A stretch of 63,813 bases of DNA, counting the filler, from Dirinaria sp. TL-2023a (lineage: Eukaryota): NCBI GenBank assembly GCA_051941275.1. It is 33 parts of 33 records of this genome, joined end to end, with 100 filler letters (N's around TTAATTAATTAA, not from the genome) between each part and the next. Parts side by side here need not be neighbours in the genome. Positions count along the whole stretch, not along the records: positions 38,984 to 40,813 come from JAVEBF010002517.1; 32 more parts are not named here. One strand, given 5' to 3'. The translations under genes and the position numbers were made by a program. The number at the start of each line of letters is the position of its first letter. The first letter of the stretch is position 1. Positions 1 through 63,813 of the stretch are shown here, one piece after another. Below the pieces are notes generated by a model. That model made no database searches. It was given only the letters and a program-made list of their open reading frames with translations, and was not told the DNA's origin.

Positions 1-20
1 AAAAAAAAAAAAAAAAAAAA

Positions 21-200
21 AAAAAAGAAAGGCCCCTCATGGCCGGCGCCGCACACCAATCCCATCCATACCTGAGGTTTCCCCGTGAAAGAGGGGGGGG
101 AGGGCTTCTAAAGTTATATCCAAGGACTGTATTGAAAGGGAAAAAGAAAGGCCCTCATACCGGCGCCGCACACCAATCCGATACCCTAAGGTTTCCCCCG
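21..200. repeat. Imperfect direct duplication (~60-bp unit, ~120-bp period)
   Basis: aaaaagaaaggccc(c)tcat..ccggcgccgcacaccaatcc..atacc..aggtttcccc at ~21-85 and ~141-200. Confidence 0.8.
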
Positions 201-618
201 TTCCATACATGACCTATGTGCATCCATCCATCCAATTATTCGTATTCCTCCTTGGGAATGTCTTCAAGCCTGTTGCCCTTTTTTTTAGTCTTTCTTCTTT
301 CCTAGTACATAATTTGCCCAAGGAAGTACAGGATTTTTTCCATTACATCCCACAACCTAGAAGAAGAAGGCACCGTTTACTCATCACATGCTATACCCGG
401 AAAAGGAAATTCTTTTTTTTAGTTTTTATTCTTTTTTTTGTTGATTTCGGAATAAGGAGAGTTGTCCACGACCAGGAAGTGTACGCCTTCAATCCGCTTT
501 CGAGTGAGTACCTTGCGTTACCCGGATGTCCTCACAGCGATCTAGTGCCGAAATACAGAATGCAGGGTCTCGCTGCCGGGGTATGGTTGCGCTTGGTCGG
601 GCATGGTTTTTCTCCTCA

Positions 619-1106
619 TTACATGCCCATGGCCTTGATTCCATGGTGGCCCGACCACTGCCGCTGCTGCTGCTGCTGCTGTTGCTGCTGGCCTTGGGGC
701 GAACTAGGAGCGCTCAGCAAAGTTTGCAAAGCTACCTCTGCGGCATCCTCTTTGGCATTGTTGACATATTGCCCATCGTACCAGAAGCGGGCATGAATGG
801 TTTGGCTGCCACGAATGGTGACGGTCGAAGACCATGCAGTACGGCCTCCTCGGCGATCGGAGACAATGTTGAACACCGGAGGGTGGAGGTGACACCGTTG
901 GCAGTGGTCTGAGGAAGGCTGTTAGTCTAATGATGGATGGATAGAGGGCAATAGACTCCCTCGCAAGGGTCTTTTGTAAGCCTGCATTCAGCGAAGAGTA
1001 GAGGCAGCTGTGTTGGCCAGAGGTGTGCAGTGTTGGTAGCCATACCTTGTAGCTTCTCTTGCCATGGGGAAGAGCGGAGGCCGTTGACAGAGGTGGGGGA
1101 TGGCAT
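619..1106 (-). CDS. Small double-stranded-RNA-binding-domain-like protein, 116 aa, 2 exons (1106-1046, 908-619), poly-Q tail
   Basis: GT-AG intron 1045-909 with CTAAC branch joins MPSPTSVNGLRSSPWQEKLQ to DHCQRCHLHPPVFNIVSDRRGGRTAWSSTV...FWYDGQYVNNAKEDAAEVAL, which has a dsRBD-type terminal helix. Confidence 0.8.
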
Positions 1107-1865
1107 GTTGAAAGCTCGTGAAGGGTAGCAGTGCGAAGCTTTTGAGATGCAGCTGGGAAAGCGAAGAGAGCAGTGACTGAGTCGAATGTTGAAATGTTAC
1201 AATATTGGTACCTGGTACAAAGCGGAGAAACTGCTGTCGTTCTAAGGATGGTGTCTGGTACCGATTGAAGGTGCCCAGATGGAGGGAACGAGCGCGATCT
1301 TATAGAAAACCTCAAGATCTCGCGTTCGCCGATCAAAGATCAAGGCGGTGAATGATGATAGAGGAATCCAGATTCAGGGGCAGAGCAGAAGAGCTCGAGC
1401 ACCAGGAAGAGCAAGTAACCGCGAGGGGCATATGAGGGAGCAAAGGGAACCATGCATGATGAAGTATGAGACCAATGATTTGAGCTGTGGCAATTCAGAG
1501 GCAGCGTATCGACAGCATCTGGGACCATTCTTCAAAGGAATATGAACCCGAGGGACCGGGCCGTAGCGTGGTTGACGTGCAACGGGCTGGAGGGCGGGTT
1601 GTTGATGTGCTGTCCGAACCATCATGGCGGTGGCAGCAAGGCAGCGGTTGCTTCATAATAGGCGCTTTCCAGCACGATGGTGTACTGGGATGCTGATCAG
1701 ATGGCTGGCGTGAGGAGCACATCGACGAGATGGGCCCAAAGAAAGCCAATTGAGCGTGTGAAGAATGAGCCAGTAGTAGACTAGTACCTGGACGTTGAAG
1801 CGAGGACGCGGCACCAACGGCGTACCACGTCCACTAGCCTTTGAGAGGGGGGAAGGGGGGAAGGG

Positions 1866-1965
1866 NNNNNNNNNNNNNNNNNNNNNNNNNNNNNNNNNNN
1901 NNNNNNNNNTTAATTAATTAANNNNNNNNNNNNNNNNNNNNNNNNNNNNNNNNNNNNNNNNNNNN
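1866..1965. other. Artificial contig linker (44 N + TTAATTAATTAA + 44 N); first of 32 such spacers
   Basis: The same 100-nt spacer recurs about every 1.9 kb (starting 1866, 3830, 5792, 7754 ... 61907). The 12-mer gives stops in all six frames. Contig lengths fall from 1865 to 1807 bp. Confidence 0.98.
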
Positions 1966-2450
1966 AACATGATATTTCTATCGAGCAAGAACATTGTCAT
2001 CGATAGATCTTCAAGAAAAATCGAAGACAAGATGCTAGAATCTTTCTCGATAATCAAAGTCATAGAAATCTTCTATGAGCTTCAACTCTCTGACATCATG
2101 AGAATACACAATGTATTTCACCCAAGTCTGTTGCGCAAGAATTCCGAAAATCTTTTATCGAGCCAAGTACAAGAATTTCTCGACAAGATCGTCATCAACG
2201 AAAACGATGAATGAGAGCTGATCGATATAGTCAGCTCGCGCTGACATTATGAGAGACTACAATATCGTTGTCGATGAGTAGAAGAAAGGAGTAGAGATTT
2301 GGCATGATACGATATCGATAATGACGAGTTCATGCATGCGAAGAACATCACTCAGAACTATCATCATCGATATCCCGACAAAGCGAGAGACGTCAACAAT
2401 AACAAATCTTCGCAGAGACGTCATCGACGTCATGACTAAGGCATACACGT
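1966..2450 (+). mobile_element. Ty3/Gypsy chromovirus relic: integrase C-terminus (GPY/F) plus chromodomain, mutationally inactivated
   Basis: KMLESF (= GPF), YELQL, RIHNVFHPSLLR, then E*ELIDIVSSR*HYERLQYRCR* with Trp positions turned to TGA. Confidence 0.9.
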
Positions 2451-2469
2451 GATGAGGACACCGCTTTTT

Positions 2470-2734
2470 GAGAGGGGGGGGGTAGTGTTACGAGCCTGAC
2501 TCTCACTGTTGTTACCCGGGTCATTTTCTACAAGATTTTTGTGTGTGGTGTTGAGTTTTGACCTGATCGGGGTTAGCGCATCCGGAGTGGTGGTCGGTCC
2601 GGCCGATCAGGGTCCAACGCCCACACATCCATATTATGTCTGGTTCCAGTCCATAGATTTCTTTTCTTCTTCATGCTTTGTGTATTTAGTTGATAGCACC
2701 TGCATAGATCATACCTTCTGCACCGGTCCTGACA
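2470..2734 (+). mobile_element. Polypurine tract (2470-2485) and 249-bp 3' LTR (2486-2734)
   Basis: GAGAGGGGGGGGGTAG directly followed by TGTTACGAG...CCTGACA (TG..CA), downstream of the chromodomain. Confidence 0.88.
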
Positions 2735-2956
2735 AAAGATTCGTGTATAAAAAAAATAACAACGAGATAAATAAATTATTGATATAAAAATATTGAAACA
2801 GCAAATAAATTTATTGCTTATTCGATGTATCTGTTCATGAAGAGCAGATAAATTACTCGTTTTTCGAGCTTATAATCTGTCAAAATTAGATGATAAAACG
2901 CATAATTGCTATCTAGAAACCGAGGAAACGACTCATCTATAATATACAAAGGGTCG

Positions 2957-2990
2957 GTCACGTGCCGGGTAATCTTTCCCGGCACGTGAC
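2957..2990. repeat. Perfect 13-bp inverted repeat with a CACGTG E-box in each arm
   Basis: GTCACGTGCCGGG-taatcttt-CCCGGCACGTGAC. Confidence 0.85.
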
Positions 2991-3929
2991 ATGGAGGTCA
3001 GCACATAGAATTCCAACATTAAGCACACGAGAAACAGCTGACGTCTCTTCTTGCTGACTGCATTGACAGGTAGTTCGAAATGAACATGAGTATAATTTGT
3101 GGTCTCCTACTCTGCTGGCCTTTGTCCGTCAATACGTGGTCGAAAGGCACTTTGGCGATCCTATTCGATCTATCTTCAGCAGCATCACCCATTTCTCTAG
3201 TCATTATAGTAAAGCTAGCAAAGGTGCATTTAATGGTAAACGGAGTACCAAAAACAGCATCCGGCAATCTATCACGAAGGAAGGGTTTGAGCGGCAACCT
3301 AGCAAGGCTAGTCTCGAGCTGGGCGAATTAGGAGACGTTTCGTCGGCGACGATCTAGGCGGTTAATCGCTCCAAACAGACACAAAATATGGGAAGGAGTC
3401 AATTTGAATGACAATGGCATCAACCAAACGCACCAGTTTACAGTAGCGCTGTGAGTTGGGCTTGCATTCCGCTGCTCAAGAGGCTCTGCAGTAGAGGGGT
3501 CAATGGAACGGCGTCCATCGCTGGAGGTTTTGCCCAGCGCCTTTACCGACCTCGTCCGCTGCCTTAGTCTCTGCTCCTCCGAATCGATCGGTAGGGTAGA
3601 TCGTACGGCATGAATATATCCTAGGAAATGGAATATGGGTTTGAAAAGGTACTTGAACGGCGAGATGGTTGGAGATCTTGCAGGGTACGCATGGCACTGA
3701 TGCCACCCTTTCTCCGTATCTGGAAGTAATCCGCATTCGCGTGTAATGAATTATGAAGGAAGTGCCACATGTTGGCAAAAGCGCTGCGATTGTCAGTGAA
3801 TGCTTTGACTTAGTCCCCAAGATGCCGTGNNNNNNNNNNNNNNNNNNNNNNNNNNNNNNNNNNNNNNNNNNNNTTAATTAATTAANNNNNNNNNNNNNNN
3901 NNNNNNNNNNNNNNNNNNNNNNNNNNNNN

Positions 3930-5547
3930 GTGTGTATAGCATACCACTAGAATCGTCTCATTGGAGTGGGTGTAAATGGCCTTTGCCAAAAGTGAGCCAA
4001 TGAATGATTTTCCCGTACCTGCATGTATTTAGCCTACGAGAGACGTAAACCACAACGCAGAACATGCCTGGAGGACCTTGAATCAGGCTGACTCTGTCAC
4101 GGAGGCCTGAGAGAAAACACGTCATTTGAGCTTGGTCCAACTTTGTCGGACGGGTAAGTCGCAGAATATTGCATAAGTCATTAGAAGTGTTCGATACAAA
4201 CTTGTACAATCTAAGTCTGTATAGTTCTCTGGATATCTCTGGAGATAGAGAGTAGTCGACGCGGCGCAACGGTTTGCCTGTTTCCCAGTGAAGAATTTCG
4301 TCCTCCACCGAAAGGTCCTTGATTTCTTGAAGCTGCTTGAGAATGGGCAGGTAAGCAAATACTGCAGAATCGAGCTGAACCACCTTGATGCTTTCTGCGC
4401 CAAGTAGATATCTTAGGGCCCTCTCCAGCTCTTTTCCAGGTATTTGCAGGCATAGAATGGGTGGTTTTTGGGCAAGGAGATCCTCCTCACGAATGATCGT
4501 CCCCAGTGTAACCTCGTTTCCGTCTGTCTCGATACGAGCTACCGATTCGTGTCTCATAAACTTATTATTGTCCTGAAGGAACTGCCGTCGAATCTTCTCG
4601 CTTTTGTTCGGCATCTGCGGCAGGTCCTGAGTACAGCGGAATTGAAGAGACCATGGACTCCGTCCATCACAGTAGACACCGGCCAATGTCAGGTGCTCGG
4701 CCGAAAGGCTTTTGCGACGTTTCTTTTTCACATCATGAGTGACTTGGACCTCTTCCCGCAAATCACGCAACATGTCTTCACGAAGCAAGCGAAATTGACT
4801 GTCCAGATGGAAAGCCAGACCGCCCGGACGTGACTCGCGTTCGTTAGTCTCTTGAGCTCGCGGGAGATAAGGATCCTTTGATGCAAGCTCGTCTGAGGTT
4901 GGAAGGATCTCGATTTTGCGAATGTCGGCAAAGTCGTTATCATGACGGCCGCCCGGGCCATCCAGCGGAATTTCGTGCTTCGCGGTGATGTTGTCAACGA
5001 TATGTACGATTTTGCGACCTCTCAGGCGGACTTCTTGCGCGGTGGATTGGAGAAGACGTTCTCGAATTCGGTCTTCTAACGCAAGAGTTGCAAAATCAAG
5101 GGCTTTGCTCTTCGGTAAAGACACAAGTTCACCGAGAAGCCACGAGAAAGCCTCCTCTCCCTCAGGACCCAGTTCGCCAGAGGCGAAGGCGGTGACCAAC
5201 GCGTTCCAAACAAGCTCTTCCTCTACGAACTTGAGTATTAGTTGCCTCGAGATGCTACCGCCGCACAGGGTTCTGAGCTCCGGCGCCTCCAAGTAGCGAA
5301 GGAAAGCAGTTATTGAACCTTTTAGAAAGGCGAGGTTTGTGTCCGAACCGAGAGCAGACTGCAAGGCAGAGTAACCAGGTGGACTCGCGACTATTCTTTG
5401 TAAACACAGAGCTCTGTCTCCCTGAGCGCATAGCGCCTCGATGAAAAGAGCAGCATTGTTACTTGTTATGCTCTCCTTTCCTGAAACAATTTTCCCAAAC
5501 AGAGCTCGAAGCTTGTTGCTCCGGGCCTCAGACTTGTTGTCAGGCAT
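3930..5547 (-). CDS. ZNFX1/NFX1-type SF1 (UPF1/DNA2-NAM7-like) RNA helicase, N-terminal part, truncated by contig end
   Basis: PGGRHDNDFADIRKIEILPT, HLDSQFRLLREDM, SLIQGPPG; removing a 49-nt GC-AG intron (4067-4019) restores Walker A GPPGTGKS followed by ILVVCYTH. Confidence 0.85.
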
Positions 5548-5891
5548 GAGTCAAATCCAACTTGCAGAATCACGGTTTACTTAGGCTGTTTCCTTTGAGC
5601 GGGATGCCTAGCGTTAAGATTTAGGCCGTCATGAAAAGCGCGAAAGATCCATAACGACTTGGCCGAAGCTACACTGACTTCGTCGTCGCAGTTACTCTGG
5701 CACAAGTAAAGGTTGCCTCTTCCCCGCTCCTCCGGCTCCTCCCCGCTTTTTAGCGTGTCTCCTGGCATTCCGGCCCACATCTGCCTACCAGNNNNNNNNN
5801 NNNNNNNNNNNNNNNNNNNNNNNNNNNNNNNNNNNTTAATTAATTAANNNNNNNNNNNNNNNNNNNNNNNNNNNNNNNNNNNNNNNNNNNN

Positions 5892-6669
5892 CTCATGACC
5901 TGATTCATTGCATCGTCTCTCATTTTCTTCATCTTTCTTCACTCTTCTACACAGCGCAATGCTGCATCGCGTTTCACTCGATACTTCTTTATAAGATCGA
6001 AAACAGCATCGTCGTCGTTGCGAACTCAATGCTTCAATTGATCGACATTGTTTATGCTTTCGAGAATGAAGATCTGATCTGCTCTCGAAAAAGCCTCTAT
6101 CGAATCATCTGACAACATCGACACGCGACGATTTTCTGTCTTCTGTCACAAGTCTTTCATCATTGAGAGAAGATCCTCATCGTTAATTGAGTTATTGACG
6201 AAGATAGAAGTCTGACTCTGAGTGATCGAAACTCGAAGATTTTGTATCTGTCTAGACATCTTGATCTTATAGATCTTATATCGTAAATCTTCTTATTATG
6301 AGATTCTTAATCTTGCAATTGTTTGATCTACTCGTGCAACGCCGACGAGTGCAAAGATAAGAGTGATAGATAGTGTAATGTCATGATCTGCACAGCGCTC
6401 ATAGACATATGAATACTACTAGACTAGAACACTATCTATGAAAAAGAAAAGGAAAAGGAAATCTAAATACAGATAGGTTTAAATGTGGGATCGAAACAAC
6501 ACCGGTCCGAGGACGCTAAACCTGATCAGACAAAAACACAACACCTCTAGCAAAACACCTGGTATAGACCTTTCCACACACATGTGGTATCCAGAGACTC
6601 TGCTTCAGGGTCCATGCAACCATGTGACCCAATCATGTGATCAGGCCCATAGGGGTCTGGTTCATGACA
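5892..6669 (-). mobile_element. LTR retrotransposon end: 291-bp LTR (6379-6669) plus adjacent degraded, CC/GG-depleted sequence
   Basis: 8-bp terminal inverted repeat TGTCATGA...TCATGACA; on the minus strand it shares CTGATC(A/G)GG(T/G)TTAGCG with the 2486 LTR. Confidence 0.7.
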
Positions 6670-6673
6670 TTAG

Positions 6674-7143
6674 TGTTACGACCCTGGAAACAAAACCAAG
6701 TAGTAAGATAGGCACCAAGTCCTTTGACTTGGTTTAGTTAGTTTTTTGGCGCTGCCGAGACTTTTACCATTGGGAAACCTATCTAACCAAGGTTGGATCT
6801 TTGACATTAAATCAAGTCAACACGGTCGCAAGGTTCTGAGTTCGATTCTCAGCCCGGACGTTTGAAGAGTTTTCGGGTTTTCGGCGAGGCTTTACGACTG
6901 AGAGCTTACTAAGCTCGAGGCGACTACTTAACCGTTTTCACTAAGGCGAACCTCCTATCACACTCTGAGCGTTGAGCTTCGAAACGAAGCTCAGAGAGGG
7001 ATCCGAATAGTGTTACGACCCTGGAAATAAAACCAAGTAGTAAGATAGGCACCAAGTCCTTTGACTTGGTTTAGTTAGTCTTTTGGCGCTGCCGGGACTT
7101 TTACCATTGGGAAACCTATCTAATCAAGGTTGGGTCTTTGACA
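6674..7143 (+). mobile_element. TRIM-like non-autonomous LTR element: two 133-bp LTRs (6674-6806, 7011-7143) around a 204-bp non-coding core
   Basis: Direct repeats TGTTACGACCCTGG...TCTTTGACA differ at 5 positions; purine-rich GAGAGGGA..TAG precedes the second LTR; no clear target-site duplication. Confidence 0.75.
6826..6860 (+). pseudogene. tRNA-like 3' half (variable loop, T-arm with B-box, acceptor 3' strand)
   Basis: TCGCA-AGGTT-CTGAG-TTCGATT-CTCAG-CCCGGAC-G matches canonical tRNA 3'-half geometry, with a T run at 6870-6873; no 5' half found on this contig. Confidence 0.65.
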
Positions 7144-7540
7144 TTTATAATCTGAGATCGATGTTAATTTCTTTTGTTATTGCTGTTTGCATCTCGTCGT
7201 CGTCTGACAGAGAGCAACGTATCAAAAAATCTTCAAAAAATATTTTTATCGTCGTCGATGACGATAACATTTTCAGCAAAAAATTTAAATTGAAACTTGA
7301 GAGATTTAAATCATCGTTTTCGACATCTGCGATCTCTAAAAAAAAAGACAAAAAAAGAAAATTCGCGAAATTCGCGAAACTTATCAAATCATCAAAGTCG
7401 ACAAAATTTACAAAATCTGCAAAATTTTTGCAGATTATAAATTTAAGTTTTGTTTTCGATGATGACGATGATGACGAGGGAAAAAAAGTGATTCTTGATG
7501 TCGCGAAAATGACATAGACAAATTTGAATCAAGAAAATCG

Positions 7541-7753
7541 TGTCACGAGCATGCACCTAGGTATACTACCTGGGGCAATAGCTCTAATGGTTCTCAGGGG
7601 TAATGCGCTAACCTGATCGGGGTACGCGACACCCGCACGCGTATATATCTGGAACCCCCATTGTATCTAGCTTCTCTTCTTCTTCTTTCCTTCCTTAGTG
7701 ATAATATCTTAGTTAACTATACCTGCATTGACTTGCTCTGCACCGGTCCTAAC
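7541..7753 (+). mobile_element. LTR, same family as 29303-29541 and related to 2486-2734
   Basis: TGTCACGAG start, ACCTGATCGGGGT motif, 3' end ...ACCTGCATTGACTTGCTCTGCACCGGTCCTAAC at the contig end. Confidence 0.8.
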
Positions 7754-8938
7754 NNNNNNNNNNNNNNNNNNNNNNNNNNNNNNNNNNNNNNNNNNNNTTA
7801 ATTAATTAANNNNNNNNNNNNNNNNNNNNNNNNNNNNNNNNNNNNNNNNNNNNGTGGTGTGGGGGGTTTTCTCCCCCTGGGGATTGGGGCAGGCTGTAGA
7901 GGTGCAGAGACTGGGGGTTCTCGAAAGGATTCTAGTACAGCCCGTTCACGCGTAGGACGAAGGTGAGGTATGGGACCCTAGAGGGTCAGCAGTATGGTAG
8001 TACGTTATCACGAAAACAATGAAGACTCAGTATCAGAGCCCTCCTGAACGAGAACAAGAGGTAGAACGCGGTGCAACGCGATATATTGTTACGAAGGACA
8101 CTACCGAAATATGTATAATACTTGTATCATTATTTGTTCTCATGTTTGCTCGATCGTACGCGGAAATGTCGATTGCGAGTGCTCGTTTGGAGTCCAACGA
8201 CCCCTGGGTCTCCAAATGCTACGATGGTGTGGGATAGATTGGTGGAGATGAAGGTCTTGGCGTCTTTCTTGATTTTCTTCGGGGAAATCTTGCCGCCCGC
8301 CGAACCTGGCTGCGCGCTTGTGGGAGCCAATCATTGTGGGGCAGCTGCTGGGATGCAGGGAGGGGCATCGAGTAATGTCTGGATCGCTTTGGAAAATGTT
8401 TGCTGGGGACATCTATCCGGCCTTAACATTTCCTGGACCGGATATTCTACTGTTCATGCCATCTTTCTAGCTATTGGCTTCGTGTGGGTCCTTATGAGAT
8501 CTTGAACCAGCTGCGAAATCCAAATACCGGATCTAGATGAAGAGAGGATATACTCGAGACGGTGTTGGAAGGTCTCCGGAAACTTACAGATAGCGACCTC
8601 ACATCGGCGACAGTGGCTATAGTCCAGAGATAGAGAACATGAGTTACACGGGTGATGCTCGACTGCGTGATGAGAATGACTAAATATACTACTTATGAAG
8701 TTGAACGAGGGAAGGCTTCGAAAGCTCATGTCACACTCTTGAGTCATTGAGACATAACACTTGACTGAGTACTGAAGAGTCTGGTCCAACGCTGCCATGG
8801 TGGTAGTACTTAATTTAAAACTGTTGCGCCTCCTGCAAATACTGCCACCAATCATCTACTATTCCTACTGATATCAACCTTTCTACTAACCTCGCTGTCA
8901 TCAACCTACCGTTAAAAATATGGTAAGAACAAACAATC

Positions 8939-9571
8939 ATGGTACAAGATATATTCCTCACTCTGCAGCAGGCATCACCAAAACCCACTGCTTCTATAGA
9001 TGCGATACCAGTCGAGCTCCGTTTATTAATCTTGCACGAAATAGCCGACATCTCGACGCTATACAATCTCATCCGTGCTTCCCCAATCTATTACGCAACA
9101 GTTGCCAATACACGCGAAGAGGTCCTCACGCCTCTGATTGTGCACGAGCTCGAAAAGGTCCTTACGCCAATTGTTCTGCGCGAATTCGAGTCCCGAGGAG
9201 TCCATCTGTTCCGGCCGTACTGGGCCCTGGATCTCTACATGACCGGGCTCGAATTCTCCTACGAAGAGATAATTGCCGTAATCCATGAATGTGTACAGCA
9301 AACAGAAGAACAGAGAGCAACTTTCAAACTCAGTATCAGGCAGTGCCGAGTTTTGAGGACAATTAGATTTGCGGACGGATTGATCTGTTTACGCCATCCA
9401 CACAATCATATGGATTCTCTGCATCGCTTACGAAGTCGCGCAGCACATGCGGCATTTCTGCAAAAGTATAGAACGGGGGCAGAACCAGGACCTATACGCC
9501 TGCTCCAACTCAAATACGACGCGAAATACCCTCAAAGCTATACTATCACAAACACCGGGCAACTTGCGTGA
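8939..9571 (+). CDS. Hypothetical fungal protein with F-box-like N-terminal motif, 210 aa
   Basis: Intact ORF; IDAIPVELRLLILHEIADISTLYNLIRASP resembles F-box-like N-termini. Confidence 0.55.
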   Translation: MVQDIFLTLQQASPKPTASIDAIPVELRLLILHEIADISTLYNLIRASPIYYATVANTREEVLTPLIVHELEKVLTPIVLREFESRGVHLFRPYWALDLYMTGLEFSYEEIIAVIHECVQQTEEQRATFKLSIRQCRVLRTIRFADGLICLRHPHNHMDSLHRLRSRAAHAAFLQKYRTGAEPGPIRLLQLKYDAKYPQSYTITNTGQLA

Positions 9572-9813
9572 GGACGGGACAAGAGTCCCATTCGTTACAG
9601 ATCATATCATAGTCGAGCATCAAATCATACATCGAAGCAGTAATGCCGTCCACTCCCCCCCTCCCCTCCCCTCAAAAAGCGAAAATCCCATCCTCTCAAC
9701 CCCAACCCAAATCNNNNNNNNNNNNNNNNNNNNNNNNNNNNNNNNNNNNNNNNNNNNTTAATTAATTAANNNNNNNNNNNNNNNNNNNNNNNNNNNNNNN
9801 NNNNNNNNNNNNN

Positions 9814-10308
9814 CCCCCATTGCCAGCATACCACGGCCCGACTTACCATCATCCTCATCCCCCTCCACGTGCCCATGCTCCACCGCCGCCTCCGCAACGT
9901 CAAGAAGCACCGCCGCCACCTCCCATGAATGGGAATCCGCCTATTTACCATCTGCAACGCGCAAGCGGAGGCCGGCCGGCAAATCTGCAGTACGCGTCAC
10001 ACATGCCTCGGCCGCAGCACGCGGCGGCGCCGCCGCCAATCAATGTACCCAGATCCCCTCCCCGACAGGTGTTCATGCAGGGACCTCACGGGCCGCCGCG
10101 AGCGGAAGAAAATCCATTCGCTGCGCCCATCCCTCGACACGCGCACTCTTCCCCGCGCGAGCAATACCATGGCGCTTACGGCAGCCCTCGTGGCAACTAC
10201 GACTCGCCTCGAACACCGCCGGACGGCCTCGGCCGGGGCTGGCCAGCGAATGATCAGATGAGCAATGGGGCGAGTGCGAGCCCTTCTGTGAGGAACCTCC
10301 TACGTTGA
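9814..10308 (+). CDS. Pro/His-rich C-terminus of a larger protein, possibly an Snt2-type BAH/PHD chromatin protein
   Basis: Open from the contig start and ends GASASPSVRNLLR*, which resembles my recollection of Pezizomycotina Snt2 C-termini (not searched). Confidence 0.5.
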   Translation, partial: PPLPAYHGPTYHHPHPPPRAHAPPPPPQRQEAPPPPPMNGNPPIYHLQRASGGRPANLQYASHMPRPQHAAAPPPINVPRSPPRQVFMQGPHGPPRAEENPFAAPIPRHAHSSPREQYHGAYGSPRGNYDSPRTPPDGLGRGWPANDQMSNGASASPSVRNLLR

Positions 10309-12950
10309 TTGGACGGGCGGGAATAAGAGTCTCATGAATTGATACTGGCGAGAAGGCCTAAGGTACCTTGGGAAAGGGGTAGGGCCAGGAGTAAGGTAAG
10401 GTACCTTACATACCTTGAGGTAGGGAGGGACGAGTGGACGAGTGAATCACGTAATGCGAGGATGGAGGGCAGGGGGAAGAGGAAGAATATGCACGAGGGG
10501 GCCGGCCAGATGCATTCGAGCCATGTGGCTTGCCTTGGAACTTTGCAGGTCACAGTGACAGTCACACACAGATACCTTACCTTGTCTTGCCTTACGTTAT
10601 GCCATGTACCTACATTACCTGCTACCTCCATGTAGTAAGGTACGAGTACCGAATTCCCGTCTCTGATTTCCTCCAGCCTTGAGCCTTCTGAGGTTTGTGT
10701 CGTGTGCCCCGACTCTCCTTTTGCAGATCGGGATGGAGCCTCGAGACTCGAAAGCTGCAGGGTGAAGATCTGTTTTAGCTAATGGACCTCGGTAAAGCTG
10801 GAGCCGGCAATTGTCATTGGACGTTGATGTGTCCATGGATCACTTCTAACTTTGAAGTCGCTCACGCAATGACCAGAATGATAAAATCATGCATTTCCCT
10901 CCTCCCCTCAGGTACCGCGTCACGAGCTTAACCACAGTGAGGTCAAGATGGTCGTCCGTGGAGCTGCTTGACGACGATTTACTACATTACTACGCCCATA
11001 TGGACGGGGAGGGTTGGATCCAGGATCGATCATCTGGCCCGTTCCGGGCTAGCGTGGATCACGTTTGGCGTGACGATGGGGCTGGTGCCATTCACGGTCA
11101 AATCACGCAATTTCGAATTTCTGGTTAACGTCGCTTGCTCACCCGCTCTCCTCAGTCAAGACATGATGATTTTTTTCCTTTTAAGCTAATCACATCATGT
11201 CGAAGGGGTCTTATTGATAACCGAGACCGAACTACTAGTTTTTTTCCCAAGAACTCGGGCCACTGACTTAGTTACATTAGGTTGTACTTGTGCATCACAG
11301 CATCCCACCTTGGGATTTTGTCCCCGTCTACTCTCCCTCTGCTCTCCCTCCACCCTTCACCCTCCACACTCCACACTTCCACGTACATCTTGGGGAATCA
11401 ATCCAATCCTCCCTGGTTCTTCCAGCTCGCTCATGACAGCTGTAGGTCTTGCGTCAGCCTCCACGTTTAAAAATCCCGTCTTGGTGGGGCGTGGATCTGG
11501 ACGAGCCCAAATCGGTCTGATTCTTGCCATCCCATTACCTATTCCCGTCTCAGGACACTGGTACTATCACTTTTGAGCTACCTACTCGGGCAACTCTGCC
11601 CAAGTCTAGACGCCTACACTCACCTTACCACTCGTCTACGACTACCTCTCGTCAATCACCCTGCAAGCCNNNNNNNNNNNNNNNNNNNNNNNNNNNNNNN
11701 NNNNNNNNNNNNNTTAATTAATTAANNNNNNNNNNNNNNNNNNNNNNNNNNNNNNNNNNNNNNNNNNNNGGCAGACGGTTCTGCATGGCGCACTGTTGGG
11801 CCTCATCAAAGTTGTGTGTATGGGGCCCTATCCATGTCGCCGGCAAATCAAAAAACACAGGCTGTTGCCGAAAGTCAGATGCGCCGGCTTACTGCTGCGG
11901 GTAGAATTCAACCGTTCCTCTGTTGGTGCTGGTCCCCCCGCACACGCTAAATGGTGGGATTTTCAGCTTTAGCATTTCAGCTGTTGTTTGCTTTTAGGCA
12001 TTATCTCAAATGTACACTATAGATATTGCCTGATCTCAAAAGGGTTCTTGGCCTTCTGCCTTCTTGGATATACTGCTTTGAAATCGTCTGTGTTTTATAT
12101 CCCTTTATCGTATCTACCACTTTTGGAAGATCTATCGTTCTCGTCATGGGTGTAAGTCTCGTATCCCTAAACCATGCCCAACCGTGCAATTATCCTCCAT
12201 GGATACTAGCGCAGCAGCTGCACCGGATTACTGACTTTCCATTCAGCTTGCTTCGAAACTTGCTGCGAGCCAACCTCCGGCCGGGCCTTACGGAGCCCCT
12301 CAAGGAGGTCCTCCGCCACAACTGCAGCCAGGGCAGAAACCCGGCGGATACGTAAGATAAAGATGGATTGAGATCTCGAATTTGCAGTGATAAAGTTTGC
12401 AGCCCGGCCAAGCTCAATATCAAGCGTACCCTGGGGCAAGTCCGGTAAGCTCCTGTCCGTTGCACCTTCCATTTTTGTTATCACGATCTTCTTGTCTAGT
12501 GTGTCCTTTTTTATTCTCTGCTCTCAATCTCATTGCACTACCCACATCAATGGTGCGGCCTGATCTGCACTAAACCGATTTTTTTTTTCATAATATTTTC
12601 AATGCGATTCCTAGTGGCTCCATTGTTCTGAGCTGTTGACTGCAAGGGAACGCAATCGGGAGCATAGAATCATCCACTGGCGCTGAAGACCAGCGTCTTC
12701 ACCACTATCGACCATGCTAAGCCGAAATCTACTTCATTATCCCCCCCAATATGTTTGTCCACCATCTAATAATCCAACCTCTCTGTCATCCCAAAGCCAG
12801 AATAACCAGGTTAATTCACCTGGCGATCCACGGCAGTAAAATACTACTATCCACAGAGCTACCTATATCAAGCCCCCGAGCGAGCATCTGCTCATGAAAT
12901 CAGAGGAAAGCACTGATTTCTCGGCCTATGCTAATATAGTCTGCATCCAG

Positions 12951-13622
12951 GGACCTACGGGACAATATCCTCCGCAGCACCAGTACAATCAGCAGGCATA
13001 TCAATATAATCAGCAACAACCAGGCCAATACCCACCGCCACAACAAAGTGGTGGCCCACAGTATGGCGCACCGCCCTCGCAGCAAGCAAGTTCTCACGAC
13101 GTCGGAGGGTACAAAAAGCTATTGCAAGACGTGATTCAAGAGAAACGGTTGCAGAACATGATATCTCTCAATGATCCCCGCTTAGACAGGTATGCCTCGC
13201 TTGCTCCACAAAAGGTCGAGCAATTGAGTCGACAATGGGGCATCCCAATGGAGGTTGGCCGAGATCTTGTGAAGCTTGCTCTTTTCGACATTATTCTGTA
13301 CATTGGTAAGTTTTGATATCTGGTACACGGCAAATTGAGCGCTGCTGAACCGGATCAGACGATAGCGGTTCAATGGCTTTCGAAACCGATGGCGAACCCC
13401 AGCTTCCAAACCAGCCTGCGCCACGAATCAAAGATCTTCAATTCATCCTAAGCTGTGTCGTTCCCGCCGCAACGCTCTTCGACGACGATGGATTTTCTAT
13501 CCGCTTCATGAATTGGCAGCCTCCAGTTGATGAGAGAGACCAGTTCGGCCGCCAGCTGGCTCCGGTACCCGGGAAAATGTATTTATCTCAATTGGACGGA
13601 ATCAGGGACGAAGCCACAGTCC
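12951..13622 (+). CDS. RfeF-like Gln/Pro-rich protein with vWA domain (internal exons, truncated)
   Basis: Q/P/G-rich segment, then LVKLALFDIILYI|DDSGSMAFE (MIDAS DxSxS) across GT-AG intron 13306-13358, then ATLFDDDGFSIRFMN. Confidence 0.75.
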
Positions 13623-13722
13623 NNNNNNNNNNNNNNNNNNNNNNNNNNNNNNNNNNNNNNNNNNNNTTAATTAATTAANNNNNNNNNNNNNNNNNNNNNN
13701 NNNNNNNNNNNNNNNNNNNNNN

Positions 13723-14700
13723 GCTGTCATTACATCAATTATTTTTATCACATCGGTTATTTTTATTACATCTCAAACAAATTCAAGACTTGAGTACAAA
13801 TATTTTACTAACGTTATTTTTTATGATGACGAAAATAAAATCAGAACTCTGAATAATTTAGTAACGAAATATCAAAATATTTTCATCGATAACGATAACA
13901 CAGTGAACATCTCTGAGAATCAATAAATGCTTATAAATTTGAAACAGGAAACTATTTTACTGCAAAATCGAATGACGATTAATCGATCGTGCTCTCATGT
14001 TTATAGACAAAATTCAATAACGTAACACATTCGATAACGAGTTACGCTTTTAACGAGCTTGCATATGAGTTCAAAATCAACGATATCTTGAAACTATTTT
14101 CGAATGTATTCGCGAAGAATTTTATCGAGATCAGACAAATTAAACGAGAAAAAACAAAAACAGTTATAACATTCGTCAGCGCGATTAACAAAATCAGATA
14201 TAACAGAACACACAAAACGATATTCGATAACATATATTTCGACATCATGATATATTTTCGTCTGCATGTCGAATATATCATTTTAGATTTATCAAATAAG
14301 ATTTGTCCCAGCAAGGAGTAAAATCATTTAAAATCATCGAAACAATTGAAAAAAACGTTTTGTTTTTCGTTTTGAATTATCATTTATCATGAAAAGATAT
14401 TCTATAATCTCAGTAACTCAATTAAAATCATTAGCTGATGAAGATTCATATGATAAAACTATTAACACAGACTCATTATCAGTGATGAACGAATATCGAA
14501 ATATCGACGTCTCGTCATATGAGATCGAACGTTTACTAAAAAACGAATCACTAAAAATAAAATTTATTGTTTAATAAAATGAAAAAAACATCATCACGAG
14601 CACAACGCATAATACTCGATCGACGATTTAAACGACGTTATTGATCTCATCGAAGACTTTGAGCGACAGAACATCATTACACGAAAATTCAATCGAAATG
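13723..14700 (+). mobile_element. Heavily mutated Ty3/Gypsy relic; pre-RT region fused to late integrase/chromodomain
   Basis: TVNISENQ*MLINLK, then from ~13950 NELAYEFKIND...IYFRLHVEYII...SYEIERLL; very AT-rich with CC/GG nearly absent. Confidence 0.7.
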
Positions 14701-17626
14701 CTTATGATAACGTTAATTTAAACAACGTCGAACATTATTAAATAATTGTCTGACTTGATTTAAAATGATCGTAAATTATAATTTGAGCATAATTAAATTT
14801 GAGAGAGCACTAATACGCTCAAATGCATACATTCATCTTTTCGCGCTAATATACATTCATTTTTTGCGCTAACAGAATTTATTAGTCAAATATTGTTTAA
14901 ATCTTAGCAAACAACTTTAATCAAATAGTATTTACAACAACTTCTATGAAACGAAACTCTGTTGTCGCATACAAGTTCTCAATCGCAATTAAGACTTTAT
15001 TGAGAGCGACGACATTTAATTTTTGTTTAGTCTCATTATTCTATTTTTGTTGCGTCTGTTTCGCGACAGACAAAAATCTCATCTGAATCTCATTTCAGTG
15101 AGAATCACATCTCAAACTCATTTTAATTTCATTACAATCTCATTTATCAGCTCTGATTCAAATACATCTTTAACAAATTTGTATGAGAAAAAATTATATC
15201 ACAATTAATTAAGATTTAAATTTAAACTCGAAATAAAACAAAAACACGATTAACACACTTTGATTAAGTCATTGACAAACATCATAAAATTATTATTAGT
15301 CGATGAGTGATTCAGTGAGCATAAACTCAACACTGATAAAAAAAATCATTCGCGATGCAAAAATTGCTTGAGAGTATTCAATTAACGACAACGATATCGA
15401 TTTCAAAACGGATTTTATCATCAAACGTATTATATTTAAAAAAATATTATCAAATCTCTCAGTTTTAAAATCGACTGTGAAGTAATTAACAATGATTACA
15501 AAGTCTCACGTTTTAAAATATCAACAAATATTAGATCTGAAGAAAAAACGTTCGTGAAAACAGATTTTAAACTGNNNNNNNNNNNNNNNNNNNNNNNNNN
15601 NNNNNNNNNNNNNNNNNNTTAATTAATTAANNNNNNNNNNNNNNNNNNNNNNNNNNNNNNNNNNNNNNNNNNNNCCGGGACGTCCGTTGAATAGCCAGAA
15701 GAAGGATCAATGCAGCCGCCTTCAGCACCGACGTGGGTATTGGGTGTCGCATCGTATTCAGCGTCGTTGGAACGAGGGTCCCCGTAGAAGGAGGAGTTTG
15801 TAGCGCCAGGGAAGATGTCATGTTCGGGAGAAGGCATTATTGCTTTGTCGGTCAGGTAGATGTTGTTGGTTCCTAAGTACTGTTTAGAACTTTGCCGCAC
15901 AAGGCCATGACAGTGTGTCTACTTACAACGTAGTAGGTATGGTTTTTGGGATTCAAAGAGTCGGTTTGGAAGTATCTGATGGAGTTGGTGGGGAGAGAAA
16001 GAAAGGAACTTCTCCAGAGATCAAGGAGACTTAAGTATGGAGGTTCGCTGCTGAGTGGTACGTCAGCTATTTCCCTGTACTCTTCATTGAGGTGTCATTG
16101 AGCCCGCTTTTGAAACAAAGTCTTAAGAGTTCGTTGGGAAGATGCATCAGACCACCTAATTCGAGACGCGTTTTGCCTTGCTCACTGGCAGTGACTTACA
16201 CTAACAGGGATGGCACTTTCTGGACCTTGCCCATTCCCACAGTCAGAGACTGGAGAATACGTATGCAAATCAACGCGGCCCAATTCTTTAGCGTGGTAGA
16301 GAGATGCCTCAAAAGCTCTGATTCGGTGCATAGCTCGATCAGATTTTAGCAGGCCCCCAAACGCCTCTTCAGCCATAAAGTTTCAAGGTCTGTAGCTGCT
16401 GAACGATAAAACATCCATGTAATGAGGAATTGAATTGACAAGAAGTGAAGGCCATTTTCTGCCGTGAGATGTTTGGTGCGAGCTGATGTTTACTTAGAAT
16501 TTGATGTTCCAAGGCCAAAACAGACCGTCCGCTGCCACGACTAAGGGGGAGACTTGGTACTTTATGAACATATGAGAAGTTCAACGAGCGATACCCTGAA
16601 ACATGAATTATTGCCCACTTGATCTTAGAGCACAAAGCGGCACACTGGGGCTCTCGAGAACAATCCGCCTGTACTGATTACGTCAGCTTCCAAAGTTATA
16701 CTTCCTACAAAAGGCTACTCAACTTCATGTGGCTGCTCCAATCGCCGGTATGGGAGACTATTGTAAGAAGATCCTCGTCAGTGCCGTAATTTGCCAGTGA
16801 TTCTGCGAAATTCGCCATTTTCTAGCTTGATTCTGGTAGACGAGAAATAGGGTAATCAAGTAAGATGATTATCTATGGTACCAATGAGCGTAGGAATGCT
16901 TTTTGCCTCGCGATCTTTCGTTCCAATGTGGCGGCTTGATACCAAGCAGACAGCCGCTCAGCTCTTGTAGGATGAAAGATGCCTGAGATCGTACAATGGT
17001 GCTTTGTTGGAGATACCAGTTGCCGACATCTCGAAAATAATAGTCGTCGTGGTCGTCGTTGTTATTGTTGTGGTTGTTCATCTAACATGATGGACAACTA
17101 CATCTTTCCGGCACAAACCAATGGATGAAGTGACCAGGTTTTTCTTCTCTATCATAACTTCGCTTCTCATCTCATCTCATCAGTATTAAGATAGATTTCA
17201 CGCGTTCAATTGTCGACCGGCTGGAGCAGTGCAATAAGCTTTGCCGACTTGGTCGGTGGCTTTGCCGCGCATACTGCTTCCATTCGACCCAGCGATCCTA
17301 CCTTCGTATATCACTCTCTCTAGACCCTTTCTCTAGTTCCTCGAGAGAATGGCGTGGATCGCAAGCGGCCTGACCAAAAGCTTAGTCCGTATTCTCAGAA
17401 TTCTCGATCGATACGACGATATTAGTCTTCATTATGTTTGGCCATGTTTGCGCTGGGTACCTGATATAAATGTAATTCCGCTAATCGAACTCCAGAGGCA
17501 TGGAAGCGGGCTCGACAAACATATTCNNNNNNNNNNNNNNNNNNNNNNNNNNNNNNNNNNNNNNNNNNNNTTAATTAATTAANNNNNNNNNNNNNNNNNN
17601 NNNNNNNNNNNNNNNNNNNNNNNNNN

Positions 17627-19338
17627 GTAAATATTTCATCAATCGTAATTCGAATGCTTCGATGAAAGACGAGAGAACATTTCGATCAAATAATTCTGTT
17701 TGTCGCTCATGTCATCATCATTCATTTCATCGTTCTGTTTCTCGACGACAGTACGTCTGTGTGAATGCGAAACAGTTTTTTCTGTCTTCGAATCGATTTC
17801 ACTCAAAAATGCGTCAGAGTTGTTGTTGATGTCGACGTTATATTTTTTAGATTTAGAAATCGAAGATTCATCGCGCTCGAGATACATTTCGACGAACTGT
17901 TTCGTGAACTTTTTTCTGAGATGCAACTGATCATAAAGACTTAGTAGATAGAGACGAGTGTAATTCAGTAAATTGAGATTCAATAAATTGATCTCGTGAA
18001 GTTCACATAATCGATCGATCACAATCAATTGAGTTAACGCATCTGCGTTGAATCAGTTTTGAGTTTTGTCAACAATCATGTAAGAAACATACATTTGAAA
18101 AATTTAAAAGTCTTTTGAGAGAGATCTTCGATGTTCACGACAGTTACACTGAAGACGAATGCTGTTTTTAGTCAATGAATGTTCAGATCTCGTTGAAACT
18201 CGCGTTTCAATTGTTTGACTGTTCGAAGTTTAATTAAATAGACTGATCTGTCATCTCGCGTCATCGACATTCAAATTTATCGAATCTTTTTTACAGTCTT
18301 GAGAACGATTATTTTTCACATTTTGTAACAGATCTGAACTCGTTTTCTCAGAGTTTTGTACGTCTCATGAGTTGTTTTGATTCTGAACAACACTCGTCGC
18401 ATCGACTCATTCAGCATTTCTCGAGAAAGATACGCTAAATAATAACGACGAGCTCACATGTTAAACTCTAACACTGTTTGATTTTCGATTTTGATAAAAT
18501 CATTGAAATAACGAGCGTCGAATGATGATTTAAACGACGAAAAATCGATCTGAATGTCATGCGTTTGAGATTAATTTTTTTTCATGTTTGAGAACTCATG
18601 TTGACTGTTCTCATTGCTCGTTCGACTTATTGTGATAAAGAAAGCACGTCGATTTCGTGATGTTTGAAAACTTGTATTTTTAAAATCTTTGACATTAAAA
18701 GCGATCTTGTTTTTGTTTACGAGAGATTTGCTCGAAAACTTTTTGATCATGCTGTCGCTGATTTTTACTGCGAGATCTTGATTTCGCGATGATTCAGATT
18801 CAGCATTCTTGTTGATGTAAGAACTTGAGAGTTGTAGCTGTGTTTTTTTGCGAGACTGAGACGTTTTGAAGATCTTTTTTGCATTCGAATTGAGCTCTGT
18901 GTTTTTTCGCGAATCGTTCTTTTCGAGAGACGTTTTTTCTCAGCTCGAACGTTTTAACAATCTTTTCTGAGAAGCGCTTTTTCTCATGTTCGTTATATTA
19001 TAATCAGATTCATCGTTTTCGTACGTCTGATTCTTTTGAGATTTTATTTTAAATTCATTCATTTTTGAGATCTCGTTGTCAGAGTTTGAATATTGATTCT
19101 CATCTCGCGACTGAATTGTGTTGAACGTCGCGAAAATTTCATGCAAGATATTCGACGTCATTGATTTCAAAGAGAATGCGAAGATCTTGAAACGCTTCGT
19201 GATCTGCAAAAAATTAGTTTGATTAAGAGACTTTTTATTGTTTTTTTACTTGAACACTAAAAGACTACGATGAATTTGAGTTCTCTGTCTGAGAACAATC
19301 ATCGTCATCATTATCTATCGCTCGTTTTCGACGACGAG
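17627..19338 (-). repeat. CC/GG-depleted dispersed repeat, copy 1 (unknown family, degraded ORFs)
   Basis: Colinear with ~25855-27261 over ~1.4 kb; in the part compared base by base the differences are C/T and G/A transitions. Confidence 0.9.
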
Positions 19339-19477
19339 TGTCAAAGACCCAACCTTGGTTAGATAGGTTTCCCAGTGGTAAAAGTCCCGGCAGCGCCAAA
19401 AGACTAACTAAACCAAGTCAAGGGACTTGGTGCCTATCTTACTACTTAGGTGTTCCAGGGTCGTAACACTACCCCCC
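19339..19477 (-). mobile_element. 130-bp LTR (19339-19468) of the TRIM LTR family, preceded by PPT GGGGGGTAG
   Basis: Reverse complement matches 6674-6806 and 7011-7143 closely; the PPT marks it as a 3' LTR. Confidence 0.88.
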
Positions 19478-21526
19478 NNNNNNNNNNNNNNNNNNNNNNN
19501 NNNNNNNNNNNNNNNNNNNNNTTAATTAATTAANNNNNNNNNNNNNNNNNNNNNNNNNNNNNNNNNNNNNNNNNNNNGGAATGAATGCTTCGTATAATCC
19601 CCTCATCTGCTTGTCGATTATTCAACCTTACCATTCGACCGAACTCCGCCAAATCAGGAACTGGTCACATCACTCGAGGGGCTCTTCTTCAGGAGCTGCT
19701 ATCCCTTTCGAGGACGAAGACTTCTTGTATGGTGATTAATTGAGGGGCCTGTCGCTAATGATCCTGGCGCAAGACGCATACAAATGCGTTATAGTACAAC
19801 GCATGGAGAGATTACGTACTGGCGGAGCACGTACGCAATTACGCGAACATCCTCAGAATCTTGTCATCCTTTGCTGGCCCGGCAATTGTGGGCGATAATG
19901 GCTACTTTCCTGCATCAACCTACTATAGTCTAGGCTTGGCAAAATCACTCCTAGAGAGAATCGCAAGTCTTGGTTTGAAGCCAGACCTGTCTGCTTGCGG
20001 TCTAAGACGCGTATAATCTCTAAATACTCTGGCCGCATTATCGAACTAAACAGACAAGAATAAATGCAAAGACCATGAGCAGTCGTCCATATGCATGCCA
20101 GAAAACAGCGCATCGCATTCGAAACTTGTTTCACCGCAGCATACGGAGGTCAGCTCACGCGTGAGACTTCTAGATATTCAGTTGCATGAGCAAAAATTGC
20201 GAACTTTGTGTATCACATCGGAGGACTTTTCATCGGACATTCGAGGGAGGAGGAGCAATAGTACTATTCTTCTCCTGACGCGATCACCAGGCTACCACAA
20301 CATAAGAGTACTCTTCGTCAGATAATTTCAATGCGTATTCTCCTTTTTCAGATCATATCATAAGAGAAACCCTTTGAAAACCGCGATATATAAAACTGAA
20401 TTTAACTAACATATTTCAGTCGGGCCTTAATAAAAGGCGATAACTAGAGAATGGAGCGTCGAGTTAGATGGGACGGAATACGTGGGTTTGTCTCCGAAAC
20501 GCGTATTGTATCCGAAGAATGAAGCGTTGATATGGTTTCCAGGTATCGGATTTCAATCCACATTCTGTGCTGGATATAACATGAAAACGCAGAGGCTTCT
20601 GTCAGGAAACTGGAAAGGGCTTCATGACGGGCATTGCCTTGCGTTATGAAGACACATCTTGCTTCCTGTGATAGAATTTGAAGAGAGTACTCTGAGATAT
20701 GTCTAGCGTGTCTTGAATCGAGAGTTAGCACCGGAGGAAAATACATGATGTCGCTCAAGACAATTGGCCGAGTCTGTTGTCCGACCAGATCCGTTCCCTA
20801 GCCTGGGAATTTCAAAGCAGAGTTCTCGGCGCTGTACCAGCGCCAAAGATATCGAAGGACATTGTAGACTCGATTTCAGTCTTCCCCGGAGTAGCCATGA
20901 TACTTGCGGATCTTCTTGTTCTCTGCGTCACGGACGATACGGGGATTGAGGGTCAGAACGGCAAACATGGCAATCATTCACTCGCAATAACCTTGACCTT
21001 ACTCGACTTCGCATGCGGGGGTTTGTCGACGTTTGTCGAGCAGAGACAAAGGGTCTTTAGCGAATTCGACTGAGCCCGCCTTCCCCTGAATCCACTGGAT
21101 GTTCTGCAAGAAGTCCAAAGTGCCCGGCTGCCCCTGAACCTACTTGAACAGCGGACGTTGCAGCCACCGCCTCTCTTTCAACATCCCAAAGTGACCCTGG
21201 CGATCAATACACCACTGCATCAAGACCTTGAACGTGTCTGGATTGGCGGGGAGGGGAACAGGAAATCATTTTTCATCGTCGTGACGTGCTCGTACCCCAG
21301 GTAGCCAGCCATCTTCGGGGCGTTGTTGTATATTTCGACATCAAGCAGCAACACGCCATCCGGGTTGTCTCGTACTGCTTTGGCGTAATCAACCTGCTTT
21401 TGCTGGGGGGTGGTCGGGTAGTAATGNNNNNNNNNNNNNNNNNNNNNNNNNNNNNNNNNNNNNNNNNNNNTTAATTAATTAANNNNNNNNNNNNNNNNNN
21501 NNNNNNNNNNNNNNNNNNNNNNNNNN

Positions 21527-22521
21527 TATTAGCAGCGACATCGTGGAGTACATATAGATTTTCTTGGACCTTCATGTGACCCTTGGGGCCACGAAATTGC
21601 ACTTCGAGCCAGGCGTCAAAAGCATCCCATGAATTGATACAGTCCAAATAGATGGGCTTGATTCGTCCATGCGAGTCTTCCAGAATGAAGGGCTCTTGAT
21701 GCAGGCAGCGTTCCAAATTGCTCGGAAGACGTCCTTGAATATCTGCAACAGCGTGGTACGTGGCAAAGGTCGTCATGAAAACGGCTTGCAAGAACTTCTT
21801 GATGTCAAGACTGAGGCTTCGAATCCAGTCAAGCCCGAGAGATTCGATGATCCTAGACGTCATAGCATTTCCCATACGAATTTGTTTATCGTTTTCATCC
21901 AATTGATCCTTGATCTCATCTAAGAGGACGCGTTGTTCTTTGATCGTAGCGGCAGTCTTCTCCTCGCTGCTTTCAAGTCGGGCCTGGATTCTCTCGTCCT
22001 TGATTTCCGTCAAGTGCCTTTGTAGGATTAACACAGTCACAACAGTACTATCTCAACCAGAGGGGGAAAAAAACTACCTACATGTTGGCAGTCGATAGAA
22101 GTACGCTTAACATGGAACAATATACATCGATCTCTGTTTGGAGTTTGGTCAACTCGTCGGACCGACATACCCGCCACTGAGCTTTCTTGAAGGCGTCCCG
22201 AACAGTATTCCCCGATCCACCGCTCGACAGGCTGGGTCCAAATGTTTCGATACTCGTAAGGAACGCCTCAATGCATTGCCGCGACTGATGAGCAGTGCAA
22301 CATATCGATACCACAAGCGCGTTCATTTCGACGGTATCTTCGTGTTTTCTGCACGCGCTCTGTACTTGCTGGACGACGCGATTGAAAGCCCACAGCTTCC
22401 ATATGATATCTTGGTACTGGGCAGACGAGCCTTTACTCTCATCGAGGGCTTTAATCAGGTCTTTGATGACGAGACTGAGGGCAACAATGTCACCCAGTGA
22501 GCCAATTGGCGTAAAAGGCAT
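21527..22521 (-). CDS. SesA/HeLo-like (NACHT N-terminal type) helical domain plus ubiquitin-like domain protein, truncated
   Basis: GSLGDIVALSLVIKDLIKALDESKGSSAQYQ...FKKAQW; intron 22081-22018; EPFILEDSHGRIKPIYLDCINSWDAFDAWLEVQF. Confidence 0.7.
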
Positions 22522-23474
22522 GTTGGACAGCGCCGAAGATACAGCGCAATAGTGATACAGCGCAATAGTACATTACCATGCGAAATCAATCGAACCGCCC
22601 TCACTTAGAGCTTATCGCGCGGAGCAAAAGCAGACGCGGAACATTCTGATTTATGAGCAAGACGAGTGAGGCTGAGCGCTGAATGCTGCATCATGCAGAC
22701 TGTATGGGCGCCATCGGAGATGTCGGCGTTGCGTGGGCACATGTGAGATAACCGCCACATCCTCTAAGTTGACTCGGCTCTCTTCCGTGAGAGACTCATA
22801 CCAGAAAGGCAGAGCCTGCAATTCAATACATTGATCGAACAAGATCATTATTACACAGATGATGCTTATCTTGAAGTTCGGAGGTCTTCCTCGGTCGAGC
22901 AAAAACATGCGACGAACTGCCAAGCCTGTGTGGTCTTGGGGCCGCTAATAATTCGTGGCTTGGTGTCGCCATACAGGGGCTTCGAATTTCCTACATGTAG
23001 GTAGGGAGTATTCGAGCGATATTTGATCTACAACAAGGGTACTTTCTTTCGCCGTTGAGTAGGCACGACAGAAATATATACAAGTATGCTATTCACATGC
23101 TGGCTTACCCCATCACAGCTCGCTGGGCTTTTCTTCGATGCTTCTCATACGAAAGCGAGCATTCATCACGTTTGATAGAGATACTCTCGCACCGAGATGC
23201 CAAATAATATTCTCTTTGCATGGAATTCCCCTGGACCAAGTGCCTTCTTCTCAGGGCGATTACCTTCAGAGTCTCAATAGTCGAGATATCATCGACTCCA
23301 TGCTCCACCTTTGCCTGATGGACCGACCAGGGACGGATACTATCTCGCTGTAGAAAATAACTTTGGCTCTTTCCNNNNNNNNNNNNNNNNNNNNNNNNNN
23401 NNNNNNNNNNNNNNNNNNTTAATTAATTAANNNNNNNNNNNNNNNNNNNNNNNNNNNNNNNNNNNNNNNNNNNN

Positions 23475-23509
23475 GTAGTAGTAGTAGTAGCAGTAGTAGT
23501 AGTAGTAGT
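23475..23509. repeat. (GTA)n microsatellite; another GTT/GTA tract at ~24751-24788
   Basis: Direct inspection. Confidence 0.9.
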
Positions 23510-25418
23510 AAGGTACAGTAGAGTACAGTAACAGAGAGCGAAAATAATGCTAGAAGGTAAAAGGTAAGGTACAACAAGGTAGTAGCTGGGACAAGGGACG
23601 GGAGGGCGAGGGCGAAGGAGGGAACTTGGGGCCCTGAGGGACAAGCGAGACAGTTACTAGTTACTACTACTAGGTAGGACTCCGTCGATTTGCTCGAATG
23701 AGGATGCGCCTGCAAGGGTGGTCAATGAACGCGCTAGGCATTACAGTAAAAGGCCCCAATCCCCATTTCCCTAAGAAAAAAACCCTAGCAGAAACCCATC
23801 CCAGTCACCCAGAGTGCCCAGTGCCCAGACAGCTAGCGATCAAAGGGCGGCACCAACTCCTCTTCTATTCAGAATTTATTCAGGGGTGCTCCACAAGGCC
23901 AGCCAACAATGAGAAAGAGTAGCAAAAGTGGCTTTCCCATTATTTCGCCCTTCCGGCCAATCAAGCCGCGGATGGCGCAATTATCCGAAAGTGGCATTTG
24001 GGCCCTTGCTGCCCTTGCCGAGGGACCACCGGACCAGCCTGTTCAACCCGCCCCAACCCGCAAACCCGCAACCAGGCTCGCCAGGGCTCTTCAGGCCCGT
24101 CATTCGATAGAACCAGCGATCCACTACTACCTAGGTACCTTACCTTACTTTGGTCACCTTCAATCTTTGCCCCGCGAGTTCGTCCCAGTGGTTGCACATT
24201 GGTAGTCAGCATCACACAGGCGGTGAAAGGAAAATAAGAAGGGTGTCGTGTCCATCCACTGACAGAGCCCAGACAGCCCCATCTCACTGTAACCCCCTCC
24301 TTTTGATCTTGAAGCGAGAAAAGTAATTCGTTGGTGGGCCACAGGTTCTATTGATGGCTTAGTTCCTTCGGCAAGATGCGCCCCTATAGCGGCGGCGCTT
24401 AAGCATCTCCATTCTCCTTCGACTAAAGATGCCTGCCAATAAATATTCTGAAGAACTCCGGCTCACACAAAAGGAACAAAGGACGGAAAAAGAAAAGAAG
24501 AGAAAAAAAAAAAAAAAAAAAAAAAAAAGCCCCCAGCGGCCCAGCCTGGTCTCTGAACTGGCCCACTAAGAATAAGATTCTGCAGCACCGTTGTTGGTTC
24601 ACTTAATAATAATCCTTCTTCCTGGAGTTGCACCATGGTAACTCCGTACTAGAGTTAGTACATAGGGTATTCCTGCAGCAGCTTCGACCAAGGAGCGATC
24701 TTTGCGCCTCTTTGTCAAACAGACGAGAGACGACCGTGGCTCGGCTCTGCAGTTGTTGTTGTAGTAGTAGTAGTAGTAGTAGTAGTAGCTGCATCTCTCG
24801 ATTGATCCGCCCGCCGGATCCGCCTGCTTTTTTTTGGCGATGGATGATTGTCTCACGCTATTATTCTCAAGCACTCGTGAAGCAGGATGCACCGGCACCG
24901 CCCCCAGCCTTCCATATATAGATTCTGAAACGCGATCCCGGACAATTGCCGGCGTCGGAGAGTCGGAACTCTGTTTGATGCTCAGGTACAACGCGGGTTA
25001 GGGCAGGGTTTGCGGCAGATGTCAGGTACGACCGTACGAGGGGTTTTATCATCATTGTTGCGCATTTGTCTTCGATTATTGTCATTATTAGAACTAAGTA
25101 AGGTACCTTGGTCTAATCTGGATAGTATCCAACTTGTGCACAAGGCATCCAAAACTTGGAATATTGGCGGAAGGTCTGCATTTACATTCTAAAGGCCGCT
25201 ATAGCTAGTTTTACTTACAGCTCGTTCCCTCCAAATAAATGGCAACGGTCTATGTACAAGAAATGGCAAAAGGCCAGGCAGGAAGACCGCACTGGCACAA
25301 TCCCCCCCAGCCCCCGCCNNNNNNNNNNNNNNNNNNNNNNNNNNNNNNNNNNNNNNNNNNNNTTAATTAATTAANNNNNNNNNNNNNNNNNNNNNNNNNN
25401 NNNNNNNNNNNNNNNNNN

Positions 25419-27261
25419 ATGTAAAGAGTCACGAACATTCCTTTTTTTCAGATGAGCAACTCGTCAGAAATCGAAACGAAACACAGTTATTTTCATGTGA
25501 TCATAAAGTTCAGAATTTAGCTAGCATACGTGAATATTTAACATGATAAAGCAAGATGCTAATTAATCGAAAAAACATCTCAGTGCGAAAAATCACGATG
25601 TCTTTTATACAACAGAGAGAATCAAGTTCTCGAAAAAATGATTTATGATATCTGCGACCAAATAAGCGAATAATAATAGCATAAACGCTGATAAAAGAGT
25701 TTCATGAGATTGATACTAAAAAAACTATTGACATAAGCGTCTGCGAAAGAGTTTTCGTAACTGCTCATAATATAATTGTTGATGAAGATGTTTCATGAAG
25801 ATGATACTAAAAAAGTTATTGACATACACGTCGATGAAAGAGTTTTATAAAGCTGTAAACATTTTATCAATCGTAATTCGAATGTTTCGATGAAAAACGA
25901 GAGAACATTTCGATCAAATGATTCTGTTTGTCGCTCATGTCATCATCATTCATCTCATCGTTCTGTTTCTCGACGACAATACGTCTGTGTAAATGCGAGA
26001 CAGTTTTCTCTGTTTTCGAATCGATTTCACTCAAAAATGCGTCAGAGTTGTTGCTGATGTCGACGTTATACTCTTTAGATTTAGAAATCGAAGATTCATC
26101 GCGCTCGAGATACATTTCGACGAACTGTTTCGTGAACTTTTTTCTGAGATGCAATTGATCATAAAAACTTAGCAGATAAAGACGAATGTAATTCAGTAAA
26201 TTGAAATTCAATAAATTGATCTCGTGAAATTCATATAATCGATCGATCACAATCAATTGAGTTAACGCATTTGCGTTGAATCAGTTTTGAGTTTTGTCAA
26301 CAATCATGTAAAAAACATACATTTGAGAAATTTAAAAATCTTTTGAGAGAGATCTTCGATGTTCACGACAGTTACATTGAAGACGAATGCTGTTTTCAGT
26401 CAATAAATGTTCAGATCTCGTTGAAACTCGCGTTTCAATTGTTTGACTATTCGAAATTCAATTAAATAGACTGATTTGTCATCTCGCGTCATCGACATTC
26501 AAACTTGTCGAATCTTTCTTACAATCTTGAGAACGATCATTTTTCACATCTTATAACAGATCTGAATTCGTTTTCTCAGAGTTTTGTACGTCTCATGAGT
26601 TGTCTTAATTTTGAGCAACACTCGTCGCATCGACTCATTCAGCATTTCTCGAGAAAAATACGCTAAATAATAACGACGAGCTCACATGTTGAGCTCTGAC
26701 ACTGTTTGATTTTCGATTTTGACAAAATCATTGAAATAACGAGCGTCGAATGATGATTTAAACGACGAAAAATCGATCTGAATGTCATGCGTTTGAGATT
26801 GATTTTCTCTCATATTTGAGAACTCATGTTGACTGTTCTCATTGCTCGTTCGACTCACTATGATAAAAAAAAACACGTCGATTTCGTGATGTTTGAAGAT
26901 TTGTATACTCAAAATCTCTGACATTAGAAACGATCTTGTTTTTGTTTACGAGAGATTTGCTCGAAAATTTTCTGATCATGCTGTCGCTGATTTTTACTGC
27001 GAGATTTTGATTTCGCGATGATTCAGATTCAGCATTATTGTTGATGCGAGAATTTGAGAATTGTAACTGTGTTTTTTTACGAGATTGAGACGCTTTGAAG
27101 ATTTTTTTTGTATTCGAATTGAGCTCTGTGTTTTTTCGCGAATAGTTTTTTTCGAGAGACGTTTTTTCTTAGCTCGAACGTTCTAACAATCTTTTCTGAG
27201 AAACGCTCTTTCTCATGTTCGTTATATCATAATCAGATTCATCGTTTTCGTACGTCTGACT
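25419..27261 (-). repeat. CC/GG-depleted dispersed repeat, copy 2
   Basis: Homologous to 17627-19030; encodes the near-identical pseudo-ORF MIVIDRL...SSKHSNYD. Confidence 0.9.
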
Positions 27262-27361
27262 NNNNNNNNNNNNNNNNNNNNNNNNNNNNNNNNNNNNNNN
27301 NNNNNTTAATTAATTAANNNNNNNNNNNNNNNNNNNNNNNNNNNNNNNNNNNNNNNNNNNN

Positions 27362-28391
27362 GTTCGCCTCGCTCGATGATGTCTACTATCTCGGATAGCG
27401 TTTGGTATTCTGGGGTCCTTTGGAATGCTGGAGCCATCTGACAGTAGGAGCTGAAGGCGCGGGATATTGCCACCATGTCCTACACTCGCCCAGCGTCTGT
27501 TAGCTCTTGAAATACACAAGCGAAGTCATGCTTTCGCGTGTGTAGGTAGGAACGCACATTGCCAATCAACCGACATAGCCCGGCCTTGAAAAGACAAGGA
27601 TAAGCACTGGGCGCCGTAATCGAACCGCTGTCGCAATGTAGCCTCGCGGCCTCTTCCCAGTTCTCAGCTCCTCTAGCGTAGTCGCCGCGTTTAGACGCTA
27701 ATTCGGCTATATTGGGGAGCAACGCTCGTCTAGTACTGTTGAGAGACTCGGTGAGTGCTGGTTCGTACGGTAAAGATAGTCAGATGTTTTAGACTCACAA
27801 TGGTTTATCGCTAACCCAATCCGCAGCGTTCTGATATGTTTCAAGCGCTTTGGTCTCGTCCTTCAGTTGCTTCTCGTACACCCCTGCTAGAGTTTTGGCA
27901 TGTGGCGATGCTGCAGAAAAATTTCCCCGCGTGTCAACCCAGTATGAGACGATACGCTCTAAGCATCGTGCTCTTCCAGCTGCATCTGCATCACCATAAT
28001 TGCTGGCGGCTTTTGTAAATGTTTCGTTTGCGTCGCTGTCTCTTTTCACCCAGAGCTCAAGCTCAGCAGCCTGCTCGTACGCCTGAGCGGCTTCTATTTC
28101 TGCTCGGAATAAGCTGGAAATTCCTGATGATAGATGGGTTGTATCACATACGTTGCCTTTGCTTTATCAAAATGATGGCTGCCTGCTTGTAGAGTTCGAT
28201 TGCTTTCTTGTAGTCGTCAAATTTTGCATCGTAAGTGCTGATATATTTTCTAATGCCTTGGAAAAGGCCAAGAGGTTTCTCGATGTATGCTCTCGCCTAG
28301 AGGATGTGTTTAGCGATATATGTGCGGCTTAGCTGTAGCTGAAGAGACAGACCTGCTGTAGAAGAGCATCTGGATGTTGAGATCTGTTCAT
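27362..28391 (-). CDS. Divergent alpha-SNAP (Sec17-like) protein, at least 5 exons, 3' truncated
   Basis: MNRSQHPDALLQQ|A...AIELYKQAA...EAAQAYEQAA...RGNFSAA...LAGVYE...ALETYQNAADW...IAELASKRGDY...LFKAGLCRL|DMVAISRAFSSY follows the Sec17 motif order. Confidence 0.78.
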
Positions 28392-28699
28392 GGTCTGTAC
28401 TTTGGATGATCCGAAGAGTGACCTGAGTGAGCTAGGTGTCAGTTCCGAGGCTATTTACGATCAAGAATCGTGGATGAACCAAATCAATCCTTGCGATCTT
28501 GCTGCTGAATGGTTCGAGGGCCAGATTGTTATCCAGAGTCATGGGCGCCGGCTAAACAATCTGCCGCGCCGAGACGCGTGACCCGTTGCCCAGTACGCTT
28601 TTGACTGTTGGGAACTCCCTCATCTTCAACAGAGATGATATAGACTTTATAGCGTCTCAAAGCAGAGGCTTACCATAGTCTCCTTGTCTTCACCTGGCC

Positions 28700-29202
28700 A
28701 TGCGTCTCCATCTTGCCAAGTTTTGGGCGCTGCCACGGAGGTTCTTATCCCACTGCTCTCCGCTCCGCAACGTTGGGCCCGCTGTGCAAAATAGCAAAGA
28801 GATCGAAGCTATGCTTGTGAAGCCATCCTGGTCTGTGAAAACGCTCTTCAAGTCCAAGGAGGAAGCTTCGTCGATGTCAAGCTCGATCAACCGTGAAAGG
28901 TTGCACCATCTTCTTCGCTTGTCAGCGCTCCCACTTCCAGGTTCTGCCACAGAAGAAGCTACCATGTTAAGAGACCTAGATCTACAGTTGCACTTTGTGC
29001 GCACGATCCAAAGCGTCGATACAACCAAGGTGCAGCCGCTTGTGAGCCTTCGCAACGAGACCGAAGAAGGATACAAAACTGAAGCAATAACCCTCGACAA
29101 ATTGAAGGAAGATTTGGCGAAAGAGGAGGTGGTAGGGACACGAGGGCGTATCAGGAGGAAGTCCAACGTGAAGGCTGAGGAAGATGACGCAGAGAATTGG
29201 GA
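28700..29202 (+). CDS. Mitochondrial Glu-tRNA(Gln) amidotransferase small subunit (GatF/Gta3-like), truncated
   Basis: Basic presequence; KPSWSV, LHHLLRLSALPLP, QLHFVRTIQSVDT..VQPL. Confidence 0.8.
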
Positions 29203-29302
29203 NNNNNNNNNNNNNNNNNNNNNNNNNNNNNNNNNNNNNNNNNNNNTTAATTAATTAANNNNNNNNNNNNNNNNNNNNNNNNNNNNNNNNNNNNNNNNNN
29301 NN

Positions 29303-29541
29303 GGGTGTTTACCCGACACCCGCACACACGCATATATACCCGGGACCCCCTATTGTATCTAGTTTTCCTTCTTCTTCTTTCCTTAGTGATAATATCCTTA
29401 GTTAACTATACCTGCATTGACTTGCTCTGCACCGGTCCTAACATATTGTATCTAGTTTTCCTTCTTCTTCTTTCCTTCCTTAGTGATAATACCTTAGTTA
29501 ATTATACCTGCATTGACCAGAGCTCTGCACCGGTTCTAACA
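29303..29541 (+). mobile_element. LTR with its 3' ~95 bp present twice in tandem (29351-29443, 29444-29541)
   Basis: TATTGTATCTAGTTTTCC...CTGCACCGGT(C/T)CTAACA twice; same family as 7541-7753. Confidence 0.85.
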
Positions 29542-29873
29542 ACACATTAAAATCTACGGCGCTTGCTGTCGTCGAAGCAGCAATAACAAACAAGAGAAGT
29601 AAAACGCTAGTCAGAATAGAGACGATATACATAGAAGGCACATTTACATCTACACTCACATCCGCATCGTCGCAAACTACTTCGCCGTCGTCTCGAAGAC
29701 GCGAATCGCGCACTCGTGCTCACTCGCGCTTCAAATCACTGAATAGAGGTTAGGAAAATGAGCATGAGTATGCGAGAAAGAGAAATGAAGCAGAAAAAAA
29801 AAACATACACGAGATCAAGAGCGTCTCTTCGAAGTCGCGATACGAATATAACAACTCGTTCTAGTCAGTCTCT

Positions 29874-31142
29874 ATGCTAGAAAACGAAACGTTGACGATA
29901 TTACAGTATAACGTGAATAAATCGCGGGTAAGAGTAATGATATCGCTATTCGAAAGCGACGGCATTATCGATTATGATATACTGATAATACAGAAGCTCT
30001 GAAGAAATCTCTTTTAGATAACAACAAACAACAGATTGAGTCAATACTTTGATTTATACTTTCAGAATTATCAGCAAACAAGAGTCTATTTTTATGTCAA
30101 CAAAAGAATTTCGCTAGCATCATACACAGTGTCGTATAGATCATCGAACTTAAATATTATTAACATTGCGGTATCTTCGAAACGAAAGATCAACATACAC
30201 AACATATATAACTCAAAGAAAGATAACAACGATATGAGCACGTTATCGACGTTAAAAAAATTACTAGAAGAGAACCGCGATGACGAGCACATAGTAATCG
30301 GCGATTTCAATTTACATCACCTCAAATGGGAGAGTCAGAGAATTAGAGCAGATGTCGAAGTATATAATCTTATTTTGCTAGCAGAATAGCATAGTTTGAA
30401 AAGAACATTATCGACAGACACTATAACATGAAAACAGATATCACTAGAAAGCACAATAGATCTGATTTTCATCACATCGTTGCTGCGAGAGAGCTTCATA
30501 GAGTGCAAGATAGCAAAGAATATGAAGAGTCACTCAGATCATTATCTCATCAGAACGATTTTGAATTTAAAGACTATATTTGCAGTGAGAAGTGAGAAAA
30601 GAAACTGAGTTAAAATGAAGATAGCAATGCTGCGAGAAACGACACGAGAGTTTATAAAAGAAGAGTCGACACTGAGTCTCGATAACGCGAGCGACAGCGA
30701 TCTGATCAGCAGCGCGATAAACGAGCAAGTACAGCTGCTAATCGACATCATAAAGAAAGCAATTGACGCATCAACATTATTTTGTAGATATAACTCGAAG
30801 ATGAAATTCGACTTCACAGAGAAATGCAAAGAAGTATTTCGCAAAGCTAAAAAACTTAAAAAAAGATATCAACAAAGCAGAGATGAAAAGAACTAAAAGC
30901 GCTACAAAAAAGTCAGAAATCGTTTAGACAAGATCGTCAAGAAAGCAATGACAGCGAAATTTAGAAAAGAGACGACTGAAGTTTGCGAAACGTCAACGAA
31001 GATGTGATCAAGATGCAAGTGAATAAGAAAAGACGCGATGCAAGAAACAAGCATGTCAGTATTATATACTCAATCATCGCTTGTATCAGAAGTCGAATCA
31101 GTAAAGAAAGCAGAAATACTGCTCAAGACGTTCTTTTCATCA
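29874..31142 (+). mobile_element. Tad1-like LINE ORF2 apurinic endonuclease region, inactivated
   Basis: LTILQYNVNKS, IIQKL* (= QEPW), RVYFYVNKRI, IHNIYN, HIVIGDFNLHH, STIDLIF, SDHYLI. Confidence 0.92.
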
Positions 31143-32940
31143 NNNNNNNNNNNNNNNNNNNNNNNNNNNNNNNNNNNNNNNNNNNNTTAATTAATTAANN
31201 NNNNNNNNNNNNNNNNNNNNNNNNNNNNNNNNNNNNNNNNNNAATTACAAAAAAAAAAAAAAAAAAAAAAAAAAAGTCGATAAGGGGAAGGAGCGTTGAC
31301 TCATTCCAAGGCAACCAGTATCTTTTAAACGCGATGGACTTTATCAAAGAAACCCCTTTCCTCTAAAGGCTGGATTTAGAGACATAGTTAAACCCTTTCG
31401 TCAGTTGCGCCTCAAGATTTCTTTAATTCTCCTTTAGAGGTATGTTGTTCTAGAAATTGAACTGACCTCACTTGTTTAAAAACGCCTAAAAAAAAAAAAA
31501 TTCAATCATTTCCAGAGTCCAGACATGCTGAGGTCTGCTCCACTGCACAGTCGCTAGGCTCAAAGCATGTTCCATAGATCAGATTGCGGAAAAGAAAACA
31601 GGATGATAAATGAGCACCGGGTTCTCCTAATAGATAATTTATGTGAAAATTGACCTGAGTTCTTCGAGACAACTCCTACAGACCTTAGGGTTCTATCATA
31701 ATATATTGACATGATTTTATAATACTGCGAAGCTGCCAAGTACATCTTTCAAATCACCACCTGTAAGATTGAGAAAACTCATCACTACTAACAAATGCTA
31801 AGGATAGTGTGATAAAAATGGTTAGACTATAGAATAGTTAGCGGATCCTGGGTATTTACTGCCCACAAAAGCTCTTCTTTTAGTTTTAGGCAAGGGAGCA
31901 CCAATACACATACAAAGTCTCGATTCACCTCCAAATCATTCAAACCTGACACCATCCCAAGCCACAAAACCCTCTTCAAAGGCTCCGAGACGACTAGCGC
32001 AGCATCCACCATTGTCTTCTTGGCTCCGAGTTACAGTATTATGATCTAAACTTCCCTCCTGAAAGTAGAACAATCAAGTCTCAGCTGTAAAAAGCCATCA
32101 GTTGATCGAACCGACTCGTGCCTCTCCTTCGCTTTCAATAATGATTTCCCTGCGGGACGTAATCGATCACGAAAAAAACAAAACTAGGTTAGAACGAGCG
32201 CGATCTTACCGGAAGGACAAAATTTATTGTATCCTATCCAAATAATAAACCAAGGCGATCGTCTAAACTGGTTTCAACCTCATGTTTCACCTGCTCAAGT
32301 TTCTTGTTTCTTCAAGCATGCAGGTACCGCTAAAATGCCAACCTATTGGACTACATATTACAGAAACCCCCTTGCACTGATCTACGTATGCACTTTATTA
32401 TTTTCCCGACCTGCAGCGGCCTGACCTTAGCGGCGGCTGCGTAGAAGCGCGAAACGCTGGCTCTCCGGGCAGAGAAAAAAGCCTGTTTACAGCACTTGAG
32501 ATTATGCTTTGAATCATTGTGGTGGGATTTAATTTTCTTTCTTGGGTTTCCTATAGGTTATACGCATGGCTTTGAAATACAAAGGTATTGAATTATTTTT
32601 CGATGCTTGTTGTTGAACGCTGTCATGATATTTTTCCTCCCAAGAAGGTCCAGGAACGGGAAGCGGCTACAAGTTCTTTTAGCCGCAAAGGTAAGATTAC
32701 GACACGGGATGGTTTCTACTGATGGAGTTATACATGATAGCATTACCATTGTATCGTGCGACTATGGTGCCGTTCCTGCGCCTCGTTGATGATGGCTCTG
32801 ATAAATTCAATTGATAAAGCAAGCATGCCCACGACCCGAAAACGAAATTTCTCTACTATCAATGTAGGTTTTACATCCTCTTGCTATCTTCTATACCGAT
32901 ATCAATCAGTCTCCGGATTTTCACGCAAGTTCGATTGACG

Positions 32941-33081
32941 ATGCATTATTATACCTCCATCACCATCTTCTCGCTCACCATATCTCTCCTCCCAACCATC
33001 CTCGCAGCTCCATCACCAACTTCACCCTTTCTCGCACGCAGAGCTGATCCGCCAGATGCCAACCCGCGAACCGTGCATGAG
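32941..33081 (+). CDS. N-terminus of a probable secreted protein, truncated
   Basis: MHYYTSITIFSLTISLLPTILA|APSP signal-peptide pattern followed by a dibasic ARR site. Confidence 0.55.
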
Positions 33082-35117
33082 NNNNNNNNNNNNNNNNNNN
33101 NNNNNNNNNNNNNNNNNNNNNNNNNTTAATTAATTAANNNNNNNNNNNNNNNNNNNNNNNNNNNNNNNNNNNNNNNNNNNNGCCTGCAATCGTCGCTAGG
33201 GATATCCGCTTTCTCAGTGACTTGGGCCACGCAAGCTTGTGTTTTGACAATTTGTCTTCGAGCTTGAAACTTGAGAAAGCTGATACATCGTGTTACATTG
33301 GACGGTCCATTGTTTGCTCACAATATCAAGATTTTAGTATTCTGAAAAATGTTCAAGCTCTTGCAATTCGAGAATGAATCAATAACATAGGAGATAGTGA
33401 AATAGAGTGTACGAGTACGGGCAAATGACGTCGATTGGATGGGTCAATAGAATATCGCCAGCATGGCGTGAAATACAAGAGCCTTAAAGAAGATATAGGC
33501 AATGTTCGCCTTGGTCATGCATCGCGCCTTTTTATAACTCCCCCAGACTCGCTTTTATAAACCCGGTCAGCGAACGAAGCAGTAGTAGTTCTTTATGGTA
33601 GTCTTTACGCAGCTGACTTCATAAAATGAGGGCAATATAAAAATCTTTCAATTGATGTGATATAGTATTGCCACAACATTAAATAAATATGAAGGTGATT
33701 GGACACCCAGCATTACTATATATTCTAGAAAGCTTCATGCTAGGCATGAGAAGGCCCTGTCACCTAGAAAGCAGGTAAGCTAAAGCAAAGGCCTTATCAG
33801 GCGAGGCCGCAGATGCCAAGCTAGAAACCATCAAAGTGACACGGAGATTCAGCTTGCTGGTTCTCAAGAGTAGTAGAATATGTCGTCAATCGAGGCGGTG
33901 GGCATGCTGAAACACATGTGACATCCTTTCACGTTCTCCATGTGCAGCGTGACTGGCTCTGAAGAAAGGCTGTGAGTTGCGTTGCTTGAGACCCTCGATT
34001 TGAGGAGAAACGGTGCGTTAAGACGAGGTTTAGTACGATGTAGATGACAAAGAAGTGGAAAGCGTGAGTATTTATTTAGGGAAGCAATATTCCCAAACAA
34101 GCTTCCTTCCTTCTCGCGTCATCTCGATTTGCTAGCAGATGGGTAGTCATCAACAAGGTTACATGATTTGACAGCCACTTTGACATCCTGAAGCATCTAG
34201 CGAGATGTAGAGGAGTAGGAACCGACTAATGATTGCTAATGGGATTCCATCGGATGACGCCGTGCTTAGATAACGTCAAGACTATTATGTGAGATGATGC
34301 GTAAATTTATCAAATTTATAGGAATAGAACGCCCGACGGCTCAACTCTTCTTGTGCCCTCGTACCATTGGCTTTGCTCGCGTCGTTCGCTGCGTTCGCAC
34401 CCTGCGCAGAGGCTTGAGCTCAATGGTGAGGATGGTAACAATCAGTATATAGCAGAAAGCGTATGGTGGATCTTGCCGTGATTGGATGTAGGATCAACTA
34501 TAGATTAGGCGGCACGCACGCTTCCTCCCCACTATGAGCACCTTTAACCCTTACGCTCCCTCATCTGCTACTTACACGCCTACCTGAGCTACTTGCCCCT
34601 TCTCATCTATTGGAGCACCGAGCCGCAATGAACAAAGTGGCCCGCACAAGTACGGGCAGATCAATTTCTTAATGGACAAGCTCTGCAACTTGTTCAGACG
34701 AACCTACGATCTGACAAGGCACGAGGATAGAATCGACAACAACGCAAAGCAAAGGTAAGAGATGGGCGGTCGGCAGTGTACGACAAAGAAGACCTTCTCA
34801 AGAACTGATATCTTAACCAGGCACATGGGGGTCATCCACCTGAAAATGGGGTTTTCCGAGAAAAAAAAAAAAAAAAAGGGTGAAAAGGCGCCTAGTGACA
34901 TACCTTACTAACTATCCGTCTTTGGATTGAGTCTCATTAGATTCGCCGTCTTTTGATTCATCACGCCGGTACTAGAGTCAGAGCGCGACGTTGAGGTAGG
35001 AGGGTGGGTTACTGGTCNNNNNNNNNNNNNNNNNNNNNNNNNNNNNNNNNNNNNNNNNNNNTTAATTAATTAANNNNNNNNNNNNNNNNNNNNNNNNNNN
35101 NNNNNNNNNNNNNNNNN

Positions 35118-36950
35118 CTAAAAGACTGCGACGTCTATCGAGCACTTTCTCATTTAAATCTCTGACTTGAGTATCTGCGATGACATTATCACTCAGTTGC
35201 GCTGTCAGCGCTGCTAGTTTGATCGCAGAAGAAACGCTTGCGTCACTCAACTGCTCAGACTGATACTCAGCAAAACGAAGTTTGTTTTGCAATGTGAGTA
35301 GAAAGTCCTCGTTATTATCGTCGTTTTTATCGAGTGTCATAAGATCGAGTTTTCTTGACAACGCATTCGCGGGATTAAGTTTTCCTTTGCGATACTTTAT
35401 GATAAAGTCAAACGCAGCAAGCTTCTCTGCTCAGCGAATTTGCTTAGCAGTGAGCTTCTTCGTTGTTATAAAATAACGAAGATTATTGTGATTCGTGATC
35501 ACACGAATGAGATGTTGACTATTTTGAAGATAGTGTCTTCAATTTTTAAATCTCAGAATTATCGCATATAGTTTCTTGTTATGCGTGTCTCAGCGAGTCT
35601 TCGTTTTCTTAAATTTGTAGCTAAAGAACGCAATCGAGTGTCATTGACGATCGCGACTCAGTTGACTGAGCACATCATCGATTTCTCGTTTTGAAACATT
35701 CGTTTTCATTTGAAGCGAAGCATCTCAATCATAATGCTGCAAAATAAAAACGCTGATGAACGTCTGTTTAAGTCGTTCGAACGTTTTTTTCGTTTTAACG
35801 TTTCAATTGAACGAGAGACGAGCTTCGCTTTTCTTCGTTTCGATCGTTAAATCAGTTAGCGACGCGATTATTTGCGAGAATCCGCGAATAAAGCGTCGAT
35901 AAAATTTAGCAAATCTCAAGAAAATCAAATGTCTTTTTCAGATTTGAGTATCGATCATTCAGAAATGATTTCGATACGCGATTGTTTCATTTGAATCTCA
36001 CTTTGCTTTACTATGAATTTCAGAAAAAATATCTCACTGCGATTGAAAGCACATTTGAATAACTTCGCGTAAAGACGATGTGCTAACAAGACGCGAAGCA
36101 CTCGACGAACATTTTTTCAATGCTGCTTCTCAGTCTTTGAATAAATGAGAACATCATTCAGATAAATCACACAACACACGTCGATGTATGATTTCAACGC
36201 GCGATTTACATAAAACTGAAAGATAACAGAAACGTTAGTCAGATCGAAAGACATCATTTGATATTCAAATTGATCATAACGAGTACGAAACGCGATCTTT
36301 CATTCGTCGTCTTTGCGGATTCGAATGCGATGATAAACGTTTCTAATATCGATTTTGATAAAATGACGAGCACGCGCGAATCGCTCAAACGTCTCAGAAA
36401 GTAACGACAAAAGATATTTATTCTTGATGATAATCTCATTGAGTTCTCGATAATCAATACAAAGTCTCAAATTATTATCGAACTTCTTTACAAATAACAC
36501 AGACGCTTCGATGAGATCGCTGAATGATCGAATTTAATTCTTTTTAAGTGCATCGACGATGTAATTACGAAGCGTCGTCAACTCATTCTGCGACATATTA
36601 TAAACGCATTCGATACGCGGCAATTTCTTATTCATGAGATCGATCGAATATTCTATCTGATCATGAGTGTTAAAACTGTCGAATAGTACTTCAGAGAACA
36701 TTTCTATCATCTCGCGAAGTGATTTCGAGATGACAGATTTTTTCGTTTGCAACGTTTCACAGCACGTCGCGTTCTCGCTAACGTCGCTCGTGTGAAGCAC
36801 TTGATACGACAAAGCAACATAAGTCTCGTTTTATTCTCGAGTCGCGAGAATAACTAACTCGACAAATCTCTCGACTGAGACTACGTGAATATCGATCGAC
36901 TCAGACGTAGTTAATTCTTAACGATATTTTCAAATACGTTCAAATCATTG
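35118..36950 (-). mobile_element. Ty3/Gypsy pol relic (RT and RNase H), inactivated
   Basis: LFVKK..LRLCIDYRELN, KIDIRNVYHRIRI, AFRTRYDQFEY, YLND (= YLDD), RNase H IAFFS..; many TGA at Trp positions. Confidence 0.93.
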
Positions 36951-37956
36951 NNNNNNNNNNNNNNNNNNNNNNNNNNNNNNNNNNNNNNNNNNNNTTAATT
37001 AATTAANNNNNNNNNNNNNNNNNNNNNNNNNNNNNNNNNNNNNNNNNNNNCTTCATCACATGATCACAAAATGCCTCTTCTACTAGTAAAGCATGTATAA
37101 GTCACGTCCCACGCTCCGTATTGTTCTCGAGAGGCTTTTCCAATAAAACATGAAATATCGCTGATACCAAAAACCCATCCATCATTTAGAATACAAGAAT
37201 CTAGATAATAACTCCAGCTTTTACAGCGTAGAAATACTCGTTTTTGCGTTCGCGCCCCCCCACAAAAGAAAAAAAATAATAAAAAAAAGGGGGGAGGGGG
37301 TGGAAGTTCCTGGTAGTACTTATCTAGGTTCGTAAGATAGCAGGAAAAAGGGCTCTGAGTAAAAAAAGCCCTTGATAGAGAAAGAAATTCTTCGATCTCA
37401 CACCCCCGTAACCCCCCACCCCCGCATCTCAGATAATCAGGAGCAAGCAAAACCTTGTCTTTTAAAAAAGCTCAACTGTCCATAGCCATTTTTAATCTAT
37501 GCCCTTGTCTGTTACCCGATATACTTATATATATCCTACCTATATCAAGGTACTTGATCTAAGCTAGCTCGAAACCTCTCTTCCTCTCTCTCTAGACGAG
37601 ACCTCTAGAAGAGAGTCCGTCTGAATATACATGGAAATCTTACTTGCAAAGGTGAAAACTTTAGTAGATAATCGAAATAGTCTGCTGAGTGGGAATTTCC
37701 TGCATGTCTTTTGTTACATCGATCCTTGAGGAACTTTTGATATTTATCTAGGGGGTTTTTTTTGGATGGATGCAGGATATGTAGGAAACATAAGACCAAG
37801 GAGAAGGAAGATAAAAAGGGGGGGAAGGGCGACGATGACGCTGAAACCGCACATTGTGAGAGATATGTAAAGAGGATATATCTTCCGAAAAGAAGAATCC
37901 CGAAAGTTTATAAAAAACAAGGCAATGCAGATGCAAAAAAAAACTTAACAAAATAT

Positions 37957-38883
37957 CTATACAGCATCCACCCCCTTTTCCCACTCCTCGCGCTCCTTGC
38001 GCAAGAAATGCTGCACCGAAAACGTCGTGATGACGGCCCACAACCCGACCCAGAGCGGAGGCACCCCCCATCCGATCCCATACCCCACCGTCTGCGGCAC
38101 CTGCGGGACCCCCGCGACAACCATGCACGCAACCCCGACCAGCAGCGCGGGGACAGACCAAAAAAGATCGACGCGGTGCAGAAGCACGCGAAACGCGTGA
38201 CTGGCCTCGTAGCGCTCGTTGATCGCTTTGCGGTACGCACGCCCCGCGCCCGTGTCCACTGCGATGACGTCTTCGAGGATCGTGTAGGTCATGGGCCGGA
38301 CGGGGACGCCTTTTGGTAAAGAGGAGATCTGGAAGGGGGTTTTGCAACGTAGGGTGTGCAGGATGGAGAAGAGGAGGAGTTCGCTGCCGAAGAAGACGAT
38401 GAAGGAGGGCGCGGGCATGGCGCAGAGACGGACGAAGGGGTCGTGGGGCGCTGCGCCTACTATGAGTTCGATCTGTGACTGTGTCAGGCGATGAGGTGAG
38501 GAGTAAGGGGAGGGCGAGACAGACCAGAGCGATCGTGTACCCGATCGTATAGCTGATGTGGAAGAAGTCGAAGCCGTTCTTCTTCCCGCCAAACGGACGG
38601 ACCCATTCCTGCCTCCACAGCTGCCAGCTCCGGTACGCCCACTCCAGCCCGCTGATGATCCCGAACAGCCCCGTTGTCACGGCGAAGATGTACGCGGGAG
38701 CGAGGTCCGACGAGTACCACAGCGGGTAGAAGAGGACGAGCGGCATGATGGCCGCGTCTAAGGCTAGTAGACTCCATATTATGGCGATGTTCCGCTTGTG
38801 CTCGCGCAGCGAGTAGGGGAGTTCGGGGAGGGGAGAGAGAGCGGTGGTTTCAGCAGTGGCGGCGGATGCTTCACTGTCTGGGG
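37957..38883 (-). CDS. Conserved fungal multi-pass membrane protein of unknown function, 5' truncated, intron 38524-38473
   Basis: Hydrophobic helices; TPFQISSLPKG..VRPMTYTILEDVIAVDTGAGRAYR..INERYEAS..FR...GYGIGWGVP. Confidence 0.75.
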
Positions 38884-38983
38884 NNNNNNNNNNNNNNNNN
38901 NNNNNNNNNNNNNNNNNNNNNNNNNNNTTAATTAATTAANNNNNNNNNNNNNNNNNNNNNNNNNNNNNNNNNNNNNNNNNNNN

Positions 38984-40813
38984 GAAGAATCACGTTCTTG
39001 GCGTCTTTAGTCTAAAAGATATAGAAAAGGCCCTTAGTATCAAATCTAAGATCAATTCGACGACGAAGCTGTCATCGAAATTCAGTCACTTTCTGAATGT
39101 ATTTTTTCACAAAGAGGCTGACAAGCTTCTCGCGCATCGTTCTTATAATCACAAGATCGAATTACTAGATGATAAGAAGTCAGACTTCGAGTCTCTGTAC
39201 GACATGTTCAGAAACGAACTTCTAGTTCTACAGAAATATTTGACTGAGAATCTAGTCAAAGAATTTATTAGAGCTAGTTCTTCTGAATACTCGTCATCAG
39301 TACTCTTTGTTAAAAAACTCAGTGAAGAACTGCGGTTCTGCGTGAACTATAAAGAACTTAACGCTATCATCAGAAAGAACCGCTATTCTATTTCTCTCGT
39401 ACAAGAAACCTTAGATCGTCTGTGCAAAGTCAAGTACTACTCTAAGATTGACATTATTGCGGCTTTCAATGGTCTACGTGTAGCTTTCGATCACGAGAAA
39501 TACATCGCGTTTCGCACTCGATTTGATTTATTCGAATATTTAGTTATGCTCTTCGATCTTTGCAACGCATTCTCGTTTTGACAACATTTTATCAATGATA
39601 TTCTACGAGAGCATTTAGACGATTTCTGCATCGCGTATCTCGACGACATTCTCATCTATAACAACACTCGTGAAGAGCACATTAAACACGTTATCTGAGT
39701 TCTGAAACAATTGCGAAAAGCTGACATTCAAGTCGACATTGATAAATGCGAATTCTACGTTCAAGAAGTCAAATATCTAGATCTAATTATTACTATCGAA
39801 GACATTAAGATGAACTCTGAGAAGATTCAAGCTATTGTGAACTGAGAAGTCTCGACTACTCTAAGAGAAGTTCAATTCTTCTTAGAATTTGTCAATTTCT
39901 ACAGAAGATTTATTCGAAAGTTCAGTAAAATTGCAGCTCGATTAATTGATCTTATTAAGAAGGAACAATCATTTATATAAATCAAAGATTGTCAAAAAGT
40001 CTTTGAAAAGCTTAAAAAAGTCTTCATTTTCGTCTCTGTACTTCGATACTTCGATTTCGAGCTTGAAACATTCGTTGAAACTGACGTCTTCGATGAGAAA
40101 CTCGATGAGATCATGTCGCAATTAGGACTCGATGAACAGTTATATTCAGTCGTCTTTTTTTTCAAGACTATGTTGTCTGTCGAATGCAACTATGGGATTT
40201 ATGATAAGAAACTCTTAGCAGTCGTTCGAGTTTTCGAGAAATGACGTCTCGAGCTAGAAGATTTCAAATTTTCTATTCAAGTTATGATCGATCATAAGAA
40301 TCTCGAATACTTTATGTTCTTCAAGCTCTTAAATCGTCGTCAAGCTCGTTGATCTGAGTATTTATCACGCTTTCAGTTTCGCATCATTTATCGCTTCGAT
40401 AAACAGAACGTCGCCGCTGATGCTTTAAATCGTTTCGATTCTCGTCTTAAGAAAGAAGATGACAAGTCTCGATGACAAACAGTTCTCAAGCAAAGTAACT
40501 TATCTATTCAAGCTTTGAATCTTCGTGCTTCTGACGTCGATCACGAATTAATCTCATCGACGATAGCTGCGTCTTCTGAAGAAGACTTTCTAATTCGCAA
40601 TGAATTCGAGCCGTCTATCTCAGAAGTCTTCGATGACTCTGTCGACTTCGTTATAGATTCTTCTGCGATTTCTTCGACAACATCGAAATCAACTGTGTCT
40701 CGATTCTCGTCAATTTTCAACTCGTCAATATCAAACACTGAAGTTTTCTTAAATGATCACTTCAGAATCGCTCGACGAAATGATTCATTGTATAAAGAAG
40801 TTCGTCGAGTCTT
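38984..40813 (+). mobile_element. Ty3/Gypsy pol relic (RT and RNase H), inactivated
   Basis: VLFVKK..LRFCVNYKELN, AFRTRFDLFEYLVMLFDLCNA, intact YLDD at 39636-39647, ETDVF, YDKKLLAVV, DHKNLEYF. Confidence 0.95.
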
Positions 40814-40913
40814 NNNNNNNNNNNNNNNNNNNNNNNNNNNNNNNNNNNNNNNNNNNNTTAATTAATTAANNNNNNNNNNNNNNNNNNNNNNNNNNNNNNN
40901 NNNNNNNNNNNNN

Positions 40914-42741
40914 CATTGAGAGTTTGCAAACAGGAGACCGCTAGGTTCCCGTGGTCTTCATTTTATGACGCGGTAGAGAAGAAAATCGAATCAAACTTGG
41001 GCGATGATCAATCCAGCCCCTCTTCCAGCCCCTCTGTTTTGGGCCATGCTAGCATTGCGTGTCGTAACCTGCCTTTCCCGGTATTTCAAATTCTGCTATT
41101 GTCGCTTCACACACTTCAACACTTCCCAGATGAGAGACTTCTCGATATTGAGTGTGCAAGGGGGATCACAACAGCAATTGTCTGGTGCTACTATGTCCTT
41201 GGTCTGAGCGTCAAACTCACTTTTCGGGGTCATAAAATCGAATTTGGGGAGCCCCCTATAAACGTTTTCATACGACAATCCACCGCTAGTTCTTTCTCGT
41301 CCTATGCTTCATTGATGCATCCGAAGGGCTCACATGAACCTCTATTCCATCTTGTCAGTGATGGAGGTGACCCAGGGCTCTGGCCCGAGCTTCGGAGAAA
41401 AGCGCGGGGATTCGGCCATGAAGCTATCCAACAGCTTGGCGTGGGCGGAGAGGATTTAATTAAATATTCCAACTGGGTCATGCATCAAAGTCTTCGTGTG
41501 CTGCGAGTGCCTGCAGAACTTAATGCCAAATCTATTCCAAAGAGGTCTATCCCGAATCAGCTGCGTGGTTTCGGCAAATGGTCAACTGCTGGGTCATGCA
41601 ATCTCACAGAAGATAACATTATTCTGGCAGGCAAAATCCTGTTTGACCTCGAAGATGCCAGTGAGAGAACCATAAAAGAGGGCGTAGTCGGGCAGGCCCC
41701 CGCCCGTCCCCATTTACTTGATCTGTCGAGTTTGGTGGTGCTTCTTCTCTCCCTTGCAAGAGTTCAACCAGAAGACCTACACAATTGTACTGACCTACCG
41801 TTATCGACGAAGGCCCAGGATTGGCTTAAAAATGAAGAGCCCTGCGTTCAAAGGATCGTAGAGGGAAAACTGCATATGGTCGCCCTTGGATTGACCGAGT
41901 CTTTCAATATTCTGTCACACTTTCTCCAGGGGCCCATTGTCTCAAAAGAAATGGACGAGCGTAGCGTTCTTGTGAATGCTTGCGGCTGGAGTATATTTTT
42001 TGATTCTATAAATTGTTTGGATCCAGCAGAAATTTTTGTTTCTTCTCTGCGGATCGTTTTTGGGATTCCAGCCCGCAATGGCGTTCGGAAAATGCGAATA
42101 GTTGATGGGCCCCTACATCACATATATCGCAACCGTGAATCAGTAAATCTGATAGATCCGGGCGGCAGATCCCTCGAGTCTTGGATTGGCTTCAGTCGTT
42201 CGATTCGCGGACGAGCTCTCATTGGCTATGATGGGCCCGATGCGTTTCAGATTACCCAGACATTCGAGTTCCAGGATCGCGAGAAGAAGACTCAGAAATT
42301 CCTTGTTGGCTTCCGAGAAATGATTATCATTTGCCTCAGATTTTCCCCACTCCTACCTTGTCACTGTGATAGAGATCCATTAAATTTCTACGACGTCGCA
42401 GAATTTTATGCCAGCCGTAAGGACTTAGTTGATGATAAATCACACAATCAGGGTAATTGGGTCTTCCGAAACTTGCATTATGTAGACGGTGACAAGGTTC
42501 GTACCTTTTCAGATTTGAGCCATTCTACCAAGCTTCCGGAAAGGAGTGGGCCCCTTGGTGAATGTGTATTCTGCGCATGGAATGGATGCCAGGGCCAGGC
42601 AGAGTCTGTAGCATGGCTCTTCTTCGTTTCTCACAATCCAGCAGCGCGGTGGATACAATTATCCTACATGCACCCCGAGCAAAAAGATAGTGGCGACGGA
42701 AAAGCACTGTTCCTTTTACGTGGTCCAGAAACTTGTCTCCA
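40914..42741 (+). CDS. Hypothetical protein, internal fragment (>600 aa open across the whole contig)
   Basis: Uninterrupted ORF with normal composition; no family recognised. Confidence 0.7.
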
Positions 42742-43624
42742 NNNNNNNNNNNNNNNNNNNNNNNNNNNNNNNNNNNNNNNNNNNNTTAATTAATTAANNN
42801 NNNNNNNNNNNNNNNNNNNNNNNNNNNNNNNNNNNNNNNNNCGGGGGGTTGTATGTAGGTAGTAATGGATCGGTTCGTCAGATATAGAAAGTTCTCAAAA
42901 GGGGGGAATACCTAAGACTCGGCGGAAAGGGTATAAGGGAATAGAAGAGTTTAAGTCTACAGGGAAATAATACGCAGAAGAAAGACCGGTTCTGACTGAA
43001 GTGGAAAAAAGGAGCTTGTTGACCAATCTTAGGTTTAAACGCTCGGCATCTTTAGAGGAAATTCGTTTTGAGAAATAAAGTAGGTACGATTGAGCTCGTG
43101 AGAACAAATCGGGAAACAAGAGGTCGAATGTAAAGTATTCTCTCGGCGATTTGAGGCTTCAGGAGGCCTTTCGTAATGTGATGTATCGCTTTATCGTGAT
43201 TGGAAATGCTGATATCCTTCATGCGGTCCTTTAGTTTTGAGTGGGGGTTTTGCGCATGTTTGGGAAGGATGACACTGGTAAGTACTATCAATATGTATTA
43301 ATAACTTTCTTGTCAGCGACGGCGGAGTTGGAATGAGATTTAGCAACGTGAAGAAACTCAGAACGGGTCAGCTGGTGGCATGAACGTTCGTTGATTGTCC
43401 TAAGAGGGTCTGAGATGCTCTACTCAAACCAATCGTTTCCCCATGATGCCACCTAGCTCTTCGATCCTATAGTATTTTCATCACGTCCACCTGACCATTC
43501 GCTCTTGCCGCTTCTAGTGTGTTGCCATACATTTCATCTTGCTTATTTGTTTAGATCGTAAATCGCAGGGCCTAGCGTAGATTAGCCGTTATGCGTTTCA
43601 TTCTCCACTCAGCATTCTTACCAA

Positions 43625-44667
43625 CTATGCCGGAAATACTACTCCCTGATGGTCACCCGTTGCATTTGTACCACCAGCGTTGATATAAGCCGAATGATTC
43701 AGCAGCATCCGCACCACCCCAAATTTTTGAAATTTGTTCGCAGCCTCCAGTGCGCTGGCATATACTCCACCTCGCGCATTGGTAACAGCTCCGTGGTTCA
43801 GTAGGACCTGCACCACTTCAAAATAGCCTTTTGCTGACGTCGCGCACAGTGCGTTGCCAAACTCTCCACCTCGCGCATTGATATCAGCTCCGTGATCCAG
43901 TAGGATCTGCACCACTTCAACATAGCCCTCTGCCGATGCCGCCTGCAGTGCGCTGCCAAACTCTCCACCTTGTGCATTGATGTCAGCCCCATATTTGAGC
44001 AAAATCTGCGCCACTTCGACATGGCCACGTACTGACGCCGCTTGCAGTGCGTTGCCATTATATCCACCTTTCGCGTTGACGTCAGCCTCTTGATCGAAGA
44101 GCATCTGCACAATCTCGACATGACCAGATCTTGACGCTGCGTGCAGTGCGTTGCCATGTGTTCCACCTTGCGCGTTGACATCAGCCTCTTGATTGAGCAG
44201 CATCCGCACCACTTTGGCATGACCATGTCTTGATGCGGTCTGCAGTGCGTTGTCATAACATTCGTCGCGCGCGTCCATATCAGCTTCAAAGTTTAGCAGC
44301 ATCTGAACCACTTCTACATGTCCCTCTTTTGATGCATTTTGAAGTGCATCCCTATAGGACTCTGAATGGATATCAGCATCATGATTGAGCAGCATTTGCA
44401 CCACATTTCCGTGTCCATTTTTTGACGCCATCTTGAGTGCATCGCTGCAATAATAGTATGGACTTAATTCAGGCGGATCATCAAGCAGCATCTGCACAGC
44501 GTCTGCGTGTTCTTTTTTTAATGCATTCTGCAGTGCATCGGAATAGGCGTACGGGTCGATGTCAGTCTCATGGTCAAGTAACTTCTGCACCACATCTGCA
44601 TAACCATTCTCTGACGCCAAATCCAGCGAGTAGCATAACGATTGCGGGTCAATATCAGCCTCATGAT
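43625..44667 (-). CDS. C-terminal ankyrin-repeat array, probably the sensor domain of a fungal NLR; 5' truncated
   Basis: About ten 33-aa units of type NA(Q/R/K)GGx(F/Y/H)G(N/S)AL(Q/H)AAS..G(H/Y).EVVQ.LL..(G/E)AD. Confidence 0.88.
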
Positions 44668-44767
44668 NNNNNNNNNNNNNNNNNNNNNNNNNNNNNNNNN
44701 NNNNNNNNNNNTTAATTAATTAANNNNNNNNNNNNNNNNNNNNNNNNNNNNNNNNNNNNNNNNNNNN

Positions 44768-46591
44768 ATTCAAAGCGTCATCAAAGATAGAATATTTCAG
44801 CGTGTCAAATGCGTCAGATATAAAGCTGTTTATCGAGAAGCTCTGATGTGAGAGATCGTGAATGCGCCTTCAACCGCCAGATGCCTTAGGCACTAGATCT
44901 AGCGGCGACGATATAAAGCGTCTGATAGACTTTCTCGTCATTCGTGTGATGCGGTGAGCCTTTATTTGCTTTTGTAGGTCGGCGGTAAGGATATCAGATG
45001 CAGAAGAAGCGGAAGAATGGTTAGATGTCAAAAATAGGCTTTTCGGGTCGATATATCCGATTTTTGCGCCGTGAGTGAATATTCTGATTAGTGTGTTCGC
45101 AAATTTCTTATCGAGATGCTCTTTCAATCGCATGACTCAATTTGAAGCGTTCAAAGGCTCTGTATCGTCAAGAGATAACTCGTTCGTCGACGTTATGTCA
45201 TACAGAAAGGCTTCGTTAATTGATTGCAGTGTCATAGAGATCGTCGGCGTCGATCTAGACGCAGCGATGAGTCATCGACGCGGGTTCGAAGACAATGGTA
45301 TAGAATTGCTAGATGATAATGCTTGCTTGCATTTCTTCATATCGTGCTCAGTTGACTGACACTTTGCGCAGATATGCTTTCACTTGCAAGCGGGGTCATT
45401 GCAATCGACGGCGTTATTCCATTTATGACAATAACCCTTTGGAATGCGGGTGCTGGGTGCCGCCGAGGTGATCGATGCAGTTTTGACTCTATAAGGCTTC
45501 TTTTTCATCAGGATTCTGCTCTTCAAATGTGTGTTGACTGTGCGTCATTCATCGACGTCGTCTTGACCTTGAATAAGGCGTGCACATAAGAAGGTTTCAT
45601 TGAAGAGCACAACTGAGTCAAAGGTATGCGAAATGAAGTGCTGAAAAATGCGATATCGATATGCGGAGAGCGCCTTATTCAGCTCGTCGCGCAGCTGCAG
45701 CAATGTCAATTGTCGCACTATTTGACAATAGATTTTCATACACATACCGAACTGCGCAATGCTCTTGAACTCGACAGCGACGGCGTCATCGTACTGCGCA
45801 AAGCGATCTGCTCAATCATTTGAAAGCTTTTTGATGTTTGCAGAATTAAAATGATCTCATCAAATCTCAGTGAAGAATTTTCTATTCATCGCTGGGAACA
45901 TTTCAATAAGATATAAGAAAGAGGGTTCTTTATCGTGTTCAGTGCGAAAGAAAGGTCGATTATCTGGCGGCGATGTGTATTGCGCATCAGATGAGGCATA
46001 TAATGAGGCAAAAGGTGAAGATGCAAGTGGCATCGTCGATAATGCTGCCGGCATATCAGGTGAGATAGCAGAAAAGAATCCGTGCTTTTCTCTCAAGGCG
46101 CGAAGTTCCTCCTTCAGTTCGTTATATCGATTTTCTGTCTCAATGTCTATCAACAGACGTTGGATATCTGCATCGCGCGTTGGCGATAAGGTAGGCTGTG
46201 AGTCAGGCATCTTCACCGACGATGAGACGATGCCAACAAGAGTATCGAGTGACGATGACGATGCAGATGTAGATGTCTGCTCCTTCTGAGCACGGCGGGT
46301 GACCCTTCTGACTCTAGTAGACTGACGAACTGAAGGCATCGATGCAACGATGAGATAGAATATTAGATAAAGCGCTTCCGCAGTGCGATATCGAGTGCGA
46401 TAATCAGCAGGCGATGAAGCAATTCCGAAAGTCAAAGGTGGTGCCGATGAGGCATTATATGCTCACCCATACACACTGTCAAGCATGCTGCGAAAACCAC
46501 ATCGCCAATGTTGCTACCTGCATCAGGGAGGCCTACCCATGCTGCTAACTGCATCGGGAAGGTCTATGCTTGTATGCCCTGAGTCAGCGAC
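44768..46591 (-). mobile_element. DIRS/Ngaro-type (tyrosine-recombinase) retrotransposon: gag with Cys/His fingers and start of RT, partly mutated
   Basis: CHKWNNAVDCNDPACK*KHICAKCQSTEHDMKKC; GAKIGY...FISSPLDLVPKASGG*RRIHDLS...SINSFI. Confidence 0.82.
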
Positions 46592-48615
46592 NNNNNNNNN
46601 NNNNNNNNNNNNNNNNNNNNNNNNNNNNNNNNNNNTTAATTAATTAANNNNNNNNNNNNNNNNNNNNNNNNNNNNNNNNNNNNNNNNNNNNCAGGCGAAA
46701 AGTGGGCAGTTTGATTTGGCGAGCCGACGTTTGGTCGCACCGGGGGTTTGGGATGCAGAGTGCAGAGTGCAGAGTGCAGTGGTGCAGTTGATGCGGAAGG
46801 AAGGCTAAACCGGGAATGACACGTCGCGTGGCCCAGCTGCAAGCCTCAAGAGACTGCAGAGAGAGTGCAGACGCCGCGATATGCACAGTGAGAGGGGAGT
46901 GGGGAGGGTACTGGTGACGGGTACTGGGTCTCCTCGAGAGCAGGTGGTTGCGTGGTGACTGGTTGCCAACCACCAAAATTCCCCATTGCACCCCTTCGCT
47001 TCCACATGATCCTTTATGAGCCACCCCGGTTAGGATCGAAGCTAAAAGCGATCCCTCTAGGAGCGACTACTCCGTACTCCCCTCTAGTCCCGGTGACACT
47101 GACCATCCCGTTGACAGAAAAGGTTCGGCGGCGCTTCCATAGGGTAATGCCTGTCCTAATCTGGTCAATCTGTCTCGGGTCCAGCTACAGCTCGTTGCGC
47201 TCTCCCGCTTCAACCTGCCCGCGTCCAATAATCTCCTCCAATGCAGAGCTAGCCATCTTACCCCCCGTCCTTCCCACACCCCAAAAAAAAAAAAACAAAA
47301 AACAAAAACCAAAAGCAAGGGAAAAAAAAGGAAAAAAGAAAAATGCGAGGGAAATGAAGAAACTCCTTTATGACAATACTAATGTCCGCCACCAAATGCT
47401 CGTGAACTCATGATCCAACGCCAGACAGCCACAAAGGGGCATGTCGGACTTAGGGCATCGGGGTGCTGTCCTGCCTTTTTCGGACTATCTGGATGGCTTG
47501 AGGCTGACCTCGTTATGCCCGAGCATCACTGGAAAAGAAAAAGCCACAATTGATTTTAACCCCTTGTCAACCGATCACTGTCGGGAAGGTAGCTCGCGAC
47601 TTCAGATCATCGGTGATCTCATCTCGAGATATGTGTCGGGAGCTAATCCCCAAGCCTCCTCACGCTCATTGGGGGAAATAAGAAAGGTGGAAATTTGTTG
47701 CTATCCGGATTCGCAAGTCCCTGCCATTTACATCATCTTCATCATCATACGAAGGCATCGCAAGTCGCTATTGCTTGCGAAAACCAACTTGATCAGCGGT
47801 AACGGCGGCCTAACAAACCGAGAACTGAGACCTGCGGACCCATCCGTCGTGACTCCGCGGCAAGCATTCAAGGGCTTCCACCGAAACAAATGCGTGGCTT
47901 GCTATCTAACCCCCGATGATGATTAGTATTATTAGTTACAGGGTCGTATCAGAACATGCGTCTACTCGAAACATGTCGCTGGTCGTGTAGTGTGCGACAG
48001 CTCGTGCAACGAAGAAGAGTGGTTCCCACCGCGCAAGATCAAGTGGTGCATACAAGCGCTTGCTTCGATGCTGCCCAGATTATGCCTGGTCGGTAGCTAG
48101 AGTCAAAGGCAGTCCAATCCTCACTGCTGCGACGAGCATACGGTAATTGAATCCGTTGTCACTTGTACTGCATCGACAGCGTGGAAGCGCATGCATGCAT
48201 GAGCGATCATTGATGATTGGGCGGATGCGAGCTTGACAGTTGACTGTGCATCAAGCCGCAGTAGTGTTTCGGCCTGCTCTCTTTCTGCTTTTTTTTTTTT
48301 CGAAGGGGGATGAACGACCTGCAAAATCATGTATGTACGGGAGTCAGGTAGCTACGTACGAAACATGCTACAAGCTGTAGGATCATGGGTCGCATGACAT
48401 GAAGCTCAAGCGCTACAGATTGCCGGTATTACACTTCGCCGGCTGATGAAGTCCAGTGAGTGCACCCTCGGCAAGCCACACGCGAGCAGGCTTGGGGGGG
48501 GGGGTTCTCAGGGGGNNNNNNNNNNNNNNNNNNNNNNNNNNNNNNNNNNNNNNNNNNNNTTAATTAATTAANNNNNNNNNNNNNNNNNNNNNNNNNNNNN
48601 NNNNNNNNNNNNNNN

Positions 48616-49981
48616 GCCCAGCACCACTCCACCGGGCAACTGGTTGCCGAACAGAGAAATGCTGATGAACAGACTGACGAGTTTCCTGAGATTTAGGACG
48701 ATGGTGACGCCGATGGCGGAGGTGTGCGCCGCCAGGGAGTTGACGCCGCGAATACAGGCGTATTGCGTCAGGGCGTTGAGGGCGAGGGAGGCGACGTGTG
48801 TTGGGATTGTGAGGTTTGGGAGGGTCCTCCAGGATGGCGAGAGGGAGGAGGGGGTGATGGATGGAGAGGAGAGGTGGAGCGGCGGGGAGGAAAGGAGTTG
48901 GCGGAACTGGTGCAGGAGAGAATTGGTGAAGGGGAGGAAGAGGGGGAGGGATAGGAAGTGGGAGTAGAATAGGTTTTCGTGCCAGTGGGAACCGTGTTTG
49001 GCGTATGTTATTTGGATGTAGAGACCCATTATTGCGGAGAGGAGTTGGGCGAGGGCAAGGATTAGGAGGCCCCCGAGGGGTGTGGATGTTTTGGTTGATG
49101 TTTTGCCCTGATGTTTCCGGAGGGAGCGATATGAGTTTTAAGATTATGGGATTGGATATATAGGGGTAGGGATTACCTTTGACTGAGCATCGGTCATTGC
49201 AGCCAGGATAACGCCAATGGTGAGCATGGCGACGCTCATAACCTGAACACGCGTATACCGCGTACCCCAAACATATCCAACGAGCATTGTAGTGATGCTC
49301 CCGCCACTACGAAGTATGATGTGTACCGGCACCGAAATATTGTATCCAAAAGCGAAATTGTTAAGCATGTTGACGGCGCAGAAAAGGATAATGTTGGGTA
49401 TCCATACGATCAAAGGTATCGCTCGTGGTTTGAGGAACAGCGGTGGGTGCGAGATGGAAAAGTGGGATGGCCATGTCATGATCGCAACGAAGAAGAATTG
49501 GCTGAAGGTGATGAGGAGGCCTGAGTCATGTCAGTTTTCAGCATGTCTGGGGATCCAAGGTATGAAATGGTACCGCTATCGGGCTCTTCTCTAGAACCAG
49601 GGATCAGCGAAAGTGAGGAAGCAATATAGACTTCAAAGACTCACTTCACTATCGTCTCTAGGGCGAAGACCTGCGTCCAGACTGGGTAAGCAAGTACTTG
49701 TGTAGGTGGCTACTAGGATCGCTCACGTTCGAGCAGCATCCCCCAAAAATCAAGGAAACCACCAGACCCCAGCTGACCAGCGACGGCAGATTTGCGTAGA
49801 TCATGGCTCCGGCAATTCCAACTGCCTTCGAAGGCGTGAGATGACCATCTGCATGGAGACGAGGCTTCTTGGTTTCGAGTGACGGGCCTGCGTCGATGGA
49901 CTTGGTGCTTGGAGGCTGATCGGGAGACGTTTCGGGACCATTACGTCGTCGGGGACGACCTTGGGCTTTCAATGCCGGCAT
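48616..49981 (-). CDS. YEA4: UDP-GlcNAc / nucleotide-sugar transporter (UAA family, SLC35B4 homolog), multi-exon, 3' truncated
   Basis: LIFGGCCSN|VFALE, LLITFSQF, NNFAFGYNISVPVHIILRSGG, WHENLFYSHFLSLP, NALTQYACIRGVN, IVLNLRKLVSL. Confidence 0.93.
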
Positions 49982-50537
49982 TGTAAATCCGTGCTCTGAC
50001 TTTGCAACTGCCAGGAGGGAAAGCTTCTGAAGTACCTGATATTCTTTGCGAAAGATTAAGGTGTTCCAATGGCATGCTCTTTGGTTGAGGAGCCTCGGAA
50101 TGCTACCATCTCATACTCTGACAAGGTTTCTCATCGTTGCTTAATTCAATGGCGGAATCGATATTCAATTTCGATCTTCGCCAAAGGCGTAACGTCAGTC
50201 ATCTTTGTAAGGTAAGGTAGGTAAGGCCATATGGTATCTTACATGACTTTCACTCTGAATTCCATTCGGCCCGAGGGCCCGGGCCTGAAATGGATCTGGG
50301 CCTTTCTAGGGTTATTCCTGAAGATCTCCCGTCCCGCTTCTCTAGGGTTGACGCTGCCGAATCTGCCTATTAAGGTCAGGGCTACCTTAAGCTACCTCAG
50401 GTAGGATATCCGGCCGGCGATGAGGATCACCTGTACGNNNNNNNNNNNNNNNNNNNNNNNNNNNNNNNNNNNNNNNNNNNNTTAATTAATTAANNNNNNN
50501 NNNNNNNNNNNNNNNNNNNNNNNNNNNNNNNNNNNNN

Positions 50538-52354
50538 CTTTTAGATCATCTCATTTGACGTCAAGCGAATCAATCTAAAGCAATCAAATAATGACCAAAA
50601 ATTACAGTGACGTTTTGAAATGTGATCGACAAGATCACGTTGCGATAATTTTGACAGAAACTGACTTCGCTAAATCAATGTTTGCGCTGCGTTTGATATA
50701 AAGCCTAAGAGAATCAATTTTTGCTAGCAAACTAGTAGCTTTCAGAACATACTTCAACAAATGTTTCGAAAGATGACAATCAACGAACGTTGAAGAGTCG
50801 TCTCGTAGCTAGTTGTCACGCGGTCGATCTGCTTATGATCTAATCGACCAACTGTCACATCGTGAGTTGAAACAGAATCAAGAACTACACGATTCGCATG
50901 CGATCGCTCTGATATCAACAATCTCAGACTTCTTCAGAAGTTTTATATATTACTTTCTCTAAAGCATAGGATCGAGAGGTTTTGAGACCTCATTGTAATC
51001 GCATTTCTTGCGAACAAGGACTCGTCATCTGCAAACTTTCATAGTCGCATGAGTGTTAGTACTAACATCGTCTGATAAAGGAGAACCCGAAATACATGAT
51101 AAATGGTACTTGTTTGAGCAGCGAAGTCCAAAAAAAAAGGAGTCATCCACACAATATCTATGATCTTCAAAAAAGACTGGATGTGCACCCCATATGTGTT
51201 ACACACGCTCAAAGGTGATGTTTATCGAGAATGACTTAAGCATCGTTTTTTGATAAGCGCCATGGAACGAGATTTATGATCAAGAGCGATGTTCGTTATA
51301 GGAATTAGCTATACTGAGCGCCTGAATGCATATCTTCAGTGCGAAGCTATCTCGTAAGAAACTTGTGGCATCGAAGCTGTGAGACAGTGACTAGTTGATT
51401 CAGTCGATAACCAACATTGCAATATGTGAACATAATCTTATTCATGCGCCAAGTCAGACTTTGTGCTATTATTAACTAAGTTGATATGATGCTTCAGCCC
51501 TAGATTTTTCAAATCGGTGCTCGAGACTCAAGATGACTCTTCTGTCATCGCTGCAAGAAGCGCGCTGAAAGTTTCCCCTTGTTTCTTTCTTGTGCATTCC
51601 TTTATTCGCTATCTTCATCGTATTCATTCTCATTCATCTCATCATTCTCGTACTCATCGTCAGAGCTGTCGTCATATTTCGACGTAGATATTGAGTAGTT
51701 ATCATCATTTTCATCGCACTCTCTACCCTCTCCTTCACTGTCTCTTGAGAATTCACTATCATCTTCACTCTCAACATTATACTCATGCATACACATATAC
51801 TCTTTGCCACTATTATCGTTCTTGAAGCTACTACATACCTCGTCATCCTGACTCTCGGCTTTGATAAGTTGATAAATCTGCGCTAACACGATCTTCTCGA
51901 TCGCATTGCAGTAGATTGACGAAGCTCGATGCTTCGCTACTTTGACTGCGATCTCTAACCAATCGATTTGATCTAAAAGAGATTCTAAAACCCTTTGAAG
52001 TTTCAGCGAGAAGATATTCAAAATCGAGTTCGACAATGAATGACATAGACTAACGATCGAAGAGTCACGTAAGAGAGTTGTGACATTTCGTTCGTCTTCG
52101 TGTTTCGTTGCGTGAACTAGATTATCTCATGTTGTTTCAAATGAGATAAAGAAAATCCCCTCGATCTCCGAGATCATCGAATAAGAAGTGAGCGAGTAAA
52201 CGTGAAGAGATTGAGAGTTTCGCGAAAACAAGAGAGATGAGAGTCGAAGATATTGAGCTGACAGATCTGTCGTATTTGAAACGTTCATGAGTAAGATATG
52301 ACAAATTGACTTTCAGAAGAATTTTCTGCTACTGCTCTTGAGATTGAGTAGATT
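50538..52354. repeat. Probable degraded repeat of unknown family
   Basis: CC/GG-poor and TCGA-rich like the transposon relics; broken ORFs including an acidic tract; no domain recognised. Confidence 0.5.
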
Positions 52355-53048
52355 NNNNNNNNNNNNNNNNNNNNNNNNNNNNNNNNNNNNNNNNNNNNTT
52401 AATTAATTAANNNNNNNNNNNNNNNNNNNNNNNNNNNNNNNNNNNNNNNNNNNNATGAAAAGGGGATGCGGAAAGCTTGCAATATTAACAAGTTCATAAA
52501 GGAGATATCGGTAGCCGAGATATAAGTTTTAGCCTCAAGGCTGAGAACGTAGGCACTTAGGGTACATTCCCGCCTGGATATATAGGATAGCTTGACACTT
52601 GACTGTCATCTCTACGTGGCCAATATCTATTCGAGTAGGCATCAAATGATGGTGGGAAAGCAGATGTATCCTTAGAGAGTGTCAATGTATCTACACTAAA
52701 GGATCGTCATTTCTGAAATGAATGATATTGTGCCAATAAGATGTGAAAGCTGCTCGAGAAAAATTCAATGTTCTTTAAAGACCCATGCGCATGGTCGAGG
52801 ATAACTTACAAACCCATCACATACATGTGCGTAGAACATATTTGAGAGGTTTTCCACCAATAGGGATAAGACTCTATATTCGCTTCTAAAACTCTACCAC
52901 TCTTCGTGCCTTGATATACTTAACCTTCTCTTGATTAGTACCGCTAAGGGTAATGTAGTGCTCCACTTGCTCGATAGTCCCTGTATGTCTGCGGTAACAG
53001 AGAGCGGGTAGAGCTGTTTTAGCCGCAGAACATCATCAATCTTCAAAA

Positions 53049-54270
53049 CTATCTCTCTCCAGCCTCTTTAGACCCCAAGAGTCGCATTTCCATTGCTAGT
53101 TCCGCAGCGGCAATTTCTGAGCACTCTTTTGAGCACTTCCCATCCACTCTGGCCACCTCGCAATCGTTTATCTCAACCACGCATAGGCCAGTCCTTAGAC
53201 CATTTGCGTCATTGCCATGTATATATGCAACTTTCTTTCCTGAGAAAAGCTCACACAACCGAGACTTAGGATGGCGTAGATCAATCTCATGGTCGAAGAA
53301 GTGTCTTAATTGGGTAAGAACACCAACATCCTCCGCAAACGACTTACACTGCGTCAGATCACCTTTGCTATCGATATAGATAGCACCGAGTAGACTTTGA
53401 ATAATGTCAGAGAAGAAACTATCCGCAGCTAGTCGCGCTAAATCTTGCCAAGGATAAAAGGACCCATCTGATAGAGCTGATCGGATTGATTCGGAATATT
53501 TTGTGTACCGTTTGAGGGATTCGTCCCTTCCTGTGGCGATTGCGGCACCACTGCATCTTAAAAACTTCCATATAAGGAGTGATTCACGACTATCCGCGCT
53601 ATCATATTCGTCATTACTGGTCTCTGCATTATCAGCTACTTTCATATCTAGTGACGCCCCCATGCAGAGAAACCCTAGGAAATCTGCATTGGTGGATGCT
53701 GCTTTACAGAGATGCATTTTATCCCGAGAAAGGAACTGAACGTCGCGAGTCAAACACTCGGTAACAACCATCTCTAGGACGGCATCCCCCAAGAATGCAA
53801 GCCGCTGATAACTGCAGGTCGAAATGCTCCAATCGCAAGACGGATGTGTCATTGCTTCTACCAACAGACTCTTATCATGAAACGAAAGGCCCAGTAAAGG
53901 TTCCAAGTCCATGAAGTGGGGGGGGAGCTCCTTGGGTTTTGGTCGGGACGTGATGTAAGTACCATCATATAAAGCCGCCCAAGACCATTCTTTGATCTCA
54001 GGTAGAAAGAACCTTGCGCAATCTATTGCATTGGATAGATCTTTATCTAAGAAAGCAGCTCCGATCAAGGCTTCGACAGCACCAGCCAGCAGCTTCACGG
54101 CCAATAGCCTCTCTCCTCTGGACCGGCTAGCTCCTATCTCGGAGATGTAGAGTGGTTTCCAGTTATGACCGTTGAAGTTCGTGGTGAGAACGAATTCGTC
54201 CAAACCAGCCTTCAATGCCGCTTCGACCAAACGGCTATTGGATACGATCAAGTCCCTTTGCTTTGAGAGA
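53049..54270 (-). CDS. Dicer-like (DCL2-type) C-terminus: end of RNase IIIa, RNase IIIb and dsRBD; catalytic residues substituted
   Basis: IVSNSRL...VEALIGAAFLD; LLVEAMTHPS..SYQRLAFLGDAVL; FFSDIIQSLLGAIYIDS; HPKSRL...AEIAAAE-type end. Confidence 0.9.
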
Positions 54271-54370
54271 NNNNNNNNNNNNNNNNNNNNNNNNNNNNNN
54301 NNNNNNNNNNNNNNTTAATTAATTAANNNNNNNNNNNNNNNNNNNNNNNNNNNNNNNNNNNNNNNNNNNN

Positions 54371-54790
54371 GTTTTAACGCAAACATGTCAGTTTCTTTGA
54401 ATATATGCTCTTTTTTTATGACGTTAAACGCACGCAATTATCATGTGATCTGCATGTTTAATATGTTCAAATTAGAAATATGTTTTCTGTTATCGTCTCT
54501 TACGCAGAACAATCATTTTTCGAACAATGTGAATGTCGTTTAAATTTTGCTCAAATCTCAAACATCTCAATCATTTCTGATGAATATGATGATCGAGAAA
54601 AAAATTAAACAAATTTGAGAAATTTGCAAAATAAATTCATGCGACGACATCTCGTGCAAACAATCATTGACTGTTTTCGAGAATTATGTTACAGCGTTTC
54701 AGCTCGATCGATCGTTTTTTGAAAATCATCATTGTTGCACATCATGACATTTGATTTTTTCTGATTCGAAGACTGCTCGTTTCGTTTCGA
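54371..54790. repeat. AT-rich, CC/GG-depleted repeat relic abutting the Cys-rich gene
   Basis: Same dinucleotide signature as the other relics; abrupt change to normal composition at ~54795. Confidence 0.6.
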
Positions 54791-55655
54791 GTCTTCAGTG
54801 TCTGCACCTTCAGGCACCTAAAGAACCTCCAGCCAACCTCCATTGCACCTGCACCAACGAATGCACGCGCCGCTGCGTCTGCCGAAAATGGGGTTCCGGC
54901 TGCTCCAACGCTTGCGGCTGCGTCTCCCAATGCCAAAGCCAACTGAACGATCTCCCTACGCTCTTCAGTCAAGACGCTGATCTCGACAACCCTCTGCGGG
55001 CAACCCCCTGCTTCACGCGCTACCTGGCCAAACACCATGGCCCTGATCTCACACGCGATGAATTCGTCGAGAAGCTGCGCTGCAAGATGATGGAGACAAG
55101 ATACGGAGAATATACCCTCACGGATAGCGCTAGTTGGGCCTTCGATGAGCGGCAACAATTTGGCAGCGAGGACTTCATGGCCAGGTGGGGTAAAACCTGG
55201 AAAGCAGGTCTCGATACCGCTGAAAGCGCGAATGAGCTTGTCAGGCGTGACGCAGCTATACGGGCACTGTTACGATACGGTCTCACCACCGAGAAGCCCG
55301 ATGAAGCGCACTGCGATGAGTGGTTCTACTCATTCTGTCGCGGGACCTGGGAAAGAGATATGGGTCTGTGGCATTGCAGGCAAGCAGTCCCACCTCATCG
55401 CAACATGGCGCAAGTCGCTAACCAGCAAGCAGACACTGTCACGAATGCATGTCCAATAAAATGTGGCACTGCTCTCGCTGCAAAAAATGCGTGCCTGGCG
55501 GCAGCATCGATAGAGATATGCCATGCGAGACATGTGGAGGAGTGTCTGATTCCTATAATGAGCTCGCTGTGAAAGGTTATATTCCTCCGGATGGATATAT
55601 TGGTCCTGATCCATGGGGGCCTCCGCCGGATGATTACGACTCGGATTATATGTAA
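54751..55655 (+). CDS. Cys-rich protein with CXC/tesmin-like N-terminal cluster and C-terminal CxxC zinc ribbons; start codon unclear
   Basis: CTCTNECTRRCVCRKWGSGCSNACGCVSQC; GC-AG intron 55380-55432 (GCTAAC branch) gives WHCRHCHECM..WHCSRCKKC..PCETCGG. Confidence 0.65.
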
Positions 55656-55958
55656 GCAGTGGTGCATACATACTGTGAGGGTCAAATGACACAGAGCAAG
55701 GGGACATCGCCTGGGATTGGCGCAGCCACCATCGATCATCGATTTGATTTGTTAGCAATCCAAAGAAAGCCAGAATTTGCTACAGTAGTGATTGCGACCC
55801 CCACCGGAAAATTACGACTCGGATTACATGTAAGCTGTGGTGCACACAAAGTATAACGATCAAAAAAAGTACAGGGCAAGAGTATGCCTCCTGGGAATGG
55901 GGCAGCCACTATACATAATCGATCCCATTTGTTTGTAATCAAAATCAAACCAAAATTT
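55620..55958 (+). repeat. Diverged tandem duplication (~179-bp period) of the stop-codon and 3' UTR region
   Basis: ccgga..attacgactcggatta(t/c)atgtaagc(a/t)gtggtgca...cctggga.tgg.gcagccac at ~55620 and ~55799. Confidence 0.8.
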
Positions 55959-56414
55959 ACTACAGCCGTGATTGTATATCAAAACAGATGCGTGACTCAA
56001 TAATCCTCACCCAGGCCCACGAGATTGAGTGCTCAGAAGAATCATTTCTTATCGGCGTGAAGTCTTCAGTTGCTCTATGGCAAAATTTATACTCGTGTCT
56101 CCCCAACTTTTCCCAAGGAGCCATCCCATCCTCTCGACCACCTACCCACACTCTCCTCACAGAACGCACACAAACCCATCCATNNNNNNNNNNNNNNNNN
56201 NNNNNNNNNNNNNNNNNNNNNNNNNNNTTAATTAATTAANNNNNNNNNNNNNNNNNNNNNNNNNNNNNNNNNNNNNNNNNNNNGTGAAATCACGGGGCAA
56301 ATTCCACATGATAGAAGCGGCAAGGGATCAAGACTGAACCCTTTGATTTTGTTTTCAAGACTGTAAAATTATGACGTTTGAAGCTGGCTTTAGCCATTGC
56401 TGGTTGCAGAAACA

Positions 56415-58091
56415 TCAAGTGCTTGTAGCACGCAGCAGATTTTGCCGCTCGAACAACCGTTCTACAGGATATCGAATATCTTTGAACTCTTGGCTGCTTT
56501 CTTTATCTCTAAGGAAAATTGTAAAAGCAACCGTAAGCGGCAAGGCAGTTTCCCATTCGAACCGATCTGCAATACCATACCATTTCTTGGTACAGGCATC
56601 CGCAGTCCAGTCTTCGTGATCCTTCAGTGCCATGTGGAAAAGCCTTTTTGCGACGCTGCATATAATTTCAAAAAATTCGCGCATACCTTGTAGTGACTTC
56701 ATATCCGCTTGCACTAAATTGGGATTAAATTCGTCTGACTCTGTGGGTGTCTGATATTGTTCATCACGTTCGATCCGGAATTGCTCGTCAAGCTCGTGCA
56801 TCTGGTTAAATAGATCACCTTGCTGTGCGATGATATTCTGAGCGCCAACAGGTGTTTTCGCCCTAAGTTGTGACAGGGAATCTAGTACATCTTTGAGCTT
56901 AGAAAGGAGGGTTTCCAGGAATTCAATCGATGCATCCTTAACCTGCGAATGAGCCGTAAAGTGCTTCGTGTCGTCGGCTTTGGTATCTGGCGCGATCGAA
57001 CTCTCGTCATGCTTCGAAGCTGTCACAGCGGACGGATAAGGAGTCGTCGTATTGAGAGCATCTACGGTGGACGAGTCACTCAAGAGCTCAGCGCCTTGTG
57101 TGTTTGCCCATCGTTGCACTTTCTCGTCCGCTGTTGCAGGGTCATTCGAGTCTTCGTACATCCAAAGTGTGTTTGGATCGAGGTTGGCTCCTGAGAGCTG
57201 CTGCTCTTCGCCACTGTCACCTGAACGAATTCCGGGAACGCGTGCACCACCGCCGTCTCGAGAAAGTTCTTCGACTGTGTCGTGCTGCGGGTGTTCGGCG
57301 TCGCTACTCTGCCTCGACTCATCGACTTCCCTTTGAATACCCAGAACAGAAATTGCGGTAACCAAATGATCAGGGTAATGCTTTGCGAGCTCTTTGATCG
57401 TATTTCGAAGATGCTCATAATGCATTTCAGCTCTCATGGGTAGGTTCACTTCTTTCCAGCAGGACTTGTCCGTATTTCTCGAACGGCTCTTACTGTTAGT
57501 CGTCAGAAGCAATGGTCAAATTCTAGATTAATGCTGCATGGATTCAATTCAGACACACCTTGGATTTCTATAATGCACAGATAGGATGTCGAAAAACGCG
57601 GAACACTCATCTACAAAACCCATAAAATCTCTTGGGCTATCAATACTGCTTGTTTCGATTTTGGCTTCCAAAATGTCGTCCATATTAGACCAAAATGCAT
57701 AGTCTTCCGCAGTGTAATTCTCAAGGTTGGGCTCATAATCACGCTCGTGGATTCCAAAACTCTGTACAAGAAGTCGGAAACAGTTGCATAGAATGGAGGT
57801 GGTCTTTGTCAAGATACGCAGTGATTGCCGGCCAGTATCAAGACCCCGCATACGAATTTTCGAATTCACGTCTATTACCGAGGAGCATCGTCGTATATCC
57901 CCACTGAGGGCTCGGAATCTCTCCTCAGCTTCAATGAGCCATGAAGCTGAAACCCGAATCGGCGGCACTATGAACTCATTTGCAAATGTGCAGGTGAGAT
58001 CGACGAGCTCAGCTGCCTCTTCAAGCTGTCTTTTGAAGGCTGCATAGTACTCCACTCTCTCTTCAATCGCCTTACCTTCGCGGAGGATTTG
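56415..58091 (-). CDS. Hypothetical protein, probably multi-exon, 5' truncated
   Basis: Two long same-strand ORFs (168 and 365 aa) separated by an intron-sized gap; no family recognised. Confidence 0.5.
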
Positions 58092-60099
58092 NNNNNNNNN
58101 NNNNNNNNNNNNNNNNNNNNNNNNNNNNNNNNNNNTTAATTAATTAANNNNNNNNNNNNNNNNNNNNNNNNNNNNNNNNNNNNNNNNNNNNCTTGGATAC
58201 GTTGCACCTGGTGTATCGTTGTACCGTGCTTTCGTTTACCAGTCTTCATCAGCAGCAAGAGTTTTGCAATGCTGCCACCTGCAATATTTGAAAGCCGAGC
58301 TAGTGTGGAGATCTGACATTACTTTGTGTCAATCCGTCATTTCACACACGAAGAAGCGCGCTGTTTCCATTTGGGGAACAACGAAGGCCGCGGACAGCAT
58401 TGCACATCTATACATGGTGAGCATTCAAGTCACTAAGCTAGGAGATCTCGATGCGCCTTCACTTTTTATTTCGCTTTCCCTTGGAGATTATCCTATGATT
58501 TCCTTTTGAAGTGTGAGATCAACAGAGCGCTTTGATTGCATATTAGCAACATCATATCTGTTGAGAAATCCGTGGATCTGTTGATTTTTTCCGATGACTC
58601 AGATACTCGTAATCGGGTGAATCCTCTACGTGGTCTCTGTTAGTTCGAAGTGCTTTCAATGTTCGATCAAAAGCGCTACTATACAAGAAATTGATGATTG
58701 AGGCATCGCTGGCCGCGGAAGCGGCTGCCTCTGACGCCAGCTGCGTATTTACTCTACCTATAAGGCTAATGATGCCTAGAGTGGAAAATGCGGCGGGCTA
58801 GAAACAATGGGAAAGACGTGAAGAGGTGGAGAAAGGGCAATTCGCACCATCAGGCAGCAGCTGCCACACCTTGCATGCTGCATATGCATTGGGTCGCATG
58901 TGAGTCGGTACGTATCTACATTCGCCACCGAGACCCCGCGTCCTGGGCAAGAAAGACCAGTTGAGCCTCACCACCATGCTTGCACTTGCTTCAGGGCTTT
59001 TTTGTTCTTTTTCTGCGCTTTTTCTTTGTTTAGGATCGTGATAGACCTTTTACGTATTTCATCTTCTGACATGGAAAAGCCTTCGGACCAAAACCTATCA
59101 GGGTACTAGTTTCGCTGATTTGTTTGTTTCGCAAGTGGATAGGGTCGGCTGGATGAGCATCAGATCGAAGGAAGAAAAGGCAGAAGGAAATTAAGCCGCA
59201 TGACTCACTAGTATCACTAGTAGGGACGCCTGCTTTTTGCCCCCTTTTTTTTGTGCAACTGATTCTATTCCCAACGAAACCTTTCAGCCTCCTTTACCCT
59301 CCCTCTTTTCTCTCTCTCCTTGAAAACCTCAAGTCGTTCCCCCTATTTCCCAAGTTCACAAAAATCTTCCTTTCCTCTCCACGGTTAAAAAAATAAAGGG
59401 CCGTGTTAGCAACCTTTAACCTATACCTCACCTTCCCTCCCCTCACATCTCAAAGCAACACCAGAACCATGTCCCCCATAACCCGCACCCCAACCTACCA
59501 GTCCACGCACCTCCCAACCCTCCCCACGACATCCTACTCCCCCACACCTCGCCATCACACTCCCATCAACATCACCCGGTGCTACTGTATCAATATCCAC
59601 ATCTCAGAGCACGTGGTCTCTGCCCGCAGTCGCTGCAAAGCATGTCAGCAGGCTGCTGTCGTAACTCAGGGACGAGGGCAGCGGTGAGTCATTTCCAGTG
59701 CATGCTGTTGTAGAGAAGTGGTATGGAGGGGGGAAAGCTAATGGATTGATTGGTGTTTAATAGGGTGGTTAGGCAGGGTAGTTCGTATCGCTATCATGGC
59801 GATCGCGTTCTGGTTCAGAAGTATAAGATGTATGAGTATGAGGATTACGTCGTGCGTGTAGCTAAGGGGTTTTGAGGGGAGGGATATGAATGGGCGAGGG
59901 TTGATGGGGAGGTGGCTGTTGAATGAAGGGTTTGGCAGGCAGGAAGACGTTTCGTTTCGTGTGATGGTAAGGACGCAGAATGAGTGACGGACGTGAAGGN
60001 NNNNNNNNNNNNNNNNNNNNNNNNNNNNNNNNNNNNNNNNNNNTTAATTAATTAANNNNNNNNNNNNNNNNNNNNNNNNNNNNNNNNNNNNNNNNNNNN

Positions 60100-61142
60100 A
60101 AGGTCTCCCGCATCTTCGTTGAGCAGATGAGCCATGTTCTTCTCGCTCTTGTTGAAGTCCTCAAGGTACCTCATGACTGTGATGCGTGGGGCACGTTGAT
60201 TGATGTATGCTGCGGCTTGACTGATCGCTAGTGGCACAAATCCCAGAGCCTCCAGGAGTCTTAAAGCCACTCGATCATCGAAATCGCTTTGAGCCTTCTT
60301 CTTGAAGAGCCTTAATGCTTGGCTTTCGTCCATAGATTCCACCTTGATAGTGTCTTCATACCTTCCTGTTAATCTCACAGCTACATCTCTGTTGCGAGAC
60401 GTAATGAGAATCGATCCGTTCCGTGTTTGAGGAAGATAGGCATGGAGAGGTAATGCAGCTCGAGCCACTTCACTAGCACCTGTCTTCGCCCTTTCTTCGC
60501 GCAGATCAAAAAACAGATTTGAATCATCTGCATTGTCGAGGATCATGACCCATTGTCCATGTGTCTCGTCGCAAAGCCAGTCGAAGACCAGTTGTACGAT
60601 ATCAGCAGTTGGTTCATTTCGGCCAGAAAGTTCAACACGGTTCGCAATCGTTCTGTAGCTTTCTCTGAACCGGGCAGAATTGCTTGCATAGACCCAGAAG
60701 ACCCAAACATGAGGCGATTTCTCTCGCACGCGATATGAGTACTCGATCGCCAGCTGAGATTTCCTTTTCTTTTCATCAGCTCTTTCCCATAGGACTCTAA
60801 CAGCCGCAGTATTTACCCGACGCCGCCCAGGCCATAAAGTGCAATTCGAGAAGCCGGCTTCAAGTATCTCTCTTCGATCTGGGCGAGGATATCCCGATCT
60901 ACAAAATCAGGGTCACGTCGGAAAGGTACGGTGGAGGATGGAGTAAGCTTCAATGGTAGTTCTGCCGGGTCCCGACACAGTCCTAGTCAGTATTTGTGAT
61001 TCCAGGGGTGTCTGAAGCCCGGAAAGATTGAAGAACCTTGCCGACCACCAAAGTTGACGTGTATGTGTCCTGAATTCAACGCTACCTCCACACCCTGATT
61101 GCCGTCGCCGGAAAAGCTTGCATTGGAGTTGGGGACGGCCAT
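60100..61142 (-). CDS. Fungal NLR: short N-terminal PP-like amyloid motif plus NB-ARC, 3' truncated; exons 61142-61037, 60961-60817, 60763-60100
   Basis: MAVPNSNASFSGDGNQGVEVALNSGHIHVNFGGRQ|ELP..STVPFRRDPDFVDR..IALYGLGGVG|KSQLAIEY (P-loop), WVMILDNADD, GSILITSRN, LGFVPLAISQAAAYI. Confidence 0.9.
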
Positions 61143-61531
61143 GCGGAGCAAGTCATGTCGGACGTTGCGGTCTCAGACGGCATATTGCCGGGCTCATAGC
61201 GATTCATCCAGAGACGACGATGGTCTTGAGCGAAGCAGAAACTACCAACCCATCCTCAGCCTCGTCGTAAAATGCAGCTTGAGAACTGCTTTCGCTGCGA
61301 GTCGCTGGAACCTAAGGATCGAGGGAGCTAAGATATTTTAAGTTAGCGCTTTCTGCGCTTAGCGCCTTTGGCTCGCCTAAATTTAATGCCCGACACACTA
61401 GTGAGAAGCTAACGAAAGAGGTACTCATTTTGATTTTTACACTACTACTACTGTAACTTAGAAAGTCAGGAAACCGTTGAATAGACACCCTCGGATATCT
61501 CTGATGAACAATCCTGCGCTGAGAGCAGCAC

Positions 61532-61906
61532 AGCATTATTCTAATTTATGGCTTGCATGCGGGGATGCGGTCACACCGAGACATGGACATTGGACACGAG
61601 ATTTAGGACTTGGTCGACTGTTCTGGCCAAAAGATCTACTTGCTGCCAATACTGCAAAAGGCTCGCATTGTGACTTTCGGCTACAACGCCAATGTGGCCT
61701 ACATTTGGGCCTGACCTGAGGAGAACTGAATGAACACATATTCAAATGATCTTCTGCAGCAACTTATAAAAAACGGATAAAAGATAGATTCGATAAGCTT
61801 CCAAGTCTGACCCTGTCGTATTCACGCTACGCTTGGAACTGAACATTTGATATACAGACGACACGATCAACCATCTGACTAGCGCATAGCTTTGAGAGCG
61901 CTCATC
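61532..61906 (+). pseudogene. SesB-like alpha/beta hydrolase pseudogene
   Basis: Fragments IILIYGLH, ETWT, LFWPKDLL, ARIVTFGYNANV, SNDLLQQL, RSTI*LAHSF, interrupted by frameshifts and TGA stops. Confidence 0.75.
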
Positions 61907-63091
61907 NNNNNNNNNNNNNNNNNNNNNNNNNNNNNNNNNNNNNNNNNNNNTTAATTAATTAANNNNNNNNNNNNNNNNNNNNNNNNNNNNNNNNNNNNNN
62001 NNNNNNCTCCGCCTTCAGCGACATCGATACTGTTACTGCCGAGAACATCCTCTTCGATTCGCCATCCTTCATCAGCTACAGTACTATGTTTTATAGACTG
62101 CAGCAAGTCCTCCTCGATATTCAACACGTCACGAGTACGATTAAGAGATGAAGACCCCGATATTACGAATACAAAGATGTTAATAGGCCGGGGAAGCGCT
62201 TCAGTTCATGGGGTTGTTTTTTGTCTCATTTGAGACCCTCTACTTATTGTCACAGAATGAACAACGAGTATCGAAACGAGCTTCTGAAGTCGCAGAGGAG
62301 ACGTCGATTAGGGGATCGAGGCGATTGTGCCGGAGGAAACCACTCATTAGTACATTGTTATTAAATACAGAAAGATTGTACCTAGATAGGTTGTTTTGAT
62401 GGCCGCATAGCTAGTCCAGATTGAGGACGGGTCAGAGTGCCTAATGAAGTAATCAATCAATCAATCACGAACGAGGCAGCCGCGATGATTAATATCGTTC
62501 ACATCATTGCGAAGAACGAGAATCTGGCGGACGAGCCGGCGAAGTGCATGGCATATGCCTGGCAGCTCTGGGTAGAGAATCAAATCATACAAGAGCTGAA
62601 GCAGATGGAGAGCGCGAACGAGCTCGACGCGAAGGATTGGGAATTTGTTGATGCATGCTTATCTGCGGCGTGTGGCAATCTTTTCTCGGCGGTTGTGATG
62701 GCAAGATATGGCGGAAAGGAGACAAGATTGGTTCTGGGTGGCGGTGACGAGGAAACCTGAATAACGACACCGGTGAGCTCGCATCAGGAAAATGCCAGGT
62801 CTCTTACTTCTAAGATAATTTTCTCAAGCAGCTCTCGAGGTAGGAGCACGCGCTAGTCAGCAAGCAGTATAAGTGTAACTTGACTTGATTGGGACATCTG
62901 TGGGATCAAGCAACTTAGCCGAGTTGGCTGATGATCTCATAGCACATACAGTAACAGCTCTGCTGAAAGCCTTCTCCCCAAAGCCAATCTAACGATAACC
63001 ACAGATCGGAATAGGCTGTAAAAGCTTTGGGACATACCGAGGTTCTCATCCAAAAATTCCCGTTACTCAACAGGTTTGATTGCTTCACAAC

Positions 63092-63813
63092 ATGCCTACA
63101 GAGTCGACACCATTAGGCTATCCGCTCGACAAACCCGACCAGTCCGTAGATGCTGTGTGTTTACCGAAATACTCACGTCTTTGGTGGCTGACTTGTCATA
63201 AAGTCTGAGCAGGACCGTCTGAGTGATTAGCAGCTCCAGAGCATTCATGGATGTCCACTTATGTGTACAGGTCTACAACATCGGATATTTCATCTTACGC
63301 TCGACGACCGCTTGTATGTAGCACCCATCGATACTCAACTCAGATCAATATTAGACCTGGGCTGCGGTAATGGCAATTGGGCTGTAGACATGGCCAAAGT
63401 GTTTCCTTCATGTCGTATTACTGCACTGGATTTGACAGAATCGAAAGCCGCCACACCCTCCAATGTTAAGTTCCTTCAAGCAGACTCCATGCAACCTTGG
63501 CTATTGGGTTCCTTCGACTTCATCCACGGACGTATGCTCAATGCGGCCATGCAGGATTGGCCATCATTGCTCAAACAATGCTGGGAGCATCTTGAGCCAG
63601 GTGGCTGGCTTGAGGTTCTCGACTTATGTTTCCCAATGGCAGCGGAAGACCCTCAAGCAGACGCCTTGTCGTCACCTTTTCTTCGTTATGCCCAATTTAA
63701 GGAAAAGGCGTGGGAATTGATCGGCCGAGATTTCTATTCTGGGTTCAAACAATCGCAAATAATGCATGATCTTGGATTTCAGAAGGTGAATGAGAAAGCG
63801 TTCACATGGCCGA
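63092..63813 (+). CDS. LaeA-like class I SAM-dependent methyltransferase, 3' truncated
   Basis: EQDRL..LQHRIF..LYVAPI..ILDLGCGNGNWAVDMA..FDFIHGRML..DWPSLLKQCWEHLEPGGWLE. Confidence 0.88.

Follow-up and report, generated by a model that had tools for sequence, protein, structure and literature searches.

Described systems of C-to-T mutation and editing

RIP is a textbook genome defense of fungi. The Neurospora-type process is premeiotic and depends on RID (Dnmt1 class I) or on DIM-2. In RIP and for DNA methyltransferases, it is the sequence 3′ of the C that determines specificity; for AID/APOBEC deaminases it is the sequence 5′ of it. MIP, known from Ascobolus, methylates repeats premeiotically and does not mutate them. 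APOBEC3G acts on the 3′ C of CC in minus-strand cDNA, so that, prior to integration, GG>AG and TGG>TAG arise exclusively on the plus strand, and retroviral cDNA shows an editing gradient. What determines the dinucleotide context of RIP is, to our knowledge, unknown.

According to the available text of the sources cited here, the target of Neurospora RIP is CpA, which becomes TpA (PMC2621366, PMC4352252, PMC3318451), the repeat threshold is ∼400 bp at 80% identity (PMC3318451), and the usual cut-offs are TpA/ApT >0.89 and (CpA+TpG)/(ApC+GpT) <1.03 (PMC3897900). A CpT bias is described for Magnaporthe, Botrytis, and Sclerotinia, and a CpG bias for Tuber and Aspergillus (Amselem et al. 2015, PMC4352252); this variation in context between ascomycetes has been linked to Dnmt1 subclasses (PMC4352252). 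In Pucciniomycotina, transposons show RIP-like hypermutation at TpCpG (Horns et al. 2012, PMC3318451).

Near-erasure of CC and GG from transposon relics

The window, that is, the whole stretch of DNA analyzed here (63,813 nt from Dirinaria sp. TL-2023a, a Pezizomycotina-like ascomycete), consists of 33 contigs of 1807–1865 bp each, with N/TTAATTAATTAA spacers between them. Contig labels such as c38984 give the start position in the joined window. CC/GG depletion affects seven contigs and parts of four more (Table 1). The strand-symmetric observed/expected ratio (O/E) of CC/GG is 0.02–0.34 in the seven, compared with 0.77–1.17 in 25 ordinary short contigs, which served as the single-copy control within this 60-kb sample. 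The seven depleted contigs have O/E values of 1.34–1.71 for TC/GA and 1.29–2.21 for CG, and at 0.42–0.80 for TA they show no enrichment of TpA. Contig c38984, for example, contains 6 CC and 10 GG versus 203 TC, 159 GA, and 105 CG, and its 16 CC+GG compare with 122 ± 9 in 2000 shuffles (minimum 86). Borders between depleted and normal DNA are sharp within contigs 1966, 5892, 17627, 29303, and 54371. The near-erasure of CC/GG in transposon relics of the window is thus confirmed as real.

Table 1. Depleted tracts and neighboring undepleted LTR sequences (positions along the joined window; O/E is that of CC/GG in the whole contig)
Feature	Position	Strand	O/E	Observations
Gypsy pol 3′ end	1966..2430	+		Depleted: 0, 4, and 4 CC/GG per 150 bp
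265-bp LTR	2483-2745			Not depleted: 18 and 22 CC/GG per 150 bp
Depleted relic tract	5892..6450			3 CC/GG vs 40 expected; normal DNA alongside in contig
Two 138-bp LTR units	6671-6808, 7008-7145	+		Undepleted; 96% alike, TG..CA ends, ~200 bp between
Depleted relic tract	7134..7555			2 CC/GG vs 21 expected; between two undepleted LTR sequences
Strongest-degraded tract	13723..15574		0.08	GC 0.28; CC 2, GG 4; CG O/E 2.21
Unclassified repeat, copy 1	17627..19335		0.22	0 CC/GG vs 105 expected in 1721 bp (17627-19347)
133-bp LTR	19339-19471			Undepleted, reverse orientation; adjoins copy 1; polypurine tract at contig end
Unclassified repeat, copy 2	25419..27261		0.02	Same repeat as 17627..19335; CC 2, GG 0; 1 CC/GG vs 104 expected in 25441-27261
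LTR-like ~95-bp units	29303-29540			Undepleted; first ~240 bp of c29303
LINE relic	29545..31142	+	0.34	Exo_endo_phos_2 endonuclease domain; CC/GG depleted
Second Gypsy relic	35118..36950	-	0.05	RVT_1 and RT_RNaseH; one frameshift; CC 3, GG 4; 3 CC/GG vs 107 expected in 35385-36950
Gypsy RT/RNase H relic	38984..40813	+	0.13	Single frame 38985-40811, no frameshift; depleted along full contig; 6 CC/GG vs 89 expected in 39472-40813
Lightly affected element	44768..46591	-	0.56	Contig partly affected; CC 37, GG 68
Partly depleted unclassified repeat	50538..52354		0.34	CC 34, GG 14
Depleted tract	54371..54806			0 CC/GG vs 23 expected; sharp end at normal-composition coding region

Every affected element of the window that could be classified with Pfam is a retroelement (Gypsy or LINE), and the claim that unrelated transposon classes are hit is borne out by Gypsy RT/RNase H and LINE endonuclease sequences; no DNA transposon or duplicated host gene was seen among the affected elements. 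Six-frame Pfam searches of c13723, c25419, and c50538 gave no family match. The label "Ngaro" that had been attached to contig 44768 is not confirmed: the sole match there, to DUF7816, is weak (E 0.0031) and falls short of the gathering score, and no evidence for the label was found.

LTR units of 133–265 bp, present in several copies, have normal CC/GG density. Their shortness, a young age, or a combination of the two may account for this; short repeats escape Neurospora RIP. An LTR-element derivative, short and unmutated, occupies 6671..7145 within relic DNA; a tRNA scan over 5892-7753 found none. In contig 1966, the depleted pol end lies beside an intact G9 polypurine tract followed by the undepleted 265-bp LTR, an arrangement that simple whole-element RIP does not predict. 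We conjecture that it would fit if homology to a partner copy stopped at the end of the coding region.

Direction and context of the mutations

The sequences quoted in the original prediction are present in the LINE (29991-30002, CAGAAGCTCTGA), in the Gypsy pol end (2038-2046, GAATCTTTC), and in c38984 (39546-39560, ATGCTCTTCGATCTT, read as MLFDL; 39636-39647, TATCTCGACGAC, read as YLDD). Also found, both on the minus strand, were YLND in place of YLDD at 36153-36164 in the second Gypsy relic and SPLDL..GG* at 44870-44908 in the lightly affected element, the frame of which has 10 TGA, 0 TAA, and 1 TAG stops. In the RT frame 38985-40811, all TGG codons are gone and the seven stops comprise six TGA, one TAA, and no TAG, in agreement with the expectation that Trp codons mostly become TGA.

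The direction of change is apparent from a codon comparison of the c38984 RT with 60 normal homologues over 309 conserved columns. At the 18 conserved Gly columns the relic has GAN in 16 and GGN in none. Conserved Pro (n = 24) is replaced by TCN in 11 columns, CTC in four, and TTC in two (17/24 together), with CCN in none; the four Trp columns have TGA (three) or TAA (one), and six of 17 Ala columns have GTC. CpG codons are retained (Arg CGN in 15/21 conserved columns), as are CpA codons (His CAY in 5/5, Gln CAA in 5/6). The Gly, Pro, and Trp changes mean that C>T and G>A both occurred on one coding strand, so the codon comparison, together with composition, bears out the proposal that CC>TC and GG>GA changes lie together on one strand.

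Context could be resolved further with the two copies of the unclassified repeat (17627..19335 and 25419..27261), which are 93.7% identical over 1405 bp and in which 85 of 88 substitutions are transitions. Variable C/T sites on the plus and minus strands, respectively, make up 33/89 and 24/76 of CpT, 13/84 and 13/109 of CpA, and 0/84 and 0/84 of CpG; no CpC remains. CpC is therefore the first, not the sole, target, and CpT and then CpA are hit at lower rates. The predicted context stands for this genome insofar as CpC is the main target and CpG and CpA are spared, and is refined in that CpT and CpA are slower, secondary targets.

Much of this is shared with RIP in Neurospora and other Pezizomycotina: almost only C:G to T:A transitions, on both strands; restriction to repeats (in the 60-kb sample), with sharp borders and ordinary contigs spared; genes filled with stops and missense changes in AT-rich tracts; and a context that depends on the base following the target C. 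Unlike RIP, the target in the window is CpC, which becomes TpC, and CpA is barely touched; the order CpC >> CpT > CpA >> CpG nearly inverts the one in Neurospora. In the depleted contigs TpA/ApT is 0.47–0.84 (under 0.89, so that TpA-based indices miss the signature, as had been foreseen) and (CpA+TpG)/(ApC+GpT) is 1.01–1.27, whereas a CpC index gives 0.01–0.15 in these contigs versus 0.36–1.31 in the remaining ones. With CpT-biased RIP-like signatures the window shares CpT as a target, here a secondary one, but the biases given in the available text of PMC4352252 are partial (10–40% of copies), whereas CpC loss here is close to total.

The Pucciniomycotina case and the window have in common a context-specific C-to-T change on transposons that is deduced from sequence alone. 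However, TpCpG hypermutation needs CpG and a 5′ T, whereas none of 168 CpG sites vary in the window and the 5′ base is without effect in the related loci described below. With APOBEC3G editing the window shares the CC context and the inactivation of retroelements via G-to-A and Trp-to-stop changes, but it is the 5′ C that is affected (GG>GA and TGG>TGA; six TGA, no TAG), on both strands, and in related elements after integration. Unlike MIP, the window repeats are massively mutated.

The same signature in related public loci

Gypsy loci of other, probably lichen-forming, fungi (L001–L033, from public contigs) carry the same signature. CC O/E is 0.00–0.06 across whole 10.8-kb loci, including nested relics and LTRs; normal flanks adjoin the depleted elements, and in other assemblies the same family occurs as normal, intermediate, and fully depleted copies. 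With the least-mutated natural copy as reference, heavy copies have lost 84–88% of CpC (359/360, 338/340, and 591/620 where the next base is A, G, and T, respectively). Light copies have lost 44–69% of CpC and ≤3% in other contexts, with zero to two transversions in each of the five. The base 5′ of the target C has no effect. The pattern appears burst-like: L001 differs from L009 by 239 C>T/G>A and 10 reverse changes, without any transversion. Mutated sites common to light copies only slightly exceed the number expected under independence (e.g., 54 vs. 41.9), in line with copies having been hit independently of one another. C>T and G>A changes are interspersed along each copy (runs-test z −2.6 to +0.4), and strand-processive action was rejected on this ground.

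The 5′ and 3′ LTRs of single elements are informative about timing. Among 10 related elements, 165 of 166 intra-element LTR differences are transitions, and in light elements most or all fall at CpC (L003 15/15, L009 13/13, L022 14/14, L020 7/10), so the mutation acts after integration. This post-integration and per-copy evidence comes from the elements of other fungi, as no window contig is long enough for a pair of LTRs. CpG is 15–40% lost in older related copies, with CG O/E of 0.3 in L015–L018 and 0.00 in L028. The sparing of CpG therefore holds for the window but is not universal among fungi that carry the CpC signature.

Interpretation and alternatives

The best explanation, to which we would give a probability of roughly 75%, appears to be a repeat-restricted, post-integration, RIP-type C-to-T hypermutation that prefers CpC, with classified victims so far consisting of retroelements only. 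The preferred change is CpC>TpC, read as GpG>GpA from the other strand. It proceeds to near-complete conversion on both strands of multi-kilobase transposon copies and destroys their genes by turning Gly into Asp/Glu, Pro into Ser/Leu/Phe, and Trp codons into TGA. The action ends at sharp borders; adjacent genes and short repeats are spared. After exhaustion of CpC, CpT and then CpA are attacked more slowly, and CpG, in this genome, never. Spectrum, direction, context, both-strand hits, restriction to repeats, and sharp borders are direct observations, as is, in related elements of other fungi, mutation after integration and separately in each copy. The trigger may be the recognition of repeated DNA, and a DNA-methyltransferase-like enzyme of the RID/Masc1 or DIM-2 type, with an altered choice of 3′ neighbor, is the candidate catalyst, in keeping with a specificity determined 3′ of the target C. 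Because all classified victims are retroelements, the data fit "repeat-induced" as well as "retroelement-directed" mutation.

The process might instead be passive, with a CpC-preferring heterochromatin or MIP-like methyltransferase that marks repeats, the 5-methylcytosine of which then slowly deaminates without active premeiotic mutagenesis. A specificity for the 3′ neighbor would suit a methyltransferase equally, and the gradual loss of CpG from older related copies (15–40%) resembles a slower parallel process. Slow decay, though, should add ordinary substitutions and indels, and the burst-like pattern of almost only transitions counts against it on this account: light copies have lost about half or more of their CpC with almost zero transversions and hardly any change elsewhere, the LTR pairs differ essentially by transitions, and the c38984 RT has lost all Gly, Pro, and Trp codons at conserved columns, yet has no frameshift across 609 codons. 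We thus consider passive decay unlikely. We judge it very improbable that an AID/APOBEC-like single-strand deaminase edits retroelement RNA or cDNA during retrotransposition, so that copies would be born mutated. That all classified victims are retroelements fits such editing, and the lack of mutation in the LTR that follows the polypurine tract in contig 1966 recalls the gradient in retroviral cDNA. Yet C>T and G>A are both saturated on the same strand, the specificity is for the 3′ neighbor of the target C and not the 5′ base, and entire 10.8-kb loci of nested relics are depleted, LTRs too. Moreover, LTR pairs of related elements, identical at integration, have since diverged (at CpC when light). 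The original prediction had argued against this editing from changes on the same strand; both the both-strand changes in the window and the LTR-pair divergence uphold that argument.

We give least credence of all to there being no mutational process, with the low-GC contigs belonging to a different organism, consisting of elements that are CC-poor by nature, or having arisen as artifacts of sequencing or assembly. The assembly is fragmented and GC among the window contigs is bimodal (0.28–0.40 vs. 0.42–0.55), but depleted and normal DNA are joined within five contigs, codons show a directed change away from ordinary coding sequence, and one family ranges from normal to fully depleted in other assemblies. 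An artifact of chemical conversion would extend beyond the CpC context and beyond repeats. UV-type dipyrimidine damage was also considered and rejected, given that TpC is enriched, not lost, and that the effect is confined to repeats.

Novelty and implications

A 2011 survey by Clutterbuck (Fungal Genet Biol) reportedly covers RIP contexts in ascomycetes broadly and may mention CpC; full-text literature searches returned no paper that describes CpC as the dominant signature. RIPCAL formally includes CpC as its fourth category (PMC2621366), and signatures at CpA, CpT, and CpG/TpCpG are already on record (PMC4352252, PMC3318451), but the available text of PMC4352252 names only CpA, CpT, and CpG signatures and contains "CpC" 0 times. 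A CpC preference thus appears to be undescribed for a repeat-killing genome defense. TpA/ApT and CpA-based indices score the tracts as not RIP-affected, and surveys built on them would miss this defense. A loss of ∼100% of CpC with intact CpG also provides a clean natural contrast for the comparison of RID/DIM-2 orthologues.

We are evenly divided on a broader proposal, namely that CpC-type RIP is a distinct, clade-wide defense of this ascomycete and lichen-forming Lecanoromycetes, in which target recognition by the RID/DIM-2-type enzyme has shifted from CpA to CpC. In that case, such lineages would have been wrongly scored as RIP-poor in TpA-index surveys, and the residues that set RIP context could be sought in a natural contrast. 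The proposal would also account for the AT-rich part of lichen-fungus genomes that resists assignment. AT-rich regions of lichen metagenomes are described as resisting taxonomic assignment (available text of PMC9907504); conjecturally, these regions may have originated by CpC mutation.

Two minor observations can be added. A Dicer-like fragment in the window has its closest named relatives, at 38% identity, in Aspergillus tanneri and Pseudogymnoascus. Stops in CpC relics are almost exclusively TGA. The database "protein" P0130 is a reading of such a relic with TGA as Trp (18/18 Trp are TGA in L001). The 120 best matches include 32 Gly/Pro-poor entries, P0130 among them, and the other such entries may also be relics read in this way.

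CC/GG depletion in the window

The 63,813 bases of the window comprise 33 length-sorted contigs (1807–1865 bp each; named here by the window position at which they start) joined by N runs around TTAATTAATTAA. As these are separate contigs rather than one locus, distances between features on different contigs are meaningless. Depletion of CC/GG dinucleotides is confirmed: the strand-symmetric observed/expected ratio (O/E) is 0.08 in contig 13723, 0.22 in 17627, 0.02 in 25419, 0.34 in 29303, 0.05 in 35118, 0.13 in 38984, and 0.34 in 50538. Contig 44768 has 0.56, and the remaining 25 have 0.77–1.17. The seven depleted contigs have TC/GA O/E of 1.34–1.71 and CG of 1.29–2.21, with TA low at 0.42–0.80. 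Contig 38984, on which the original prediction centered, has 6 CC and 10 GG versus 203 TC, 159 GA, and 105 CG (CC+GG in shuffles, 122 ± 9, minimum 86, n = 2000), and the tract 17627–19347 has no CC/GG in 1721 bp, versus 105 expected. The short strings quoted in that prediction were all found where it placed them.

The normal-composition contigs (GC 0.42–0.55) carry ascomycete-type genes, including NB-ARC and ankyrin proteins, a LaeA-like methyltransferase, and a Dicer-like fragment. The closest named relatives of the last are from Aspergillus tanneri and Pseudogymnoascus sp. (only 38% identity; further database entries reach 77%), a pattern that hints at a lineage with poor sampling; in the Atlas, the family is assigned to Ascomycota. 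Borders between depleted and normal DNA lie within contigs 1966, 5892, 17627, 29303, and 54371, and thus both kinds of sequence come from one genome.

Features in the window (contig start given where a feature was assigned to a contig)
Feature	Position	Strand	Remarks
RVT_1 + RT_RNaseH	contig 35118	minus	Pfam
LINE endonuclease domain Exo_endo_phos_2	contig 29303		Pfam
Gypsy RT/RNase H	contig 38984 (38984–40813)	plus	59–64% identity to best database relatives
Gypsy polyprotein C-terminus	start of contig 1966		
Dicer-like RNase III fragment	53052–54269	minus	two RNase III domains; normal-composition contig
Short LTR sequences, unmutated	6671–7145; 19339–19471; 7526–7753; 29303–29540		recur in four contigs

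Depleted tracts were searched against Pfam as read-throughs with stops written as X. As had been claimed, unrelated transposon classes are affected (Gypsy in contigs 35118, 38984, and 1966; LINE in contig 29303), and the classified victims are retroelements without exception. Such read-throughs of contigs 13723, 17627/25419, and 50538 matched no Pfam family. The label “Ngaro” for contig 44768 could not be confirmed, because its sole match is a weak one to DUF7816, below the gathering score.

Direction and context of the mutations

The Gypsy reverse transcriptase (RT) relic of contig 38984 keeps one frame across 609 codons, with seven stops (six TGA, one TAA, no TAG) and no TGG. We compared its codons with 60 homologs of normal Gly+Pro content at 309 columns with ≥70% agreement. 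The 18 conserved Gly columns hold GAN 16 times, AGT once, AAC once, and never GGN; the 24 Pro columns hold TCN (11), CTC (4), TTC (2), or other codons (7), and never CCN; and the four Trp columns hold TGA (3) or TAA (1). Six of 17 Ala columns are GTC, with GCC absent among the rest. CpG and CpA are preserved, with CGN retained at 15/21 Arg, CAY at 5/5 His, and CAA at 5/6 Gln columns. These codons therefore record CC>TC and GG>GA on the same single strand, as proposed.

Repeat copies in contigs 17627 (positions 1–1404) and 25419 (positions 437–1841) are 93.7% identical, and 85 of their 88 substitutions are transitions. No CpC sites remain. Variable C/T sites make up 33/89 CpT on the plus and 24/76 on the minus strand, 13/84 and 13/109 CpA, and 0/84 and 0/84 CpG. 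The order is thus CpC (exhausted) > CpT > CpA >> CpG.

Related elements in other assemblies

Among the best 120 database relatives of this RT, 32 have <2% Gly+Pro, eight are intermediate, and 80 are normal; all three states occur in its closest subfamily (P0121–P0125). One of the 32 Gly/Pro-poor “proteins,” P0130, has neither Gly nor Pro, and all 18 of its Trp are TGA codons in the DNA (L001:4001–6787); P0130 is thus what a hypermutated relic yields when read with TGA=W (code-4-type).

For P0130, 33 loci (L001–L033) were retrieved from public metagenome contigs. Many have CC O/E of 0.00–0.06, some across an entire 10.8 kb, with sharp borders to normal flanks; lighter copies (0.43–0.71) sit in some cases inside fully depleted DNA. 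Relative to L009, the least-mutated natural copy, substitutions are almost all C>T or G>A. Heavy copies have lost 84–88% of CpC, 15–40% of CpG, 5–18% of CpT, and 1–8% of CpA sites, and light copies 44–69% of CpC and ≤3% of other contexts. Loss of CC by next base is 359/360 for A, 338/340 for G, and 591/620 for T; the low CCC loss (163/369) is expected where a mutated middle C shields the first. Mutation does not depend on the 5′ base. Along every copy, C>T lies intermixed with G>A, and the overlap in mutated sites between light copies is only a little above expectation under independence.

The claim that CpG is spared held in the window and failed in older related copies; the sparing thus belongs to the window's genome, not to the signature in general. 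Unlike the window's depleted tracts, which retain CG at O/E 1.3–2.2, the CC-free copies L015–L018 and L028 have, in their match regions, CG O/E of ∼0.3 and, for L028, 0.00 at GC 0.23. Either another process that runs more slowly or a difference between species may account for this.

In L009, an Rpt4 proteasome gene of normal composition (9754–10716) lies ∼1.7 kb from the lightly mutated Gypsy copy, a further example of the mutated tract's sharp limit. The Rpt4 fragment next to the element shares 100% identity with that of Loxospora ochrophaea and 99% with that of Schaereria dolodes, both species being lichen-forming Lecanoromycetes. Since Rpt4 is also 98–99% identical across several further classes, placement of this contig in Lecanoromycetes is tentative.

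Timing and mechanism

Mutation of these repeats is transition-only, CpC-directed, and burst-like, affects both strands, and has sharp borders. Editing during reverse transcription, against which the original prediction had argued, is excluded for the L-locus Gypsy family. Integration leaves an element with a pair of identical LTRs, and in 10 elements 165 of 166 differences between the 5′ and 3′ LTR (273 bp) are transitions (in light elements, those at CpC are 15/15 in L003, 13/13 in L009, 14/14 in L022, and 7/10 in L020); mutation must thus strike chromosomal copies after their integration. Specificity is set by the 3′ neighbor of the target C, as in RIP (repeat-induced point mutation) and DNA methyltransferases, and unlike AID/APOBEC enzymes, which depend on the 5′ neighbor. 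We infer a RIP-type pathway, in which repeated DNA would be recognized first and then deaminated by a putative DNA-methyltransferase-like enzyme. The RIP-like CpC interpretation is supported, and the process is best filed as a new form of RIP-like hypermutation.

Comparison with known signatures

In the main texts of the articles reached by full-text search, no description of CpC-dominant hypermutation was found. Where PMC2621366 treats mutation types, CpC>TpC is just one of four formal categories and CpA dominance is reported. The signatures in the relevant part of PMC4352252 are CpA, CpT, and CpG, whereas the process here targets CpC, a term absent from that text; it also differs from the TpCpG target described for Pucciniomycotina in part of PMC3318451, as CpG does not vary between the window's two repeat copies. 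RIP indices and sliding windows underlie the analysis in the relevant part of PMC7882544, whose text lacks “CpC”; OcculterCut (PMC4943192) mentions neither CpC nor TpC. Standard indices fail in the depleted tracts (TpA/ApT 0.47–0.84; (CpA+TpG)/(ApC+GpT) 1.01–1.27), bearing out the expected under-detection by TpA-based measures, whereas (CpC+GpG)/(TpC+GpA) is 0.01–0.15 there versus 0.36–1.31 in other contigs.

Undepleted LTRs

In contig 1966, depletion stops near the Gypsy pol stop codon, and the G9 polypurine tract and 265-bp LTR that follow (2433–2745) have normal CC/GG density. The only explanation we can offer for this border is that homology to the partner copy may have stopped where the coding sequence did. 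Short LTRs (133–138 bp with TG..CA ends, plus a 95–265 bp type) appear to have inserted recently into relic DNA. Units of 133–265 bp, several copies of which occur in the sample, have normal CC/GG density, compatible with a length threshold or youth. One pair (6671–7145) encloses only ∼200 bp and looks like a miniature LTR-element derivative.

Follow-up and report, generated by a model that had tools for sequence, protein, structure and literature searches.

In RNA interference, Dicers are regarded as the enzymes that do the cutting, and they build their processing centre from two RNase III domains of their own. The fungal DCL2 enzyme has been studied in Neurospora and Cryphonectria, the latter also having a known Dicer-dependent transcriptional antiviral response; RNA silencing in lichens is, to our knowledge, almost unstudied. 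A precedent for RNase III proteins that do not cut comes from the RNA-editing complexes of Trypanosoma brucei, whose KREPB RNase III subunits are described, in the available portions of PMC9508840 and PMC6800513, as catalytically incompetent yet required. For fungi, the available sections of a large 2025 survey of Dicer architectures (PMC12663654) make no mention of catalytic-residue loss, and our literature search found no description of catalytic loss in a fungal Dicer and nothing under the names 'dcl2-2' or 'Dicer-like protein 2-2'. Here we compare with these systems a DCL2-type Dicer paralog of a lichen-forming ascomycete in which metal-binding residues are replaced in both RNase III domains.

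The window, by which we mean the whole 63,813-nt stretch of Dirinaria sp. DNA analysed here, consists of contigs of ~1.9 kb chained by 32 N-TTAATTAATTAA-N linkers, so that neighbours within it are not genomic neighbours. The 3' part of the coding sequence of the Dicer paralog occupies 53049..54269 on the minus strand and comprises a reading frame open over 406 codons (54269..53052) and a TAG codon at 53051-53049 that closes it, which bears out the open frame of about 400 codons described in an earlier note on this DNA. The frame is cut at 54270 because the contig ends there, leaving the 5' part of the gene missing. A tblastn search of the window with full-length orthologs matched the known piece only, with 68% identity to residues 783-1184 of the Imshaugia protein (P0125), and found no further pieces of the gene; the missing 5' part therefore lies on no other contig of the window. 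The frame encodes the end of RNase IIIa, the whole of RNase IIIb and the dsRBD-like tail of a DCL2-type Dicer. Two Pfam Ribonuclease_3 stretches (E 9.8e-23) mark the tandem RNase III domains, of which IIIa is only partly on the contig: its C-terminal part (residues 1-100; 53970..54269, minus strand), placed by alignment and by phmmer against A. thaliana DCL1, includes the second catalytic motif, KLLAGAVEALIGAAFLD. RNase IIIb (residues 155-301; 53367..53807, minus strand) corresponds to the best Ribonuclease_3 stretch.

Three catalytic codons are substituted, all on the minus strand and all where the earlier note had placed them. In RNase IIIa, GGT at 54083-54081, within KLLAGAVEALIGA, encodes Gly63 at what we take to be the D107 position in Aquifex RNase III numbering, a residue that is Asp in 132/132 canonical relatives. 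In RNase IIIb, GCA at 53798-53796 encodes Ala158 in RLAFLGD (SYQRLAFLGDAVLE) and CAA at 53399-53397 encodes Gln291 in SDIIQS (DSFFSDIIQSLLGAIYID), both of which are Glu in 132/132 canonical relatives. Because the three columns are invariant across the canonical relatives and phmmer alignments to the solved Arabidopsis DCL1 show the same G/D, A/E and Q/E pairs, these differences are not chance variation, and the proposed loss of metal-binding residues in both RNase III domains stands, with one of the two IIIa motifs visible in the window. The carboxylate quartet (E,D,D,E) is accordingly not intact, reading -,-,G,E in IIIa and A,D,D,Q in IIIb. The carboxylates kept are E40 and E110 in IIIa and D44 and D107 in IIIb, and with two left in each centre weak or altered cleavage is possible. 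The active-site-proximal column represented by Ser284 in ADSFFSD (AGT, 53418..53420, minus strand; alignment) is Lys in 132/132 canonical proteins and has also lost constraint, so the window lacks the invariant Lys beside the IIIb centre; the corresponding Lys of IIIa, lost in many relatives with dead active sites, is retained. With its carboxylates replaced, the protein is a structural member of the Dicer family that falls outside the enzyme class as defined by the active site.

Orthologs with the same substitutions, which the earlier note had suggested looking for, are present in other assemblies and form a lichen clade of nine sequences with 55-85% mutual identity, one of them named, from Imshaugia aleurites (Parmeliaceae). 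The IIIb changes from Glu to Ala and from Glu to Gln occur in 9/9 members, all with long open frames, and the IIIa D107 position is likewise replaced in 9/9, by G in the window and by S, C, S, S or V in the others. The first IIIa motif, which lies upstream of the piece in the window, reads LEFLGS or LDFLGS (D44 to S) in 8/8 sequences that cover it, giving ortholog quartets of E,S,S/C,E/Q/R in IIIa and A,D,D/E,Q in IIIb. Five lichen clusters, 55-85% alike, keep open frames of 831-876 residues; one cluster member of 314 aa (P0122) ends early with unrelated residues. Pfam recognizes Dicer_dimer in the orthologs P0002, P0003, P0123, P0125 and P0136 and Helicase_C in P0125 and P0136, and in the latter two helicase motifs IV-VI are intact. 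The DExH lobe is seen in no lichen-clade model, P0125 beginning just after motif III. The earlier argument that the substitutions are transversions, and hence not products of a RIP-like process, is correct in itself and is superseded by this conservation: the RIP question is moot because the orthologs conserve the changes. JGI metagenome contigs, scanned using the alignment of the clade, gave 326 pattern matches, none of them a relative. No named canonical DCL2 of Parmeliaceae occurs among the 120 matches listed for sequence P0010 or the 120 listed for the Puttea exsequens DCL2; the nearest named relative of P0010 is Pleopsidium flavum.

Sequence from another individual is available as contigs assembled from RNA libraries, which cover the three substituted codons without a difference and differ from the window at 8-9 positions over the stretch, so that the codons are confirmed by independent sequence, in contigs and not in reads. 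Two RNA-Seq runs gave contigs that follow the gene colinearly, are free of indels and extend 718 nt past the end of the DNA contig; runs X5 and X6 gave only pieces of 151-234 nt. The differences from the window comprise four nonsynonymous, three synonymous and one stop-to-sense change, giving a crude pN/pS of ~0.4 from numbers too small to mean much. The stop-to-sense change, at position 53051 (minus strand), replaces the window's TAG by CAG (Gln) in the RNA-library contigs and would add two residues to the protein. Downstream of the stop codon, 52757..53048 (minus strand) is a probable 3' untranslated region: the contigs of the two runs end at 52757 and 52792 and none covers 52460-52756, the DNA contig continuing to ~52456, which is a weak hint of a transcript end given by contigs instead of reads. 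No intron junctions were seen in the RNA-library contigs over this stretch, so DNA carry-over in the library is possible.

Catalytic loss extends beyond the lichens. Among 124 relatives, 111 are fully canonical, nine belong to the lichen clade and four are other dead forms; the best 150 profile matches among 1.84 billion representatives comprise 130 canonical proteins, 15 with at least three catalytic changes, four partial sequences and one with a single change. Similar losses characterize three further groups: one made up of Aspergillus/Penicillium proteins, several of which carry the label "dcl2-2", a second that has no name, and a single sequence standing apart. Members labelled 'dcl2-2' or 'Dicer-like protein 2-2' come from A. 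udagawae (P0159), A. uvarum (P0161), P. cf. griseofulvum (P0178) and P. cf. viridicatum (cluster P0177), and unlabelled Aspergillus members are proteins of A. wentii, A. granulosus, A. puulaauensis and A. leporis. Ala or Ser at IIIb E40 and Q, K or R at IIIb E110 are found in 21/21 dead relatives and 0/132 canonical proteins, a pattern that A158 and Q291 of the window fit. Three group-B relatives (P0011, P0158 and P0160) have a single change in IIIa. In one strain, A. wentii DTO 134E9, a canonical DCL2 (P0013) occurs together with a dead paralog (P0313) to which it is 29% identical, A. wentii being the only species for which coexistence of a dead paralog with a cutting DCL2 is shown here. This group of "dead" Dicers, with its Aspergillus and Penicillium members, is apparently undescribed.

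To see where constraint is kept, we compared 132 canonical with 21 dead proteins, taking as near-invariant the 49 columns that are at least 90% conserved in the canonical set. The dead set keeps 34 of these. Among the 15 that it has lost are K59, D63, V64 and E66 in IIIa, together with E158, D162, D166, K284, D288 and E291 in IIIb, and site conservation in the two sets is correlated over 397 columns (Spearman 0.64). No column is conserved in the dead set only (at least 85% there and at most 15% in the canonical set), so the set is defined by the residues it has lost, without any new motif in common. Helicase motifs I-VI are present in five of the seven Eurotiales models compared, with gaps at motifs Ia-III in the other two, and motifs IV-VI are intact in group B. 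Identity between the dead paralogs of A. wentii and A. udagawae is 50-51%, compared with 58.8% between the canonical DCL2 proteins of A. wentii and A. fumigatus; by this measure, the dead paralogs appear to diverge only slightly faster than working DCL2. As far as alignments can tell, constraint has been lost specifically at the active sites with the residues of the fold kept, as expected of a pseudoenzyme rather than a pseudogene.

Phylogenetic analysis places 23 dead rows on one side of a single branch (SH-aLRT 97, and 90 after removal of 56 motif columns), the window protein grouping with the dead set and separated from the canonical proteins by a long branch; one dead sequence, P0236, is placed elsewhere in the tree. 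AU tests reject a recent order-level duplication in Eurotiales (p 0.001) and in lichens (p 8e-8), the tested groups having been named after the tree had been seen. The dead set probably derives from one old duplication, the IIIb centre dying first, with the proviso that three long stems (0.28-0.89 changes per site) come together in the single-origin grouping, which could reflect long-branch attraction.

The AlphaFold2 model of the window protein has a mean pLDDT of 87.7, and its best Foldseek matches are Dicer structures (7yyn, 9kby, 7w0b and others). At the C-terminus, residues 334-402 (53064..53270, minus strand) form a predicted dsRBD-like module of alpha-beta-beta-beta-alpha topology, and the model matches the RNase IIIb and dsRBD of mouse Dicer (3c4b, TMt 0.62). 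Pfam dsrm gives no match in the window protein at E up to 0.1. The dsRBD that had been called intact thus finds support at the level of predicted fold and none as a Pfam call. Further Foldseek matches are to Aquifex RNase III, in the structures 1yz9 (E110Q with dsRNA), 1rc7 (E110K with dsRNA) and 2ez6 (D44N with product), whose titles indicate that such mutants still bind RNA.

We consider it likely that this gene encodes a selected, non-cutting, dsRNA-binding Dicer paralog, probably driven by ATP, a reading that draws on sequence comparisons. The window would hold the 3' half of an expressed DCL2-type paralog of a lichen-forming ascomycete, with I. aleurites as nearest named relative (68%). 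Each centre would have lost two of its four metal-binding carboxylates, through D44 to S (as in the orthologs) and D107 to G in IIIa and through E40 to A and E110 to Q in IIIb, the conserved Lys beside the IIIb site being gone as well, and the two cuts that release a small RNA would no longer be made. dsRNA would most likely still be bound, by the upstream Dicer modules as well as by the RNase III platform and the dsRBD-like tail. The presence of helicase motifs IV-VI in orthologs and of all motifs in Eurotiales relatives suggests that ATP use is probably retained. The protein may work beside cutting Dicers as a non-cleaving dsRNA binder or translocase, candidate roles being those of a sensor or receptor for signalling, of a regulator that sequesters substrates or of a factor that loads duplexes, and the gene would represent the lichen branch of the wider nuclease-dead DCL2-like set that includes Aspergillus and Penicillium. 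The earlier note, too, had proposed that a Dicer-2-like paralog is retained in a non-cutting form and is not decaying, a proposal now strengthened by substitutions shared in 9/9 sequences, selective active-site loss, intact helicase motifs in relatives and colinear RNA-library contigs; the roles that it named, of sensor, scaffold or decoy for viral suppressors, are candidates.

Among other readings, a redundant DCL2 copy left by duplication could be drifting as a decaying pseudogene, its active-site changes being the damage that shows first. That the piece lies on an orphan contig of 1.8 kb in a fragmented assembly would suit decay, as would the differences between the window and the RNA-library copy (four nonsynonymous, three synonymous and the stop codon) and the early end of P0122. 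Decay is nonetheless very unlikely, given that frames of 831-876 residues stay open in clusters only 55-85% alike, that fold residues and helicase motifs are conserved and the active-site columns alone vary, that divergence is only slightly above that of working DCL2, and that RNA-library contigs cover the gene. The same contigs bear on the idea of a sequencing or assembly artefact, or of a chimera created by concatenation, which the artificial chaining of small contigs into the window might invite and to which we give practically no credence: the whole feature lies inside one contig, the independent contigs reproduce it with 8-9 differences and none at the three codons, and orthologs from other assemblies share the changes. 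RNA-library contigs and orthologs together refute it.

Two further explanations accept a maintained protein and differ in what it would do. It might still be a nuclease of altered chemistry or specificity, nicking one strand, cutting ssRNA as is reported for Mucor R3B2 (mentioned in PMC12663654), or using other residues or metals. Two of four carboxylates persist in each centre, the group-B proteins with one IIIa change make a nickase stage plausible in the family, and nicking was likewise allowed by the earlier note. We nevertheless judge this explanation unlikely, since both lichen centres lack a residue whose loss traps bacterial RNase III on RNA without turnover (E110Q, E110K, D44N), and flanking Lys residues that are invariant in canonical proteins are also lost; the variation of D107 (G/S/C/V) and of IIIa E110 (E/Q/R) across the clade argues against a new, fixed catalytic arrangement. 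The protein could also be, by analogy with trypanosome editosome subunits, a non-catalytic partner of a cutting Dicer or RNase III protein and not a free-standing binder, an arrangement we regard as quite unlikely. Non-catalytic RNase III partners of catalytic ones are documented in what is available of PMC9508840 and PMC6800513, the Dicer dimerisation domain is retained in orthologs, and both forms occur in one A. wentii genome; against this, both RNase III domains are present here, and the fold therefore requires no partner.

It is possible, though doubtful, that the dead set is an old, separately conserved Dicer lineage spanning Lecanoromycetes to Aspergillus/Penicillium, in which the helicase was kept and the nuclease inactivated, beginning with IIIb and followed by IIIa separately in every branch, its members being ATP-driven dsRNA receptors or regulators and, on a Dicer frame, a fungal counterpart of RIG-I-like sensing. 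If so, the lineage could, for instance, set off the Dicer-dependent transcriptional antiviral response of the kind known in Cryphonectria, or protect certain dsRNAs against dicing. Database names label the dead paralogs endoribonucleases by similarity. Should a conserved clade have kept the body and helicase of Dicer and lost both cutting centres, counts of 'Dicer genes' in fungal genomes would exceed real dicing capacity. The Dicer scaffold of fungi would then have a non-catalytic job, for example in sensing dsRNA, gating substrates or loading small RNAs, an idea testable in the genetically tractable Aspergillus and Penicillium that carry relatives, and the gene would be a concrete candidate for how lichens handle dsRNA from viruses or partners.

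Canonical fungal DCL2, as in A. fumigatus (P0019), Puttea exsequens (P0053) and others, runs from the helicase through the Dicer dimerisation domain and platform region to RNase IIIa, RNase IIIb and a dsRBD-like tail, an order that the paralog appears to share, its modules upstream of the window's piece being seen to the extent that orthologs cover them and its tail as a predicted fold; identity over the window's part is 35-42%, and the predicted fold of the window protein matches solved Dicers. The difference lies in the active sites, where E-D-D-E is intact in both centres of the canonical proteins (111/124 relatives; 130/150 best matches) and two of four residues are replaced per centre here. 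The Aspergillus/Penicillium dcl2-2 set shares with the lichen clade A/S at IIIb E40 together with Q/K/R at IIIb E110, a damaged IIIa, helicase motifs that are intact where covered and the same side of the branch. These proteins are only ~33% identical to the window, and their IIIa is damaged differently: they have changed E40 (to A/V) and E110 (to K/R), whereas in the lichen clade the residues hit are D44 (to S) and D107 (to G/S). Endoribonuclease/helicase is what the dcl2-2 entries are called in their source names.

The KREPB proteins are a precedent for a selected pseudo-RNase III, although they are single-domain proteins paired with a separate catalytic RNase III, have no helicase or Dicer architecture and are related by domain only. 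The Aquifex RNase III traps include, in E110 to Q, a change identical to that in the window's IIIb, and were shown bound to dsRNA or product (1yz9, 1rc7, 2ez6); they are engineered single mutants of a homodimeric enzyme, whereas the changes here arose naturally, come two to a centre and are conserved between species. RIG-I-like receptors and C. elegans DRH-1, the latter working with Dicer according to the available part of a preprint (bioRxiv 10.64898/2026.08.16.745104), have no RNase III domains, and a resemblance of the window protein to them is functional speculation; as Dicer-type helicases that recognize dsRNA without cutting it, they may serve as a working model for a dead Dicer.

The Dicer feature lies inside a single contig (window ~52456 to 54270), where 406 open codons run on the minus strand from 54269 to 53052 and end in a TAG stop at 53051-53049. 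Because the frame opens at the very edge of the contig, the gene's truncation stems from the assembly rather than from a mutation. Pfam assigns two Ribonuclease_3 stretches to it (E 9.8e-23) and no other family. Three minus-strand codons depart from the canonical residues, exactly at the positions from which an earlier note had proposed a pseudo-Dicer: GGT at 54083-54081 (Gly63 in KLLAGAVEAL; canonical D), GCA at 53798-53796 (Ala158 in YQRLAFLGD; canonical E) and CAA at 53399-53397 (Gln291 in SDIIQS; canonical E). A phmmer search against solved structures pairs these residues with D, E and E of Arabidopsis DCL1, and their columns hold D, E and E in 132/132 canonical relatives, which carry E-D-D-E in both RNase III centres (E40/D44/D107/E110 in Aquifex RNase III numbering).

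The window contains 32 copies of TTAATTAATTAA, each with N runs on both sides (window 1910, 3874 ... 61951), and the linker spacing drops steadily from 1964 to 1907 bases. The 63.8 kb are thus a chain of ~33 small contigs (~1.8-1.9 kb) ordered by length, not a contiguous locus; adjacency across linkers is without meaning, and neighbours in the window are uninformative on genomic context. On another contig, an open frame cut by the contig end (60100-60906, minus strand) has a weak NB-ARC match (E 4.6e-06) and probably belongs to a fungal NLR-type protein. A plus-strand frame with class I SAM-dependent methyltransferase domains (63231-63812; Methyltransf_23, E 6.9e-18) runs off the window end, and long open frames of 366, 179 and 274 residues (56415-57515 and 57549-58088, minus strand; 54748-55572, plus strand) match no family in a Pfam search at E up to 0.001.

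Between 24 and 64% of the stretch's sampled words are present in four RNA-Seq runs, all of one sample labelled 'lichen metagenome'. Two of these runs, along with two small-share runs, were aligned to the stretch. Contigs of the former span 52757/52792 to 54269, colinear with the window and without indels or joints, and their 8-9 differences from it indicate another individual. None of these falls on GGT, GCA or CAA, so the replaced codons recur in independent data. One contig extends 718 nt past 54270, showing that the gene continues upstream. The coding differences (3 synonymous, 4 nonsynonymous, one of them in a single run, and 1 stop change) are too few for a selection test. At 53051 the window's TAG is CAG in the RNA-library contigs, moving the stop two codons downstream, which would add two residues; C-terminal tail length likewise differs among orthologs. 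No intron lies in the covered stretch, and the library may therefore include carried-over DNA.

In a search of 5.8 billion proteins, five clusters match the window protein at 58-77% identity, followed by ordinary DCL2 at 42%. One cluster includes CAF9937183.1 (P0125), annotated 'Dicer-like protein 2' of Imshaugia aleurites, a Parmeliaceae lichen fungus. The resulting lichen clade comprises nine sequences of 55-85% mutual identity, and the substitutions, whose occurrence in orthologs the earlier note had proposed as a check, are shared: 9/9 have A and Q in IIIb and G, S or C at the IIIa D107 position, while the first IIIa motif reads LEFLGS or LDFLGS (D44 to S) in all eight sequences covering it. 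Two of four carboxylates are consequently gone from each RNase III centre. In P0125 and a second clade member, P0136, Helicase_C and the Dicer dimerisation domain are present too. Since in two sub-branches the helicase C-lobe lies on separate frames of 315-323 residues, the 830-870-residue 'proteins' are single long exons, which rules out reading them as helicase-less Dicers. A shorter variant, P0122 (314 aa, ENA, from the cluster of P0003), shows LGFLGS at the first IIIa motif, and its sequence stops early, closing on unrelated residues; a frameshift or a misprediction in one assembly may explain it.

We tabulated the eight catalytic columns of both centres for each protein. Among the protein-search matches plus three cluster members, 111/124 are canonical, 9/124 belong to the lichen clade and 4/124 are other damaged proteins. 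A profile of the damaged proteins was also run on 1.84 billion representatives; its best 150 matches comprise 130 canonical proteins, 15 with at least three catalytic changes, 4 partial ones and one with a single change. Cluster look-up names the damaged protein of Aspergillus udagawae 'dicer-like protein 2-2' and those of A. uvarum, Penicillium cf. viridicatum and P. cf. griseofulvum 'ATP-dependent helicase dcl2-2', and leaves those of A. wentii, A. granulosus, A. puulaauensis and A. leporis unlabelled. Across this dead set, 21/21 members have A or S in place of IIIb E40 and Q, R or K in place of IIIb E110. IIIa damage differs: most members have A or V at E40, the lichen clade has S at D44 and S or G at D107, and a few unnamed members carry only one change. 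Three of the latter (P0011, P0158 and P0160, group B) combine a dead IIIb with the single IIIa change E40 to A; they might nick one strand only, and may mark an intermediate step within the family.

In a maximum-likelihood tree of 47 rows, built with a site-heterogeneous model and without a DCL1 root, 23 damaged proteins (the lichen clade with two further proteins, P0162 and P0207, the unnamed group and the Eurotiales group) gather to one side of a branch (SH-aLRT 97), and the split persists with SH-aLRT 90 after removal of four motif blocks (56 columns). The three dead-set stems in this tree are long. AU tests, whose groups were named after the tree was seen, reject joining the Eurotiales dead proteins to Eurotiales DCL2 (p 0.001); they also reject (p 8e-8) a union of the lichen clade with the Lecanoromycetes DCL2 from Puttea, Xanthoria, Letrouitia and Ikaeria. 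We lean towards a single old origin of the dead set. A DCL2-like JGI protein, P0236 (791 aa; catalytic columns A,D,D,Q / G,D,D,Q), adjoins Eremomyces bilateralis DCL2 apart from the other dead proteins and apparently lost its catalytic residues independently.

An AlphaFold2 model from a 121-row alignment (mean pLDDT 87.7, pTM 0.85) finds its best Foldseek matches in mammalian Dicer in the dicing state, plant DCL4, DCL3 and DCL1, and Drosophila Dicer-1 and Dicer-2. The earlier note had called the dsRBD intact; Pfam makes no such call, and what stands is the predicted alpha-beta-beta-beta-alpha fold of the last 70 residues together with a match to mouse Dicer RNase IIIb+dsRBD (3c4b, TMt 0.62), which support a dsRBD-like tail missed by Pfam.

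Databases already list the gene family, under enzyme names; its apparent novelty lies in being conserved, nuclease-dead and helicase-competent and in occurring in lichens. Literature searches on inactive fungal Dicers, lichen Dicers, RNase III domains as pseudoenzymes, dcl2-2 and Aspergillus RNase IIIb turned up no account of this loss. Passages of a 2025 survey of Dicer architectures in fungi (PMC12663654) discuss domain loss and not catalytic residues, and its main text nowhere uses the word 'inactive'.

In comparable species pairs the dead paralog is 50-51% identical, against 58.8% for working DCL2, and A. wentii DTO 134E9 holds a canonical and a dead copy together. Canonical proteins have 49 columns with at least 90% conservation, of which the dead set loses 15, among them both lysines invariant in canonical proteins. 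These losses cluster at the two active sites, the other 34 columns are retained, per-site conservation correlates between dead and canonical proteins (Spearman 0.64, n = 397), and long open frames are kept across lichen-clade sequences only 55% alike. Helicase motifs I-VI are intact in 5/7 Eurotiales dead models compared, as are motifs IV-VI in lichen and group-B proteins where models cover them. Kept frames, fold columns and helicase motifs, modest divergence and loss centred on the active sites make this, at the protein level, the signature of a pseudoenzyme rather than a pseudogene, consistent with selection on the dead paralogs, and we consider a pseudogene very improbable. An artefact is hardly credible given the same codons in RNA-library contigs. 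Residual or altered nuclease activity, with which the two carboxylates kept in each lichen-clade centre would be compatible, seems unlikely. The protein could also be an obligate partner of a catalytic RNase III; non-catalytic RNase III partners are an established feature of trypanosome editosomes (PMC9508840, PMC6800513). We regard this reading as quite unlikely.

We favour, with fair confidence, a non-cleaving, probably ATP-driven dsRNA binder working beside cutting Dicers. The core of the earlier proposal is supported in that the replacements are conserved in relatives, the scaffold is intact and so is the helicase in relatives. The protein would bind dsRNA, because bacterial RNase III with E110Q, E110K or D44N, mutants named in PDB titles among the structure matches, was crystallised on RNA; it would presumably use ATP and not complete dicing. 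It might then act as a gatekeeper keeping some dsRNAs from dicing, as a duplex loader, or as a receptor for a transcriptional response, to be compared with Cryphonectria DCL2, which passages of PMC11194562 describe as also a transcriptional, positive-feedback player.
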